Made by a program: the position numbers and the translations under genes
The notes under the pieces: model-generated
What the model was told of the DNA's origin: nothing
What the model saw: the letters and a program-made list of their open reading frames with translations, nothing else
Database searches by the model: none
In this document: positions 1 through 53,335 of the stretch, piece by piece
How positions within the stretch are numbered: the first letter of the stretch is position 1
How the letters are laid out: each line of letters begins with the position of its first letter
Source of the DNA: a virus
Lineage: Duplodnaviria; Caudoviricetes
Strand: one strand, 5' to 3'
Length of the DNA stretch: 53,335 nt
IMG/VR virus record: IMGVR_UViG_3300032326_001284
Span: 1 to 53,335 of that record

Positions 1-324
1 CAACAAAAAGGTATCAGTTCTAAAGTTGGTAAAGGGTATGCGGGTAACGAGGGAACATACAACGGTGGTTATAATTTAAGAAGATGGAACGTGTTTACTG
101 AAACAAACTTAGGTAATGTGGCAAAACCACATGGAAATTGTGGAGAAGAAAATTTTACTCTGGGACAAGACCATCAGTATATGCTAGGGAATTATGATGG
201 TTTACAAAATAACACAAGTTGGAAATTTATTTATTCAACAGACACGGGAACTGTTAACCCATCTGGTTTAGCTCCGGGAGTTAATGGGGGAACATCATCT
301 GGACATTGTGGTTGGAGAACATAA
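1..324 (+). CDS. 5'-truncated fibre/beta-propeller-like paralog 1 (SSGHCGWR family)
   Basis: Frame 1 is open from base 1 (QQKGISSKVGKGYAGNEG...) to TAA at 324 and closely matches the C-termini of the next two ORFs. Confidence 0.8.
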   Translation, partial: QQKGISSKVGKGYAGNEGTYNGGYNLRRWNVFTETNLGNVAKPHGNCGEENFTLGQDHQYMLGNYDGLQNNTSWKFIYSTDTGTVNPSGLAPGVNGGTSSGHCGWRT

Positions 325-330
325 AATTTG

Positions 331-338
331 TATTTATA
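331..338 (+). promoter_or_regulatory. TATTTATA putative late promoter
   Basis: Motif starts 12 nt before ATG 343; the same motif and spacing recur at many genes. Confidence 0.6.
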
Positions 339-342
339 AGAT

Positions 343-1449
343 ATGCTACACGAAAATATAGAAATAAGTGGTTCGTTAAGAGGACAAGGGGTAACCAAAC
401 CACCAATAGGGACAAGAGCCAATAGACCAGGTAGTCCACAAACGGGTTCTTTATATTTAGAACAAGCTGCTAGTGGTAGCTTTTTAATGGTTTATGTTGG
501 TGTAAGTAATAACGATAGTGGTTGGGTTAGAGTATCATCCCAAGTAAATGCCAATGTTAGTTTTAAATTCAGACAGATAATTAGTACATCTTTCCTTGCT
601 GGAGGTTATAAAAACTCTTCTCCTTGGAAAAATGTCCACAAAACAATTAATGCGACCGATCAGACAACACACATTGGTGAGTTATTAGATTTTCCTGCGT
701 CGTATACATCTGGAGCTTGTAGTAAATATATTTTTTTTGTTTGGTCTGTCAATGAAGACAACGCTTTTAAGGGGCCAAGTGATGTTAATGGTGTGAGAAC
801 ATCTGCAATTAATATGGCAAACGATACCAAGTATGCACATAATTCTAAGTTTAACATAACAACAGCTAGAAGCGATGTTGGAACTATGCACAAAGAAACT
901 GAAATTGCATATCTATTTACAGGCGGTAGCTCCACTGTTGAAAAATTTGACCTAAGTACGGAGACAATTGCAACTGGTTTTAATTTATCAACAATAAATG
1001 GTGGTGATGGTGGTTCAGCATTTTCTGATGAAAATTTTGGATACGGTTGGACATCTAGTGAAGGAATTAAAATGAGTTTTGCCACAGAAACATTTACATC
1101 ATCTGGAATGTGGGGGGCACATTCACAACAGAAGGGAATAAGTTCTAAAGTTGGAAAAGGTTACGCCGGAAATGAGGGGTCTTATAGCGGCGGTTACAAT
1201 CTTAGACGATGGAGCAACGCGAACGACACCAATCTCGGTAACGTAACAAAACCACATCCAAACTGCGGCGAAGAAAATTTTACAATGGGACAAGATCACC
1301 AATATATGTTGGGTAATTATGATGGCGCTCAAAATAATACAAGTTGGAAATTTTATTACTCAACGGACACCGGGACGACCAGCGTAAGCGGTCTAGCCCC
1401 TGGCGTAAATGCGGGGACATCATCCGGACATTGTGGTTGGAGAGCATAA
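343..1449 (+). CDS. Putative virion fibre/beta-propeller protein, paralog 2
   Basis: N-terminal PxGTRANRPxSP..GSLY motif typical of phage fibre proteins; kelch-like LAGGY and TGG..VEKF blades; G/S/N/T-rich. Confidence 0.65.
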   Translation: MLHENIEISGSLRGQGVTKPPIGTRANRPGSPQTGSLYLEQAASGSFLMVYVGVSNNDSGWVRVSSQVNANVSFKFRQIISTSFLAGGYKNSSPWKNVHKTINATDQTTHIGELLDFPASYTSGACSKYIFFVWSVNEDNAFKGPSDVNGVRTSAINMANDTKYAHNSKFNITTARSDVGTMHKETEIAYLFTGGSSTVEKFDLSTETIATGFNLSTINGGDGGSAFSDENFGYGWTSSEGIKMSFATETFTSSGMWGAHSQQKGISSKVGKGYAGNEGSYSGGYNLRRWSNANDTNLGNVTKPHPNCGEENFTMGQDHQYMLGNYDGAQNNTSWKFYYSTDTGTTSVSGLAPGVNAGTSSGHCGWRA

Positions 1450-1462
1450 AAATAATTAAATT

Positions 1463-2572
1463 ATGATATACGAGAATTTAGAAGTTAGTGGTAGTTTAAC
1501 ATCAGATAGAGTTATTAATAGACCACCTAAAGGAACTAGGGCAAATAGACCAAGCTCTCCGCTATCCGGATCTTTATACTTAGAGGAATCTAACAGCGGT
1601 AGTTTTTTAATGTTATATACCGGGGTATCAAATATTGATAATGGATGGGAAAGAATTGCGGCGCAAGAACCTGTGCCAATAGCATTTAAATATAGACAAA
1701 TTTTAGCATATACATATTTGGCTGGAGGTTATAAAGACGCGTCACCATGGAGAAACGTTCATAAAACAACAAACTCAACGAGTCAAACAACACACATTGG
1801 TGAGTTGTTGGATTATCCAGTTTCTTATACCTCTGGCGCATGTAATAAAACAATATTATTTATTTGGTCCGTAAATGATGATGGGGCATGGAAAGGTCCT
1901 GATAGTGTTCATGGAACCAGAACATCTGCCATCAACATGTTTAATGATACAAACTACGCACATCAAACAAAATTTAATACTGGTATAGCTAGAAGTGACG
2001 TCGCTACCATGCAAAAAGAAACCGAGTTCGCTTATTTAATTTCAGGCGGATCTACTTCAATTGAAAAATTTAATTTATCAAATGAAAGTTATGTGAGTGG
2101 ATTTGGGGTAACATCTATTAATGGTTCTGACGGAGGTGGTGCGTTTTTTGACGAAAGTTTTGGTTATGCTTGGACGTCAAGTGCCGGTATTAAATTTAAC
2201 TTTTCGAATGAAACACCAAGTTCTTCTACTCACTGGTCAGCACACGCTCAACAAAAGGGAATAAGCTCTAAAGTGGGTAAAGGTTACTGTGGTAACGAAG
2301 GTTCATACAATGGTGGCTACAATTTAAGAAGATGGAGTAACGCCACAGATACAAACATTGGCAACGTAGCAAAACCTCACCCCAATTGTGGTGAAGAAAA
2401 CTTTGGAATGGGCCAAGACTGGCAATACATGTTAGGGAATTATGATGGCACAGGTCAAAATAACAGTAGTTGGCAATTTGTTTATGCAACAGATACTGGA
2501 TCAAATGCAGTTACCGGATTAGCGCCTAGAGTTAATGCTGGAACATCATCTGGGCATTGTGGATGGAGATAA
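1463..2572 (+). CDS. Putative virion fibre/beta-propeller protein, paralog 3
   Basis: Colinear and highly similar to 343-1449 over its full length; ends SSGHCGWR. Confidence 0.65.
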   Translation: MIYENLEVSGSLTSDRVINRPPKGTRANRPSSPLSGSLYLEESNSGSFLMLYTGVSNIDNGWERIAAQEPVPIAFKYRQILAYTYLAGGYKDASPWRNVHKTTNSTSQTTHIGELLDYPVSYTSGACNKTILFIWSVNDDGAWKGPDSVHGTRTSAINMFNDTNYAHQTKFNTGIARSDVATMQKETEFAYLISGGSTSIEKFNLSNESYVSGFGVTSINGSDGGGAFFDESFGYAWTSSAGIKFNFSNETPSSSTHWSAHAQQKGISSKVGKGYCGNEGSYNGGYNLRRWSNATDTNIGNVAKPHPNCGEENFGMGQDWQYMLGNYDGTGQNNSSWQFVYATDTGSNAVTGLAPRVNAGTSSGHCGWR

Positions 2573-2575
2573 TAG

Positions 2576-2604
2576 TTGACATTATGAAAAAATTTGAGTA
2601 TATT
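2576..2604 (+). promoter_or_regulatory. Sigma70-like promoter TTGACA-N17-TATATT
   Basis: Perfect -35, 17-nt spacer, upstream of ATG 2621. Confidence 0.7.
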
Positions 2605-2620
2605 AAATAAAAAAACAAAT

Positions 2621-3385
2621 ATGGAACAAGGTTACAAATATGACAGATCTAACTTCATCAATAATCCTTTTGATGAAAAATTAATGCAAATATCTGAAGA
2701 CATGTCTTTCGCACTACCAAAATACAAAGCATACAATTTCGTTGGCGGGGCACAAATAACACCATATGCAAGATTAAAACAATGGCTTTTGGAATTAAGA
2801 GGTAGGGAAGATGCTGTTGAACATTTGGAATATACAGTAAGAAAAGCAGAACTAGAAATTCAAATGGATGAGGAGAGTAAAGAATTTATTACCGACGCTA
2901 AAAGAAAAGAAATGGTTGATTTAACCATTGCCGACAAACGTGTTGATTTAAGAAAGTTTAAAAGAAATTTAAAAGATGCATATATTGAAAGACAAGGGTT
3001 TATAGATTTGATTAAAGAATATTTGGAAACAGATGATGCTGTTCTTCCAGATGGCACAAAATTAATTGACGTTTTTGGTAACAAAGCATTGGAAGAAAAA
3101 TATGAACATGAATATTGGACAGTTCGTATGGCTAAACAAGCTATGTTAGATATGATTTCATATGGTAGAATTGGTACTGGTAACTTAGATTCAATTCTTA
3201 TGATGGACCCAGAACAACAAAAGCAAGTCTTAACACTAGCTTCAGCATATACAATTTCAATTGACAAAAACATTAATCAATTAATGTCAGAAGCAACAAC
3301 AAATAATTTTTCAATTGAAGAGTCATTAAAGAATCAATTGAAATTAACAGAGCCGAATAAAATAGAAACAGAAAAATTATTATAA
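2621..3385 (+). CDS. Coiled-coil hypothetical protein, possible fibre chaperone
   Basis: ATG at 2621 after an A-rich leader; helical and charged; stop overlaps the next start. Confidence 0.6.
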   Translation: MEQGYKYDRSNFINNPFDEKLMQISEDMSFALPKYKAYNFVGGAQITPYARLKQWLLELRGREDAVEHLEYTVRKAELEIQMDEESKEFITDAKRKEMVDLTIADKRVDLRKFKRNLKDAYIERQGFIDLIKEYLETDDAVLPDGTKLIDVFGNKALEEKYEHEYWTVRMAKQAMLDMISYGRIGTGNLDSILMMDPEQQKQVLTLASAYTISIDKNINQLMSEATTNNFSIEESLKNQLKLTEPNKIETEKLL

Positions 3386-4125
3386 TGACACACATACTTT
3401 TTAAAGTTCAAGGAAATGTTCCAGGTTACATACACGTAGTTGGAATGTACTTAAATTACAATTATGGTAGAATAGCAGATGAATACAACGACATGAGAGT
3501 TGAATTAAACAAACTTGGGGCGATCGTTATACCAGAAGAAGTCGCTAGAGGATTTGTTTTTGCGGACATATATAAAGATTATATTAGTGTTAGAACTAAC
3601 TCACATATTATGGATGAGATTCCGCAGTTAGCAGAATCTGGTGAAGTAGAAACAGAAAAAGTAAAACATTTTCTCACGGATGAAGACAAAGCATCTAGTG
3701 TAGCATTTAACAAAGCTGTTATGAAAAAAGTAGTTGCTGATAGATTCTCTGAAAGGTATAAAGAACTTATGCTTGATGCTTCTGTGTTAGAAAAAGACAC
3801 ATGGGAAGAACAGAAAAGAGAAGCGTTTGGTTGGATTGCAGATGATGATTATCAAACACCAATTATTGATATTTTATCTGCTGGCAGAAATATTGATAAA
3901 GCAACATTCATACAAAAAATAATTAACAATGTCACATCGTACAATACAAAATTGGCTAATTTATTGTTAGAACAACAACTATTAGAAGAAAGAATTAAAG
4001 CATGTGAAACTATTGCTGATTGTCACAGACTTAAGCATGAGAAGTTTGGCGTTGCAATGAGTAAGCAACAAAGAGAAGATGAAAATGTTGAAACAACTCC
4101 TCTTACATTGAAAATGGACTTTTAA
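3385..4125 (+). CDS. Tail-fibre-assembly-like protein
   Basis: C-terminal half (EKDTWEEQKREA...TPIIDILSAGRNI...KII) resembles proteins encoded beside phage tail fibres. Confidence 0.5.
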   Translation: MTHILFKVQGNVPGYIHVVGMYLNYNYGRIADEYNDMRVELNKLGAIVIPEEVARGFVFADIYKDYISVRTNSHIMDEIPQLAESGEVETEKVKHFLTDEDKASSVAFNKAVMKKVVADRFSERYKELMLDASVLEKDTWEEQKREAFGWIADDDYQTPIIDILSAGRNIDKATFIQKIINNVTSYNTKLANLLLEQQLLEERIKACETIADCHRLKHEKFGVAMSKQQREDENVETTPLTLKMDF

Positions 4126-4135
4126 ATTATAGTTA

Positions 4136-5137
4136 ATGAATTTAGCGATAAATGGAACTTGTGCTAAAGGTTGTTCATTTTGTTTTACTAAAGAAGACGC
4201 AAGGTTAAAACACACATTAGGTGAAATGGATATAGAAATGGTCGATAAAATTATCGACCATTATCGTCTAAATAACTCTAATGAAGAAATTACAATACTT
4301 GGGGGTGAACCAACACAGCATTCAAATTTTATTGGGATATTAGATCATATTTTTGCTAGAGGGTTTAAAGTAAACCTTGTTAGTAATTTTTTATTTAGTA
4401 AAACCACCAGAGAATACTTGATAGAAAATATTAAGAACATTAGGTGGGCGTTCCCCAATGCAGCAGAACTTAATGAGAAAAATAGAATGGTTTTATTTAA
4501 AAAAAACTATCTAGAAATTTATAAAGCATATGCAAATACATGGGGATTTGAAAATCACCCAAGACTTTACTTGGCATTGACTATGTCAAGCGATTGGAAG
4601 AGTAGAAATTTCTACGAATATGTAAAGTGGATGTACCATGAACTAGATGGTAAAATAAACGCAATAAGACTTGGATTAGATTTGACAGGAACTTATCTCA
4701 TCAACAATAAAGAGATGGGAGAAGAAATGACCAAAATACTTAAATTTGGTTTGTATAATCAAATAAAGATCACATCAGATTGTCAGGTACCCCCATGCTT
4801 ATGGGAGGGCAAAACAAAAAAAGCTGTTCAAGAGAATTCGTTAAACTTCGCAACCTTTAAAATACCTGAGTATGAAACAATATGCGGCTTTATGCCGTTG
4901 GATATTTTTCCAGACGGAAGTTCAATTCACTGTTACCCGTTAGAAGATAAAGTAAAAATCAAAAACGTTTTGGAAATATCGGGGGAAAATAGTATATTAG
5001 GTCTGAGGGAAGAGTTTGATAAACTCTATATCGATAATCATAAAAATTATTCAATCCCACAGGATTGTTTAGATTGTGTTTTTTATAAAACAGAATGTAA
5101 CGGAATATGTGGTGGTTGTATGGAAGGTAGCAAATGA
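4136..5137 (+). CDS. Radical SAM protein with SPASM-like C-terminus
   Basis: CAKGCSFC (CxxxCxxC), GGEP motif, C-terminal CxxC-x5-C-x3-C-xx-C. Confidence 0.9.
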   Translation: MNLAINGTCAKGCSFCFTKEDARLKHTLGEMDIEMVDKIIDHYRLNNSNEEITILGGEPTQHSNFIGILDHIFARGFKVNLVSNFLFSKTTREYLIENIKNIRWAFPNAAELNEKNRMVLFKKNYLEIYKAYANTWGFENHPRLYLALTMSSDWKSRNFYEYVKWMYHELDGKINAIRLGLDLTGTYLINNKEMGEEMTKILKFGLYNQIKITSDCQVPPCLWEGKTKKAVQENSLNFATFKIPEYETICGFMPLDIFPDGSSIHCYPLEDKVKIKNVLEISGENSILGLREEFDKLYIDNHKNYSIPQDCLDCVFYKTECNGICGGCMEGSK

Positions 5138-6174
5138 CAAAGAAAATATTTTCAATACCGTTTAATCCGATGTTAACGGAGGATATGTTTATAAATGAGT
5201 TTTATCCATTCTTAGAAAGAAATAAAGAGTGGATCTATGACATTTATTTCACATGTAGAATCCCACCATTCACGCAGGATGCGATGGGTGCAGTATTCAA
5301 AGAAGAGGACAGAGATATTGTATTTGAAAATGCAATGATAATTCAAAAGTCTTTGGGGATTAAAATAAGTGCAACATTTAACAATGTTAACATCTCACCA
5401 AATTTTCAGAATTATAAATTGTTTGTTGATAATCTAAAACCCTTATATGAAAAGGGTTTGAGGTGCATAACCATACCACATGGTCACTGGGTTGCAATGG
5501 GGTTAAAGAAACATTTTCCTGAGATGGAAATTAAAAATACCATATTAAGAAAGGTTGCAACTGGACAAGACTTTTGGTATAATGCTGATCAAGGGTTTGA
5601 TTATATTAACCTTGATAGAATTTTAATGAGAGATGTCGAAGAACTAAAAAACATCAAAAGAGCACAATTAAAATACCAAGAAGATAAAGGTAGATATGTG
5701 AAAATATCGTTGCTTGTAAATGAGGGTTGTTTGGGTAGATGCCCAGTAATGGATGAACATTACACATACAATAACTTAAGAACAAATAATGAGTTACCAT
5801 ACTTTCATCATGAGATATCTAAAGTAACTTGTGAGCATAAATGGGAAAAAGATATCAATGCATTCTTTTTTAAGACTGGGACAATTCCACCATTTAAAGA
5901 AGAGTTTGATGAGTTCTTGGAATATATCGATGTGTTCAAAATGCATGGTAGGGATAGCTTCAATCGTTTAAAAGAAACGATGGAAATTGTTGACTCATAT
6001 GTTCAGGGTAAAGAAGTTCTATCAGATACATCACACATTTATCTTGACGGTATTCCTCATGAAGAACTAAAGGGTTGGAGAAATAAAATAAAAAAATGTA
6101 AATTCCAATGTTGGGATTGTAACTATTGTGATATTGTTGCAGACCATAAAAAGAAATCATATGGACTTAGTTAA
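5134..6174 (+). CDS. Peptidase U32-like Fe-S protein
   Basis: NEGCLGRC, FKMHGR (cf. U32 KIEGR), INLDR, C-terminal CKFQCWDCNYC. Confidence 0.7.
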   Translation: MTKKIFSIPFNPMLTEDMFINEFYPFLERNKEWIYDIYFTCRIPPFTQDAMGAVFKEEDRDIVFENAMIIQKSLGIKISATFNNVNISPNFQNYKLFVDNLKPLYEKGLRCITIPHGHWVAMGLKKHFPEMEIKNTILRKVATGQDFWYNADQGFDYINLDRILMRDVEELKNIKRAQLKYQEDKGRYVKISLLVNEGCLGRCPVMDEHYTYNNLRTNNELPYFHHEISKVTCEHKWEKDINAFFFKTGTIPPFKEEFDEFLEYIDVFKMHGRDSFNRLKETMEIVDSYVQGKEVLSDTSHIYLDGIPHEELKGWRNKIKKCKFQCWDCNYCDIVADHKKKSYGLS

Positions 6175-6826
6175 ACATATCGACGATTCAATTGAATGGG
6201 GCGAATTAGAAGTATCTAAATTGACTCAAGATATTTTAGATATACATGGAATCACCAGTAACAAGGTGAGATCTTTTCTCAATAACATTTGCAACATTGA
6301 TAATGCAACATATCTTGAGGTTGGTGTATTTCGAGGGGCCACATTCTGTTCCGCCATTTATGGTAATAACATTTACTCAATCGCAATAGATAATTTTATG
6401 TCGCCTAATCTAACACCTAAAGGAGTGAGCCAAAAATTAGGTAACTATTATAAACACAATATTGATATTTTACCACAAGAAGATTTTTTAAATAATGTTA
6501 AAAAATTTGGCGACGTTAAAAAAATATCAGTATATAAAACAGATTATCACACATTTGATTTTAAATCATTATCAAATGTGGACATCATTTTTTATGATGG
6601 TGAAACAAAATACCATGACCAATATGTTGCATTAACAAATATGTTACCGATTTTCTCAGATGAAACAATTATTATAATGGATGATTGGAATTGGGATAGT
6701 GGAGCCTTTGAAAAATTTGTTGAGGACAATAATTTATTTATAAAACACTCTAGACAATTATTCACATCTGGAGAAGATTCTAAAGACTTTTGGAATGGTT
6801 TAGGTATATTTTTAATAGAGAGATAG
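6161..6826 (+). CDS. Class I SAM-dependent methyltransferase (Methyltransf_24-like)
   Basis: YLEVGVFRGAT, IFYDG and MDDW motifs; ATG at 6161. Confidence 0.85.
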   Translation: MDLVKHIDDSIEWGELEVSKLTQDILDIHGITSNKVRSFLNNICNIDNATYLEVGVFRGATFCSAIYGNNIYSIAIDNFMSPNLTPKGVSQKLGNYYKHNIDILPQEDFLNNVKKFGDVKKISVYKTDYHTFDFKSLSNVDIIFYDGETKYHDQYVALTNMLPIFSDETIIIMDDWNWDSGAFEKFVEDNNLFIKHSRQLFTSGEDSKDFWNGLGIFLIER

Positions 6827-6855
6827 TTGATTATGTAACATTTTTTGTTTATATT
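6827..6855 (+). promoter_or_regulatory. Promoter TTGATT-N17-TATATT upstream of the tRNA and TonB receptor
   Basis: Consensus spacing, ends 14 nt before the tRNA. Confidence 0.6.
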
Positions 6856-6869
6856 AATAATAATTGTAA

Positions 6870-6959
6870 GGGGAGGTGGGTGAGTGGTTTAAACCGACAG
6901 CCTCCGAAGCTGTTATTGGACTTAACATTCAATCGAGAGTCCGAATCTCTTCCTCCCCG
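6870..6959 (+). tRNA. Class II (Ser-like) tRNA with CCG anticodon
   Basis: Acceptor GGGGAGG/CCTCCCC plus G73; D-arm GGT-GAGTGGTTTAA-ACC; anticodon arm ACAGC-CTCCGAA-GCTGT; variable stem ATTGGA/TTCAAT; T-arm GAGAG-TCCGAAT-CTCTT; CCA not encoded. Confidence 0.85.
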
Positions 6960-6992
6960 CAATTTTATAAACTTTTCTTAAACAAAAACAAA

Positions 6993-8765
6993 ATGAGAAA
7001 AACAATCACAATGCTATCGCTAATGTTAGCACTATTGTTTACTACCACTATGTCATTTGGACAAAAAGGCAACAGTACAACTCAAAAAGACACAGCTTCA
7101 ATAGAATTAAAAGAAGTTGTTGTTGTTGGTGGCACCAACTATCAGGTGCAACAAGTAATAAAAAATCCGAAAGTATATTTGAACTCTGCACGCATTCAAG
7201 AAACAAGTCCGGGACAATTAAGTCCATATGTTGGTGCGTTTACTGGTAATCAAGTTGACCAATCAATTAATGGTATTAGGGTTAATAACGGTTTGTTTAG
7301 AACCGGGCCAAACCAATATTTTGGATGGGTTCCATTAGAATTTACAAAGTTAATTTCTATTACAGATGGTGGTAATATTGGTGGAACAATCGAAAGAAAG
7401 GTTGGGGTACAATCATCACATGTTGGATTAAATTATGTGGGTGGTACGGATGGATTTAGCCAATCAGCATCTTATAAAGGTAAGAAATTTGGTATTGGTT
7501 TTAACAACATCGATTATGGTAATGTTATATCTCCAGATAGTACATTTCAACACAGTGCTTACAACCAAAAAGCATTGGTGTCTGAAGCCAACTGGTCTTC
7601 AACACAAAAAACAACTTTAATTTTTTCACAATCAAATGATTTAGAAAGAACAGATAGATGGAACGGTGGTTTCAGAAGTTCTGGTTATCAAAGACCGGCG
7701 GTTTATACGTGGGAACTACAAAGATATTTGTTTGTTAATCATGAGATGAATTTAAACAGACTACGCGTGAATCTTGCATATCAAAATAGTGCGGAAGATA
7801 TTTTAGATGGGACAAAAAAAGTTGCTAGTCGTCTAGAAGCATATACCGCAAATCTTGAATATCAATTACCACATTCATTTAGTATATATTCAACAAACAC
7901 AATTGAAAAAATCAGATATGAAAATGGTTTAGTTGGCGGGGTATCAAACGATGATTATAAAACAACAAAGCATGGTATTCGTTGGATTAATGAAATTGGT
8001 AAAGTAAAAGTTTACACAAGTTTAGGATTAAAGAATGTTCAAATAACTGATATTGATCCATTTAATGGTTTTGAATATTCAGCAATTGTTGGATACAAAG
8101 GTCTATTTGCAAGTTATGACAATAGCTTAAACGCACCAAGTTATTTGATGATTAAACAAGCAATGACAAATGGTAGAGGCACACAATTACCAAACCCGGA
8201 TTTAATACAAGAGAGAGGTCAAACATATCGATTTGGTTATAAAAGAAGTAATTTATATTTTGATGTTTACTTCAAAGAATTAGATGATGCATTTAATGTA
8301 ACCGTACTATCGACAAACGTATTTAGGACCGATAACATTGGTGGTGTCTCAGTAAATGGCACAACTTTAGGTTATTTTAATGATAGTTTGTTTGGAACTA
8401 AACTAGGTGTGAATGCTAGAGCAGAATATATTTATGGTGTTAAAAGATTAACAGGAACAACAGAACCAGTTGATAAAACAGTACCATATTTTGGCTACAT
8501 CAAACTAAATTATAATAAGCTATGGGTGGAAGGTAGATATCAACCAATTGATCAATCTTTATCATTTGCAGATAGAAATGATGTTCGACAATTTTTACAC
8601 AATAAAGGTGTGAGATTGGTGAACATTGGATACACCACAAAGTATAAAAATTTAGAATACACAATGTTGTTTTATAACTTATTTAATGATGCTAGTAGAG
8701 TCTGGGGGTCATCAGTAGATTTACCAACAAGAAGTATTAATTTAAATCTTAAATATAATTTCTAA
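6993..8765 (+). CDS. TonB-dependent outer-membrane receptor
   Basis: Signal peptide ending FG/Q, LKEVVV TonB-box-like segment, plug-like INGIRVNN..FRTGPNQY, NPDL..E and NLFN motifs, terminal Phe; the ORF-track start at 6876 lies inside the tRNA. Confidence 0.85.
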   Translation: MRKTITMLSLMLALLFTTTMSFGQKGNSTTQKDTASIELKEVVVVGGTNYQVQQVIKNPKVYLNSARIQETSPGQLSPYVGAFTGNQVDQSINGIRVNNGLFRTGPNQYFGWVPLEFTKLISITDGGNIGGTIERKVGVQSSHVGLNYVGGTDGFSQSASYKGKKFGIGFNNIDYGNVISPDSTFQHSAYNQKALVSEANWSSTQKTTLIFSQSNDLERTDRWNGGFRSSGYQRPAVYTWELQRYLFVNHEMNLNRLRVNLAYQNSAEDILDGTKKVASRLEAYTANLEYQLPHSFSIYSTNTIEKIRYENGLVGGVSNDDYKTTKHGIRWINEIGKVKVYTSLGLKNVQITDIDPFNGFEYSAIVGYKGLFASYDNSLNAPSYLMIKQAMTNGRGTQLPNPDLIQERGQTYRFGYKRSNLYFDVYFKELDDAFNVTVLSTNVFRTDNIGGVSVNGTTLGYFNDSLFGTKLGVNARAEYIYGVKRLTGTTEPVDKTVPYFGYIKLNYNKLWVEGRYQPIDQSLSFADRNDVRQFLHNKGVRLVNIGYTTKYKNLEYTMLFYNLFNDASRVWGSSVDLPTRSINLNLKYNF

Positions 8766-8767
8766 TT

Positions 8768-9775
8768 ATGTCAATTCTTATCAAAGGGCAAGAGTTCCTT
8801 GTCTATTTAATATTCATTATGTTCGTAACTGGTATCCTCAAAGAAAGAGGATACCTTATGGACATCTTCAGACTACTTGAACAAAAAGTTAAGTCTAAAA
8901 GAATGGTGGTGTTTTTGGTATCATTATTTGGTGGTATATTACCCATTCCTGGACGAGTTGCGTTATCAGCATCTATGTTAAACAGCATAGCACCAGTTGA
9001 TAATAAGAAGCGTAAGAAATTTGGTATTATTGATTACCTAGCAACACACCATTACTATCTATGGTCACCACTAGAGAAGACAGTTATCATACCAATGGCG
9101 GTATTGGGGTTAACTTATACGCAGTTCATGTCATATATCTGGCCATTACTTTTAATTTCCGTATTGTATGTAACTTATTATATTTTATCTTTAGATGATG
9201 ATGAAATTGATATTGAAGTTAAAGATGAACCGATCAATGTTAAAAACATCACAATGGTAGTTATACCATTCTTAGTGACTATACTAATGTGCGTGTTTCT
9301 TACAAAGTATTATTTTGGTTTCTTTACTGGATTCACACTATGGTTAGTTTACTATTCTAAAAGTTGGAATAAAATAATGGGCTACATTGATTGGGAACTA
9401 ATATGGATTGTTGCATTAGTGATCATTTTAGGTAACCTTGTTGGATCTTATTATGATGTTATAGAATCATATATCAAACAGTATAATAAACCTGAATACA
9501 TATTAGTGGTTTCTGTTATATCATTTCTTTCATCATTTATGTTAGGGTCTTCTGCTAAGTACGCAAGCATTGTTAGTTTACTAACAAGTGTGTTTGGTAT
9601 GGAATATTTTGTTTTATTCTTTACACTTGAGTATTCCGCATATTTGATCTCCCCATCACATAAGTGTTTACCAATAGGTCAAAGGTATTTTCATACCGGG
9701 TTTATGACATATCTTAAAGCATTAATTATTTGGATATCTCTTATGATGACCTATGCTCTTTTAACGATTTTATAA
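8768..9775 (+). CDS. Polytopic membrane permease, DUF401/ion-transporter-superfamily-like
   Basis: Many transmembrane helices; GILPIPG, HHYYLWSPL and SPSHKCL motifs resemble DUF401. Confidence 0.65.
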   Translation: MSILIKGQEFLVYLIFIMFVTGILKERGYLMDIFRLLEQKVKSKRMVVFLVSLFGGILPIPGRVALSASMLNSIAPVDNKKRKKFGIIDYLATHHYYLWSPLEKTVIIPMAVLGLTYTQFMSYIWPLLLISVLYVTYYILSLDDDEIDIEVKDEPINVKNITMVVIPFLVTILMCVFLTKYYFGFFTGFTLWLVYYSKSWNKIMGYIDWELIWIVALVIILGNLVGSYYDVIESYIKQYNKPEYILVVSVISFLSSFMLGSSAKYASIVSLLTSVFGMEYFVLFFTLEYSAYLISPSHKCLPIGQRYFHTGFMTYLKALIIWISLMMTYALLTIL

Positions 9776-9825
9776 TCTTTACTTTTTAAATAAAGAAATA
9801 TATATTAATAAAGAATTTAAATTAT

Positions 9826-10299
9826 ATGGAAAAAATAACATTAAAATTAGGAGACGTTCTACAATTAGAGAGCGAAATAAATGGGTATGTTGAACCACAA
9901 TCTGGCGATCAGATCTATGAAGGTTTCACAAAACAAAACTTATCTATCATTTTGAAATATGAGTTAAGTGATTTTTCAACAACACTTAAAACTGAAAGAA
10001 CCAAAATTGATTCATTAAGAGATGAGTTAATTAAAAAATATGGAGAAGATGATGGTAAGGGTGGTTTATGGGTAAAAATGCATAACGAAGTGAAAGACGA
10101 AGAAGGTAGTGTAATTGGGAAAGTTTTTAATCCAAATTATCTTGAATTTGATAAAGAGTATGGTACTCTTTTAAATCAAGAAATTGAACTTGAATACCCC
10201 GAAATTACTAAACAAGATCTAAAAGACGCGGGAAAAACAAAAGACAAGTATACAGTCTTGTTTAAATTAATCAAAAAAGAAAAAGAGGGAGCTAAATAA
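9826..10299 (+). CDS. Hypothetical phage protein
   Basis: 157-aa ORF preceded by TTTACT-N17-TATATT. Confidence 0.7.
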   Translation: MEKITLKLGDVLQLESEINGYVEPQSGDQIYEGFTKQNLSIILKYELSDFSTTLKTERTKIDSLRDELIKKYGEDDGKGGLWVKMHNEVKDEEGSVIGKVFNPNYLEFDKEYGTLLNQEIELEYPEITKQDLKDAGKTKDKYTVLFKLIKKEKEGAK

Positions 10300-10310
10300 G
10301 CTCCCTTTTT
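10286..10310. terminator. Bidirectional hairpin terminator at convergent overlapping stops
   Basis: AGGGAGCT-AAATA-AGCTCCCT flanked by A and T tracts. Confidence 0.7.
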
Positions 10311-11398
10311 ATTTCTATTTTCATATTTCCAATTGAATATTCTCCCGGTTCGTAGTGAGGTATTGACATTCTAAGTGTTCTTAATGTTGTGATGTCATCA
10401 TCTGTAAATGGTTCCATCTCATAAACCATAACGTCAACGGTGTCTGTTAGTACAAATTTCGACCTTAAATCATATCGAGTATGCTTCTGTTCATTATTAA
10501 CATAGTCCTCTGGAATCGTCCCTAAATCGATTTTATCAAAAAATGGTTCTACCTCCATCAGTTTGTTTTTATTTCTTGTTGTTAACCCCATTGAGAATGT
10601 ATTAAATTTAAATTCTTTTTCTTCCCAATATCTCATTTGTACGAATGCACCATATTGAACTCCCCATTTCCTTACAAAGTTTCTATTTGAGGAAACTTCA
10701 TATCTAAGTCTATCTTTTTTGTAATCATCACTAAATCTAGATGTTTGTGAAACAAAGTGATAAACAATTGCACTATCACAAGTTTTTAATTCATAACCTT
10801 TTAATTTAGCTCTCAATAAAAAATCATCATCCTCACAGAAAGCAGGAACAAAACTAAAGCCATCGAAACCACCAACCTCATCAAACATTTTTTTGTAGCC
10901 ACTCATAAAGAAAACAGCACCATCGTATATGTTATCACTTTGGTTCCACTGTTTAACGAATTCATTGAATTGATAATGATCAAAATTATCGAAACCAGAG
11001 CCCATATCTAATAATACTTTACCCGGACGTTTATGCCCCTTAAAGATTGGTGGTTCAATTGTTGTATATGATAATAACATATTTGGTTTTAGTAATCTAT
11101 TAATAGCTTCTAAGAACCCCTCACCAATAACCATATCATTGTGAATGAGAACTATCTTTTCAGTATCAACTAATTTAATACCAGCGTTGTATGTGTCTGA
11201 AAACGTTAAACGATCATCATCATGTATAAAAGAAAGATACTCATCGTCTAATGAGTCAAGCCATTCTTTTGTTCCGTCACTTGATCCACCGCTGCTTATT
11301 GCTAATGGGGCATTTGGATATAACTCACGAAGATGTTTATAACACTCTTTTGTTAAATCTAATTTATTATATACTGCAAGTACAAATGTTATATCCAT
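10292..11398 (-). CDS. Glycosyltransferase family 2
   Basis: SSDGT, HNDM and EDDD motifs; ATG (MDITF) at 11398. Confidence 0.85.
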   Translation of the reverse strand: MDITFVLAVYNKLDLTKECYKHLRELYPNAPLAISSGGSSDGTKEWLDSLDDEYLSFIHDDDRLTFSDTYNAGIKLVDTEKIVLIHNDMVIGEGFLEAINRLLKPNMLLSYTTIEPPIFKGHKRPGKVLLDMGSGFDNFDHYQFNEFVKQWNQSDNIYDGAVFFMSGYKKMFDEVGGFDGFSFVPAFCEDDDFLLRAKLKGYELKTCDSAIVYHFVSQTSRFSDDYKKDRLRYEVSSNRNFVRKWGVQYGAFVQMRYWEEKEFKFNTFSMGLTTRNKNKLMEVEPFFDKIDLGTIPEDYVNNEQKHTRYDLRSKFVLTDTVDVMVYEMEPFTDDDITTLRTLRMSIPHYEPGEYSIGNMKIEIKRELI

Positions 11399-12249
11399 TA
11401 TAAATTTTTTATGTAATTTTCTAATTTGTCTGAAGGAGACCAACCTAGTCGGTCAATCGCATCGTTGTTAACTCTAATTGTTTCTCGGTAGTTACCTTTT
11501 TGTTCGGTCATGTAAACTCTTACACAACTAAATCTTTCAATAAACATATTCGCAACATCATTTATAGAGTAGTTTTTACCAGTTCCAAGTTCCCAAGCGT
11601 CGTCATGTTGTTCATTACTTTCAGCGATCTTGATTAAACCATCAACAATATCATCTATGTGTGTAAAATCTCTTCTTTGTTTACCGTCACCTATAATAGT
11701 GATTGGATAATTCTTTTGAACTTGTCCTCTCCATAAACCAATTACCGCAGCCATATGTGAATCAACTAATTCACCTGGGCCATATACGTTATAGAATCTA
11801 ACTATCTGTGCATTTAAATCATAAACTTCTTTATACATCTTGATCCATTCTTCACCCATATGTTTAGTCATAGCATATGGTGACTTCATTGGTATGTGCC
11901 ATCTTGAAGATGATCCAGAATATATTAATTTTGATTTATTCTTAAGCGCATAGTCAACCACTTTCTTTGTACCATCAACATTAACAGAGAATGTTAACAT
12001 CGGATTTTGAAATGATGGTTGTATTCTACTCAATGCCGCTAGATGAAAAATATATGCGTATGGTTTATCTTCAATGTTATCCATAGCTCTCACGTCACCA
12101 CCTAAGAAGTTACAACCATTTGGTATTTTCGCTTCATTACCTATTGATAAGTTATCGATCACATCAACTTCATAACCTTTTTTAATTAATGCCAAAGATA
12201 ATGCATGTCCAATAAATCCACAACCCCCAGTTACTAAAACTTTTTTCAT
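11398..12249 (-). CDS. NAD-dependent epimerase/dehydratase (GalE-like SDR)
   Basis: TGGCGFIG, YAMTK, RFYNVYGP and RDFTH motifs. Confidence 0.92.
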   Translation of the reverse strand: MKKVLVTGGCGFIGHALSLALIKKGYEVDVIDNLSIGNEAKIPNGCNFLGGDVRAMDNIEDKPYAYIFHLAALSRIQPSFQNPMLTFSVNVDGTKKVVDYALKNKSKLIYSGSSSRWHIPMKSPYAMTKHMGEEWIKMYKEVYDLNAQIVRFYNVYGPGELVDSHMAAVIGLWRGQVQKNYPITIIGDGKQRRDFTHIDDIVDGLIKIAESNEQHDDAWELGTGKNYSINDVANMFIERFSCVRVYMTEQKGNYRETIRVNNDAIDRLGWSPSDKLENYIKNL

Positions 12250-12866
12250 ATTGAGCTATAAAGATTGTTTTGTTTTTCTTGTTTATCAATTGTTTTGTGA
12301 TGTTGTATACAATATACTTCATCAGTTGGTAGTGTTGAAAAGTATTCACCACCAATTATTCTTTCATGTACCCTACCATACCATGACATTTTGGTTCTAT
12401 AGATTCTCCCCTGCATATCAGGAAAATTAACCCAATTCTTTTCATTAATATTCCATCCCCATTTACTGATATGTTCTTCAGTTAATCCATTAACAGTATT
12501 GATTCTTGGTACAAATATTAAATCCACATTTGGGTTCATCTCAAGAATCGTACTTATATTTTTAACCAAGTACTCATCAATCATTTCATCAGCATCAAGT
12601 TGAAATGTATAATCACCAGTACAATATTCGTTTAACTTATTTTTCCAATCAGCAAAGTTATTGTTCCAATCAAATGATCTCCAAGTTTGAACATTTGGTT
12701 TGATATTAAATGGTAGCAAGAAATCTAAAACATCTTTACTACCATTTTTCTCGTCGAACAAGATCACAATCTCATCCTGTATTCTTTTGTGTTCCAATAA
12801 GAAAGGAACTAATCTTTTTATTTCATCTAATTCATTACATACTGTAATTGCAAATGATATTTTCAT
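12246..12866 (-). CDS. Glycosyltransferase family 2
   Basis: QLDADE and VHE motifs. Confidence 0.85.
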   Translation of the reverse strand: MKISFAITVCNELDEIKRLVPFLLEHKRIQDEIVILFDEKNGSKDVLDFLLPFNIKPNVQTWRSFDWNNNFADWKNKLNEYCTGDYTFQLDADEMIDEYLVKNISTILEMNPNVDLIFVPRINTVNGLTEEHISKWGWNINEKNWVNFPDMQGRIYRTKMSWYGRVHERIIGGEYFSTLPTDEVYCIQHHKTIDKQEKQNNLYSSI

Positions 12867-14116
12867 TAATTAATTTTTGTTAACTTAGGTAAAACTAATT
12901 GAGTTTGTTTTGGTACACTTGGAACATCTTGAATTAATTTTTTAAATTCTTCTCTCATAGCATCCATTGAAAATGCCTCAGCGTTTTCTAATCTTAATGC
13001 TTCAGATCTTTCTAAAAACTTTTCATAGTCTTTATGTACCAATTTGAAAACCTCAACCGCTTCATTATAATTTGCTGTAAACCATTTTGAATCTTTTAAA
13101 ACAAAAGCGTCTACCGCACTCTCATGAACTTCTGTAAGTTTACCACCGATCATGATTGCTTTATTCATTGGTAAGAAGTCTTTATGTCCAGACCAATTAG
13201 ATGCTATGATTGGTTTACCGGTCATTGTGAACTCTAATAATGGTCTACCGAATCCCTCACCTTTAGTTAAAGTAACCATCGATTTTATTTTAGGGTGATT
13301 ATATACTTCATTCATCTCTTCATTGGTTAAATCACCAAACAATAGATAAATCGATGGAGGATTTTTTATATCTTTTACTGTGTCTTCTATCTTTTTTCTA
13401 AAGTTTTCTCTTTCTTTGATTGAGAATGTTGCTGAAGATGTTTTTAAAACAAGTGCCGGCTTATTTTCAGCATCACTGAATGCTGTTGCGAAACACTTGA
13501 TTAACATACCCACATCTTTTCTATCTTGTCCTAGATCTCCTTTTAACCAATGACCAACAAATAGAAACGCGAAGTCTTCTTTGATATCTAAATCAATTCC
13601 TTTGTATGTGTTGTTGTAAACATTTAGATCGACGCCTTCAAATAAAACACTAATAGGTGTTTCTATTTTATATTGTTTAATAAGTTTACCAGTATTTTTT
13701 TCGTTCTCATTGTATACTGTTGATACTAACACATCTCTAGAAAATATAGAAGTTGTTATAACTTTATCCATTCTGTTACAACCATCTACCCAATCCTTTG
13801 GAGCGACGGTGGTTTCAATACCAGCAGTTATTCCAATGTTAAATTTACCGACCTTTTGAAATTCATTTGGCACTGTTACTTGAACATATATGTCTGGTGT
13901 TTCCGAAAGCGATGTGATAATGTTTTCCTCAATCCACTTATGAAATTGGTTATCGTTCTCTAATGCAGTTAAAGGAGTAACCCCCCAACCACAACTATCT
14001 ATTTTAATATCAAACAAATCCATTTCATACAATGCTTGTAATAGATCTCTTGAATGCGCACCGTAACCGCTTCTTGTTTTTACAGGTCCTCTAAATAATA
14101 ATGTTTTTTTGCTCAT
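12866..14116 (-). CDS. Glycosyltransferase family 4 (GT-B)
   Basis: SGYG and GEGFGRPLLE motifs. Confidence 0.88.
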   Translation of the reverse strand: MSKKTLLFRGPVKTRSGYGAHSRDLLQALYEMDLFDIKIDSCGWGVTPLTALENDNQFHKWIEENIITSLSETPDIYVQVTVPNEFQKVGKFNIGITAGIETTVAPKDWVDGCNRMDKVITTSIFSRDVLVSTVYNENEKNTGKLIKQYKIETPISVLFEGVDLNVYNNTYKGIDLDIKEDFAFLFVGHWLKGDLGQDRKDVGMLIKCFATAFSDAENKPALVLKTSSATFSIKERENFRKKIEDTVKDIKNPPSIYLLFGDLTNEEMNEVYNHPKIKSMVTLTKGEGFGRPLLEFTMTGKPIIASNWSGHKDFLPMNKAIMIGGKLTEVHESAVDAFVLKDSKWFTANYNEAVEVFKLVHKDYEKFLERSEALRLENAEAFSMDAMREEFKKLIQDVPSVPKQTQLVLPKLTKIN

Positions 14117-15471
14117 ACTATTTTATATAAATCGAATCTTTTTCTAGGTTTAAAATTATCTAAAGTTTGTTCAATACCTTGGATCATTTTATCACACATT
14201 ATTTTATTTGATAAGTTATTAATTATAAATTCCCTACCAGCTAAACCTTTTTCTTTTCTTTTCTTTTTACCAAACTTATACATTTTCATAATAGCGTTTG
14301 ACACATCATTGTCATTAACTCTATCATCAAAAATATATGGTGTAGGTATAGAACCATTTAAGTTTATTGCTGATGGCCATACTGGAATAACCCACTCACC
14401 ATGTTGTTCTTTATTGTATTTGTCTTTATCGTGCATGGAACCGATTTGAATGTAATCATTTTCATTGTACGAGAAACCACATTGATCTTGTAATCCTCCA
14501 GTAACATTAACAATGATCGGCGTACCAGCCATTAATGATTCTGCTGTGGTTAAACCAAAACCTTCATTGTTTGCTATGTTAATTGTACAATCAACTGCGT
14601 TATAAAAATGATTTAGTTTATCTTGTTCTAATTTTAAATCAGTAAACTTTACATCATAGTTAGGGCAAATAGCTTCTTTAACCGCAACCAGATCCGTGCC
14701 ATTCTCGTCCATTGGATTTGTGTGCATTAACAACAAACATTTCTCAGCTTTTTCTTTTGGTAACTTATCACAGAATAATCTAAAAGAATATATAACATCA
14801 CTAGGTTGTTTTCTTCTTATGTTTCTATTGTTATAAAATAAAACAAAATCGTACTCTTTATCTCCGTGAATATAATTTTTAACATCATCGGACACGGAAT
14901 CGATTGGTTTGAAAACATCTGGATTAATACCATGTGGAACATAGCTTATTTGCCAGTCCTCTAATGGTTTATATGTTTCTTTCTCTTTTGACTTACCAAC
15001 TCTATGTACAATACCATACGTTTGTTTAGAGATACAACCTAACCAATCGCAACTCTCGTAGAAATTTCTATTGTATTTTGGATCTGGTAAATCATCCCAG
15101 ATGTGATAGTACAAGATTGGTGTGTGTTGTCTAATTTCATGTTCGTTATCATATAACCATTGCCAATAATGTGGGTCAGTAAAATGCAAAATAGCATCAG
15201 GCTTTTCGTCATTTAATAATTTTCTTAAAATATTCATATCACCATAACCATGATATGGAATAACTTTTAAATTGGCGTCTTTAACACCAGTTCTTTTTCT
15301 AACATCATCGTTGATGTCAATGATTTTACCATACTCTGGGTGTTTAATTGCTGCACCTAATTGAACCCAATCATATTTGTGTAATGTACCTAAAACAAAT
15401 TCTTTGGACATAGTAGCAATCCCTGATGTCATTCTTAAATCATCAGATAGTAATAATATTTTTTTCTTCAT
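14113..15471 (-). CDS. Glycosyltransferase family 4 (GT-B)
   Basis: VPHG, NRNIRRK and NEGFGLTTAES motifs. Confidence 0.88.
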   Translation of the reverse strand: MKKKILLLSDDLRMTSGIATMSKEFVLGTLHKYDWVQLGAAIKHPEYGKIIDINDDVRKRTGVKDANLKVIPYHGYGDMNILRKLLNDEKPDAILHFTDPHYWQWLYDNEHEIRQHTPILYYHIWDDLPDPKYNRNFYESCDWLGCISKQTYGIVHRVGKSKEKETYKPLEDWQISYVPHGINPDVFKPIDSVSDDVKNYIHGDKEYDFVLFYNNRNIRRKQPSDVIYSFRLFCDKLPKEKAEKCLLLMHTNPMDENGTDLVAVKEAICPNYDVKFTDLKLEQDKLNHFYNAVDCTINIANNEGFGLTTAESLMAGTPIIVNVTGGLQDQCGFSYNENDYIQIGSMHDKDKYNKEQHGEWVIPVWPSAINLNGSIPTPYIFDDRVNDNDVSNAIMKMYKFGKKKRKEKGLAGREFIINNLSNKIMCDKMIQGIEQTLDNFKPRKRFDLYKIV

Positions 15472-15475
15472 TGAT

Positions 15476-15673
15476 TTAAAACTTAGAACCGGTTGTTGCT
15501 AAACCAGTGTGGTTGTTTATTTGATTTCTGAACTCTTCGTTCTTGTTGTACAGGTCCATTGATCTGTTAACTAATTTTTGAAAATTAATACTTCCTTCAA
15601 TGACATTAATTTTAAACTTCTTGTAAACATCATCTATGACATTGACAGTTGTTAATTTTGTGTTTGCTTTCAT
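15476..15673 (-). CDS. Small ribbon-helix-helix-like protein
   Basis: LTTVNV strand followed by two predicted helices; first gene of the GT operon. Confidence 0.5.
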   Translation of the reverse strand: MKANTKLTTVNVIDDVYKKFKINVIEGSINFQKLVNRSMDLYNKNEEFRNQINNHTGLATTGSKF

Positions 15674-15752
15674 ATTAGTATATATGTCTTTATATATCAA
15701 ATGGTTAAAAAATAACGGACATAGTCCGCTACTTTATTATGTTTAGATAAGT

Positions 15753-15911
15753 TTAACCATTTTTCTTATTCACCATTTCACGTAAAATGGTTGTTATTTT
15801 AACCATTTCATCGGTAGTTTGTACCGCTGTTGGTGTTACCGACGGAGTTTGTTGTGTCGGCGCCTCTTGTGTTGTTTCTTGAACAGATCTCTTTTTACAT
15901 CCGCATCCCAT
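15753..15911 (-). CDS. 52-aa MGCGCKK protein (absent from the ORF track)
   Basis: Manual translation MGCGCKKRSVQETTQEAP...NKKNG; TATTTAT upstream. Confidence 0.65.
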   Translation of the reverse strand: MGCGCKKRSVQETTQEAPTQQTPSVTPTAVQTTDEMVKITTILREMVNKKNG

Positions 15912-15984
15912 AATAAAAGTCTTTTAGATAAATATTTGTTTATTGTTTTGATTAATATACCGAATTTTAAAATAAAATTGAATA

Positions 15985-16341
15985 TTAAACTGGATTATAT
16001 TTTGTCCCTAAATATAAATTTACGTTATCTCCCTCAGACCATTCATCACAGGTACCAGAAGGGAATTCATATACCATATCAGCAGCAGCGGTGAATCTTT
16101 GACAATCCTCGCCATTACAAGGTTGACATCCAGGGAAAATCTTATTTATTTTGTCATTAACCACAAAAACGATGTCTAATGGGATTAAACAATCTTTCAT
16201 CCAAAAGCTATGGAATCCCCTTTTTAGTTTGAACCCCATGCATCCTTCAAGGTTATCTCTACCCATCATACCATTGCTGATATCCTCTGGACTTCTCATA
16301 AGTTCCAATGGGAACACCTTACCATTTATTTCTACTTGCAT
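15985..16341 (-). CDS. DUF192 family protein
   Basis: GMMGR, FWMKDCLIPLDIVF and VYEF motifs. Confidence 0.85.
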   Translation of the reverse strand: MQVEINGKVFPLELMRSPEDISNGMMGRDNLEGCMGFKLKRGFHSFWMKDCLIPLDIVFVVNDKINKIFPGCQPCNGEDCQRFTAAADMVYEFPSGTCDEWSEGDNVNLYLGTKYNPV

Positions 16342-16344
16342 ATC

Positions 16345-16389
16345 TATAAATATCTTGTTTGACTTTTAAGATTTTTTTATATATATTTG
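16345..16389. promoter_or_regulatory. Divergent promoters: TATTTATA (minus) and TTTG-N20-TATATTTG (plus)
   Basis: Both motifs are read directly in the intergenic gap. Confidence 0.6.
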
Positions 16390-16393
16390 AAAT

Positions 16394-16633
16394 ATGAAAG
16401 CAATCTTTAACGGTATTCTCGAATTTGAGAACGACGAAAAACTGGAAGAAATTCTAAATCAGATGGATAAAAGCTTGGCTGTCAAGCTATTAACTATTGC
16501 GTTAGACCTCACTACAGAGAATTTTAGCCTGGCTGAGAACCATGTAATCTATAAATGTTTAACTAAATTAAAACAAAATGAAGCTAAGACAGATCATTTA
16601 CGTAATGATGATAATAACGGGGATATTGGTTGA
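16394..16633 (+). CDS. Hypothetical protein
   Basis: ORF directly after a promoter. Confidence 0.6.
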   Translation: MKAIFNGILEFENDEKLEEILNQMDKSLAVKLLTIALDLTTENFSLAENHVIYKCLTKLKQNEAKTDHLRNDDNNGDIG

Positions 16634-16751
16634 GAGGTACGGTCTTAACACCAATAATCCAGAACTTGAAAAATATTTTGGATTCGGAGCAATAGGTCTT
16701 GGATCTTTTAATATTGTGCTAGATTATATTCGTAAACCTAAAAAAAAATAA
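16578..16751 (+). CDS. Small membrane protein (absent from the ORF track)
   Basis: MKLRQIIYVMMIITGIL..., 57 aa, two hydrophobic segments. Confidence 0.5.
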   Translation: MKLRQIIYVMMIITGILVERYGLNTNNPELEKYFGFGAIGLGSFNIVLDYIRKPKKK

Positions 16752-16752
16752 A

Positions 16753-17043
16753 ATGGACTTAACGGCGGAAATGGAAAATTACAACAAGGTTAAAGACATT
16801 GTACTAAACAAATTGGTGAGTGAGGGTCTATTAGACCAATCTGATTCAGAAGAATTTTCCGAAAGATGTCAGGTTTTAGCTTACAAAGGTAAATGGTTTA
16901 GTAAATGGTTTGACAAAAATGTAAAATCAGAAAACTCTGATGCAAATCCTAATGGCTATTACATTCGCATTATTGAATTAAAAGAAAGAGAAGACGATGT
17001 AGATCGTTTATTAAGAAGAACAACCGGAAATTATGACGACTAA
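16753..17043 (+). CDS. Hypothetical protein
   Basis: ORF in a coupled operon. Confidence 0.65.
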   Translation: MDLTAEMENYNKVKDIVLNKLVSEGLLDQSDSEEFSERCQVLAYKGKWFSKWFDKNVKSENSDANPNGYYIRIIELKEREDDVDRLLRRTTGNYDD

Positions 17044-17251
17044 AGAACCAAAATATTTAACAGATTTTTTTATCTACAATAAAAGATATCATTGGTTTAT
17101 TATACCAACGGTAGTATTTTTTTATAGAAAAGATGTATTTTTTGAAACAGGTCTTTGCACCCCAGCCTTTGGGTTTAGTGTAAGGTGGTTAACATTTTTT
17201 ATAGGAGTACAATTTCAACGAAACGCATATTACAACAAAAATGGAATATAA
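17033..17251 (+). CDS. Hypothetical protein
   Basis: Overlap-coupled ORF. Confidence 0.55.
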   Translation: MTTKEPKYLTDFFIYNKRYHWFIIPTVVFFYRKDVFFETGLCTPAFGFSVRWLTFFIGVQFQRNAYYNKNGI

Positions 17252-17609
17252 AAATAAAGTTTTGCTTTATGGTTGTATCTGTCTGGCATTTCTAATATCA
17301 TATGGGTATGTTAAAGATTTAAATGAACGGCAATCACCCTTACCTGAAACAACTTCTTGTAGGGAAGATTCGTTACAGAATGTAATTAATCAATTAGTAA
17401 TTGATAAAGAGCATGATGAAGATGGCTGGGACGATAAAGAAAAAAGATACGAACAAGTAATTTTTGAATTTCAATATGGTTTAGATCATCTAAAAAATTA
17501 TCATCCAAAAGCTTACCAAGAATTCCATAGAATTATTGGTTACAAAGAGGACTACTCTCATGAGGTAGAAAGAGAAAACAAAAAAAGATTATATGAATAC
17601 ACTAGATAG
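17241..17609 (+). CDS. Membrane-anchored hypothetical protein
   Basis: N-terminal transmembrane helix. Confidence 0.6.
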   Translation: MEYKNKVLLYGCICLAFLISYGYVKDLNERQSPLPETTSCREDSLQNVINQLVIDKEHDEDGWDDKEKRYEQVIFEFQYGLDHLKNYHPKAYQEFHRIIGYKEDYSHEVERENKKRLYEYTR

Positions 17610-18747
17610 TAAGTACCAAGAACTATTACAAGACATTTTGGATAATGGTGTTGTTAAAAGAGATAGAACTGGTACTGGAACTATTTCAGTATTCGGTAGA
17701 CAAATTCGCCATAAAATGTCACAAGGGTTTCCATTATTAACCACGAAGAAAATGGCATGGAAAACAATGGTGACTGAGTTGATATGGTTTCTAAGCGGGA
17801 GTACCAACATTAAGTACCTTGTTATGAATGGTTGTAATATCTGGAATGGTGATGCTTATAAAAATTACACCAAAGAGGTAAATGAAATCATTGATGGCTA
17901 TATGTGTGGAGACATAATAGGGATGGATAATGATACTGAAAAATTGTTTAGTGATTCTGATAAGTTAACACCATTGACTCAAGAAGAATTTATTGATTTA
18001 ATAAAAAAAGATGATGAGTTCGCCGAGGAATGGGGTGAGTTGGGCCCAATATATGGTGCACAATGGAGAAGCTGGCATACTAAAACATTATTCAAAACAA
18101 CAATAAAAGATCCATTAAGTGGAAATGACACATATGTTGAAGGCGAAAAAGTAATTGATCAAATTCAAAACCTAATGGATGAACTTAAAACAAATCCAGA
18201 TAGTAGAAGATTGATGGTGAGTGCATGGAATGTAGGTGACTTAGATCATATGATACTACCGCCATGCCACTATGGCTTTCAAGTTTATACAAGATTATTA
18301 AATGGAGAAGAGAGATGGGAATTATTAGAAAAGAAAGTTGGTAAAGAAAAATTTGATTTAATGGTTGAAGATATAATGCCATTCGGTGGTGGATTAAGCG
18401 AAGAGTTACAATCGTACAATATACCATCAAGAGCAATATCTTTGATGTGGAATCAAAGATCGGTTGATACATTCTTAGGATTACCATTTAACATAGCATC
18501 ATATGGTTTATTATTGATGATGATTGCTGACGAAATGAATATGGTTCCTGATGAACTAATTGGCAACCTAGGTGATGTTCATTTATATTCCAATCACGTT
18601 GACCAAGCAAAAGAGCAAATAAAAAGAGAACCATATGATTTACCAACAGTACACGTTATGGATGGTATATTTTCATTTGGTGATAAAGATGTTATATTAG
18701 AAAACTATCAATCACATCCATCAATAAAAGCCCCATTATCAAATTAA
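17593..18747 (+). CDS. thyA: Thymidylate synthase
   Basis: DRTGTGT, GPIYGAQWR, LPPCH, QRSVD.FLGLPFNIASY and HLYSNH motifs. Confidence 0.97.
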   Translation: MNTLDSKYQELLQDILDNGVVKRDRTGTGTISVFGRQIRHKMSQGFPLLTTKKMAWKTMVTELIWFLSGSTNIKYLVMNGCNIWNGDAYKNYTKEVNEIIDGYMCGDIIGMDNDTEKLFSDSDKLTPLTQEEFIDLIKKDDEFAEEWGELGPIYGAQWRSWHTKTLFKTTIKDPLSGNDTYVEGEKVIDQIQNLMDELKTNPDSRRLMVSAWNVGDLDHMILPPCHYGFQVYTRLLNGEERWELLEKKVGKEKFDLMVEDIMPFGGGLSEELQSYNIPSRAISLMWNQRSVDTFLGLPFNIASYGLLLMMIADEMNMVPDELIGNLGDVHLYSNHVDQAKEQIKREPYDLPTVHVMDGIFSFGDKDVILENYQSHPSIKAPLSN

Positions 18748-18748
18748 T

Positions 18749-19000
18749 ATGTTTATTCACATTACACCTGATGAATTGGAAGCAGAATTTAAAGAGTCTT
18801 GGAAACTTGGCTTCATAACTCAACCATCAATTGATTATGCAGATAATGCGATCTATGCTAATTTTGAGGGTAAGTTGGTAATTATCTTTAGGTTTAAAGA
18901 TTATGGTTGGATCAATGACAACAGATTCAACACATACAAAGTTACCGCCGGACCTGCGGGAATAACAATACAAATAATAAGAAATGAGAGAAACAATTAA
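18749..19000 (+). CDS. Hypothetical protein
   Basis: Coupled ORF. Confidence 0.6.
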   Translation: MFIHITPDELEAEFKESWKLGFITQPSIDYADNAIYANFEGKLVIIFRFKDYGWINDNRFNTYKVTAGPAGITIQIIRNERNN

Positions 19001-19529
19001 AATAGTTTTAATTTTTATAACCCTGATGTTATTGTTAGGTTTATCATGTGTTGGTCAGAATCAATTTTCTGATTACACCAACTATCTACGTAACAAATCA
19101 GAAGGTGATTACCTTTATGTAAAGGTTAAAAATAAAACAGAACAGATTTTAAATACGGATAGTGCTAAGTTAAATGCGTTTATCAGAGATTGGATGGGAG
19201 TTCGTTATCGATTAGGTGGAAGCACCAAGAGAGGTATTGATTGTTCTCAGTTCAGTAAGAAACTATACATGGTGGTTTATGGTAAAAGTTTGGGTAAAAA
19301 CTGTGCTGAACAGTGGGACCAAACAACCAGAGTCCTCAAAGATAGTTTAAAGACCTCCGACATAGTGTTCTTCAGAAGCAGACAAAGTCCTAGTGGTTGG
19401 CACTGTGGTATCTACATTGGGGACAACAAGTTCGTACACGCCGCAAATCGAGCCGATGGCGTGAAGATTAGTAGTTTAGATGAACCAAGATATAAACGAG
19501 CCTACAAGGGCTCTGGTAGGCTTAATTAA
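18984..19529 (+). CDS. NlpC/P60 (C40) peptidoglycan peptidase, exported
   Basis: Y..GG...GIDCS, HCGIY and FVHA motifs; N-terminal signal. Confidence 0.93.
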   Translation: MRETIKIVLIFITLMLLLGLSCVGQNQFSDYTNYLRNKSEGDYLYVKVKNKTEQILNTDSAKLNAFIRDWMGVRYRLGGSTKRGIDCSQFSKKLYMVVYGKSLGKNCAEQWDQTTRVLKDSLKTSDIVFFRSRQSPSGWHCGIYIGDNKFVHAANRADGVKISSLDEPRYKRAYKGSGRLN

Positions 19530-19657
19530 CGGCCCTGGCCCCTATATTTTTTAGGTTTTTGCGCTTTCGGACCGTAGTTCTTCTTAGCTTTTCCCTTACC
19601 TTTTTTACCAAAGCTAACTTTCATTGAACTAGCTGAGGAACCCTTTGCTTTTGCCAT
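19526..19657 (-). CDS. 43-aa highly basic protein
   Basis: MAKAKG...KKYRGQGR; TATTTATA upstream. Confidence 0.65.
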   Translation of the reverse strand: MAKAKGSSASSMKVSFGKKGKGKAKKNYGPKAQKPKKYRGQGR

Positions 19658-19753
19658 ATAATATTTTTTTATATAAATACATATTGTGTAATTTTTTTTA
19701 TTATATTTGTTCACAAATACTAACCGTTCACGGACCGTGAACACCTAAATAAA

Positions 19754-21712
19754 ATGAACATGAAAAAAGAGGTTCTAACCCAGAGGTTCAATTACGGAAT
19801 TATAACCCTTTATAAGGATTATTCTAATATATCGGAAAAACCGGCGGATCGTAAGTCATTGCATGAGATTGGACAAGTCTGTGGCTCAACTATAACGGAC
19901 ATTGATGACAATTATCAAATTAAATTCGTTGACGAAAATGATAGCTTAACCAAATTGAGACTTTCTTTTGAGGACAATCTTTTTGGCTTAACTCCAGAAA
20001 AAATTAGTAATAATCTTCTTTTGCATGGTAAAAAGTTTGGTAAAAAAAGAAACACCAAATATTTTTATAATGAAAACGAAAATGGTGAAGAGACCATTAA
20101 GTTTCATAGTAAACAAAGGTTATCTCACTTTACCACAAAGGATAGACAAATAAAACGTCATTACGGTAATCCGTTTTCGAGCATCTATGTACATCTTATT
20201 GAACGTTCAATTAAAATTGATGGTGATAAAATATGTGTAAGAGTTTATAGTCAATCAAAAACCAGAGAATTAAACTGCAAATATTTTAAAAGAAGAAAGA
20301 CAACTATCGGGTTTGTTTTTAATATAAAAACTGGGAACTTCATTACATATGATACATCTGGAGATTCAAAATCATTCAGACAAAATAACTTTAATCACTT
20401 ATTAAATGTTATTAAAAATGTTCTTGATAAATCAACAATTAATCATTTATCAATATCTGGAGATACAAGTGTATCTCGCACCGACGTTCTATTGAAAAAA
20501 GAATTAGATAACAATGAATTCAATAGTACATTATTTCATCTAATCGGCAAGCACCTAAACAATAGAGAAAACTATTCTTTCACTAAAGATTTGAAAAGCA
20601 CCCAACAAGCTGATCAACTTCTTGATTGGATCATGAAATTGTTTTTAGACATAAATAAAATCAAAGTACCTAATTTGTACAAAGCTTTGTTAATGGAGTG
20701 GTACCCAACAAAGCCATTCCTAAAAAAGAATGATAATAAATTAATAGTTTCAATTTTGGATAGACTAGGTTTGAAAACAAAGTCTATGATTAAATTAATG
20801 CATAAAGACAATTTTGATATTAAAAAAGTTTTATTGCTAGTAAAATATTTTGGTTACAAGGATATTTCAAAGTATCTATCAAACATTCATCCCGATTTTC
20901 TAGGTATGCACTGGAAACATGATTCGGTGTCATTTTCTAGTATAGAAACGTCATATCATTTTTTCCAAAAACCAAAAGAATATGATCTAACAACTAGAGA
21001 GAAAACAAATATCTTAAAGTTAATCAATCAGTTGTTTATAGATAATGGTAACACTGAATCACTCAATAAGGTTACCGGTAATTCTTTCAGACAATTTGAT
21101 GATCATTTTAATATGATCGCTAAAATAAGAAAGTACATTCCTGAAACAGAAATGCGAGCAACAACGCAAATGGAGTTTCATCATGAACACTTGGAGTTAT
21201 CAAAGATTGAGAGGACAATTAGAAAAGGTTATTCTATTCAATATACTTTTGAAAAACGTTTAATTGACACAATTGAGAAGGCGATATTAAATCATGTAAG
21301 TGATGATACATACTTTACAACAACGGCGTTCTATCCTGTTATTTTAAAAACAGACGCCGAGTACACTGAAGAAGGTGGACACATGCATCATTGTGTTGCG
21401 AGTTATGCGGATTCGGAAAATTCGTTAATTATTTCTCTTCGTGAGAATAGTTCAATTGGTGATGAAAGAGTGACTTGTGAGTATAGCACAAAAACCAAAG
21501 AGCTGATCCAAGCCAAATCTTTTTGTAATGCTAAGCCACCAGAAAGATTTGAAAATGTTATAGAAGAACTCACTAAAAGAATTGAAAAATTCAGAGGGTC
21601 TATTAAATCTACGGGTAAAGAAAAAATACCATTACTTATAAATGGTATTGAAGTAGCCCCTCCGCCGAAAGACGAGTTTACAGACTTGATGGATAGGCTA
21701 GCACTATTTTAA
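19754..21712 (+). CDS. PcfJ-like domain protein
   Basis: C-terminal EG..MHHCVASY...SLR...T.E...Q....N pattern. Confidence 0.75.
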   Translation: MNMKKEVLTQRFNYGIITLYKDYSNISEKPADRKSLHEIGQVCGSTITDIDDNYQIKFVDENDSLTKLRLSFEDNLFGLTPEKISNNLLLHGKKFGKKRNTKYFYNENENGEETIKFHSKQRLSHFTTKDRQIKRHYGNPFSSIYVHLIERSIKIDGDKICVRVYSQSKTRELNCKYFKRRKTTIGFVFNIKTGNFITYDTSGDSKSFRQNNFNHLLNVIKNVLDKSTINHLSISGDTSVSRTDVLLKKELDNNEFNSTLFHLIGKHLNNRENYSFTKDLKSTQQADQLLDWIMKLFLDINKIKVPNLYKALLMEWYPTKPFLKKNDNKLIVSILDRLGLKTKSMIKLMHKDNFDIKKVLLLVKYFGYKDISKYLSNIHPDFLGMHWKHDSVSFSSIETSYHFFQKPKEYDLTTREKTNILKLINQLFIDNGNTESLNKVTGNSFRQFDDHFNMIAKIRKYIPETEMRATTQMEFHHEHLELSKIERTIRKGYSIQYTFEKRLIDTIEKAILNHVSDDTYFTTTAFYPVILKTDAEYTEEGGHMHHCVASYADSENSLIISLRENSSIGDERVTCEYSTKTKELIQAKSFCNAKPPERFENVIEELTKRIEKFRGSIKSTGKEKIPLLINGIEVAPPPKDEFTDLMDRLALF

Positions 21713-21759
21713 CTACACAATATAAATAATTCCACCTATATTACTCAAAAGGTTTATAG

Positions 21760-23142
21760 ATGGAATTATTATATACTTACAATCAAGAAAAGATTGAACA
21801 AAAACATAACCTAAAATCTAATTGTGAGCTTAATTTATATAGTGATGGAGATTATTTACAATATACATCAAAATATGTTTTAGAGTACATTAGACTTGGT
21901 GATAAGAATATATTAACATTCGAACATAACTTAACTTTAAACAAAGTTAAAGGTGAGTTTAGTGTTGGATATAGGATTTTAAATAGTAAGAAAAATAAGT
22001 ATTCTATATATAAAACAACTAATAGAGTTTCAAAAAATAATTTTGACCTATTATTAGAATTAACACAAAGAGGTTTTTACACTGGCGAAAAACGTTTTAG
22101 TTTCTGGGGTGTCAAATATAAAAGAGCGTGTGTAGATATATATAAAATTTTCTCAGATCAATTAAGTATGCCAATCATTGTGGAGAAAGATTCCTATCTG
22201 AATCCATTATATGATATGTTTGTTGACTACATATTAAAAATCAAGAACATTAAAGCGCACGATAGTGTTTATTGGGACATCAGATACATCTTCCCCAAAA
22301 AGAAATGGTTAAAATTAAATGAGAACAAATTTGTGCCAGCCGTCTTGGATCAATACGGTATCAAAAGTAGATATCTTGTTGGGGCATTATCAACAAGATC
22401 AAAAGAGAATGAAAAGATTAATTTAAAATCATTAAGATTTATTTGTTCTTTATTTGGTAGCAACTATATTGATTATATAAAAGATTTTGACTGGAAAACC
22501 ATATCATCAGATGAGGTAAAGTATTCAACCCCATACACCTGTGAGAATGAGAGTGAAAAAAGAGCATTAGTTAATTCATTAAAAACCTATTCTGAAGCAG
22601 AACAAATAATTTTCAATGACAATATTTTAGTCATCATTCAAAAGCTTTTTATTTTAAAAAAGTTCTTATCTGATAATGGTCTGAATTTAAAAATAAAAGC
22701 CAGGTCTGCAAATGAATTGAATTCATTATACGAGCAATGGGAACTACATAAAAAACATATTAAGCTTGGATACAAAACAGCATACTATGTTCCAGAGGAC
22801 ATGGCAATAGAAATTCAGGAGCCAATTGAATACTCCGGATTAACATACAAACCAATGATGATCCTAAGTGAAGATCAATTTAAAATAGAAGGTCTGTTAA
22901 TGAAGAACTGCATGGCCAAACAATTCCCAATGGGTAGTTTATATTATCATATAGCAATTTCTTGTGGTAAAAAAAGAATCAATGTGCAGTATAGAAAGGG
23001 AGTGTTAAATCAAGCAAGAGGTAAAACCAATAAAGATATCTCAGCGGAGTTTGAGCCAGTAGTTGATATTTTATCAGAAAGAATGAAGAAATTTGCACAC
23101 ATCTCCCCAGTAAAAATAAAGTACGATTTCATAAATCGTTGA
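21760..23142 (+). CDS. PcfJ-like domain protein, divergent paralog
   Basis: EGLLMKNCMA...QARG..N; shares PKKKWLK.NENK-like segment with the upstream gene. Confidence 0.65.
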   Translation: MELLYTYNQEKIEQKHNLKSNCELNLYSDGDYLQYTSKYVLEYIRLGDKNILTFEHNLTLNKVKGEFSVGYRILNSKKNKYSIYKTTNRVSKNNFDLLLELTQRGFYTGEKRFSFWGVKYKRACVDIYKIFSDQLSMPIIVEKDSYLNPLYDMFVDYILKIKNIKAHDSVYWDIRYIFPKKKWLKLNENKFVPAVLDQYGIKSRYLVGALSTRSKENEKINLKSLRFICSLFGSNYIDYIKDFDWKTISSDEVKYSTPYTCENESEKRALVNSLKTYSEAEQIIFNDNILVIIQKLFILKKFLSDNGLNLKIKARSANELNSLYEQWELHKKHIKLGYKTAYYVPEDMAIEIQEPIEYSGLTYKPMMILSEDQFKIEGLLMKNCMAKQFPMGSLYYHIAISCGKKRINVQYRKGVLNQARGKTNKDISAEFEPVVDILSERMKKFAHISPVKIKYDFINR

Positions 23143-23379
23143 TAATCAATTAAAAATAATTTAAACTTTTTTTTGTGATTTCAAGAAAGTTTTATAATTT
23201 TATACCCAGAAAACAATAAAACTATGGGAACATTACAACACTATCGAGAAAAGTACAAAGATTATCAAAGAGAAAACACCTTTAAAGGTTGGTTATTGCA
23301 TATCAAATTAGTTTTGATATCATTATTAATCAATAAGGGTTGATTTTGTTTTTAAAAAAAAAACACATATATTAGATAT

Positions 23380-23544
23380 ATGCAAGAAAAAGAATCAAAA
23401 ACAAATACTCACTTTTGGATAAGTTTATTTAAAAGTGTTTTAAGAATTGGAGCTTGTTATTTTTTATTTAATGAACAATTTGGTAATGCCGCAATAACTT
23501 TTGGCCTAGCTGAAATATTGGGGATAGCTGAAGAAGTTTTCTAA
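23380..23544 (+). CDS. Small membrane protein (absent from the ORF track)
   Basis: MQEKESKTNTHFWISLFKS...AEILGIAEEVF, 54 aa. Confidence 0.55.
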   Translation: MQEKESKTNTHFWISLFKSVLRIGACYFLFNEQFGNAAITFGLAEILGIAEEVF

Positions 23545-23565
23545 ACCAATATAAAACTATGATTT

Positions 23566-23802
23566 ATGCCAAAAGAAAAATGCGTTGTATGTGGCGCTGA
23601 AACACAATACGAATTTGAAACACACATTGATTTTCGCACTGGTTACATTGAAGGCGTTGGCCAACATTGTTTAAAGTGTTTTAACATGGGTGAAAAAAAA
23701 GAAATGATTATAATTCCAGAAAGTTTTATAAAAAACTTTTCAAACGATATGGAATTGGGTAAAGAAGTTAGACGTTTTTATTATCAAAACTATAACGGGT
23801 AA
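23566..23802 (+). CDS. Zn-finger-like small protein
   Basis: CVVC...CLKC. Confidence 0.65.
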   Translation: MPKEKCVVCGAETQYEFETHIDFRTGYIEGVGQHCLKCFNMGEKKEMIIIPESFIKNFSNDMELGKEVRRFYYQNYNG

Positions 23803-23847
23803 CTATGAATTTTTATTTAATGCGAGCATTCGCACAAAAGGTAAAAC

Positions 23848-24147
23848 ATGAACTTAACAACAAGAAAACCAAACAGTCAAAACGTAGTAACGTTTCAGGA
23901 ACTAGAGTTTCAATTACATCCAATGGGGATGGGAAAACAATGTATAGTACAATACTCAAATGGTTACGGAGCTAGCATTGTGCAAGGGCCACACACATAT
24001 GGCGGTAAAGATGGTTTGTATGAACTTGCTGTCTTTGGTAAAGATGGTGAAATAACATATGACACCACGATCACAAATGATGTGCTTGGTTATCTCTCAG
24101 AAGCAGAGGTTGAAAAAACATTATTAGACATTAAAAACTTAGATTAA
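23848..24147 (+). CDS. Conserved phage hypothetical protein
   Basis: NGYGASIV..GLYELAV..DVLGYL pattern common in large phages. Confidence 0.7.
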   Translation: MNLTTRKPNSQNVVTFQELEFQLHPMGMGKQCIVQYSNGYGASIVQGPHTYGGKDGLYELAVFGKDGEITYDTTITNDVLGYLSEAEVEKTLLDIKNLD

Positions 24148-24440
24148 TGACAACTGAAACTAAACTTAGGGCAGGAATTACAATGTCCTTGCTGGGATTA
24201 ATAATGGTAACATTTGCATATCTTGAAAAGGATAGAGTTCACATTGAAACTGTTAAAGAATTAATGCTGACACGGGATAGTTTATCTGCCCAAAAAATGG
24301 TATCAGATAGTTTACATGATGAATTATTTATTTCAAAAGTTGATAACGGTAGACATGAGTTTACTAGAGATTTTTTCTTTGGTAAACATCCAAAACTACA
24401 ATTAGAATATGAAAATTATTTAAATCACGAAACAGAGTAA
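24147..24440 (+). CDS. Membrane-anchored hypothetical protein
   Basis: N-terminal transmembrane helix; coupled start. Confidence 0.6.
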   Translation: MTTETKLRAGITMSLLGLIMVTFAYLEKDRVHIETVKELMLTRDSLSAQKMVSDSLHDELFISKVDNGRHEFTRDFFFGKHPKLQLEYENYLNHETE

Positions 24441-24441
24441 A

Positions 24442-24765
24442 ATGAGTGAAAACATTAACGAATTTCATATTGGTAGCGGAGCATATATGAATATTCAAAC
24501 GAGTGCATTAGTAAGATTAAACGAAGAATTTGAAATTATTACAGAGGACGGCCCAGTAACATTAACTGTGGAAGTTAGTGCAGACTTCGCAAAAATTGAT
24601 AGGAAATATCACGAAATATTTTTTAACGTGTTGACATCAAAATACTTAAATAAAGTTTCATTTGGTGAGAATCCATTTTCTGAATGTAAACCAATGGTAA
24701 AAAGAAAGTGGTGGCAGTTTTGGAAATCAAAATATGTTGAACAACTTAAAAATCAACAACTATGA
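24442..24765 (+). CDS. Hypothetical protein
   Basis: ORF with KWWQFWK tail. Confidence 0.6.
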   Translation: MSENINEFHIGSGAYMNIQTSALVRLNEEFEIITEDGPVTLTVEVSADFAKIDRKYHEIFFNVLTSKYLNKVSFGENPFSECKPMVKRKWWQFWKSKYVEQLKNQQL

Positions 24766-24883
24766 AAATTCTAGCATTGTTTATGATTGCTTCGGCGCTT
24801 TGGACTGCGTTTGAAATTTATAGAGCACCCACAATGGATCAAACTGGGAGAATAACTAAACCTGGTAAAAAACTAAAAGACCT

Positions 24884-25156
24884 ATGGCAAAGGAAGAAAA
24901 AGTAACAAAGGATAATATTGTTGAGCACATGATCAATAAGCAACTTGAATATGTTGGAAAGACTATTGAAGAGGTTAGAGAAGATCCTAATTGGTTCACC
25001 AATAATACCTTGACAAAAGAACAGCATACCGAATGGAGGGAGTATTGTTTGAAGTTGATGAAGAAGCATTTGGTTAGAAAACATAGACTAGAATATGAGT
25101 TTGGTATGTTTGATTTAATGTATGGGTTAAAAGTAATTGAAGAGTCAAATGATTGA
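24884..25156 (+). CDS. Hypothetical protein
   Basis: ORF in operon. Confidence 0.6.
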   Translation: MAKEEKVTKDNIVEHMINKQLEYVGKTIEEVREDPNWFTNNTLTKEQHTEWREYCLKLMKKHLVRKHRLEYEFGMFDLMYGLKVIEESND

Positions 25157-25376
25157 TCTTATCGGGTACCTGGCTGCAGCAATAATACTAATATCCTTTG
25201 CGGTTAAGGATATAATTAAGTTACGTATTATTAATTCAATCGGCTCGGTTGTCTGGATTGTATACGGGACATTAATTAATAATCCCCCAACAATATTTGT
25301 CAATGTAGCGGTTTTAATGATCCACACTTGGTGGTTAATTAGAAATAAATTAAACAACAAGAATTATTTTAAATAA
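25149..25376 (+). CDS. YgjV-like small inner-membrane protein
   Basis: IGYLA..ISF...LRIINSIG...YG..I...P..VN pattern. Confidence 0.6.
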   Translation: MIDLIGYLAAAIILISFAVKDIIKLRIINSIGSVVWIVYGTLINNPPTIFVNVAVLMIHTWWLIRNKLNNKNYFK

Positions 25377-25427
25377 CATGGAAAAATACTATTTTTCTTG
25401 ATATATATGTATAGTAAAAATATACTA

Positions 25428-25832
25428 ATGCAAGAAGAATTTGTTCCCTATCACCAACACTTATTACTTAAATGTTGGGTAGCTAATCCACCGAAAGAGG
25501 TGGATGTTTTAAATAAGTGGTTTGTTAACCTGGTTGAAACCGTTGGTATGAAAGTAGTTGCTGGTCCAACCAGTGTTTACGTTTCTGATCCGGGTAACGA
25601 GGGGTTAACAGGTACTGTTACATTAGCGACGTCACATGCGTCTATACACATATGGGATCATTATGAAATACCAATGGTTCAATTTGACATCTACAGCTGT
25701 AAATGTTTCACGTTTGAACAAGTGATGGAATGTTTTATGCCATGGGGGGTAACAAGAGTTGAGTGGGTTATGATTGATAGAAATCAAAAACCAACAATAG
25801 CATCTGAAGGTGTTTGGGTTCCAAAAGATTAA
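25428..25832 (+). CDS. speD: S-adenosylmethionine decarboxylase proenzyme
   Basis: GLTG..LATSHASIH.W and FDIYSC motifs. Confidence 0.85.
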   Translation: MQEEFVPYHQHLLLKCWVANPPKEVDVLNKWFVNLVETVGMKVVAGPTSVYVSDPGNEGLTGTVTLATSHASIHIWDHYEIPMVQFDIYSCKCFTFEQVMECFMPWGVTRVEWVMIDRNQKPTIASEGVWVPKD

Positions 25833-26673
25833 TATGAGAAAAATATTGGGTATTTGTGGCGATAGTTTTATGTCATCGGACTTACCCGATAGGATAAATG
25901 GTGCGTATGGTAAACATTTTACCGAAATATTAGGTAAGATGTTAAATTGTGATGTTGTCACATATGCTAGAGGGGGTATAAGTAATCAATCAATAAGATT
26001 ACAAATTGATGAAATTATAAAACATAAACCACATCATATAATCATAGGAACAACCTCACCTGACAGAATTGAAATACCTATCGATGATTTAAGTGTGGTT
26101 AATTTATGGGACAAATGGTCTAATCATAAATTTAAACCATCAAACGGTCTTTATAATATCGTTTATGAGGGTTTTGAAAATCAATCATTATTACATGAGA
26201 ATTTTAAGAAAATAAAACCAACCATGTATAGTCAAAACCTTTCAGCTATTCTAGAAATTTTTGAAGAGCAGATATGGGTTTCATCTAAACACCATTTAAG
26301 TAAAGAGACATCGGATGCAGTAAGATTGTATTTTCAAAACCTATATGACATGGAATGGAAAAAACAACAAGATACTTGGATAATATCAGAGGGATTGTAT
26401 AAATTAAATTCATTGGGGTTAGATTTCAATGTTATTACACAACAACTCAATGATGATTATTTTACCCATTGTAAAGATAAAGTTATAGGTATACATGATA
26501 AATTAAATCCTTGGACATATTACGAACAAGATAGTGTTTGTCCTAACCCTTTTCATATTTCCGATGAGTCATCAATTAAATTGGCTGAATTGTGGTTTGA
26601 AAAATTAAAAGAAAAATTTATAAAAATAATATGACAACTTTAATTATAACATCCGAAGGTATTTGGGTTCCAA
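25797..26673 (+). repeat. 28-bp direct repeat pair (25797-25824 and 26646-26673)
   Basis: ATAGCATCTGAAGGTGTTTGGGTTCCAA versus ATAACATCCGAAGGTATTTGGGTTCCAA, 25/28 identical. Confidence 0.85.
25834..26634 (+). CDS. SGNH/GDSL-like hydrolase-fold protein
   Basis: GDSF, GG.SN and C-terminal His motifs. Confidence 0.6.
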   Translation: MRKILGICGDSFMSSDLPDRINGAYGKHFTEILGKMLNCDVVTYARGGISNQSIRLQIDEIIKHKPHHIIIGTTSPDRIEIPIDDLSVVNLWDKWSNHKFKPSNGLYNIVYEGFENQSLLHENFKKIKPTMYSQNLSAILEIFEEQIWVSSKHHLSKETSDAVRLYFQNLYDMEWKKQQDTWIISEGLYKLNSLGLDFNVITQQLNDDYFTHCKDKVIGIHDKLNPWTYYEQDSVCPNPFHISDESSIKLAELWFEKLKEKFIKII

Positions 26674-26685
26674 TTTACAGAAAAA

Positions 26686-27027
26686 ATGATTAAATTTATT
26701 AAAAATAAATTGGATATTCAGGAATTACATGTAATTTCATGGTTGTTAAAGGATATGTTTTGGTGTTTAAAACTTAATATGTTAGCAACAATCATGGTGA
26801 TTCCAACAGCATTTTTAACCATATATCTTTTAATAAAAGAAAAAGATAAAAGATTGTTGAATTTGACATTGTTCTCTTGGGTGTTCATGAATATAACATG
26901 GATGCTACATGAGATTTATGATACGCCAGAATGGCCAATAAGGGTGTTTATGTTATTGGGTATAGCAATGACAATAAGATTTGTAGCAAAGAGATTAAGA
27001 GATGAAGGTAATATTTTTAGACCATGA
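26686..27027 (+). CDS. Membrane protein
   Basis: About four hydrophobic segments. Confidence 0.65.
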   Translation: MIKFIKNKLDIQELHVISWLLKDMFWCLKLNMLATIMVIPTAFLTIYLLIKEKDKRLLNLTLFSWVFMNITWMLHEIYDTPEWPIRVFMLLGIAMTIRFVAKRLRDEGNIFRP

Positions 27028-27589
27028 TGGGGTTATTTGTTTATCCGGTGAATGGGGAGGTAGAGTTAAAAAACAACAAAAAGCGGGACGTAAATTAACA
27101 CAATCTGTGCTTAGTTTACCAGTTGACGCTAGATTTGATAATTTTAATAAGAAAGCAATTGATGTTTTAAATGAAATATTGGAAGAAACTAGTGCTGAAA
27201 TTGTTGTCTCATCTGATTGGAAAAGATGGGCCACTGTTGAGGAGATGGGTGAATATTATGAGTCACAGGGGATCAAAAAGAAACCCATAGCGTTTACTAA
27301 AAGTGTTAATGATTGCACTTGTTATAACGAACACACATTTGCATGGTCACCAAGATGGTTATCGGAACAAGAACGTTCAATTGAAATTAATCAATACTTG
27401 GTGGATCATCCAGAAATAACACACTGGGTTGCTGTTGACGATCTTAACATGGGTATTCCACAAACCCACGATACTTGGGGGGATATGGTAATGGATTGGG
27501 GTTTAACTAACTTTGTGCTAACACCTAAAGGTAGTGAGGGTATTAAACAAAGCGGTATTAAAGATGAAATTTTAAACTTACTAAAATAA
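27002..27589 (+). CDS. HAD domain protein, Swiss-Army-Knife RNA-repair type
   Basis: FLDHDGV, SSDWK, R..EI and VAVDD motifs. Confidence 0.8.
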   Translation: MKVIFLDHDGVICLSGEWGGRVKKQQKAGRKLTQSVLSLPVDARFDNFNKKAIDVLNEILEETSAEIVVSSDWKRWATVEEMGEYYESQGIKKKPIAFTKSVNDCTCYNEHTFAWSPRWLSEQERSIEINQYLVDHPEITHWVAVDDLNMGIPQTHDTWGDMVMDWGLTNFVLTPKGSEGIKQSGIKDEILNLLK

Positions 27590-27590
27590 T

Positions 27591-27761
27591 ATGGAACACT
27601 TATTAGTATTTGGGATTATGTTCGTAGTCGTTGGATTAATTTCTTGGCGATGGGTTGTCGGTATTGATTATATGCAGAAAAATCATCCGGATTATAAGGG
27701 GGAAGACTTTCTCGATTGGGGGGATGAAGATAATGAAGATGATAAGAACCAAATTATGTAA
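27591..27761 (+). CDS. Small membrane protein (absent from the ORF track)
   Basis: Transmembrane segment then GIDYMQKNHPDYKGEDF. Confidence 0.55.
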   Translation: MEHLLVFGIMFVVVGLISWRWVVGIDYMQKNHPDYKGEDFLDWGDEDNEDDKNQIM

Positions 27762-27792
27762 ATAAACTGATGGTTTATTATATTTATAATAG

Positions 27793-30780
27793 ATGAAAAT
27801 TACTTTAACCGAAGACCAAATTGCTACAATTAGAGCAAAAATATCTAAAAGCACCCTTAACGAGGACTTCCTTGACGATTTAATATCAAAGGGTAGCAAC
27901 TTTGTAAATAAAGGTATTGAAGCTGGAAAAGAATTTATTTCTGGTTTAGAATTTCCGGTTGAAAAAAAGTCGGAAGATGTTCCAGGGACCGCTGATTTTA
28001 TTAGCGAAAACGTTGACGACTTCTTCAATATATTAAAAAGTATTGACACGCCACTTACACAACAGAAATTGGGTACCATGGTTCACCAACAAGGTGTGGA
28101 AGCTGTTCAAATTGGTTTACAAATATTAGGGTATGAATTACCTAGATTTGGTACGGATGGATTGTTTGGCCCTGAGACAGCGGCAGCCGTTAAGAAATAT
28201 AAACAAGATAAAAGTATTATAAACGAAAGTTCCATACCTGGTATTGATGAAATGGTGTGGAATAAAATGCCATGGGGTATTGATGCGGGTAAAAAACAAC
28301 CTGGCATTAAATGGGCTAACCATGATACTCATATTCATTTTGGATTTACAAATGCCGAGGTTGCTGTTAAAGTAATTGAAAAAGCTAAAGAATTGGGATT
28401 ACACGCTGGTGAAAACCCATACTCAGCTAAAGTACATCCAGTGCATGTGGATGATAGTCATCATTATAAAACGTTCAATCAAACTATAAATGGTAAAAAA
28501 GTAGGCGGTGGACTAGACGTTAGTGGAAATTCCCAAAAAATGGCGGAATTATTTAATTGGGTTTCAACCACATTAGGGGATGGTGGTTCAGTTACTATGG
28601 ATACATCATATGTTGACGGATCTGATAGTTCAACAATGGAAACCATAACACCAAAAATGGCTGAACAAATGGTTCAAGATCTATCATCTAAAGGTGTAAC
28701 ATCCGATGAACTTAAAAAATATATTGACCCAGCAGTTTCTTCTGGGGGTGCTGCATCATTTACTGATATTGATTTAAATACAAATGAAGGTAAAGAAGCA
28801 TACGCAAGAATTTGTCAAAACTATATTGATTCTAGAGATCCAAATGCTAAGGTAAATGGTAAGATGATGGCTGATAGTGCAGCAAATGCATTTAAAACAT
28901 ATAGAAAATATGTTCCACCTGAATTAGCATTGGCCCAATTAACTTTAGAAGGTGGTATTGGTGCTGACGATACTAGTAGACCAATGAAAACCAAAAACCC
29001 ATTTAATGTTGGAAATACCGATAAACCATATCGTGACAACTATCAACCTACTTTTGAAGCGGGTGTAGATCTTTATTATAGTCTTATCGCTAGAAAATAT
29101 TTAGTTAAAGGTAAAACAGCTAGTGATTTAGTTAATGATTTTAGAAATTCTGCAGGTAATCACTATGCTAAACCTGGTGCATATGAAGCAGGATTAAAAA
29201 CATTATTGAATAGCATTAGAAGAAGAAATGCTTCAGTATATGCAGAATTAGCAAAACAAAATACTCAATCGGTAACCGAATCATTATTGTTAGAAGCGGA
29301 TAAGAGACAAGCAATTATGAATGCCTTTGGTTTAAACCAATGGTGGGCTGATGAGTTTCATAGAATGAGTGATAAACTTTCTATTTGGATTGCTGATACA
29401 TTTATTAAAGATTGGTCTAGCAAATCACAAGAGTTAGATAAAAAAGAAATTATATCCACGCTTAATAGACAACCAAACAATTTTGCTTGGAATGGTAGAG
29501 ATGGTTATAAAGAAAAGTATGAATACATTCTACACTGGATTCGTGCACCAAGAAGAGAACCATTGAACATAAGGGCGTTATCATTCGAAGAAGCATATCA
29601 ACAAGCACAAGAGTGGCATGAGAGTTTAAATTATAAAACACAATCTGATTATAACGAGACTGGTGATGTGTTTATTGATTACAGAAATGAAAGTGGGCAA
29701 GGTTACTATTGGGTGCACTTACACAAAAACTATTGTGGTGAGGAAGCCGATAGAATGGGTCACTGTGCAAGATCAAATAACGGGCAATTAATTTCATTTA
29801 GAAGAATAAACGAATTTGGTGAGGGGTCTTCATTATTAACAGTTGACTACAGACCAGGTGGTATCATTGGTGATTTCCATAGACATGGTAATAACAAACC
29901 TACTGCTCGTTTTCATCCACAAATTATTGACTTTCTTACTAATACAACATATCCTGTTACACAGTTAACACGTGAAGGTGTACACAGATATGAAGATAAT
30001 TTCCAATTAGCTGATTTAACTCCAGCTCAAAGAGAAAGCGTTTATGCAAGAAATCAATCATTAAAATATAACATAAATGATCCTGAATCAGTTGTTAATA
30101 TTGTTAATGCGATTTTAGGTGGAGATATTAATTTGAATCAATATCGTGGCGCTGATTTAGTGAAATTAATTAAGAAAGCTAAATCAATTAACAAGGCTGA
30201 TGAACTTAAACAACTCTTTAATAAGCAAACAGTTATTAATTACTATGAAAATCCATCAAGAGATACTAAAGACAATGTAGCATTCTTTAATGAGTTTAGT
30301 GATTTGATAAACGAACATCTAATAGATAAAATAAATGAGCAGAAAGCTAGAGGTAATGGTATGCACATGTTCCAAGATATTTTACGTAACATATCACAAA
30401 ACTTTTTTGAAGCATATCAATCATTCTGTGGGGTAATTGATTTTGGATTTAACGAATTTCCAGATAGACATGCTGAGATATTAGGTGGTAGAGCAATTAA
30501 AAGAACGATACTTTCTTGTACAAACTCTGTTGAATTCTTACATAGATACGTGGACAACAAACCTACAGATAGAAATGGTAATATGGCCGTTAAAACAGAA
30601 GAAGGTTTATGGGGTCTAGTTAACCAGAGTGGTGAAACTGTATTGTTACCAGCATTTTATGGAATCGTCGTTAACCCACGTGATAAATCAGGAAAAACAT
30701 ATCAGGTTGTAAATGCAAACAGAGATATGTTCGTACTTGATATTGAAAGTGGTGACGTTAAAAAATTAGCCAGAAAATAA
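27793..30780 (+). CDS. Multidomain virion-associated muralytic protein (PG-binding, His-rich peptidase-like, GH73/lysozyme-like, PcfJ-like, WG repeat)
   Basis: DGLFGPETAAAV; HDTHIH; ALAQ..LEGG...NPFNVG; EADRMGHCA; WGLVN..GE; TATTTATA upstream. Confidence 0.7.
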   Translation: MKITLTEDQIATIRAKISKSTLNEDFLDDLISKGSNFVNKGIEAGKEFISGLEFPVEKKSEDVPGTADFISENVDDFFNILKSIDTPLTQQKLGTMVHQQGVEAVQIGLQILGYELPRFGTDGLFGPETAAAVKKYKQDKSIINESSIPGIDEMVWNKMPWGIDAGKKQPGIKWANHDTHIHFGFTNAEVAVKVIEKAKELGLHAGENPYSAKVHPVHVDDSHHYKTFNQTINGKKVGGGLDVSGNSQKMAELFNWVSTTLGDGGSVTMDTSYVDGSDSSTMETITPKMAEQMVQDLSSKGVTSDELKKYIDPAVSSGGAASFTDIDLNTNEGKEAYARICQNYIDSRDPNAKVNGKMMADSAANAFKTYRKYVPPELALAQLTLEGGIGADDTSRPMKTKNPFNVGNTDKPYRDNYQPTFEAGVDLYYSLIARKYLVKGKTASDLVNDFRNSAGNHYAKPGAYEAGLKTLLNSIRRRNASVYAELAKQNTQSVTESLLLEADKRQAIMNAFGLNQWWADEFHRMSDKLSIWIADTFIKDWSSKSQELDKKEIISTLNRQPNNFAWNGRDGYKEKYEYILHWIRAPRREPLNIRALSFEEAYQQAQEWHESLNYKTQSDYNETGDVFIDYRNESGQGYYWVHLHKNYCGEEADRMGHCARSNNGQLISFRRINEFGEGSSLLTVDYRPGGIIGDFHRHGNNKPTARFHPQIIDFLTNTTYPVTQLTREGVHRYEDNFQLADLTPAQRESVYARNQSLKYNINDPESVVNIVNAILGGDINLNQYRGADLVKLIKKAKSINKADELKQLFNKQTVINYYENPSRDTKDNVAFFNEFSDLINEHLIDKINEQKARGNGMHMFQDILRNISQNFFEAYQSFCGVIDFGFNEFPDRHAEILGGRAIKRTILSCTNSVEFLHRYVDNKPTDRNGNMAVKTEEGLWGLVNQSGETVLLPAFYGIVVNPRDKSGKTYQVVNANRDMFVLDIESGDVKKLARK

Positions 30781-31329
30781 TTATTGATTTTCTTGATCAG
30801 GACTAAATCCATAAAGTTCATGGAACTTTGGATCAATAGCCGATTTATCTACTTTAGAAATAATATTAGATGCGTATAGAGAATTAGCATTAGATGGCAT
30901 AACAATATGTCCATCTTCATGTACTTCCATACCGTCTTGATAAGGGAAACTACCATTGCTTCCATGTATAGTCCAAACTCTTTTTGCTTGGCTAATAAAA
31001 ACATTTTTACACCTCAAGAATTGATTTAAACGATCTTTGGTTGTTTTAGTTTCCCAACCATTAACATCCACTGTGATTATATTAGCGTGATCAATTCTTA
31101 ATATATCGGTTCTGTAATGTCTAATAGCTATATTGTGGTCGTTAATTTTTCTTAAAACTGTCTCATAACCAAGAGGTCTTTGATCTTTTTTACCTAAGTA
31201 ATTGTCCAATGAATCAAAGTCTAAATTTGTACATTTTAGACTAGTTCCGCCCCATTCTTGCATATCTTGGGCTAATTGCTCATCCATTCTTTGAGCTTGG
31301 CTTTCCGTAATAATTAATTTAATTCCCAT
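30781..31329 (-). CDS. Hypothetical protein with KLIITESQ leader
   Basis: Shared leader; GWETKTTKDRLN motif. Confidence 0.7.
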   Translation of the reverse strand: MGIKLIITESQAQRMDEQLAQDMQEWGGTSLKCTNLDFDSLDNYLGKKDQRPLGYETVLRKINDHNIAIRHYRTDILRIDHANIITVDVNGWETKTTKDRLNQFLRCKNVFISQAKRVWTIHGSNGSFPYQDGMEVHEDGHIVMPSNANSLYASNIISKVDKSAIDPKFHELYGFSPDQENQ

Positions 31330-31392
31330 AATATCATAAATATCTAGAATTTTTTTTGTTTTTTAAAGATTATTACATATATTTGATAGCAT

Positions 31393-31869
31393 ATGGCAAC
31401 TAAACAAGAATTTAAGATATATTGTGACATGGACGGGGTCCTTGTCAACTTTGATAAGGGATATTTCCAATTGACTGGTATTGATTCTACCGAAGATTTA
31501 CCTAATAACCATACGTTTTGGGACCCGATAAACAAAGCCGGGTACGATTTTTGGTTTAATCTTGAATGGATGCCAGACGGTAAAAGGTTATGGAAGTATA
31601 TTTCAAAGTATAATCCAGAACTACTATCCGCACCATCTCGTCAAGAAGATTCAAGAGTTGCAAAACACGATTGGGTTAATAAAGAATTACCCGGCGTGCA
31701 TTTGATTTTAAGAAGTGCAAAAAACAAAAAAGAGTTTGCAGCGCCAAAATCTATTTTAATAGATGATAGAATAGCAAACATTAATGATTGGAGAGAAGCT
31801 GGTGGAATTGCTATTCATCATGTTAATACGAAACACACTATTGATCAACTAAAAAGTTTAGGGTTATGA
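31393..31869 (+). CDS. 5'(3')-deoxyribonucleotidase-like HAD phosphatase
   Basis: DMDGVL, LIDD and W..AGG motifs; TTTG-N19-TATATTTG promoter at 31355-31385. Confidence 0.85.
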   Translation: MATKQEFKIYCDMDGVLVNFDKGYFQLTGIDSTEDLPNNHTFWDPINKAGYDFWFNLEWMPDGKRLWKYISKYNPELLSAPSRQEDSRVAKHDWVNKELPGVHLILRSAKNKKEFAAPKSILIDDRIANINDWREAGGIAIHHVNTKHTIDQLKSLGL

Positions 31870-32031
31870 ATTTAGAAACGTACAAGGATAAATTATCCGA
31901 AGAAAGTCTTAAGTGGTTAGAGGAGTATAGAAAGAAACATCCATTCGATGAGAGAAAATATAAATCAGCACATAAAACTTTTAAGAAAATTAAAAGAGAT
32001 AGACAAATGAGTTATTTAAAAAGTACATTAT

Positions 32032-32532
32032 ATGGGAACTAACTATTATAGAATACCTACCGTAGAGGAAATGGAGTCTCGTAAGCAAACTCTTATTGGG
32101 TTTGTTAACAATCTTGAATTGTCTCCTGAGAATATTGAAGGTGGATTTAAATTAATAAGTCCCTCAAAAGATTGGGAATGGTTTTCACCGTGGGAAATGT
32201 TTTTGATGGACACTAACGTTCATCTAGGTAAAAGAAGTTCTGGTTGGAAGTTTTGTTGGAATTTCCATAAAGACAAATATTATCATGATAAAGAAAGTTT
32301 ATTAGAATTTATTCGTTCTGGTAGAGTTGTTGATGAATATGGTGACGAAATGAATGCGGAGGAATTTATCACAATGGCACTTGAATGGGGGCAACCGGAT
32401 GGTTTAGTTGTTAATGAAATATACCGATTACAGCAACGCGCCAAAGGTGCTGGATCTTTCTTTGATAGACCTGAATATGACGATTTAATCATTGATGGTT
32501 TAAGGGTTTCAACATCAACTGAGTTTTGCTAA
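32032..32532 (+). CDS. Conserved phage hypothetical protein
   Basis: MGTNYY...HLGKRS.GW.F...DEYG pattern. Confidence 0.75.
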   Translation: MGTNYYRIPTVEEMESRKQTLIGFVNNLELSPENIEGGFKLISPSKDWEWFSPWEMFLMDTNVHLGKRSSGWKFCWNFHKDKYYHDKESLLEFIRSGRVVDEYGDEMNAEEFITMALEWGQPDGLVVNEIYRLQQRAKGAGSFFDRPEYDDLIIDGLRVSTSTEFC

Positions 32533-32545
32533 AAAAATTTAAATT

Positions 32546-32740
32546 ATGTATATTTTAAAAATAATTGGTATAATACTATTATCATTCATTTTTAGTTTTG
32601 CCATGTGGTATTTGATTTTTTGGTTTGTTACCGCCGAAGATAATTTATTTGCTTGGGGCGGCTGGACCAAAGCGGCCTACTTATTTTTGTCTTTCCTGTC
32701 AATGAGCGGGATTGCAGATGAAACATTTAAAGAATTATAG
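32546..32740 (+). CDS. Small membrane protein
   Basis: Two hydrophobic helices. Confidence 0.6.
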   Translation: MYILKIIGIILLSFIFSFAMWYLIFWFVTAEDNLFAWGGWTKAAYLFLSFLSMSGIADETFKEL

Positions 32741-32741
32741 T

Positions 32742-33395
32742 ATGATAAAAATAGATAACGATATTAAAGCTTGGATAACATCCGACACACATTATAACCA
32801 CACAAACATATGTCGTGGTGTGACTAACTGGAGAATGCCCGATGGATCAATACCAATCGCACAAACAAGGGACTATGAAACTCTTGACAGAATGAATAGT
32901 GCAATTGTAAACAACATCAACGAGGTTGTTGGTCAAGATGATGTGTTAATCCATTTAGGTGATTGGTCATTCGGTGGATTTGAAAACATTGAAGAGTTTC
33001 ACGATAGATTGATTTGCAAGAATATACACTTAGTTCTTGGTAATCACGATCATCATATTGATAAAAATAGAGACAACATAAGAAGCAAGTTTTTATCTGT
33101 TAGTTGGTTTGAACAATTCTCATATCAAGGGGAAACTATTGAAGCGTGTCACTATCCAATATCAAGTTGGAATGGGCTTCGTAAAGGGCGTATTCATGTT
33201 CATGGGCATTGTCATTTACCGATGCACAAGAAGGTCAGCAATGGCAGAAGAATTGATATTGGTATGGATGGTAGCCCAATGTTTAGACCTTACGATTTAA
33301 AAGAATTGATAAAGTCAATGAAGAAATTTCCTATTGGTTCAGAGATGGGAGCTGATGATCATCATATGGATGAAATGTTAAATGTTGATCGATAA
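32742..33395 (+). CDS. Calcineurin-like metallophosphoesterase
   Basis: SDTH, LGD, GNHD, CHYP and HGHCH motifs. Confidence 0.92.
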   Translation: MIKIDNDIKAWITSDTHYNHTNICRGVTNWRMPDGSIPIAQTRDYETLDRMNSAIVNNINEVVGQDDVLIHLGDWSFGGFENIEEFHDRLICKNIHLVLGNHDHHIDKNRDNIRSKFLSVSWFEQFSYQGETIEACHYPISSWNGLRKGRIHVHGHCHLPMHKKVSNGRRIDIGMDGSPMFRPYDLKELIKSMKKFPIGSEMGADDHHMDEMLNVDR

Positions 33396-33553
33396 TTTTT
33401 TTATTTGGAATTAATTAACTATATTAGTTTATAAACATAAAAAAGCATGAAAAAATTATTAGAAAAAATCAGAACATTTTTTGGTAAACTTTTTATTAAA
33501 AAAGTTGACAATAAGCCATACTATCATAACAATAAAAAAACAGATTTTAAAAT

Positions 33554-33943
33554 ATGAAAGAAATAATTAAAAAGGTGTTTAGTAAAAAGGTAACAACACC
33601 AGTATTTGTAATTTTTGGATTCATTGGGATTCTTAACTTTATAGTATTTCCTGGGTTAACAACAGCTGATACTGGATCTAACATTGTTTCGGCGTTACTT
33701 GCTGTTGTTACTTTGGCATTCCTATTTTATTACATTGACAGTTTTAAATTGATGGAACCACCAAAGGTTGAACCTGGTGAAACTGAATTGGATTATATTA
33801 ATCCCGAAGAGTTAACCCCCAAAAGAAAAAGAAATAGTAAACAATTTCCGGAGGTTAAAAGTGAAGAACCGTTTGTAAAAACTAGAAAGAAAAAGAAATC
33901 GGAATTTCCTTTACCACCTCACCATCCAACTAAAAAGAAATAA
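33554..33943 (+). CDS. Membrane protein
   Basis: Two transmembrane segments and a basic tail. Confidence 0.6.
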   Translation: MKEIIKKVFSKKVTTPVFVIFGFIGILNFIVFPGLTTADTGSNIVSALLAVVTLAFLFYYIDSFKLMEPPKVEPGETELDYINPEELTPKRKRNSKQFPEVKSEEPFVKTRKKKKSEFPLPPHHPTKKK

Positions 33944-33944
33944 T

Positions 33945-34211
33945 ATGGCAAGATTTAGAAAAAAACCTGTAGTAATAGATGCGGTACAATATGATGGTAA
34001 TTTTAGAAGTTTAGATTGCTTCTCAATTAACGAAGTGTCGCATTTTATTGTTTCAAAAGATTCAGAAGGTAATCAGTGTATTAAGATACCAACATTGGAA
34101 GGTGAAATGATTGCATCAATTGGTGATTACATCATTAGAGGTGTGCAAGGTGAATACTATCCATGTAAACCTGACATTTTTGAAATGACTTACGAAATTG
34201 TAGAAAATTAA
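33945..34211 (+). CDS. Conserved phage protein (KKPVVI..GDYII..YPCKPDIF family)
   Basis: Family motif recognised. Confidence 0.8.
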   Translation: MARFRKKPVVIDAVQYDGNFRSLDCFSINEVSHFIVSKDSEGNQCIKIPTLEGEMIASIGDYIIRGVQGEYYPCKPDIFEMTYEIVEN

Positions 34212-34223
34212 AAACAAAACAAT

Positions 34224-35138
34224 ATGGCTTTCGAATCATTTGAAGAACGATACGCCCGCCAAGAAAAAGAGCGGGAACAATTAAAATTAGAACAACAATT
34301 AAAAAAACAAAAACTCATGAAAACAATTGGTGCTGCGGTATTAGGATTTTTTACATTAACTTTTTTATTTTTCTCGTGTGAGAGAATTGATGCTGGTCAC
34401 GTAGGTGTTAAAGTTAATCAGTATGGTGATAATAAAGGTGTGGATGATGTTGTTGCGGTTACCGGTATGGTATTCTATAATCCATTTACTACTACAGTTT
34501 ACGAGTTCCCAACGTTTATTCAACACAAAGAATATAAAGGTGAAAATTCATTCGTTGTAAATAGTAAAGACGGTTCTGAATTTAGTGTGTCACCTATCAT
34601 GAACTACTCAGTTCAACGAGATAAGGTACCAGCAATTTTCAGTAAGTATCGAAGACCGCTAGAAGATATTGAAGAGGGGTTCTTAAAGACAGCAGTATAT
34701 GATGCGTTCAGATTAGCCACTAACAAATATACAGCAGATGAATTGATTTCAAACAGAGCTGTATTTGAAATTGAAGTTCGTAGATTATTAGATGGTCAAT
34801 TATTAAAAGAAGGGTTTGTTATTAATCAGTTTACATCTAATTTGATTTATCCTGAAACGTTTAAGAAATCAATTGAGGCTAAGAACAATGCAGTTCAAGC
34901 AGCATTGAGAGCGGAAAATGAGGTTAAGACAGCAGAAGCTCAAGCTAAGATCAAAGTAGCAACAGCTGAAGGTAATGCTCAAGCAATGCTAACATCAGCA
35001 AAAGCAGAAGCAGAATCAAATAGAATGAAACAACAAACGTTAACACCATTGTTGTTGCAACTAGAATATATTAATAAATGGGATGGTAAGCTGCCAGTAT
35101 ATGGTACTGCGCCAATGTTATATAAACCCGTTAACTAA
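34224..35138 (+). CDS. SPFH/band-7/prohibitin family protein
   Basis: Transmembrane segment, GHVGV, AEA-rich coiled coil, KWDGKLP. Confidence 0.92.
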   Translation: MAFESFEERYARQEKEREQLKLEQQLKKQKLMKTIGAAVLGFFTLTFLFFSCERIDAGHVGVKVNQYGDNKGVDDVVAVTGMVFYNPFTTTVYEFPTFIQHKEYKGENSFVVNSKDGSEFSVSPIMNYSVQRDKVPAIFSKYRRPLEDIEEGFLKTAVYDAFRLATNKYTADELISNRAVFEIEVRRLLDGQLLKEGFVINQFTSNLIYPETFKKSIEAKNNAVQAALRAENEVKTAEAQAKIKVATAEGNAQAMLTSAKAEAESNRMKQQTLTPLLLQLEYINKWDGKLPVYGTAPMLYKPVN

Positions 35139-35166
35139 TTTTATTAATTAGCATCAGTTATTTAAT

Positions 35167-35196
35167 AACCCCGGATTTTATCTGGGGTTTATTTTA
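35167..35196 (+). terminator. Intrinsic terminator
   Basis: AACCCCGGA-TTTTA-TCTGGGGTT followed by a T-rich tract. Confidence 0.7.
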
Positions 35197-35221
35197 TTAA
35201 AAAAGCTATTTATATTAAGAT

Positions 35222-36328
35222 ATGAGTGGAAATAAAATCGGGTGTTATAAACCCTGGGCGACATTATATTTTGAAAATAGCAGTAACAATGCTGGACCAT
35301 GCTGTTGGTTAACAGGACCAGAGTATGGTAAATTAAATAACGATTCTAATCTTAGTGACGTATGGGGAACCGACGCGTGGGAAAAGCTTAGAAGAGATAT
35401 GTACGAAGCTGATGGTGGATTACCAACACAGTGTCGTTTATATTGTAATGGTAAACAGACATATGTGAACCCATTATATCAGCAGTCCGTTATTGAATGG
35501 GCTATGAATGATAAGAGATGGGAGTTACCCCCACAAGGTTTAGCATTAACGGTTGCAAATGCTTGCAATCTAAAATGTAAGTTATGTTGGATATTTGATG
35601 ACTTCGATTATGTTATCCCAATGGAAGGAGCTGAAAGAGTTATTAAACAAATTAGAGAGTCTGTTATTCCTGGTCAGGATCATAAATTTGCAATGAATCT
35701 CGCAGGTGGTGAGGTGTTCTATGCCAAGCCAATGAGAAAGTTGGTCTACCAATTTGCTGAAGATCCAACCCTTGGTGATGAGTTCCAATTTGGATTCATA
35801 ACAAACTCAACAGTGTATGAAGAGAAGTGGTGGGACCTTATTAAAAATAAAAGACACGCTATCTGTGAGTATGTGACATCAGTCGATGGTTGGGATGCTG
35901 AAAGTTATAAGAACTATAGAGGTAGAGATATGTTTGATCAAGTTCTTACCAACGTTGATAAAGTAATCAAGTGGAGAGATGATCATATGGATACACATGG
36001 ATATTTTAACATCTTTATCAACTCACTGATAATGACAAAGACATATCCACATCTAAAAGATATTATTGATCTGTGGTGGAATAGAAATGTTAAACTACAA
36101 TTCATACCACTTATTGTACATTATAAGCCAGATGATTCTGAACAAGTATATAACATACCTGGAGTAAGAGAGGACTGTTTGGTTAAATTAAATGAGGCGT
36201 TAGATTATATTAATTCAAAAGAAATTACTGTTTGGTATCAAGAAGAAAACAGAAATTCAATTATTAGATCCCTTACAGATAACATTGAATATTTGGATAA
36301 TCTTATCAAGGGATCACAAACACGATGA
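35222..36328 (+). CDS. Radical SAM protein with N-terminal SPASM/twitch-like domain
   Basis: CYKPW..PCC..C..C before CNLKCKLC; GGEV and SVDG motifs. Confidence 0.88.
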   Translation: MSGNKIGCYKPWATLYFENSSNNAGPCCWLTGPEYGKLNNDSNLSDVWGTDAWEKLRRDMYEADGGLPTQCRLYCNGKQTYVNPLYQQSVIEWAMNDKRWELPPQGLALTVANACNLKCKLCWIFDDFDYVIPMEGAERVIKQIRESVIPGQDHKFAMNLAGGEVFYAKPMRKLVYQFAEDPTLGDEFQFGFITNSTVYEEKWWDLIKNKRHAICEYVTSVDGWDAESYKNYRGRDMFDQVLTNVDKVIKWRDDHMDTHGYFNIFINSLIMTKTYPHLKDIIDLWWNRNVKLQFIPLIVHYKPDDSEQVYNIPGVREDCLVKLNEALDYINSKEITVWYQEENRNSIIRSLTDNIEYLDNLIKGSQTR

Positions 36329-36903
36329 GGGTCTTAGTCTATTCAACACAGAGATGTGGAAGCACGGCTGTTATGCATTGGATATCAAAAGAATTGGATC
36401 TAACTCCTGTGTTTGAACCATTTATACCTTGTGGTGAAGAAGACTATCGACGTTATAATAATAATTGGATAAATGATTTGGATACTTTCAATAGATTAAA
36501 ACATATTGTTGCTAAAGTTATTCATTACAATTTAGATGAAATTATTCACAAAGATAATATTGAAAGAGATTTTTTTTCTAAGTTTGATAGGGTTATTGTT
36601 ATTTATAGAGAAAATATAAGAGATCAAGCAGAAAGTTTATTGATAGCCGCTAAACGAAAAATATCATTTGGTGAATATAATTTAAAAAAAGAATTATCTG
36701 ATTTAAATCCAGATCATATTGAGGAGACATCTAATATTATGTTAGAACAGACGGAATCTTTACTATCATATAACAATTGTTTTAAGATAACCTATGAGGA
36801 TATTTTTATTAGAAAAGATTACAATAAACTTATTGAGTACCTAGGTATAGATGAACCAAAACATTTAGATCTATTTAATCCTAAAAACAAATACGGAAAG
36901 TAG
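36325..36903 (+). CDS. Sulfotransferase-like P-loop protein
   Basis: QRCGST, EPF, R....QA.S and YED motifs. Confidence 0.7.
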   Translation: MRVLVYSTQRCGSTAVMHWISKELDLTPVFEPFIPCGEEDYRRYNNNWINDLDTFNRLKHIVAKVIHYNLDEIIHKDNIERDFFSKFDRVIVIYRENIRDQAESLLIAAKRKISFGEYNLKKELSDLNPDHIEETSNIMLEQTESLLSYNNCFKITYEDIFIRKDYNKLIEYLGIDEPKHLDLFNPKNKYGK

Positions 36904-36952
36904 ATTTTGTAATGTGGGTTTAAAATGTTATATTAAATAAAAAGAAACCGTA

Positions 36953-37423
36953 ATGACAAAAATTAGCATTTACTTAGATGATATAAGAACCCCAACAATT
37001 GAAGGGTGGAAAGTAGTCAGAAACTATGATGAGTTCGTAAGCACAGTAATGCATCATGGGCTAGAAAATATTGAGGTGATATCCTTGGATCATGATCTTG
37101 GTGACCAGGCAATGGTAGAATATTATACTAATGTTAAAAATAATTACCAACTTGACTACTCAAACATTCAAGAAAAAACTGGTTATGATTGTTGTAAGTA
37201 CTTGGTTTCCAAGAGCATGGAGACCGGAATTCCATTACCACAAATCTATGTACACTCTGCGAATCCAATAGGTAGCGCTAATATGATGGGGTATATTAAT
37301 AACTACTTCATGAATTCTAGGCTCCCTCAGACCTGTGTTAGAGTCAATATTCCTCACATAATAGAAGAAACTTTACAGTTGTCTCCAGAAGCTAGAAAAG
37401 CTAAATGGGATAGATCAAAATAA
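36953..37423 (+). CDS. Cyclic-phosphate-processing receiver domain protein
   Basis: YLDD.R, SLDHDLG, TGYD and HSANP.G motifs. Confidence 0.85.
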   Translation: MTKISIYLDDIRTPTIEGWKVVRNYDEFVSTVMHHGLENIEVISLDHDLGDQAMVEYYTNVKNNYQLDYSNIQEKTGYDCCKYLVSKSMETGIPLPQIYVHSANPIGSANMMGYINNYFMNSRLPQTCVRVNIPHIIEETLQLSPEARKAKWDRSK

Positions 37424-37490
37424 TTTTCTTTATTTATTTTTTTTATTAAAAAAGTTTTAATATTTTTACACTCGAAAGATATTCACATTC

Positions 37491-37955
37491 ATGAAGAAAA
37501 GCGTCATTGATAATAAAGCCTTGTTTGTAAAGTACCAAATTCCGTTCGAAGATGCAACGGATGAGTCTATATATGTCAAGACTAAAAATTGTCAATACGA
37601 AATTGATTTGAATACTTTTGCCAATAACAAATTTATTTTTAGGGTTTTAAATCTAACAAAAAAAACATCAAAGTTTGTTTCAAAAGACACATTCTTTAGG
37701 CTGATGTGTGATCACTTTAAATTACCCTTTGAACATTGGGATAAGTCAGTTAAAGATCAAGAATTAACAGCAACAAAAGAATCGCCGAAAGAAATTATTA
37801 TTGGTGAAATATACACAACAACTTGGGCCAAGCCATTTGCGGTGTGGAAACTTAAAGACATTATCGGTGAAACGGATGTTGTTTTAACATCACCAAAAAC
37901 TGGTGTGGATTTAACTTCAAAGCTTTCCGAATTAAGAGTGTGGGCAAACAGATAA
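37491..37955 (+). CDS. Hypothetical protein
   Basis: 154-aa ORF. Confidence 0.65.
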   Translation: MKKSVIDNKALFVKYQIPFEDATDESIYVKTKNCQYEIDLNTFANNKFIFRVLNLTKKTSKFVSKDTFFRLMCDHFKLPFEHWDKSVKDQELTATKESPKEIIIGEIYTTTWAKPFAVWKLKDIIGETDVVLTSPKTGVDLTSKLSELRVWANR

Positions 37956-37971
37956 AATTAAAATTACAAAT

Positions 37972-38586
37972 ATGAAAAAAATGTTTTTTGATCTTGAGAC
38001 GACTGGTTTAGATAAAGTTGTCAATGGTATTCATCAGATCTCTGGTTGTATTGAGATTGATGGAGTAGTTGCTGAATACTTTAACTTTAAAGTGCAACCT
38101 AAAGAAGGTGCTGTCTATGATCCAGAAGCATTGCGTATTGGTAATGTTACTGAAAGTGATTTGAAAGCGTATACACCAATGAAAGAAACATATCATGCTT
38201 TTATAAACATGTTAGCAAAACATGTTGATAGATATGATACTGGAGATAAATTCTTTTTAGTTGGGTATAATAACGCAGCATTCGATAATCAATTTCTTCG
38301 CCAATGGTTTGCTGATAATGGTGATCAATATTTTGGATCATGGTTTTGGCCAAACACATTAGATGTTTATATTCTAGCAACACAACATCTCTTAGAAGAG
38401 AGACAGAGTATGAAAGATTTTAAATTAAAATCTGTTGCGGCTCATTTAGGTTTACTTATTACCGAAGATAAACTTCACGATGCTGAATATGATATTGAAC
38501 TAACAAGAAGTGTTTACCGAATTGTTACAAATCAAATAGCACCAAAGCAAGTAAGTTTTGCTGCTTTAGATGAACTACCATTCTAA
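37972..38586 (+). CDS. DEDDh 3'-5' exonuclease (DnaQ-like)
   Basis: DLETTG, YN..FD and HDAEYD motifs. Confidence 0.92.
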   Translation: MKKMFFDLETTGLDKVVNGIHQISGCIEIDGVVAEYFNFKVQPKEGAVYDPEALRIGNVTESDLKAYTPMKETYHAFINMLAKHVDRYDTGDKFFLVGYNNAAFDNQFLRQWFADNGDQYFGSWFWPNTLDVYILATQHLLEERQSMKDFKLKSVAAHLGLLITEDKLHDAEYDIELTRSVYRIVTNQIAPKQVSFAALDELPF

Positions 38587-38602
38587 TTTTAAAATAGATA
38601 AT

Positions 38603-39259
38603 ATGATTTACGTAAGTATTGATATCGAGACTTCTGGTTTGAATCACGATATGAACCATGTCTTGTCGATTGCCGCAATCGTTGAAGATACAAATAAAAA
38701 GTTACCATACGAAGAACTACCTAAGTTCAACGCAATAGTACTTCAGAATAATATTCAGGGGTCCCCAAGAGCAATTACAATGAATAAAGATATTATTTCT
38801 TTGATGGGTGATTATCTTGAAGGCACAAACGAAACCAGAGAACTTCTAAATAACAATAGTGGGTACAATTTTTATGAGGAAGAAGACGTTGTTAAAGAGT
38901 TTTATATGTTTCTTTGGTGTAATGGATTTGGTACTTTAGATTCAGCATCAACTCATGTGAATGGTAAATTAACTCCTATCATTGATAGTAGAACTAAACC
39001 AATCACATTAAATGTTGCAGGTAAAAACTTTGGTACATTTGATAAGTTGTTCTTACAAGAACTTCCTTGGTGGCAGAAGTTAATTAGAACTCGCCAAAGA
39101 GTTTTAGATCCAGCAATTCTATGTGTTGATTGGGTAAATGATAGTTCATTACCATCACTTACTGTTTGTAAGGAACGCAAAGGTGTTCAAGGTATTGTCA
39201 CCCATAATGCATTGGAAGATGCTTGGGATGTTATTGAAATTTTAAGAAAGTTTTATTAG
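38603..39259 (+). CDS. Second DEDDh exonuclease
   Basis: DIETSG, GKN..FD and HNALED motifs. Confidence 0.88.
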   Translation: MIYVSIDIETSGLNHDMNHVLSIAAIVEDTNKKLPYEELPKFNAIVLQNNIQGSPRAITMNKDIISLMGDYLEGTNETRELLNNNSGYNFYEEEDVVKEFYMFLWCNGFGTLDSASTHVNGKLTPIIDSRTKPITLNVAGKNFGTFDKLFLQELPWWQKLIRTRQRVLDPAILCVDWVNDSSLPSLTVCKERKGVQGIVTHNALEDAWDVIEILRKFY

Positions 39260-39260
39260 G

Positions 39261-39518
39261 ATGACTAAAAAATATGAAATGTTTTTTGTATCAGAACCAG
39301 GTGATGATATAAAAATTGATGGTTGGTGCCCTATTGATGTCAATAGGTTAAATAATCCAGAGAAGTTAGATGATTTTATTTCTGCTGGGATTATTAGAGA
39401 ATATTTTTACTGCAAGAAAATAATGGATGGTTCTGAAACAGAAAGATGTTCAGATCAATGCGGACGTTGTGGTAGATACGAAGACGAGTTAAACAATATT
39501 TCTAACCCTAAAAAATAA
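39261..39518 (+). CDS. Hypothetical Cys-rich protein
   Basis: C..QC..C motif. Confidence 0.55.
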   Translation: MTKKYEMFFVSEPGDDIKIDGWCPIDVNRLNNPEKLDDFISAGIIREYFYCKKIMDGSETERCSDQCGRCGRYEDELNNISNPKK

Positions 39519-39794
39519 ATGAAAAAAACTATTGTATTAGCGTTGTTATTGGGAGTGGTAACACCGGCTGTGGCGATTCGTGAGAGGTATAAAATAATGA
39601 TTAGACAAGATTTTGAAGGTAGGAATTGGTACTATCCAATGAAAAAAACCAATACTGGTTACATATTTAAAACCTGGGTGATTGCTTGGCCATCCCTAAC
39701 AGAAGACGGTGCTAAAAAAACAATAGATGATTGGAAATTTGATGACGAGCAAACGAGGTTAATGAATAAGAAAAAGTACATTTATATTAATTAA
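39519..39794 (+). CDS. Exported hypothetical protein
   Basis: Signal peptide ending AVA. Confidence 0.6.
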   Translation: MKKTIVLALLLGVVTPAVAIRERYKIMIRQDFEGRNWYYPMKKTNTGYIFKTWVIAWPSLTEDGAKKTIDDWKFDDEQTRLMNKKKYIYIN

Positions 39795-39987
39795 TATGAA
39801 AAAACTACCCCCCATATGGTTATGTAAACTCCTCAGTATTATGTCAGCATTTATACTGGGGGGTTTCTGTACTCAGGAGTATAAGTTTAACCAACCTGTG
39901 GAGTTGTATAAGTACTTATTTACCTTTCTTTTAGGTTATTTATTCTACTTACTTGGCGAAAGAAAAGAATAGTGGATATTTATATTT

Positions 39988-40242
39988 ATGAAACTTACAG
40001 AAATAGCCAAGACAGTAATGAACGAATATAGTTACAACGGTAAATACGAAGGGGACGAGATCCGTGTTGGCTCATTTTCTAGAAGAAAACTACCGTCTCC
40101 AGTTCTGACTAACGTGTTAAGAGCAATATCTCAAAAGGTTTACGGTACAGCAACAAAAGCCAAATATCTTAATGGTGAATACAATGATATTGAAATAAAA
40201 CTATTTGGCCAACTTATCTCAGCCCTTAACGGGACCTATTAA
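39988..40242 (+). CDS. Hypothetical protein with MKLTE leader
   Basis: TATTTATA starts 11 nt upstream. Confidence 0.6.
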   Translation: MKLTEIAKTVMNEYSYNGKYEGDEIRVGSFSRRKLPSPVLTNVLRAISQKVYGTATKAKYLNGEYNDIEIKLFGQLISALNGTY

Positions 40243-40299
40243 AAAATATTTTTTGATTTCACAAAATACCATATATTTGTTAAAATAAATTTCAAGTAT

Positions 40300-40719
40300 A
40301 TGAGTAAAGAAACCGTGATCAAAATCAACCCCTACGTTTTTCCTGGAATTAGGAAAAGAGATCTCCCAAGACAAAAGTTTCCCTTTTTATTTGACGATTC
40401 AAAAGAGCCAGAGAAGGTATTCACAATGACTGACATGGATATACTCAATATTGTTTCAGAAACATGTGGTGTCACTGCTGAACAAGTTATATCTCAAATG
40501 AGAGATCGTAATATTGTAGATGCAAGAAAGATATTCAGTGCGGTTATGAAAAAGAAGAAGAAATATGCGTTGGTAAAAATTGGTAGGATAATTGGTGATA
40601 GAGACCATACAACTATTAGACATGAGGTGATTGAATATGAATCATTATATCGACATGAAGATGCATTTAAATTTAAAGCAGATGCGGTAATGTCTGCATT
40701 GGATATAAAAACATTGTAG
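40300..40719 (+). CDS. Stand-alone DnaA C-terminal (domain IV) HTH protein
   Basis: R.R.IV.AR.I...L..IG...RDHTTI pattern. Confidence 0.8.
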   Translation: MSKETVIKINPYVFPGIRKRDLPRQKFPFLFDDSKEPEKVFTMTDMDILNIVSETCGVTAEQVISQMRDRNIVDARKIFSAVMKKKKKYALVKIGRIIGDRDHTTIRHEVIEYESLYRHEDAFKFKADAVMSALDIKTL

Positions 40720-40762
40720 ATATTTTTTTTATTGGAAATTTTTAAATATATTAGATTACAGC

Positions 40763-40790
40763 GATAAGCTCTTCGGGGCTTATCATTTTT
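40763..40790 (+). terminator. UUCG hairpin with T tract
   Basis: GATAAGCTC-TTCG-GGGCTTATC-ATTTTT. Confidence 0.65.
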
Positions 40791-40804
40791 AAGTAATTTA
40801 ATAT

Positions 40805-41788
40805 ATGAAACAAAAAGTTATTTATTTAAGCGCCGCACAAGTACTATACATCTATGAAGATTTGAAGGCGAATGGATATTACGAATTCTACATTACACTA
40901 AAGATAATTGACGAAGCTCAATTAGATTACACTTTTCTAGCAAAACTATCTTGGAAAGATCTCCTATCTGGAGACGAAGTTGTTGATGTTAGTGGAATCA
41001 AAAATAAAACATATTACTTAAGCGAAGATCTTCGTGATGAAATAGGATCTGTATTAGAGATTATGAATGTATATAATCTTAATGATAAGATTATTAAAAC
41101 ATCTGCAAGAGAATTAATTAAACATCTTTGTACGTATGAAAGAATACGCCACTACAAAGAATCTTTTGGTAATTTCAGAATAGATTTTTTTAGAGAATAC
41201 AGTGTTGATGTAAATGGTATCAAGACGTATATGATGAGAACCATCGACGACCTTGATGATATCATAACCGGTGATGAAAACATTTCATTATGTTTTTTAT
41301 ATGTCGCCACTTTCTGGGACAAATTTCATGATAAGAGGCCAGAACAATTCAAACTAAACTGGCCAGATAAGAAAATAGGTATATCTAAAGTGATAGAAGA
41401 ACGTATGGATAATCTATCAAAAGATAAAAATCACGGAGGAACATTATCACCACTGTATGTTAAAGCGTTGAGGGCTTGGGTGCTTCCAACGAAGTTATGT
41501 AAAGAAACTGAAAGAGTTCTACACAAATATTTTGAAGAAAGAAAATCTGATAACGATTTGTATCTTATGGGTAGAACCGAGGGAGAGTGGTTTACCGATT
41601 ACTCCAATGATTTAATTCCATATGTTGAGAAGCATATGAAAAAACTAAAACGCCAGGGCCACCAGGTTATTAAAGTGGATATAAATGAAACTAATGATGA
41701 TGTTTCATATGTGTATGAATTAAAGAAATCATTTAAAGATCAACTAATTATAGAAGAGGTTTCAGAGGGGATTAAACTACAAATGTAG
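40805..41788 (+). CDS. T5orf172/GIY-YIG-like nuclease domain protein
   Basis: KIGIS...R...L, E..LH..F and EWF motifs. Confidence 0.7.
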   Translation: MKQKVIYLSAAQVLYIYEDLKANGYYEFYITLKIIDEAQLDYTFLAKLSWKDLLSGDEVVDVSGIKNKTYYLSEDLRDEIGSVLEIMNVYNLNDKIIKTSARELIKHLCTYERIRHYKESFGNFRIDFFREYSVDVNGIKTYMMRTIDDLDDIITGDENISLCFLYVATFWDKFHDKRPEQFKLNWPDKKIGISKVIEERMDNLSKDKNHGGTLSPLYVKALRAWVLPTKLCKETERVLHKYFEERKSDNDLYLMGRTEGEWFTDYSNDLIPYVEKHMKKLKRQGHQVIKVDINETNDDVSYVYELKKSFKDQLIIEEVSEGIKLQM

Positions 41789-41827
41789 TAGCAGGATAAA
41801 ACTTTTTTATAAGGATGATACTTTTTC

Positions 41828-41856
41828 TTGACTTTTACATATTTATTAAGTATATT
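41828..41856 (+). promoter_or_regulatory. Promoter TTGACT-N17-TATATT
   Basis: Consensus spacing upstream of the HNH gene. Confidence 0.6.
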
Positions 41857-41895
41857 AATTAATATAATAATAAAATTCATTTTTAAACAAAAACA

Positions 41896-42591
41896 ATGGA
41901 AACAAAATTTAATTTATCACTGGAAAACATTCCTGGAGAAATCTGGTTACCGGTGAAAGGGTTTGAATCCCACTACTTAATCTCCTCTGAAGGGCGCTTA
42001 AAATCATTATCAAGAACAATTCCTCACAACCGATTCAAAGGTGTGATGGTTAACAGGGTTGAGCATATCATGAGACCAAAAGTCATGAAGACTACTGGAT
42101 ATGCTAACTATCAATTAAGAATAACTAATCAATATGGTAAAGCAGTTACAAAAGTTGCTACCGTACACAGATTTGTTGCAGAATATTTTATTGCAAATCC
42201 ATTTAATAAACCACAAGTAAACCACAAAAATGGTGACAAGTTGGATAACAGAATGGCTAATTTGGAATGGGCAACCAGAAATGAAAACGCTAGACATTCA
42301 CATTTGGTTCTAGGTAACCCATCGACAGTGGGTAAGAAAATCTGGAGAAGTAAAATAGATGGTTCTGATTACCAGACATTTGAAGCAATTTATGCTGGTA
42401 TGAGAGACATTTTAGGTGATGTTCATAGCCGTAAAATTAGAGACAAGAAATGGAATATTAGAAGAGCTATAAGAAAAAACGGAACAGCATATGGTTATAA
42501 ATGGGGTTATGTTTATGATGACGATGCTCCTCAAAAAGCAATTTCAGCACTAGAGTCCATGATCAATAAGCTCAGAGGATTTATTAAATAA
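41896..42591 (+). CDS. NUMOD4-HNH homing endonuclease (free-standing)
   Basis: EIW..V.GFE..Y.ISS.GR; VHR.VA..F; VNHKNGDK.DN...NLEW. Confidence 0.92.
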   Translation: METKFNLSLENIPGEIWLPVKGFESHYLISSEGRLKSLSRTIPHNRFKGVMVNRVEHIMRPKVMKTTGYANYQLRITNQYGKAVTKVATVHRFVAEYFIANPFNKPQVNHKNGDKLDNRMANLEWATRNENARHSHLVLGNPSTVGKKIWRSKIDGSDYQTFEAIYAGMRDILGDVHSRKIRDKKWNIRRAIRKNGTAYGYKWGYVYDDDAPQKAISALESMINKLRGFIK

Positions 42592-42622
42592 TTTTTTAAT
42601 CTATATTAAAATTATTTTTTTT

Positions 42623-42652
42623 AAACCCCCTCGAATTTCGGGGGGTTTTTTT
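42623..42652 (+). terminator. Intrinsic terminator
   Basis: AAACCCCCTCGA-AT-TTCGGGGGGTTT followed by a T tract. Confidence 0.8.
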
Positions 42653-42699
42653 GTGATATCACAAAAAATGTATACATTTGCTTATAAAACAATAAAAAC

Positions 42700-43125
42700 A
42701 TGAACAAACCTACCTTTTTAGATGAACTGTTAAAAGATTTTGAAGATCTGAAAACACATCCAATTTATTCTAAAATGCCACCAGTCATTTTTGATGATTC
42801 AATAAAACTCCTTACTAAACTTGCTAAGGGTGAATGTACAATAGATACCATTTTAGATGGTGCAACAGATAGAGAAAAGAAATCATATCATTTCTTATTA
42901 GCCGCTGTTGATAGTGTTGAAAAAATTAAAGAGGCTATTTCATCTCCAGACGTGTTAGAAAAAATGAGAGAGAATAGTAATTCTTTTATGTTAAAAGTTG
43001 TTGATGGTGATATTGAAACTCCAAAAGAACTTTCTAAAATTTATATTGACAAATATAAAGAAACAATGTTAGAGAAAGAAAACTATGAAGAACTAGAAAG
43101 ACTAAAAAAAGCAAACAAGATTTAA
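42700..43125 (+). CDS. Hypothetical protein with UVR-like C-terminus
   Basis: ENYE tail; TTTG-N19-TACATTTG upstream. Confidence 0.6.
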   Translation: MNKPTFLDELLKDFEDLKTHPIYSKMPPVIFDDSIKLLTKLAKGECTIDTILDGATDREKKSYHFLLAAVDSVEKIKEAISSPDVLEKMRENSNSFMLKVVDGDIETPKELSKIYIDKYKETMLEKENYEELERLKKANKI

Positions 43126-43141
43126 TAATAAAACCTATACT

Positions 43142-43441
43142 ATGAGAACATATCAATTTAGTTCAGCGATAACAAGATTCGGTCCGATTCTTACGCCGGA
43201 GAAATTAATCATTAATGATCAATTTGTTATCTGGTCACAAAACAAAGGTGCAACTAGTTTATTTTTGGCTAGTAGTAAAATTATTATTCCAAGAAACACT
43301 ATATCAGCAATTGAACTTGATGGTGGGTTAGTTGGTACAGATGTTTATATATTTAGTTTCGGTGGCCAGCACATTAGATGTAAGAACTTTACAATCAGTG
43401 ATGCAAAAGCTATTAAACATATCTTAACAACACAACCATAG
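43142..43441 (+). CDS. Bacterial PH-domain-like protein
   Basis: Beta-rich pattern I.R..IS.IE...G with a terminal helix. Confidence 0.5.
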   Translation: MRTYQFSSAITRFGPILTPEKLIINDQFVIWSQNKGATSLFLASSKIIIPRNTISAIELDGGLVGTDVYIFSFGGQHIRCKNFTISDAKAIKHILTTQP

Positions 43442-43442
43442 T

Positions 43443-43982
43443 ATGCTTCAAACTCTAGATTTATTTCCAACTAAATTATTCATTAAGAATGTACAATTAG
43501 ACAATCAAAAGATGATTGAAGAATTGTATCGCTTAAGAGTTTCAGAGAACAAGCCGACGCCACCTAATTCAAATCCATGGCAATCGGATAGACACATTGA
43601 TACTAACGAATCATTCTATGATTTGGTTTCGTCTTTGAAGTTAATGGTGTGGCAAATATTCAATTCTAATTGTAAAATATTAGAAATGTGGGGAAGTATC
43701 TATGAGAAGGGTCAATATAATAATGTACATAATCACCCACCATTGAATGCATCATATCATGATAATCCATTGTGGGTTGGAGCGTATTATTTAAAGACAT
43801 CTAATAATAGTGGTGGATTTAACATCCATTCACCGGTTAACTGTTCAAATAGAGAAACATTCTTCCCGAAAGAAGGTGACTTCTATATTTTTAATTCAAC
43901 AACTTATCATAGTGTTCATCCTAATGATGAAGATACTAATAGATTGTGCGTTGCTTTTAATTTAGAATTAATAAATGGATAA
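43443..43982 (+). CDS. 2OG-Fe(II) oxygenase (TIGR02466-like)
   Basis: HNH, YYL, F.S...HSV.PN and R..VAFN motifs. Confidence 0.82.
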   Translation: MLQTLDLFPTKLFIKNVQLDNQKMIEELYRLRVSENKPTPPNSNPWQSDRHIDTNESFYDLVSSLKLMVWQIFNSNCKILEMWGSIYEKGQYNNVHNHPPLNASYHDNPLWVGAYYLKTSNNSGGFNIHSPVNCSNRETFFPKEGDFYIFNSTTYHSVHPNDEDTNRLCVAFNLELING

Positions 43983-44688
43983 AAAAAGATTGGTAGTATG
44001 TGGTGATAGTTTTATGTCACCAACAAGTAATTTACCGGGTACACATTTTTCTGAAATAATATCAGAAGAATTGAATATGGAACTAATTCCTTTGTCTCGT
44101 TCGGCCATGAGTAACGGTGGAATAGTTTCACAGCTCGAGTATGCATTGACATTAGACCCGTCTTTTATATTGTTTAATACAACCTTTGCTGATAGAATCG
44201 AGTTTACATTAACGAATGATAATCTTTTGGATGGTGATCGTGATTTGACTTGTAAAGATTTCTATTATGGTGAAAGAAAAGATTATAGTTGTGATCTTAT
44301 GCGCGATAACGTTCCATTAATTGGTTCTGAATCAATTGAATCTTTGGTTAGGAATGATGGTTTCTTTAAAAGTAAAATGGAATCTGCTAATTTATTTTTA
44401 AATAACATTTATAATAGAAGATGGAAGATACAAACAGATAAGCATCTTATATATTCAATCACACACAGAATGTTTTTAAAAAGAATACCATTCATATTGA
44501 TGTTGGATATTATAAATGCAGGAGAAAACATGGCGTGGTTACCGGAAACACATCGTGGATTTGATTGGACTATGTTGGATAACATAAGATTACTTAACAA
44601 ACCAATTAACTACTCAGATCCTGGATATCACACAACTGTTGAGGTTCAAGAAGTTGTTGCAAAACACACAATAAAAAAAATTAACTAA
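43975..44688 (+). CDS. SGNH-like protein, paralog of 25834-26634
   Basis: CGDSFMS, HFSEI, DRIE and DPGYH motifs. Confidence 0.65.
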   Translation: MDKKRLVVCGDSFMSPTSNLPGTHFSEIISEELNMELIPLSRSAMSNGGIVSQLEYALTLDPSFILFNTTFADRIEFTLTNDNLLDGDRDLTCKDFYYGERKDYSCDLMRDNVPLIGSESIESLVRNDGFFKSKMESANLFLNNIYNRRWKIQTDKHLIYSITHRMFLKRIPFILMLDIINAGENMAWLPETHRGFDWTMLDNIRLLNKPINYSDPGYHTTVEVQEVVAKHTIKKIN

Positions 44689-45348
44689 ATGATAGACAAT
44701 TTAGAACTTATTAAACCGTTATTAAACTTTGAAGATCATGAAGATTTCTATATGCTTTATGTTTTCAAACGCAAGAAGGACCAACCAGAAGGAGAAAGGG
44801 ATAACCATCAATCGGTTAGAACTATTAAATCATATTGCATAACATCAATTGCATATCTCGATATGCGATATGATGAGATCAAGATGTTATGTGAGGTGTT
44901 TAAGGCAAGAGCATATATCCACATACAGAAACAAAACCATAAAGATGTTTCTCTGGAAATGATGATGTCTTTATCACAAAGATTGGTTAATAAACAAAAC
45001 AATCAAAAGAATTTATTTGATAGTGTTGTTGGTCAAATGAGAACACTTGAGAAGAGATGGGTTGTTGATATTGATCAGAAAGAAATATCGCCATTGATGA
45101 TTTCACATATTGAATATGTTTGTAAACCAATCACCGAAATCAGTTTTGATCAAGCGGGAATGCCAAACGGATATGAGAGTGGGCCCAAAGTGGAAGCAAT
45201 CATTCCAACAAAGAACGGACATCATTTAATTACAAAAAGATTTGATGTACAAGCATTTAAAGAAAAATACCCAGATGTTGATATTCAAAAGAAGAATCCA
45301 ACATTATTATATTATCCAAACTCATTAGATCAAAATGCAAACGTTTAA
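44689..45348 (+). CDS. Conserved phage protein with AEP/prim-pol-like motifs
   Basis: VVDID and PTKNGHHLI motifs. Confidence 0.5.
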   Translation: MIDNLELIKPLLNFEDHEDFYMLYVFKRKKDQPEGERDNHQSVRTIKSYCITSIAYLDMRYDEIKMLCEVFKARAYIHIQKQNHKDVSLEMMMSLSQRLVNKQNNQKNLFDSVVGQMRTLEKRWVVDIDQKEISPLMISHIEYVCKPITEISFDQAGMPNGYESGPKVEAIIPTKNGHHLITKRFDVQAFKEKYPDVDIQKKNPTLLYYPNSLDQNANV

Positions 45349-45553
45349 GTATTTTCCAAAGAACATTTTTAAAGATAAATGTAGATTAGAAATGGGTTCA
45401 ACATTTATTTTTAAAGGTTATTATTGTATTGTGACTCGATTAAAATTTAATTGGTTTGAATTTACTATTCAGGAAAATAATAGAGTTTGTCATATGAGTT
45501 ATAAGTTTTATTTAACAACACCGTCTGCTGCTGGTAGAAAACTAAATCGATAA
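45335..45553 (+). CDS. Hypothetical protein
   Basis: Coupled ORF. Confidence 0.5.
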   Translation: MQTFKYFPKNIFKDKCRLEMGSTFIFKGYYCIVTRLKFNWFEFTIQENNRVCHMSYKFYLTTPSAAGRKLNR

Positions 45554-45554
45554 C

Positions 45555-45755
45555 ATGGAACAATTCAATTACGTTATAGCAAGAAGATGGGAAAAAGAAA
45601 AGAATCAGTTAAATTGCTACACATATTTTAACACGGTTTTCTATGGAGATATGGAAGATGCTAGAAATACTTTAGAGTTCATTCGTGGCAGAGCAGATGA
45701 AGATAAAGCACATGAATTTGAGATTTATAAAATAGGTGACGAGCCTTTAAAATAA
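45555..45755 (+). CDS. Hypothetical protein
   Basis: Coupled ORF. Confidence 0.55.
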   Translation: MEQFNYVIARRWEKEKNQLNCYTYFNTVFYGDMEDARNTLEFIRGRADEDKAHEFEIYKIGDEPLK

Positions 45756-45897
45756 AACAATATGGATATCAATAACAAACTATTTTTTTTTAGTATTAGG
45801 AAAGCTAAAGATTGTTTATTCTCTAGAAGAAACGGTTACCAAGGTGTTTTATTATTTGGTTACTCAATTTATTTTACTTTTAAAAAATAACATAATC

Positions 45898-46101
45898 ATG
45901 AGATTATTTGAATACAAAGAACTAAACAAAAAAGAGCATTACATAACAACAGAGGATTTAAATCGTCTTGGTCAAGAAGGTTGGGAGCTTGTTATGTGTG
46001 ATTCCGGTAACTATATCTTTAAAAGAGAGATCACCGATACATTGAAGAACGATCCGTGGGGAGACATTGGAACACCAAGATATAGACCTAACGGCGAATA
46101 A
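45898..46101 (+). CDS. DUF4177-like protein
   Basis: FEYK...LNRLGQEGWELV...FKR pattern. Confidence 0.7.
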   Translation: MRLFEYKELNKKEHYITTEDLNRLGQEGWELVMCDSGNYIFKREITDTLKNDPWGDIGTPRYRPNGE

Positions 46102-46182
46102 ACTTCCGACTTTGGCAGCATTTTACTACCGAGTTTGGCCAAAAATTCACACCACATATATAGTGGGCGTATATTTATTATT

Positions 46183-46737
46183 ATGAAAAATCAAACATTA
46201 AACGAAGAATTATCCCGTATTAAGAATATCATGGGTGTGGCGATCAATGAATCGCCAGATAGACGCGAACCAGAACCACCATCTGATGAAGCCAGAGAGA
46301 TAGCAAAGAAAGTACTATCAGATGTTATGAATCGTGAAGTTAAATATCTATTTGACGATTACGATTTTAATAATGGCGAGATAATGATTTCATTTGGCCA
46401 TGATGATGGTGAAACTGTAACTTATTATTTAGACACAGATGTTACTTCTCATTCATCTTTTACACCAGGACGTAGCCACATGCCAAACGGCGATCCAGGT
46501 TATCCTGATGAAGGTACAGATGCAGATTACGATTTAGGGGTTAGCATGGTTGAAATCGAAAATAATGGCGCTATTGTATATAAAGGAAAAGATTTCACCG
46601 ACATTATGGATATGCCATTATCAGATGAAAGTACAGTTGGCGATAGAATACACAATCAATTTGATGAGAAAATTAGAGAATGGGAATCAGAATATGATAG
46701 TGAGCCGGACTATGATGATTACAGATATGAAGATTAA
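46183..46737 (+). CDS. Acidic protein with LNEELSRIK leader
   Basis: TATTTAT starts 11 nt upstream of ATG 46183. Confidence 0.7.
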   Translation: MKNQTLNEELSRIKNIMGVAINESPDRREPEPPSDEAREIAKKVLSDVMNREVKYLFDDYDFNNGEIMISFGHDDGETVTYYLDTDVTSHSSFTPGRSHMPNGDPGYPDEGTDADYDLGVSMVEIENNGAIVYKGKDFTDIMDMPLSDESTVGDRIHNQFDEKIREWESEYDSEPDYDDYRYED

Positions 46738-46753
46738 TATTGGTCCAAAATAA

Positions 46754-46780
46754 AAAAACCCCTTTAATAAGGGGGTTTTT
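46754..46780. terminator. Bidirectional terminator
   Basis: AAAAACCCCTT-TAAT-AAGGGGGTTTTT between convergent genes. Confidence 0.8.
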
Positions 46781-46799
46781 AATATATGTCCATTAACAA

Positions 46800-47309
46800 T
46801 TAGAATATTGGATCTGTACAGTTTCTTCTTCTATCTGGGTTATTACGTAACCAAGACTTAACTAGGTAATAGATGATAAACCCTAAGATTATTGCTGACA
46901 TAGCAATGAATAAAGCCCAACCTAATGATACACCGAATACCATTGTGGTAGATAGAGCTGCTTGTTCTTGCATTTCATCTTTAGATGCCATCGCTTCTTT
47001 AATCTTTCTTTTTTCTTGTTTCAATTGATCAGGAGTAGCTTTTTTCATTGCTTCAACTATCTGTGCAATTTTACTCTTACCTTCTTGACCAAATTTTTGT
47101 TCGATTTCAGGACCAACTTGTACAGCTGGTGCTTGATCTGATTGTGCTTCACAAGAGATTTCTTTATATTCCTGAACGGTTAACTCTTCATCAGCTTCTT
47201 GGTTAAAAGCTTCTGTATCTTGTTGCCATAAAGCCATCATGTTGCTTTCATCTTCATTTATGTTCATGATTTGCTTTATTCTACTAATCTGCTCGTTTAA
47301 TGTTTTCAT
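46800..47309 (-). CDS. Protein with LNEQISRIK leader and C-terminal transmembrane helix
   Basis: Leader motif; hydrophobic C-terminal helix. Confidence 0.7.
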   Translation of the reverse strand: MKTLNEQISRIKQIMNINEDESNMMALWQQDTEAFNQEADEELTVQEYKEISCEAQSDQAPAVQVGPEIEQKFGQEGKSKIAQIVEAMKKATPDQLKQEKRKIKEAMASKDEMQEQAALSTTMVFGVSLGWALFIAMSAIILGFIIYYLVKSWLRNNPDRRRNCTDPIF

Positions 47310-47403
47310 TATATATCTTTTATAGTATATAAATATAGTTATTTTTTAAATGATATAATAATTTGGTAATAAATTTTTGTTTATAAGGTGGCTATTTATC
47401 TGA

Positions 47404-48111
47404 ATGAAAGTAGACGCGTTGTTTATTAGTGATGTTCATCTTGGATCAAAAGGATCCAATGCTGAGGAGGTTTTAAACGTTTTAAAATACTATCAACCAG
47501 AATATCTATTCTTGGTTGGGGATATTATCGATGGTTGGTTATTAAAACGTAAATTTCGCTGGCCCCAATCTCACACAAATGTATTAAGAAAGATCTTATC
47601 CTATTCAAAGAATGGCACAAGGGTCATATATATTCCTGGTAATCATGATGAGTTTTTAAGAGAGTACGGAGAATTCTCTTTTGGAAACGTTGAAATTCAT
47701 AATGAGTATATATGGAAGCAGACCTTTATTACTCACGGTGATTTATATGATGGTGTCGTAAAATTAAAGTGGTTGGGGGTTCTAGGTTCTATTGGATATG
47801 ATATGGCCATTTCTATTGATAGACAATTAAAGAAAATGGGTATGAAACGTTCTTTATCTAAGTTTTTAAAGAACAAGGTAAAAGAGGCGGTTAAGTTTAT
47901 TACTCAGTTTGAAGTAGAACTTGTTCGTCAGGCTAAGAAACATCATTGTATAAATGTAATGTGTGGCCACATTCATCATCCTGATGATAGAATGATTGAT
48001 GGTGTTAGATACTTAAACACCGGGGATTGGATTGAAAATAACAGTTACATTATTTATAAAAACGATGAGTTCATCTCTAAAAGATATTCTGACCATAGTC
48101 ATTCCAAGTAA
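47404..48111 (+). CDS. UDP-2,3-diacylglucosamine diphosphatase-like (LpxH-like) metallophosphoesterase
   Basis: SDVHLG, GDIIDGW, GNHD, HGD, GHIH and N.GDW motifs. Confidence 0.85.
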   Translation: MKVDALFISDVHLGSKGSNAEEVLNVLKYYQPEYLFLVGDIIDGWLLKRKFRWPQSHTNVLRKILSYSKNGTRVIYIPGNHDEFLREYGEFSFGNVEIHNEYIWKQTFITHGDLYDGVVKLKWLGVLGSIGYDMAISIDRQLKKMGMKRSLSKFLKNKVKEAVKFITQFEVELVRQAKKHHCINVMCGHIHHPDDRMIDGVRYLNTGDWIENNSYIIYKNDEFISKRYSDHSHSK

Positions 48112-48778
48112 GAATGAATCCAGAAACATATACGATTGTGTTTATCACATATCGAAGCAAGCCAACATTACTGGTACAAAAATAATCATTGCAGATGTGT
48201 CTGATGAAAAGGATTCTATTAACTGGATTCGCAGAACCTGTGTTGATTTTAATTACACGTTAAAGATAAAAGTTATCAAAGGTGGATACCCAGCAGAGGG
48301 AAGACTAAATGGATCAAAGCTAGCGTCTACCAAATATGTGTTGTTTATTGATGCGGATGTATTTCTAACAAACAAACATATTATATCTGAAGTTATAAAA
48401 CATGAAAAAGATCTAGCGACAGTTCCTTTCAACACAGATAAACCATATAATATTGTTTTTAGATTCTTTGATTTATTCCAATATCTTGGATCAAAACTTG
48501 GTTCCCCATTTGCAATAGGTGGGTTTCAATTATGGAACACTGAAGCCTACTGGTCAGTTGGTGGATATAATCCAGAGGAAAGGTTCGCAGAAGATTATTC
48601 TATATCACAAAAAGTTATTTCAAAGAACTTTAAAGTGGTTAATATACACGGAGCTTATACATCCGCAAGAAGATTTCAAAAGAAAGGAGTTCTATGGATG
48701 TTTAGTATTATGATTAAGAGTTATATAAACAGAAAGAAACCAGAATTCTTTAAACATCATCACAACTACTGGACTTAA
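48065..48778 (+). CDS. Glycosyltransferase family 2
   Basis: VIP.KNE, DAD, ED and SARRF motifs. Confidence 0.88.
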   Translation: MSSSLKDILTIVIPSKNESRNIYDCVYHISKQANITGTKIIIADVSDEKDSINWIRRTCVDFNYTLKIKVIKGGYPAEGRLNGSKLASTKYVLFIDADVFLTNKHIISEVIKHEKDLATVPFNTDKPYNIVFRFFDLFQYLGSKLGSPFAIGGFQLWNTEAYWSVGGYNPEERFAEDYSISQKVISKNFKVVNIHGAYTSARRFQKKGVLWMFSIMIKSYINRKKPEFFKHHHNYWT

Positions 48779-48859
48779 TGCAAACAATATATCCCTGGAT
48801 TTTTTCGTTTACTATTGTTGGTGTATTCGTTATATTACAAATAATAGTAAATCAGTTAA

Positions 48860-49177
48860 ATGGCAAAAAAACAACTACAGAAATTCGTTAAGGAATGGAA
48901 CGAAGCAACCCCGTCAGAAGTCTTTGAGGGTGTTAGAGATAACTTTATCTTTGGATTCTTAGGTGCAACCATTGTTGTATTCATATCCACTAGAGCCGAT
49001 CTAATGGTAATTCTTGGTTATCTGGCTTACTATTTCTTTATGGGTAGGATTGTAAACCGCCCAAAGTATGTAACTGATCTAGGTAAGTTGATCGTCTTTC
49101 CTATTCCATCCGCATTTGGTGCATTTGCGGGGTATAAGATATCATATCTCCTTCAAGGCTTATTAAATCATGTGTGA
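48860..49177 (+). CDS. Membrane protein
   Basis: About three hydrophobic segments. Confidence 0.65.
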   Translation: MAKKQLQKFVKEWNEATPSEVFEGVRDNFIFGFLGATIVVFISTRADLMVILGYLAYYFFMGRIVNRPKYVTDLGKLIVFPIPSAFGAFAGYKISYLLQGLLNHV

Positions 49178-49189
49178 TATTTATAACAT

Positions 49190-49750
49190 ATGAAGATATT
49201 AATTACAGAAAGTCAATTAAAGAATCTACTGTTAGAAGAAGATAAAACCTCAATTAATGAAGAAGATTCAAACGAATTATTACGTTCTATTTACTCTTTA
49301 GCTAAAAATAATAACGGTCTTTTTAAATCTGAGAAGCAAGCACAGTTTCTTAAACGACAGATAGATTTTAGAGACGGTATAGTCGGAAGTCAAGAAATGT
49401 ATGGTAACTCAGTATCTGTGCGTGCGGAATATGATGACAAAGGAATCACAAAGATATACACACACTCTCATAAGACTAACAGAGACGTGGTAAAGTTTAT
49501 AAGAATATCTGATGAACAGTTTAAAGATAATCAAGATAGGTTTATATCAAATCGAAATGCTGAGATTGAAAAAGCTAAATCCGGTATAGTACAGAACATA
49601 CAGCAACGTATTGATTTGTTAAGAAACGATATAGCCGAATTAGCAAATGAGATAGACAATGATCCGTCAATGGCTATAATCCTTAACAAACATATTGATA
49701 GATATCGTTTAGAATTGGTAGACTTAGAACGTCAACTAGCAGAGCTTTAA
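49190..49750 (+). CDS. Protein with MKILITESQLK leader
   Basis: TATTTATA at 49178; coiled-coil C-terminus. Confidence 0.7.
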   Translation: MKILITESQLKNLLLEEDKTSINEEDSNELLRSIYSLAKNNNGLFKSEKQAQFLKRQIDFRDGIVGSQEMYGNSVSVRAEYDDKGITKIYTHSHKTNRDVVKFIRISDEQFKDNQDRFISNRNAEIEKAKSGIVQNIQQRIDLLRNDIAELANEIDNDPSMAIILNKHIDRYRLELVDLERQLAEL

Positions 49751-49759
49751 CCGAATAAA

Positions 49760-51691
49760 CTACCCAACATCTAGGATTGATTTCTCAATTGAATTGATTG
49801 AGTATGGATTATCATCCCCACCCATCATATTGTATTTGTCTTGAATAATCTTTTTAAGTTCACCGCCTAATCCAAGTGATCCATATATTCTTGAATCGTC
49901 CAGATCAACTTGTTGTTCCATAAATTGTGGAAGAATACTTCTATAATAATTTACTAATGAACTCTTTAATCCCTTTTTTATACCGTAGTCAACTTCCTGA
50001 AAAGAAATTTCAACGTCTTCACCACGTCTAGCTCTTTGTATTTTATTTAAAACTATTGAACTTAGATTTGCTTTATCTTTAATTCGGTAAAACTCTGTAT
50101 GCGAATACTCACCCCCATGTTTTGTCCTTCTTAATCTAATAAGTTCGTTGATTTCATTGTCTGGAATATCAAAAGTCATTAACTCATGAGTTAAATTTCT
50201 ATATGTTTCTTGTTCCAATTCTCTTAGGTTTACGAAGATTTTTTTAAGCGCGATTTTAACGTCATTAGTTTTCTTTACTCTATTAAAGAATCCGGCGTGA
50301 ATTAAATTTATTTTTCTAGAACCATTAATAAACACCTCATAACCACCATCTCCATCAGAATATTCTTGAAACTTTATCCAAACATAATTCTGTAAGAATT
50401 TAATCATGTTTGCTAATTTCGTCACAAGAACATTTGGATTGACATCACTTAGATCATTGAGATATTTGGTGAATAAATCTTTATATGTATTCGTAAGAAC
50501 TTGAAGTTTTTCTGAATGAAACACATTGAAATTATAATCCTCTTCTTGCATATACAAACCAATGTCGCCCACAATACTTTTAACAATATCTTTGACGGCC
50601 CTTTGATATGTCCAATTTTTTTCACCATTGGTCATATCCTCATCGTCAAGCAATTGGTTAATATCTTTAATTAGTTTATCAACGTTTTGTTTATCCCTTT
50701 TAATCCTTTCTAATTCCTTATTAATTGATTTAAATTTAGGATAAACGCCAATGCTATTTAAATAGTTTATAACATTATCTATGTGAGTATCATCCATTAA
50801 ATGTGACGCACTAATCTGATCCCCATTCATTGTAAAGCCAATCATAACATAGTTTTCATCAACGTTTTCATCAAAGTTAAAAAATACATATTGATTTCTG
50901 TTGTCAGCGGTATAGTTGGCATATTGTTCTTTACTATCATAGATACACCAAGATGGCGAACCAATAAGTCTTAGCCCCTCAAATGAATTAACTAATACCA
51001 AAAGCTTTTCGTCTTTATCATAAACAACTTTTAAGTCGTTACTTGATTTGACTTTTTCCATAATAGAATCATATGAAACACCAAGTTTATGAAATTTAAT
51101 AAATGATGTTAAATAATTCTTAAGGTCTTGGGGTGTTTTATATCTGCTAAGTTTGCTTTTGAATCTGGTTTCAGCCGCTGTGCCTTCAATCTCTCTAAAG
51201 TAATAACTAATTTCCACGGACAAATCATTCCCACCCTCAATAAGTCTGGTTCTAAGATTTTTATCAGGGATTATATTATAGAATTTCTTAAGATTCTTTT
51301 TATGTTGTATTAGATTAATATCCTTTTCTAAATCTAATAAATCAATATACTCAGTTAATTTCTTTGGTAAAAGAGATAGGTCTTGTCTATTGGCTTTTAA
51401 TTTTTCATATATATGGGTTGAGTGAGCCCAAAGTCTTTCAAGATAATGAACTTTATTTTCGGGGTAATCAGTGATTATTTTTTGAATATCACTATGGTCA
51501 TTTAAAGTATTATATACAAGATTTATAATAATACCCAGAAAGCCGATAGAGTTATCGGCTGCCAATCTTTGTTTGAACGCAACGTAATCTGGATCATCAA
51601 GGGGAACTTGGATTATTTTTAGGATTTTCTCAGCTTTCGCCACGTCTTCCATAAGCATTAATTGTTCCGCAAGTATATTCTTAAACTTCAT
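49760..51691 (-). CDS. Large hypothetical protein with G.xSWCI motif (PcfJ-related)
   Basis: ATG at 51691 after TATTTATA; IGSPSWCI...Y....QY.F pattern. Confidence 0.65.
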   Translation of the reverse strand: MKFKNILAEQLMLMEDVAKAEKILKIIQVPLDDPDYVAFKQRLAADNSIGFLGIIINLVYNTLNDHSDIQKIITDYPENKVHYLERLWAHSTHIYEKLKANRQDLSLLPKKLTEYIDLLDLEKDINLIQHKKNLKKFYNIIPDKNLRTRLIEGGNDLSVEISYYFREIEGTAAETRFKSKLSRYKTPQDLKNYLTSFIKFHKLGVSYDSIMEKVKSSNDLKVVYDKDEKLLVLVNSFEGLRLIGSPSWCIYDSKEQYANYTADNRNQYVFFNFDENVDENYVMIGFTMNGDQISASHLMDDTHIDNVINYLNSIGVYPKFKSINKELERIKRDKQNVDKLIKDINQLLDDEDMTNGEKNWTYQRAVKDIVKSIVGDIGLYMQEEDYNFNVFHSEKLQVLTNTYKDLFTKYLNDLSDVNPNVLVTKLANMIKFLQNYVWIKFQEYSDGDGGYEVFINGSRKINLIHAGFFNRVKKTNDVKIALKKIFVNLRELEQETYRNLTHELMTFDIPDNEINELIRLRRTKHGGEYSHTEFYRIKDKANLSSIVLNKIQRARRGEDVEISFQEVDYGIKKGLKSSLVNYYRSILPQFMEQQVDLDDSRIYGSLGLGGELKKIIQDKYNMMGGDDNPYSINSIEKSILDVG

Positions 51692-51711
51692 CACATATAA
51701 ATATAGAAATA

Positions 51712-52173
51712 TTATATAAACCATGCGGGTATTTCCGCATTTTTCCATGTGCTAAACGATCTTTTCTCACCCATGTAGTAGTTTCTATAGGATTGAACGT
51801 GACATGCTTCTTTGTATTCATCTGGCATGGCCAGCGGCGGATCGCTAAATGTGTTGTTTGGAATATCCGGGTGATTATCCGCACACCATAACAAAATATC
51901 ATAAGTCTTATGGGTTTTACCATAACGATTATTATATTCCCAGCATAGATTGATGGCCATTTCACATAACCACATGTAGTTATTCAAGTCACTACGGACC
52001 CATATACTACTTGGATGATTCTTGTGGGATAGTTTATATGGTGCTTCTGATCCGGTTACCCAGTGTGAACCACATAATAACTGCGCTGATTCAAGAATCA
52101 TTTTGACTACGTGCTTATCATTATGATACTGTGCACATTTGCTGGGGTTTTTATCTAAATAGAATATATTCAT
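51712..52173 (-). CDS. Pyrimidine-dimer DNA glycosylase/endonuclease V-like protein
   Basis: MNIF..DKHVVKMILE.AQ.L, HKNHP..W and EY..RY.K.H motifs. Confidence 0.8.
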   Translation of the reverse strand: MNIFYLDKNPSKCAQYHNDKHVVKMILESAQLLCGSHWVTGSEAPYKLSHKNHPSSIWVRSDLNNYMWLCEMAINLCWEYNNRYGKTHKTYDILLWCADNHPDIPNNTFSDPPLAMPDEYKEACHVQSYRNYYMGEKRSFSTWKNAEIPAWFI

Positions 52174-52256
52174 AACTCAAAACTATAAATAATTTATTAA
52201 TATACCAAAAAAGTAAACAAATTTGTTTATTTATTATTTTTATATTATATTAGTAT

Positions 52257-52898
52257 ATGGTAAAGATAGAAAAACTTGATATGGAAAGAACCGAACTGAT
52301 AAGAAAGATCGGTAAACTATTCCCAAATGGTAAAGGTGTTGAGGTTGGAACGTTCAAAGGAACATTCGCCAGGGAGATACTTCTCAATTGGACTGGTCAT
52401 TTATATATGGTGGATGTCTGGCGTGGGTTGAGTGATAATGAATATCAAGATGGAAGTAATCATTACAGTCATAATGATGCATTCGAACTAACCATGCTCA
52501 ATATTGATGGTTTCGAGGATAGGGCCACAATGATTAGAACAAAATCTACACAAGGCGCGGATCTATTCCAAGATAATTCCCTGGACTTTGTATACATCGA
52601 TGCCAACCACGCATATGATTATGTTGTGGAAGATATGGAAAAATGGTACCCCAAAGTTAAAAATGGTGGTTATCTTATTGGTCATGACTACCTTGATATT
52701 GATTGGAATAATAATGAATTCAAACTACTGAATAATGGAAAAGACATATATCTGGATAAACCTCTAGAAGGTCAAGAGTTCAATGCTCAAGGTGTATTCG
52801 GTGTTAATCCAGCGGTTCACGAATTCTGTGAGAAATATAACCATACCGATCTAAAGTTAACAAATGAATTTTTCTCTAGTTGGATAATAAGAAAATGA
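52257..52898 (+). CDS. Class I methyltransferase (Methyltransf_24-like)
   Basis: EVGTFKG, YIDANH and GHDY motifs. Confidence 0.88.
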   Translation: MVKIEKLDMERTELIRKIGKLFPNGKGVEVGTFKGTFAREILLNWTGHLYMVDVWRGLSDNEYQDGSNHYSHNDAFELTMLNIDGFEDRATMIRTKSTQGADLFQDNSLDFVYIDANHAYDYVVEDMEKWYPKVKNGGYLIGHDYLDIDWNNNEFKLLNNGKDIYLDKPLEGQEFNAQGVFGVNPAVHEFCEKYNHTDLKLTNEFFSSWIIRK

Positions 52899-52921
52899 TA
52901 TTTATAATATAAACAAATACT

Positions 52922-53332
52922 ATGGCATATTCAGATAAGGTCTTGGACCACTACTCAAACCCTAAAAACGTAGGAACACTGGACAAATCTAAATCAAATG
53001 TGGGTACCGGGTTGGTTGGTGCTCCTGAGTGTGGTGATGTAATGAGACTACAAATTGAAGTGGTTGACAATATTATAACCGACGCTAAATTCAAAACCTT
53101 TGGGTGTGGTTCAGCAATTGCATCTTCTTCAGTGGCAACAGAATGGCTAAAAGGTAAAACCATAGATGAAGCTATAACCATTGATAATATGGATTTGGTT
53201 GAAGAACTTAATCTCCCACCCGTAAAAATACATTGCAGTGTTCTTGCTGAAGACGCCATCAAATCAGCAATAAACGACTATAGAAAGAAACAAGGATTAG
53301 AACAATTGGTCTTTGAAGAAACACATATCTAA
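52922..53332 (+). CDS. iscU: Fe-S cluster scaffold IscU
   Basis: MAYSDKVLDH, APECGDVM, FGCGSAIASSS and LPPVKIHCS motifs. Confidence 0.97.
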   Translation: MAYSDKVLDHYSNPKNVGTLDKSKSNVGTGLVGAPECGDVMRLQIEVVDNIITDAKFKTFGCGSAIASSSVATEWLKGKTIDEAITIDNMDLVEELNLPPVKIHCSVLAEDAIKSAINDYRKKQGLEQLVFEETHI

Positions 53333-53335
53333 TGG

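Follow-up and report, generated by a model that had tools for sequence, protein, structure and literature searches.

A conserved phage tRNA with a serine-type body and an arginine anticodon: a candidate natural Arg-to-Ser missense tRNA

Which amino acid reaches the ribosome when the body of a tRNA belongs to one isotype and its anticodon to another? This question is raised by a gene in a stretch of 53,335 nt (the window) from a ~330-kb AT-rich freshwater phage, in which a serine-type tRNA bears the anticodon CCG and should read the arginine codon CGG. Natural tRNAs with such a mismatch between body and anticodon are raw material of genetic-code change and a possible tool for deliberate mistranslation. 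Those known so far comprise the non-canonical allo-tRNAs, CGG reassignments in a few bacteria and the CUG codon of yeasts. A further case would be a canonical, strongly conserved and horizontally moving serine-type tRNA that reads an arginine codon in phages and, if serine is inserted at CGG, it would mean that viruses exploit the blindness of seryl-tRNA synthetase (SerRS) to the anticodon.

ARAGORN detects a single tRNA in the window (6870-6960, plus strand, anticodon ccg at position 35), and the Rfam model RF00005 is spanned in full by 6870-6959 with 54.3 bits (gathering score 29, E = 5.4e-9). The tRNA at 6870-6959 is real, and both programs, together with a reading of the sequence, recover the cloverleaf and the CCG anticodon at 6904-6906 that an earlier note on this DNA had described. 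The same holds for its 6-bp long variable arm, G73, A37, the U after the D-loop GG and the atypical T-loop TCCGAAT with C at position 55, all of which are present (Table 1). The molecule consists of an acceptor stem (GGGGAGG/CCUCCCC), a D-arm (GGUG-AGUGGUUUA-AACC, with U, not A, after G18G19), an anticodon stem (ACAGC/GCUGU), a variable arm (AUUGGA-CUUAACA-UUCAAU) and a T-arm. The anticodon stem and T-stem are separated by 21 nt rather than by the short variable loop of class I, and the gene ends without CCA, being followed by CAA. The geometry of acceptor and T-stem is the canonical 7/5 (7 bp and 5 bp), with all pairs supported over the nine sequence variants found in related phages. Across these variants, 95.7% of the cells of cloverleaf pairs are paired and two pairs have changed on both sides; in the variable-arm stem, 96.3% of the cells are paired and five of the six pairs are unchanging. 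A minimum free energy fold of the single sequence fails to recover the entire cloverleaf (z = -2.91), and the structure given here derives instead from ARAGORN, Rfam RF00005 and the counting of pairs over variants.

Table 1. Coordinates in the window of the tRNA gene, its diagnostic elements, the neighboring features and the CGG codons.
Feature	Position	Strand	Basis or remark
Class-II tRNA gene, Ser-type body, anticodon CCG	6870..6959	+	ARAGORN, Rfam RF00005, isotype models
D-loop GGUUUA (G18 G19 U20 U20a U20b A21), without A20	6886..6891	+	Sequence; U20 invariant (9 variants)
Anticodon CCG in 7-nt loop CUCCGAA (6902-6908), U33, A37	6904..6906	+	Sequence and ARAGORN; loop invariant (9 variants)
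Long variable arm: stem 6915-6920/6928-6933 (6 pairs, one G-U), loop 6921-6927	6915..6933	+	Sequence
T-loop UCCGAAU, C55 for usual U	6940..6946	+	Sequence; invariant in 9 variants
Discriminator G73	6959	+	Sequence reading; invariant in 9 variants
Upstream gene: C-terminal part of phrog_1458, Methyltransf_24 domain; left border of insertion hotspot	6161..6826	+	
Conserved motif TTTTTTGTTTATATTA just upstream of tRNA	6841..6856	+	Alignment of relatives
Downstream signal-peptide gene (MRKTITMLSLMLALLFTTTMSFGQ...), putative start	6993..8765	+	ATG 6993; leader alignment
CGG codon 30 of ORF 17241-17609	17328..17330	+	Orthologues: CGG, CGC, AAT, AAA
CGG codon 43 of ORF 24147-24440	24273..24275	+	CGG kept in G007 (non-carrier), G004, G002
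CGG codon 17 of ORF 34224-35138 (phrog_200 lipoprotein)	34272..34274	+	Sole aligned orthologue: CTT

The serine-type body, proposed earlier from the long variable arm, is borne out by isotype models. These models are home-made and small, and their sequences come from phages and two bacterial MAGs rather than from the host phylum; the Ser model was built from 11 true tRNA-Ser, none of them retrieved by a pattern derived from the query. The CCG tRNA reaches 78.1 bits on the Ser model and 33.0 on the Tyr model and is unlisted for Leu at E<=10. Held-out true tRNA-Ser score 74.1-77.2 (Ser), 37.0-44.3 (Tyr) and 12.4-15.5 or unlisted (Leu), and one true tRNA-Tyr reached 73.3 on the Ser model. On these small models from outside the host phylum, the profile of the CCG tRNA is that of tRNA-Ser and not of tRNA-Leu or tRNA-Tyr; it also has G73 and C35 where A73 and, for tRNA-Tyr, U35 would be expected. 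Serine identity resides in the variable arm and G73, independently of the anticodon, and C2-G71 acts as a SerRS antideterminant, according to the available text of one source (PMC9976931). The CCG tRNA combines a long paired variable arm with G73 and G2-C71, both invariant, and shares these two elements and the 6-bp variable stem with a related phage's own tRNA-Ser(tga). In both molecules the variable stem starts one base past the anticodon stem, the D-loop AGUGGUUUA matches AGUGGUUGA of the tRNA-Ser(tga), and a cellular tRNA-Ser(tga) has a D-arm identical to that of the CCG tRNA. The D-stem contains G11-C24 in place of C11-G24, a minor SerRS identity element in E. coli. Since G11-C24 is likewise present in true tRNA-Ser(tga) from a Solibacteraceae MAG (L219, L226), this is not disqualifying for serine identity. 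The anticodon, CCG instead of NGA or GCU, sets the molecule apart from serine tRNAs by decoding and not by charging, as SerRS does not read it (PMC9976931). The 7/5 geometry, 3-bp D-stem and CCG anticodon differ from the 8-bp acceptor stem joined to a 5-bp T-stem, the long D-stem and the UCA of tRNA-Sec, whose model RF01852 gave no match at the gathering threshold in the Rfam search, and the 8/4 or 9/3 geometry of allo-tRNAs is likewise absent.

Charging with arginine has to be weighed against this. Bacterial arginine identity is given as A20, C35, U/G36 and A/G73, with A20 said to weigh most for the ArgRS of E. coli (PMC9976931). C35, G36 and G73, three of the four, are present, so some arginylation is possible. 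An unusual tRNA-Arg, charged by ArgRS through these three positions, would complete a phage set that has no CGG reader: the related record G001 (251 kb) contains 22 array tRNAs, with Arg(tct) and Arg(acg) among them but, apart from the CCG tRNA, nothing that decodes CGG. CGG means arginine in the window phage and in an unrelated phage discussed below (G016), and long-armed tRNAs with arginine anticodons do exist in phages. The latter, with the anticodon CCU, comprise 28 viral loci with 13 distinct sequences of 85-93 nt. They look like true arginine acceptors on the basis of A20 (13 of 13 sequences), a discriminator that is mostly A73 or U73, and low scores on the Ser model (38-58 bits, one 72.9). 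Like the window tRNA they are phage-borne and combine an arginine anticodon with a long extra arm, but the window tRNA has U20, G73 and 78.1 bits. The absence of A20, correctly remarked in the earlier note, extends to all nine variants (U20) and to four other Ser-type CCG genes, position 20 being U or C in all Ser-type CCG tRNAs, whereas both canonical phage tRNA-Arg carry A20. In addition, one base change in tRNA-Arg(acg) would have sufficed to obtain a CGG reader, yet the body is of the serine type, and 39 of 64 relatives manage without the gene. An arginine acceptor is therefore considered improbable.

The meaning of CGG in the phage itself can be read from alignments. CGG is the rarest codon (3 of 15,810 in the 66 window ORFs of >=80 aa), and the three CGG codons noticed earlier turn out to be the only ones; AGA accounts for 455 of 634 arginine codons, in line with the dominance described before. 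Supply of a frequent codon is thus not what this tRNA provides. In ten related records, CGG occurs at 0.07-0.69 per 1000 codons, and carriers of the tRNA avoid it no more than non-carriers (87 of 231,196 versus 31 of 109,096 codons). Opposite the CGG sites of carriers, 36 of 40 non-CGG aligned residues at >=80% identity are arginine and none is serine; at >=60% identity, the differing codons encode R in a fraction of 0.64, K in 0.16 and S in 0.01. CGA, CGT and AGG behave in the same way; for serine codons, the aligned fractions are 0.37-0.70 S and 0.00-0.01 R. CGG at serine-conserved columns, the mark of a reassignment, was not found. By these alignments CGG still means arginine in the carrier phage and the code is unchanged, as the earlier note had presumed. 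A reassignment of CGG from arginine to serine in the window phage, to which the tRNA itself and the rarity of CGG might point, is hardly credible in the face of this alignment behavior. Any insertion of serine would in turn be expected to harm the phage's own proteins slightly, because the CGG codons of carriers lie at arginine-conserved columns.

Of 80 related phage loci, 28 have the gene in the same position, in nine sequence variants that all carry CCG, and the anticodon is also invariant in three further contigs; the 28 of 28 settle the conservation in relatives on which the earlier note had made its reading depend. Among the 28 carriers, mean identity is 96.3% for the tRNA versus 80.8% for the adjacent coding DNA. 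The gene is missing from 39 of 64 related loci that span the site, so it is dispensable, and it behaves as a clean presence/absence cassette for which the tree of flanking genes requires at least five gain or loss changes, three of them forced. A search of positions 6500-7300 against cultured phages with blastn gave no match. This dispensability and an A-C mismatch at position 27-43 in six of nine variants would suit a functionless tRNA-Ser copy, decaying or hitch-hiking, whose anticodon had mutated. Such a copy is very unlikely, given the conservation of the tRNA above its flanks, the compensatory changes and the invariance of CCG. Moreover, any serine anticodon is two base changes away from CCG, and the single-step neighbor CCU was found on a Ser-type body without A20 in 0 of 13 cases. 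Conservation in relatives argues equally against a sequencing error.

The tRNA is located in an insertion hotspot. The motif TTTTTTGTTTATATTA upstream of it, kept also in relatives without the tRNA, is a putative promoter; a sigma-70-like site at 6827-6855 is at chance level (6 sites versus 4.3 expected), and a scan for terminators found none. The listed ORF 6876-8765 (GTG) overlaps the tRNA through an N-terminal extension that had rightly been called false: the conserved leader of the downstream gene starts directly 3' of the tRNA and is kept in relatives without it, which makes ATG 6993 the likely true start. Weak RNA evidence comes from two studies, whose RNA-library contigs span 6794-7064 and 6887-7064, with DNA carry-over possible; it consists of contigs from four RNA-library runs, whose depths and uncovered parts carry no weight. 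That the tRNA might have served a +1 frameshift at CGG in the split gene phrog_1458 was also considered and rejected, since CGG is absent from the overlap and the second ORF can start at an ATG of its own (6161). As to possible hosts, the thymidylate synthase of the window phage is closest to that of a Flavobacterium phage (59%), the upstream gene resembles cyanophage genes at 45%, a search with the DUF401 protein returned viral clusters only, and the signal peptide appears Bacteroidota-like by our own reading.

The reading to which we give about an even chance is that of a functional, laterally mobile accessory gene encoding a natural Arg-to-Ser missense tRNA charged by SerRS, with no change of code. 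The tRNA would be transcribed from the conserved upstream motif together with the downstream signal-peptide gene, released by host RNase P and 3' processing, and completed with CCA by a host enzyme; no CCA-adding enzyme was found in the relatives G001-G004 (28-75% complete) or in the complete G016, and no phage ArgRS or class IIa synthetase core in G001-G004. Host SerRS would go by the long variable arm together with G73 and the acceptor stem, disregarding the anticodon, which would then pair with CGG on the ribosome. With a Ser-type body and a CGG-reading anticodon, serine is probably inserted where phage and host genes specify arginine. That such decoding is feasible is indicated by an engineered E. 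coli tRNA-Ser with CCG, which reads CGG as serine in a reconstituted system (available text of PMC13363220). The cost to the window phage would be low, as CGG is its rarest codon, and the phage might gain from damage to the translation of host or competitor, from relief of stalling at CGG, or from a controlled ambiguity. Relief of stalling can also be taken as the purpose in itself: in a host with poor or absent CGG decoding, even a Ser-charged reader would help the phage through its few CGG codons. The extreme rarity of CGG in the related records fits this, as do AT-rich bacteria with unassigned or barely used CGG (PMC8629427, in the text available). Nevertheless, CGG counts are similar in non-carriers and the unrelated phage G016 has 63.6% GC, where CGG is common, so that rescue of stalled ribosomes seems quite improbable; it would add a purpose to the missense tRNA and not describe a different molecule.

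Another explanation dispenses with decoding altogether. The RNA might be made for its tRNA-Ser shape, as a decoy or sponge that could soak up a host toxin or nuclease directed at tRNA-Ser through its long variable arm, or at tRNA-Arg through its CCG anticodon loop, or as a serine donor that could serve a tRNA-dependent enzyme. There is precedent in the toxin MenT3, which picks tRNA-Ser by its long variable loop (PMC11162799), and in phage tRNAs that counter tRNA-targeting defenses (PMC10264068, PMC11464382, PMC13096335), as far as the available text of these sources goes. A repeatedly gained and lost cassette resembles counter-defense genes, and C55 is rare (~6 of ~585 independently fetched distinct tRNAs). 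However, the same D-arm together with the UCCGAAU T-loop occurs in tRNAs with ordinary serine anticodons, namely phage Ser(gct) (L181, L187) and Solibacteraceae Ser(tga) (L212), and the T-loop, once suspected to mark a special, non-ribosomal role, is therefore no sign of one. The anticodon loop, T-stem and acceptor stem are fully canonical for a translating tRNA, and no gene for a toxin, nuclease or tRNA-dependent transferase was recognized beside it; families related to tRNA, toxins or synthetases were likewise not found in the window or in records G014-G016. The invariant CUCCGAA loop and the recurrence of CCG in four unrelated lineages would also be left unexplained, and we regard a decoy, sponge or donor as unlikely.

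This recurrence rests on Ser-type CCG tRNAs in three further viral records, which have 0-3 weak protein matches to the family of the window phage and whose tRNAs are 57-71% identical to the window tRNA. A genome scan with the D-arm plus C55 T-loop pattern returned three stretches, one of them a tRNA. The CCG-specific C55 pattern returned 45 stretches, 14 of which lie outside the window phage's family and have no tRNA at the match, and among the matches listed for a control pattern with anticodon CGC (CTCGCAA), initiator tRNA-Met dominates through its D-arm. A 91-nt 'tRNA-Arg(ccg)' of locus L240 was set aside, as it reaches just 32.2 on the Ser model. Among the three records, G016 is a complete GC-rich temperate phage (63.6% GC) with two Ser-type CCG tRNAs and 174 CGG codons, whose primase retrieved only itself in a search of viral contigs. 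Its CGG codons are used like other arginine codons (22 sites, mean fraction R 0.44, S 0.03), and these sites include integrase columns where 98 of 111 homologues have R. Two such tRNAs beside 174 CGG codons used as arginine are hard to reconcile with efficient serine insertion, and their coexistence speaks against the simple idea that avoiding CGG keeps such a phage safe; a decoy would explain this tolerance. It is tentatively conceivable, though rather doubtful, that CGG-decoding seryl-tRNAs serve in at least four lineages without relation to each other, of which three are large AT-rich phages and one is a complete GC-rich temperate phage, as deliberate Arg-to-Ser mistranslation devices, aimed, in the same joint reading, at the proteome of host or competitor or switched on at a chosen stage. 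If true, phages would possess a weapon or regulator of a new class, one that rewrites a single codon in trans.

No natural tRNA-Ser(CCG) emerged from our literature searches, which yielded only the engineered one of PMC13363220; supplementary tRNA lists (PMC5389517, huge-phage surveys) could hold some. The closest relatives in concept are the allo-tRNAs of Acidobacteria, Clostridia and Proteobacteria, which combine SerRS identity elements with mostly non-serine anticodons (Mukai et al. 2017, PMC5389517). These include the arginine anticodons GCG, UCU and CCU, and neither anticodon CCG nor codon CGG occurs in the portion of that article available. Tested allo-tRNAs insert serine at stop and sense codons in E. 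coli, and some are tied to mobile or toxin-antitoxin loci (PMC5389517). Like them, the window tRNA is natural and joins a long variable arm, a SerRS element, to a non-serine anticodon; unlike them, it is phage-borne and has canonical 7/5 geometry, whereas allo-tRNAs show 8/4 or 9/3 geometry and Sec-like D-arms. In Anaerococcus and Finegoldia, a tRNA(CCG) with tryptophan identity accompanies a CGG codon whose meaning is changed or undetermined (Shulgina and Eddy 2021, PMC8629427, in the text available). Here too CCG sits on another amino acid's body and CGG is very rare, but the identity is serine instead of tryptophan, the carrier is a phage and CGG appears to remain arginine. Phage tRNAs with anti-defense functions are similarly accessory and valuable in host conflict rather than codon supply (available text of PMC10264068 and PMC11464382), but they are resistant copies of the same identity, whereas body and anticodon of the window tRNA do not match. 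Because SerRS ignores the anticodon, a changed anticodon alone redirects serine to another codon. Serine tRNAs with changed anticodons mistranslate, as yeast and human variants do, and CTG-clade yeasts use tRNA-Ser(CAG). In all of these, as in the window tRNA, a change of anticodon puts serine, or would put it, at another codon. Those cases are spontaneous, engineered or an established code change, whereas the window tRNA is a conserved accessory gene across a phage family that recurs in unrelated phages.

A single tRNA gene is detected by ARAGORN in the 53,335 bases of the window (6870-6960, plus strand, anticodon ccg), and the Rfam tRNA model matches 6870-6959 with 54.3 bits, well over its gathering score (29), in agreement with the complete CCG cloverleaf described in the earlier note. 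The further traits listed there, namely a long variable arm with a 6-bp stem, G73, a U after the D-loop GG, A37 and the T-loop TCCGAAT, can all be read in the sequence; CCA is not encoded. The gene was also said to be covered in the ORF track by a false extension, and a mechanical ORF (6876-8765) does overlap it, the conserved and probably true start of the downstream signal-peptide gene being ATG 6993. The window is an entire IMG/VR virus record (~32% G+C) with a completeness rating of only 16%; it is therefore a fragment, and the whole phage genome would measure roughly 330 kb.

Elements of the window tRNA (by sequence reading), neighbouring and other window genes, and compared loci (L, fetched stretches; G, viral records)
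Feature	Position	Strand	Description
Acceptor stem, window tRNA		+	7 bp, GGGGAGG/CCUCCCC
D-stem, window tRNA		+	3 bp, plus G13-A22 apposition
D-loop, window tRNA		+	AGUGGUUUA; U after G18G19
Anticodon stem, window tRNA		+	ACAGC/GCUGU
Anticodon loop, window tRNA	6904-6906 (anticodon)	+	CUCCGAA, U33, A37
Variable arm, window tRNA		+	stem of 6 pairs
T-stem, window tRNA		+	GAGAG/CUCUU
T-loop, window tRNA		+	UCCGAAU (C55)
Discriminator, window tRNA	6959	+	G
Conserved motif upstream of tRNA	6841-6856		TTTTTTGTTTATATTA
phrog_1458, N-terminal part	5134-6174		matches 1-294
phrog_1458, C-terminal part	6161-6826		matches 298-519; SAM methyltransferase domain; own ATG, 14-nt overlap with first half, arrangement retained in all relatives
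Downstream gene, window form	6993-8765		590 aa
Downstream gene, swapped form	L003:8087-8971		~294 aa in many relatives
ORF at tRNA hotspot, three relatives	L003:7693-8028; also L004, L053	+ (L003)	111 aa, predicted membrane protein; tRNA missing
Radical-SAM proteins	4136-5137; 35222-36328		two genes
Glycosyltransferase block	10292-15471	-	
Thymidylate synthase	17593-18747		closest to Flavobacterium phage, 59%
Ser-type CCG tRNA, G014	L243:4041-4128	-	37% G+C; 9% complete; 13 CGG codons
Ser-type CCG tRNA, G015	L254:2299-2386	+	37.5% G+C; 14% complete; 3 CGG codons
Ser-type CCG tRNAs, G016	L255:7310-7396; 8186-8278	-; -	loops CUCCGGA and CUCCGAA; 63.6% G+C; 37,449 bp, terminal repeats, rated complete, integrase; 174 CGG codons
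tRNAs called Ser(cga) by ARAGORN	L242:6093-6178; L267:10475-10560; also L245, L246, L250, L259	- (L242); + (L267)	4 anticodon-stem pairs only; 9-nt loop CUCCGAAAY
tRNA array with class-II tRNA, anticodon CUU	L177:6795-6972		CUU tRNA of 85 nt, A73; array in a 151,869-bp viral contig
tRNA, anticodon GCA	L251:3584-3670	+	87 nt, Ser-like body, U73

The amino-acid identity of the window tRNA was assessed with covariance models for Ser (R1; 11 training sequences, eight from two bacterial MAGs and three from phages, none obtained through a query-derived pattern), Leu (R2; 16 sequences) and Tyr (R3; four sequences), which are small and not from the host phylum. The window tRNA scores 78.1 bits for Ser and 33.0 for Tyr and is not listed for Leu at E≤10, which resembles the scores of three held-out true tRNA-Ser (Ser 74.1-77.2; Leu 12.4-15.5 or unlisted; Tyr 37.0-44.3) and bears out the serine-type body proposed earlier. 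Two variants from related loci score similarly (L015: Ser 73.8, Leu 24.1, Tyr 27.2; L009: Ser 74.5, Leu not listed, Tyr 28.0). One true tRNA-Tyr reached 73.3 on R1; Tyr and Leu identity are excluded for the window tRNA because it has G73 and C35. According to PMC9976931, bacterial Arg identity comprises A20, C35, U/G36 and A/G73, with E. coli ArgRS relying chiefly on A20, and C2-G71 is a SerRS antideterminant; here G73, G2-C71 and the long arm are present and A20 is absent. The D-arm has G11-C24, versus C11-G24 in a related phage's own tRNA-Ser, and recurs in true tRNA-Ser(tga) genes from a Solibacteraceae MAG, one of which also has the UCCGAAU T-loop, and together with that T-loop in two phage tRNA-Ser(gct) genes. 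C55 is rare overall, with about 6 instances in roughly 585 independent tRNAs; since the odd T-loop is found with ordinary Ser anticodons, it marks a small tRNA-Ser lineage, not the CCG form. The best-supported reading, to which we give about even chances, is that of a natural Arg-to-Ser missense tRNA, which SerRS would charge with Ser and whose CCG anticodon would decode CGG as Ser in place of Arg. Such decoding is feasible in principle: E. coli tRNA-Ser engineered to bear anticodon CCG has been used in vitro to translate CGG as Ser (PMC13363220).

Among 80 related loci retrieved with the upstream protein (5134-6174), 28 have a class-II tRNA in the corresponding position, and conservation of CCG in related phages, a point raised in the earlier note, extends to 28 of 28; no further tRNA was seen in these loci, and three more contigs with this gene came from a pattern scan that left the anticodon free. 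The nine distinct sequences at these carrier loci, the window's included, retain the cloverleaf (95.7% of cells paired), with two both-side pair changes (G-C to A-U in the anticodon stem, A-U to G-C in the T-stem), and the loop CUCCGAA, U20, G73 and the T-loop are invariant. Pairing beats shuffles only modestly, because diversity among the nine is shallow. That the gene is a decayed copy is poorly supported and very improbable. Mean identity of the 28 carriers to the window is 96.3% for the tRNA versus 80.8% for the 699 coding bases next to it, and in a deep clade whose neighbouring protein is 58% identical, the tRNA is nevertheless 98.9% identical to the main form. The site is covered in 64 loci, with the tRNA present in 25 and absent in 39, the difference being a clean ~100-nt indel bounded by the upstream motif on one side and, on the other, by the leader of the downstream gene, which is likewise conserved; on the flanking-gene tree, tRNA presence requires at least five changes, three of them forced by well-supported branches. 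Conservation above the flanks, absences and tree changes together indicate a selected yet dispensable cassette that frequently moves or is lost. RNA-library contigs from two studies (6794-7064 and 6887-7064), open to DNA carry-over, extend past the tRNA into the gene that follows and tentatively suggest co-transcription. The two forms of that downstream gene have in common only the signal peptide and leader, and the short one ends, by our own reading, in an aromatic residue as in outer-membrane barrels.

CGG accounts for 3 of the 15,810 codons in 66 window ORFs, so the three noticed earlier are the only ones, and AGA is, as had been stated, the main Arg codon (455 of 634). As the tRNA would read the rarest codon, codon compensation is not its role, and self-damage would be low in AT-rich phages because CGG is nearly absent. 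Five carrier and five non-carrier records (~1.1 Mb in total) contain 87 CGG in 231,196 codons and 31 in 109,096, respectively, with no clear difference in frequency. Against orthologues of ≥80% identity, the carriers' CGG codons align with R at 36 of 40 non-CGG residues and with S at none; at ≥60% identity and pooled over all genomes, 137 residues include 87 R, 22 K and 1 S. In orthologue alignments, the differing codons opposite CGG are R in a fraction of 0.64 and S in 0.01, as for CGA (0.67, 0.02), CGT (0.64, 0.02) and AGG (0.71, 0.01), whereas Ser codons give 0.00-0.01 R and 0.37-0.70 S. CGG thus behaves like the other Arg codons, in line with the normal Arg contexts reported earlier, and a change of the genetic code from Arg to Ser at CGG is poorly supported and extremely improbable. 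In two relatives (G002, 46.6-66.3 kb; G001, 189-240 kb), CGG codons are clustered in genes for large proteins that form one paralogous family, the G002 stretch containing at least 18 of that record's 37.

Viral contigs were scanned for the loop CUCCGAA followed, at the spacing of a class-II tRNA, by a standard T-loop. Three other records, G014, G015 and G016, proved to carry Ser-type CCG tRNAs; their protein links to the window family amount to 0-3 weak hits, and their tRNAs are 57-71% identical to the window tRNA. The four genes score 70.6-82.8 bits for Ser, 21.5-38.4 for Leu and 37.5-46.7 for Tyr, and all have C20 and G73. G014 and G015 are AT-rich fragments of large phages, unrelated to the window family, with a lone such gene, flanked in G014 by two signal-peptide genes, one encoding a family-3 solute-binding protein. 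G016 is a complete GC-rich temperate phage whose named primase and integrase homologues come from Actinobacteria, and its only full tRNAs are the two Ser-type CCG genes. In this primase and integrase, mean fractions of R and S are 0.44 and 0.03 at 22 CGG sites, 0.55 and 0.03 at 58 other CGN sites, and 0.05 and 0.34 at 49 Ser-codon sites; one CGG site lies in an integrase column with R in 98 of 111 homologues. G016 contradicts safety through CGG rarity as a general rule, and because its CGG content runs against the low-self-damage logic, it keeps two rivals of the missense reading alive. A decoy or non-ribosomal role, which we regard as unlikely though credible, would accommodate two such tRNAs in a CGG-rich genome and has a precedent in MenT3, which selects tRNA-Ser via the long arm (PMC11162799). 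Charging with Arg would suit the Arg columns in which the G016 CGG codons stand, but it is weakened by the presence of A20 in CCU tRNAs and its absence from CCG tRNAs, and we consider it decidedly unlikely.

The CCU tRNAs derive from a control scan of viral contigs for the loop CUCCUAA, which found long-armed tRNAs at 28 loci (13 distinct sequences), all 13 with A after GG and scoring 38-58 bits on the Ser model, save one at 72.9 with U73. No CCU on a Ser-type body without A20 occurred among the 13 sequences of this pattern-limited scan; a single mutation would turn the Ser anticodon GCU into CCU, and CCG is two from any Ser anticodon. From the two pattern-limited scans, phages appear to hold two long-armed kinds with Arg anticodons, Arg-type with A20 (CCU) and Ser-type without it (CCG). 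The CCU tRNAs (L275, L276 with 18 near-identical loci, L288, L292, L295, L296, L299, L301, L318, L322) are 85-93 nt long, with A20 throughout and mostly A73 or U73, and resemble arginine tRNAs to which a class-II-like arm has been added; L249 has a comparable tRNA of 89 nt whose anticodon is ACG. Six tRNAs called Ser(cga) may, when the loop is counted from its single U by the U-turn rule, have anticodon CCG and be further CGG readers or a case of ambiguous reading. The CUU tRNA of L177 has a D-arm and C55 T-loop identical to those of the window tRNA (Ser model 60.2, Tyr 50.3), and its array also includes a 93-nt tRNA with anticodon UUU. In L251, the GCA tRNA may represent a class-II scaffold put to use for cysteine.

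The 251-kb relative G001 carries an array of 22 tRNAs (L083, L090, L102; 45.6-50.6 kb), including Ser(gct), Ser(tga), Leu, Tyr, Arg(tct) and Arg(acg), both Arg tRNAs having A20; its anticodons favour A/U and serve nearly every amino acid, although tRNAs for Ala and Val were not seen, and 200 kb separate it from the lone CCG tRNA. ArgRS, the class IIa synthetase core and the CCA-adding enzyme were not found in four relatives, so charging and maturation would depend on the host. No natural tRNA-Ser(CCG) or phage case was found in the literature searched, although supplementary tables, outside the search, may hold such genes; the closest known kinds are allo-tRNAs, Trp-type tRNA(CCG) and mistranslating tRNA-Ser anticodon variants. 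In CGG-reassigning bacteria, the tRNA(CCG) has Trp identity (PMC8629427), whereas the window tRNA is Ser-type. Allo-tRNAs, as described in PMC5389517 and PMC7609411, likewise combine Ser identity with non-Ser anticodons, but their geometry is 8/4 or 9/3, in contrast to the 7-bp acceptor and 5-bp T-stem of the window tRNA.
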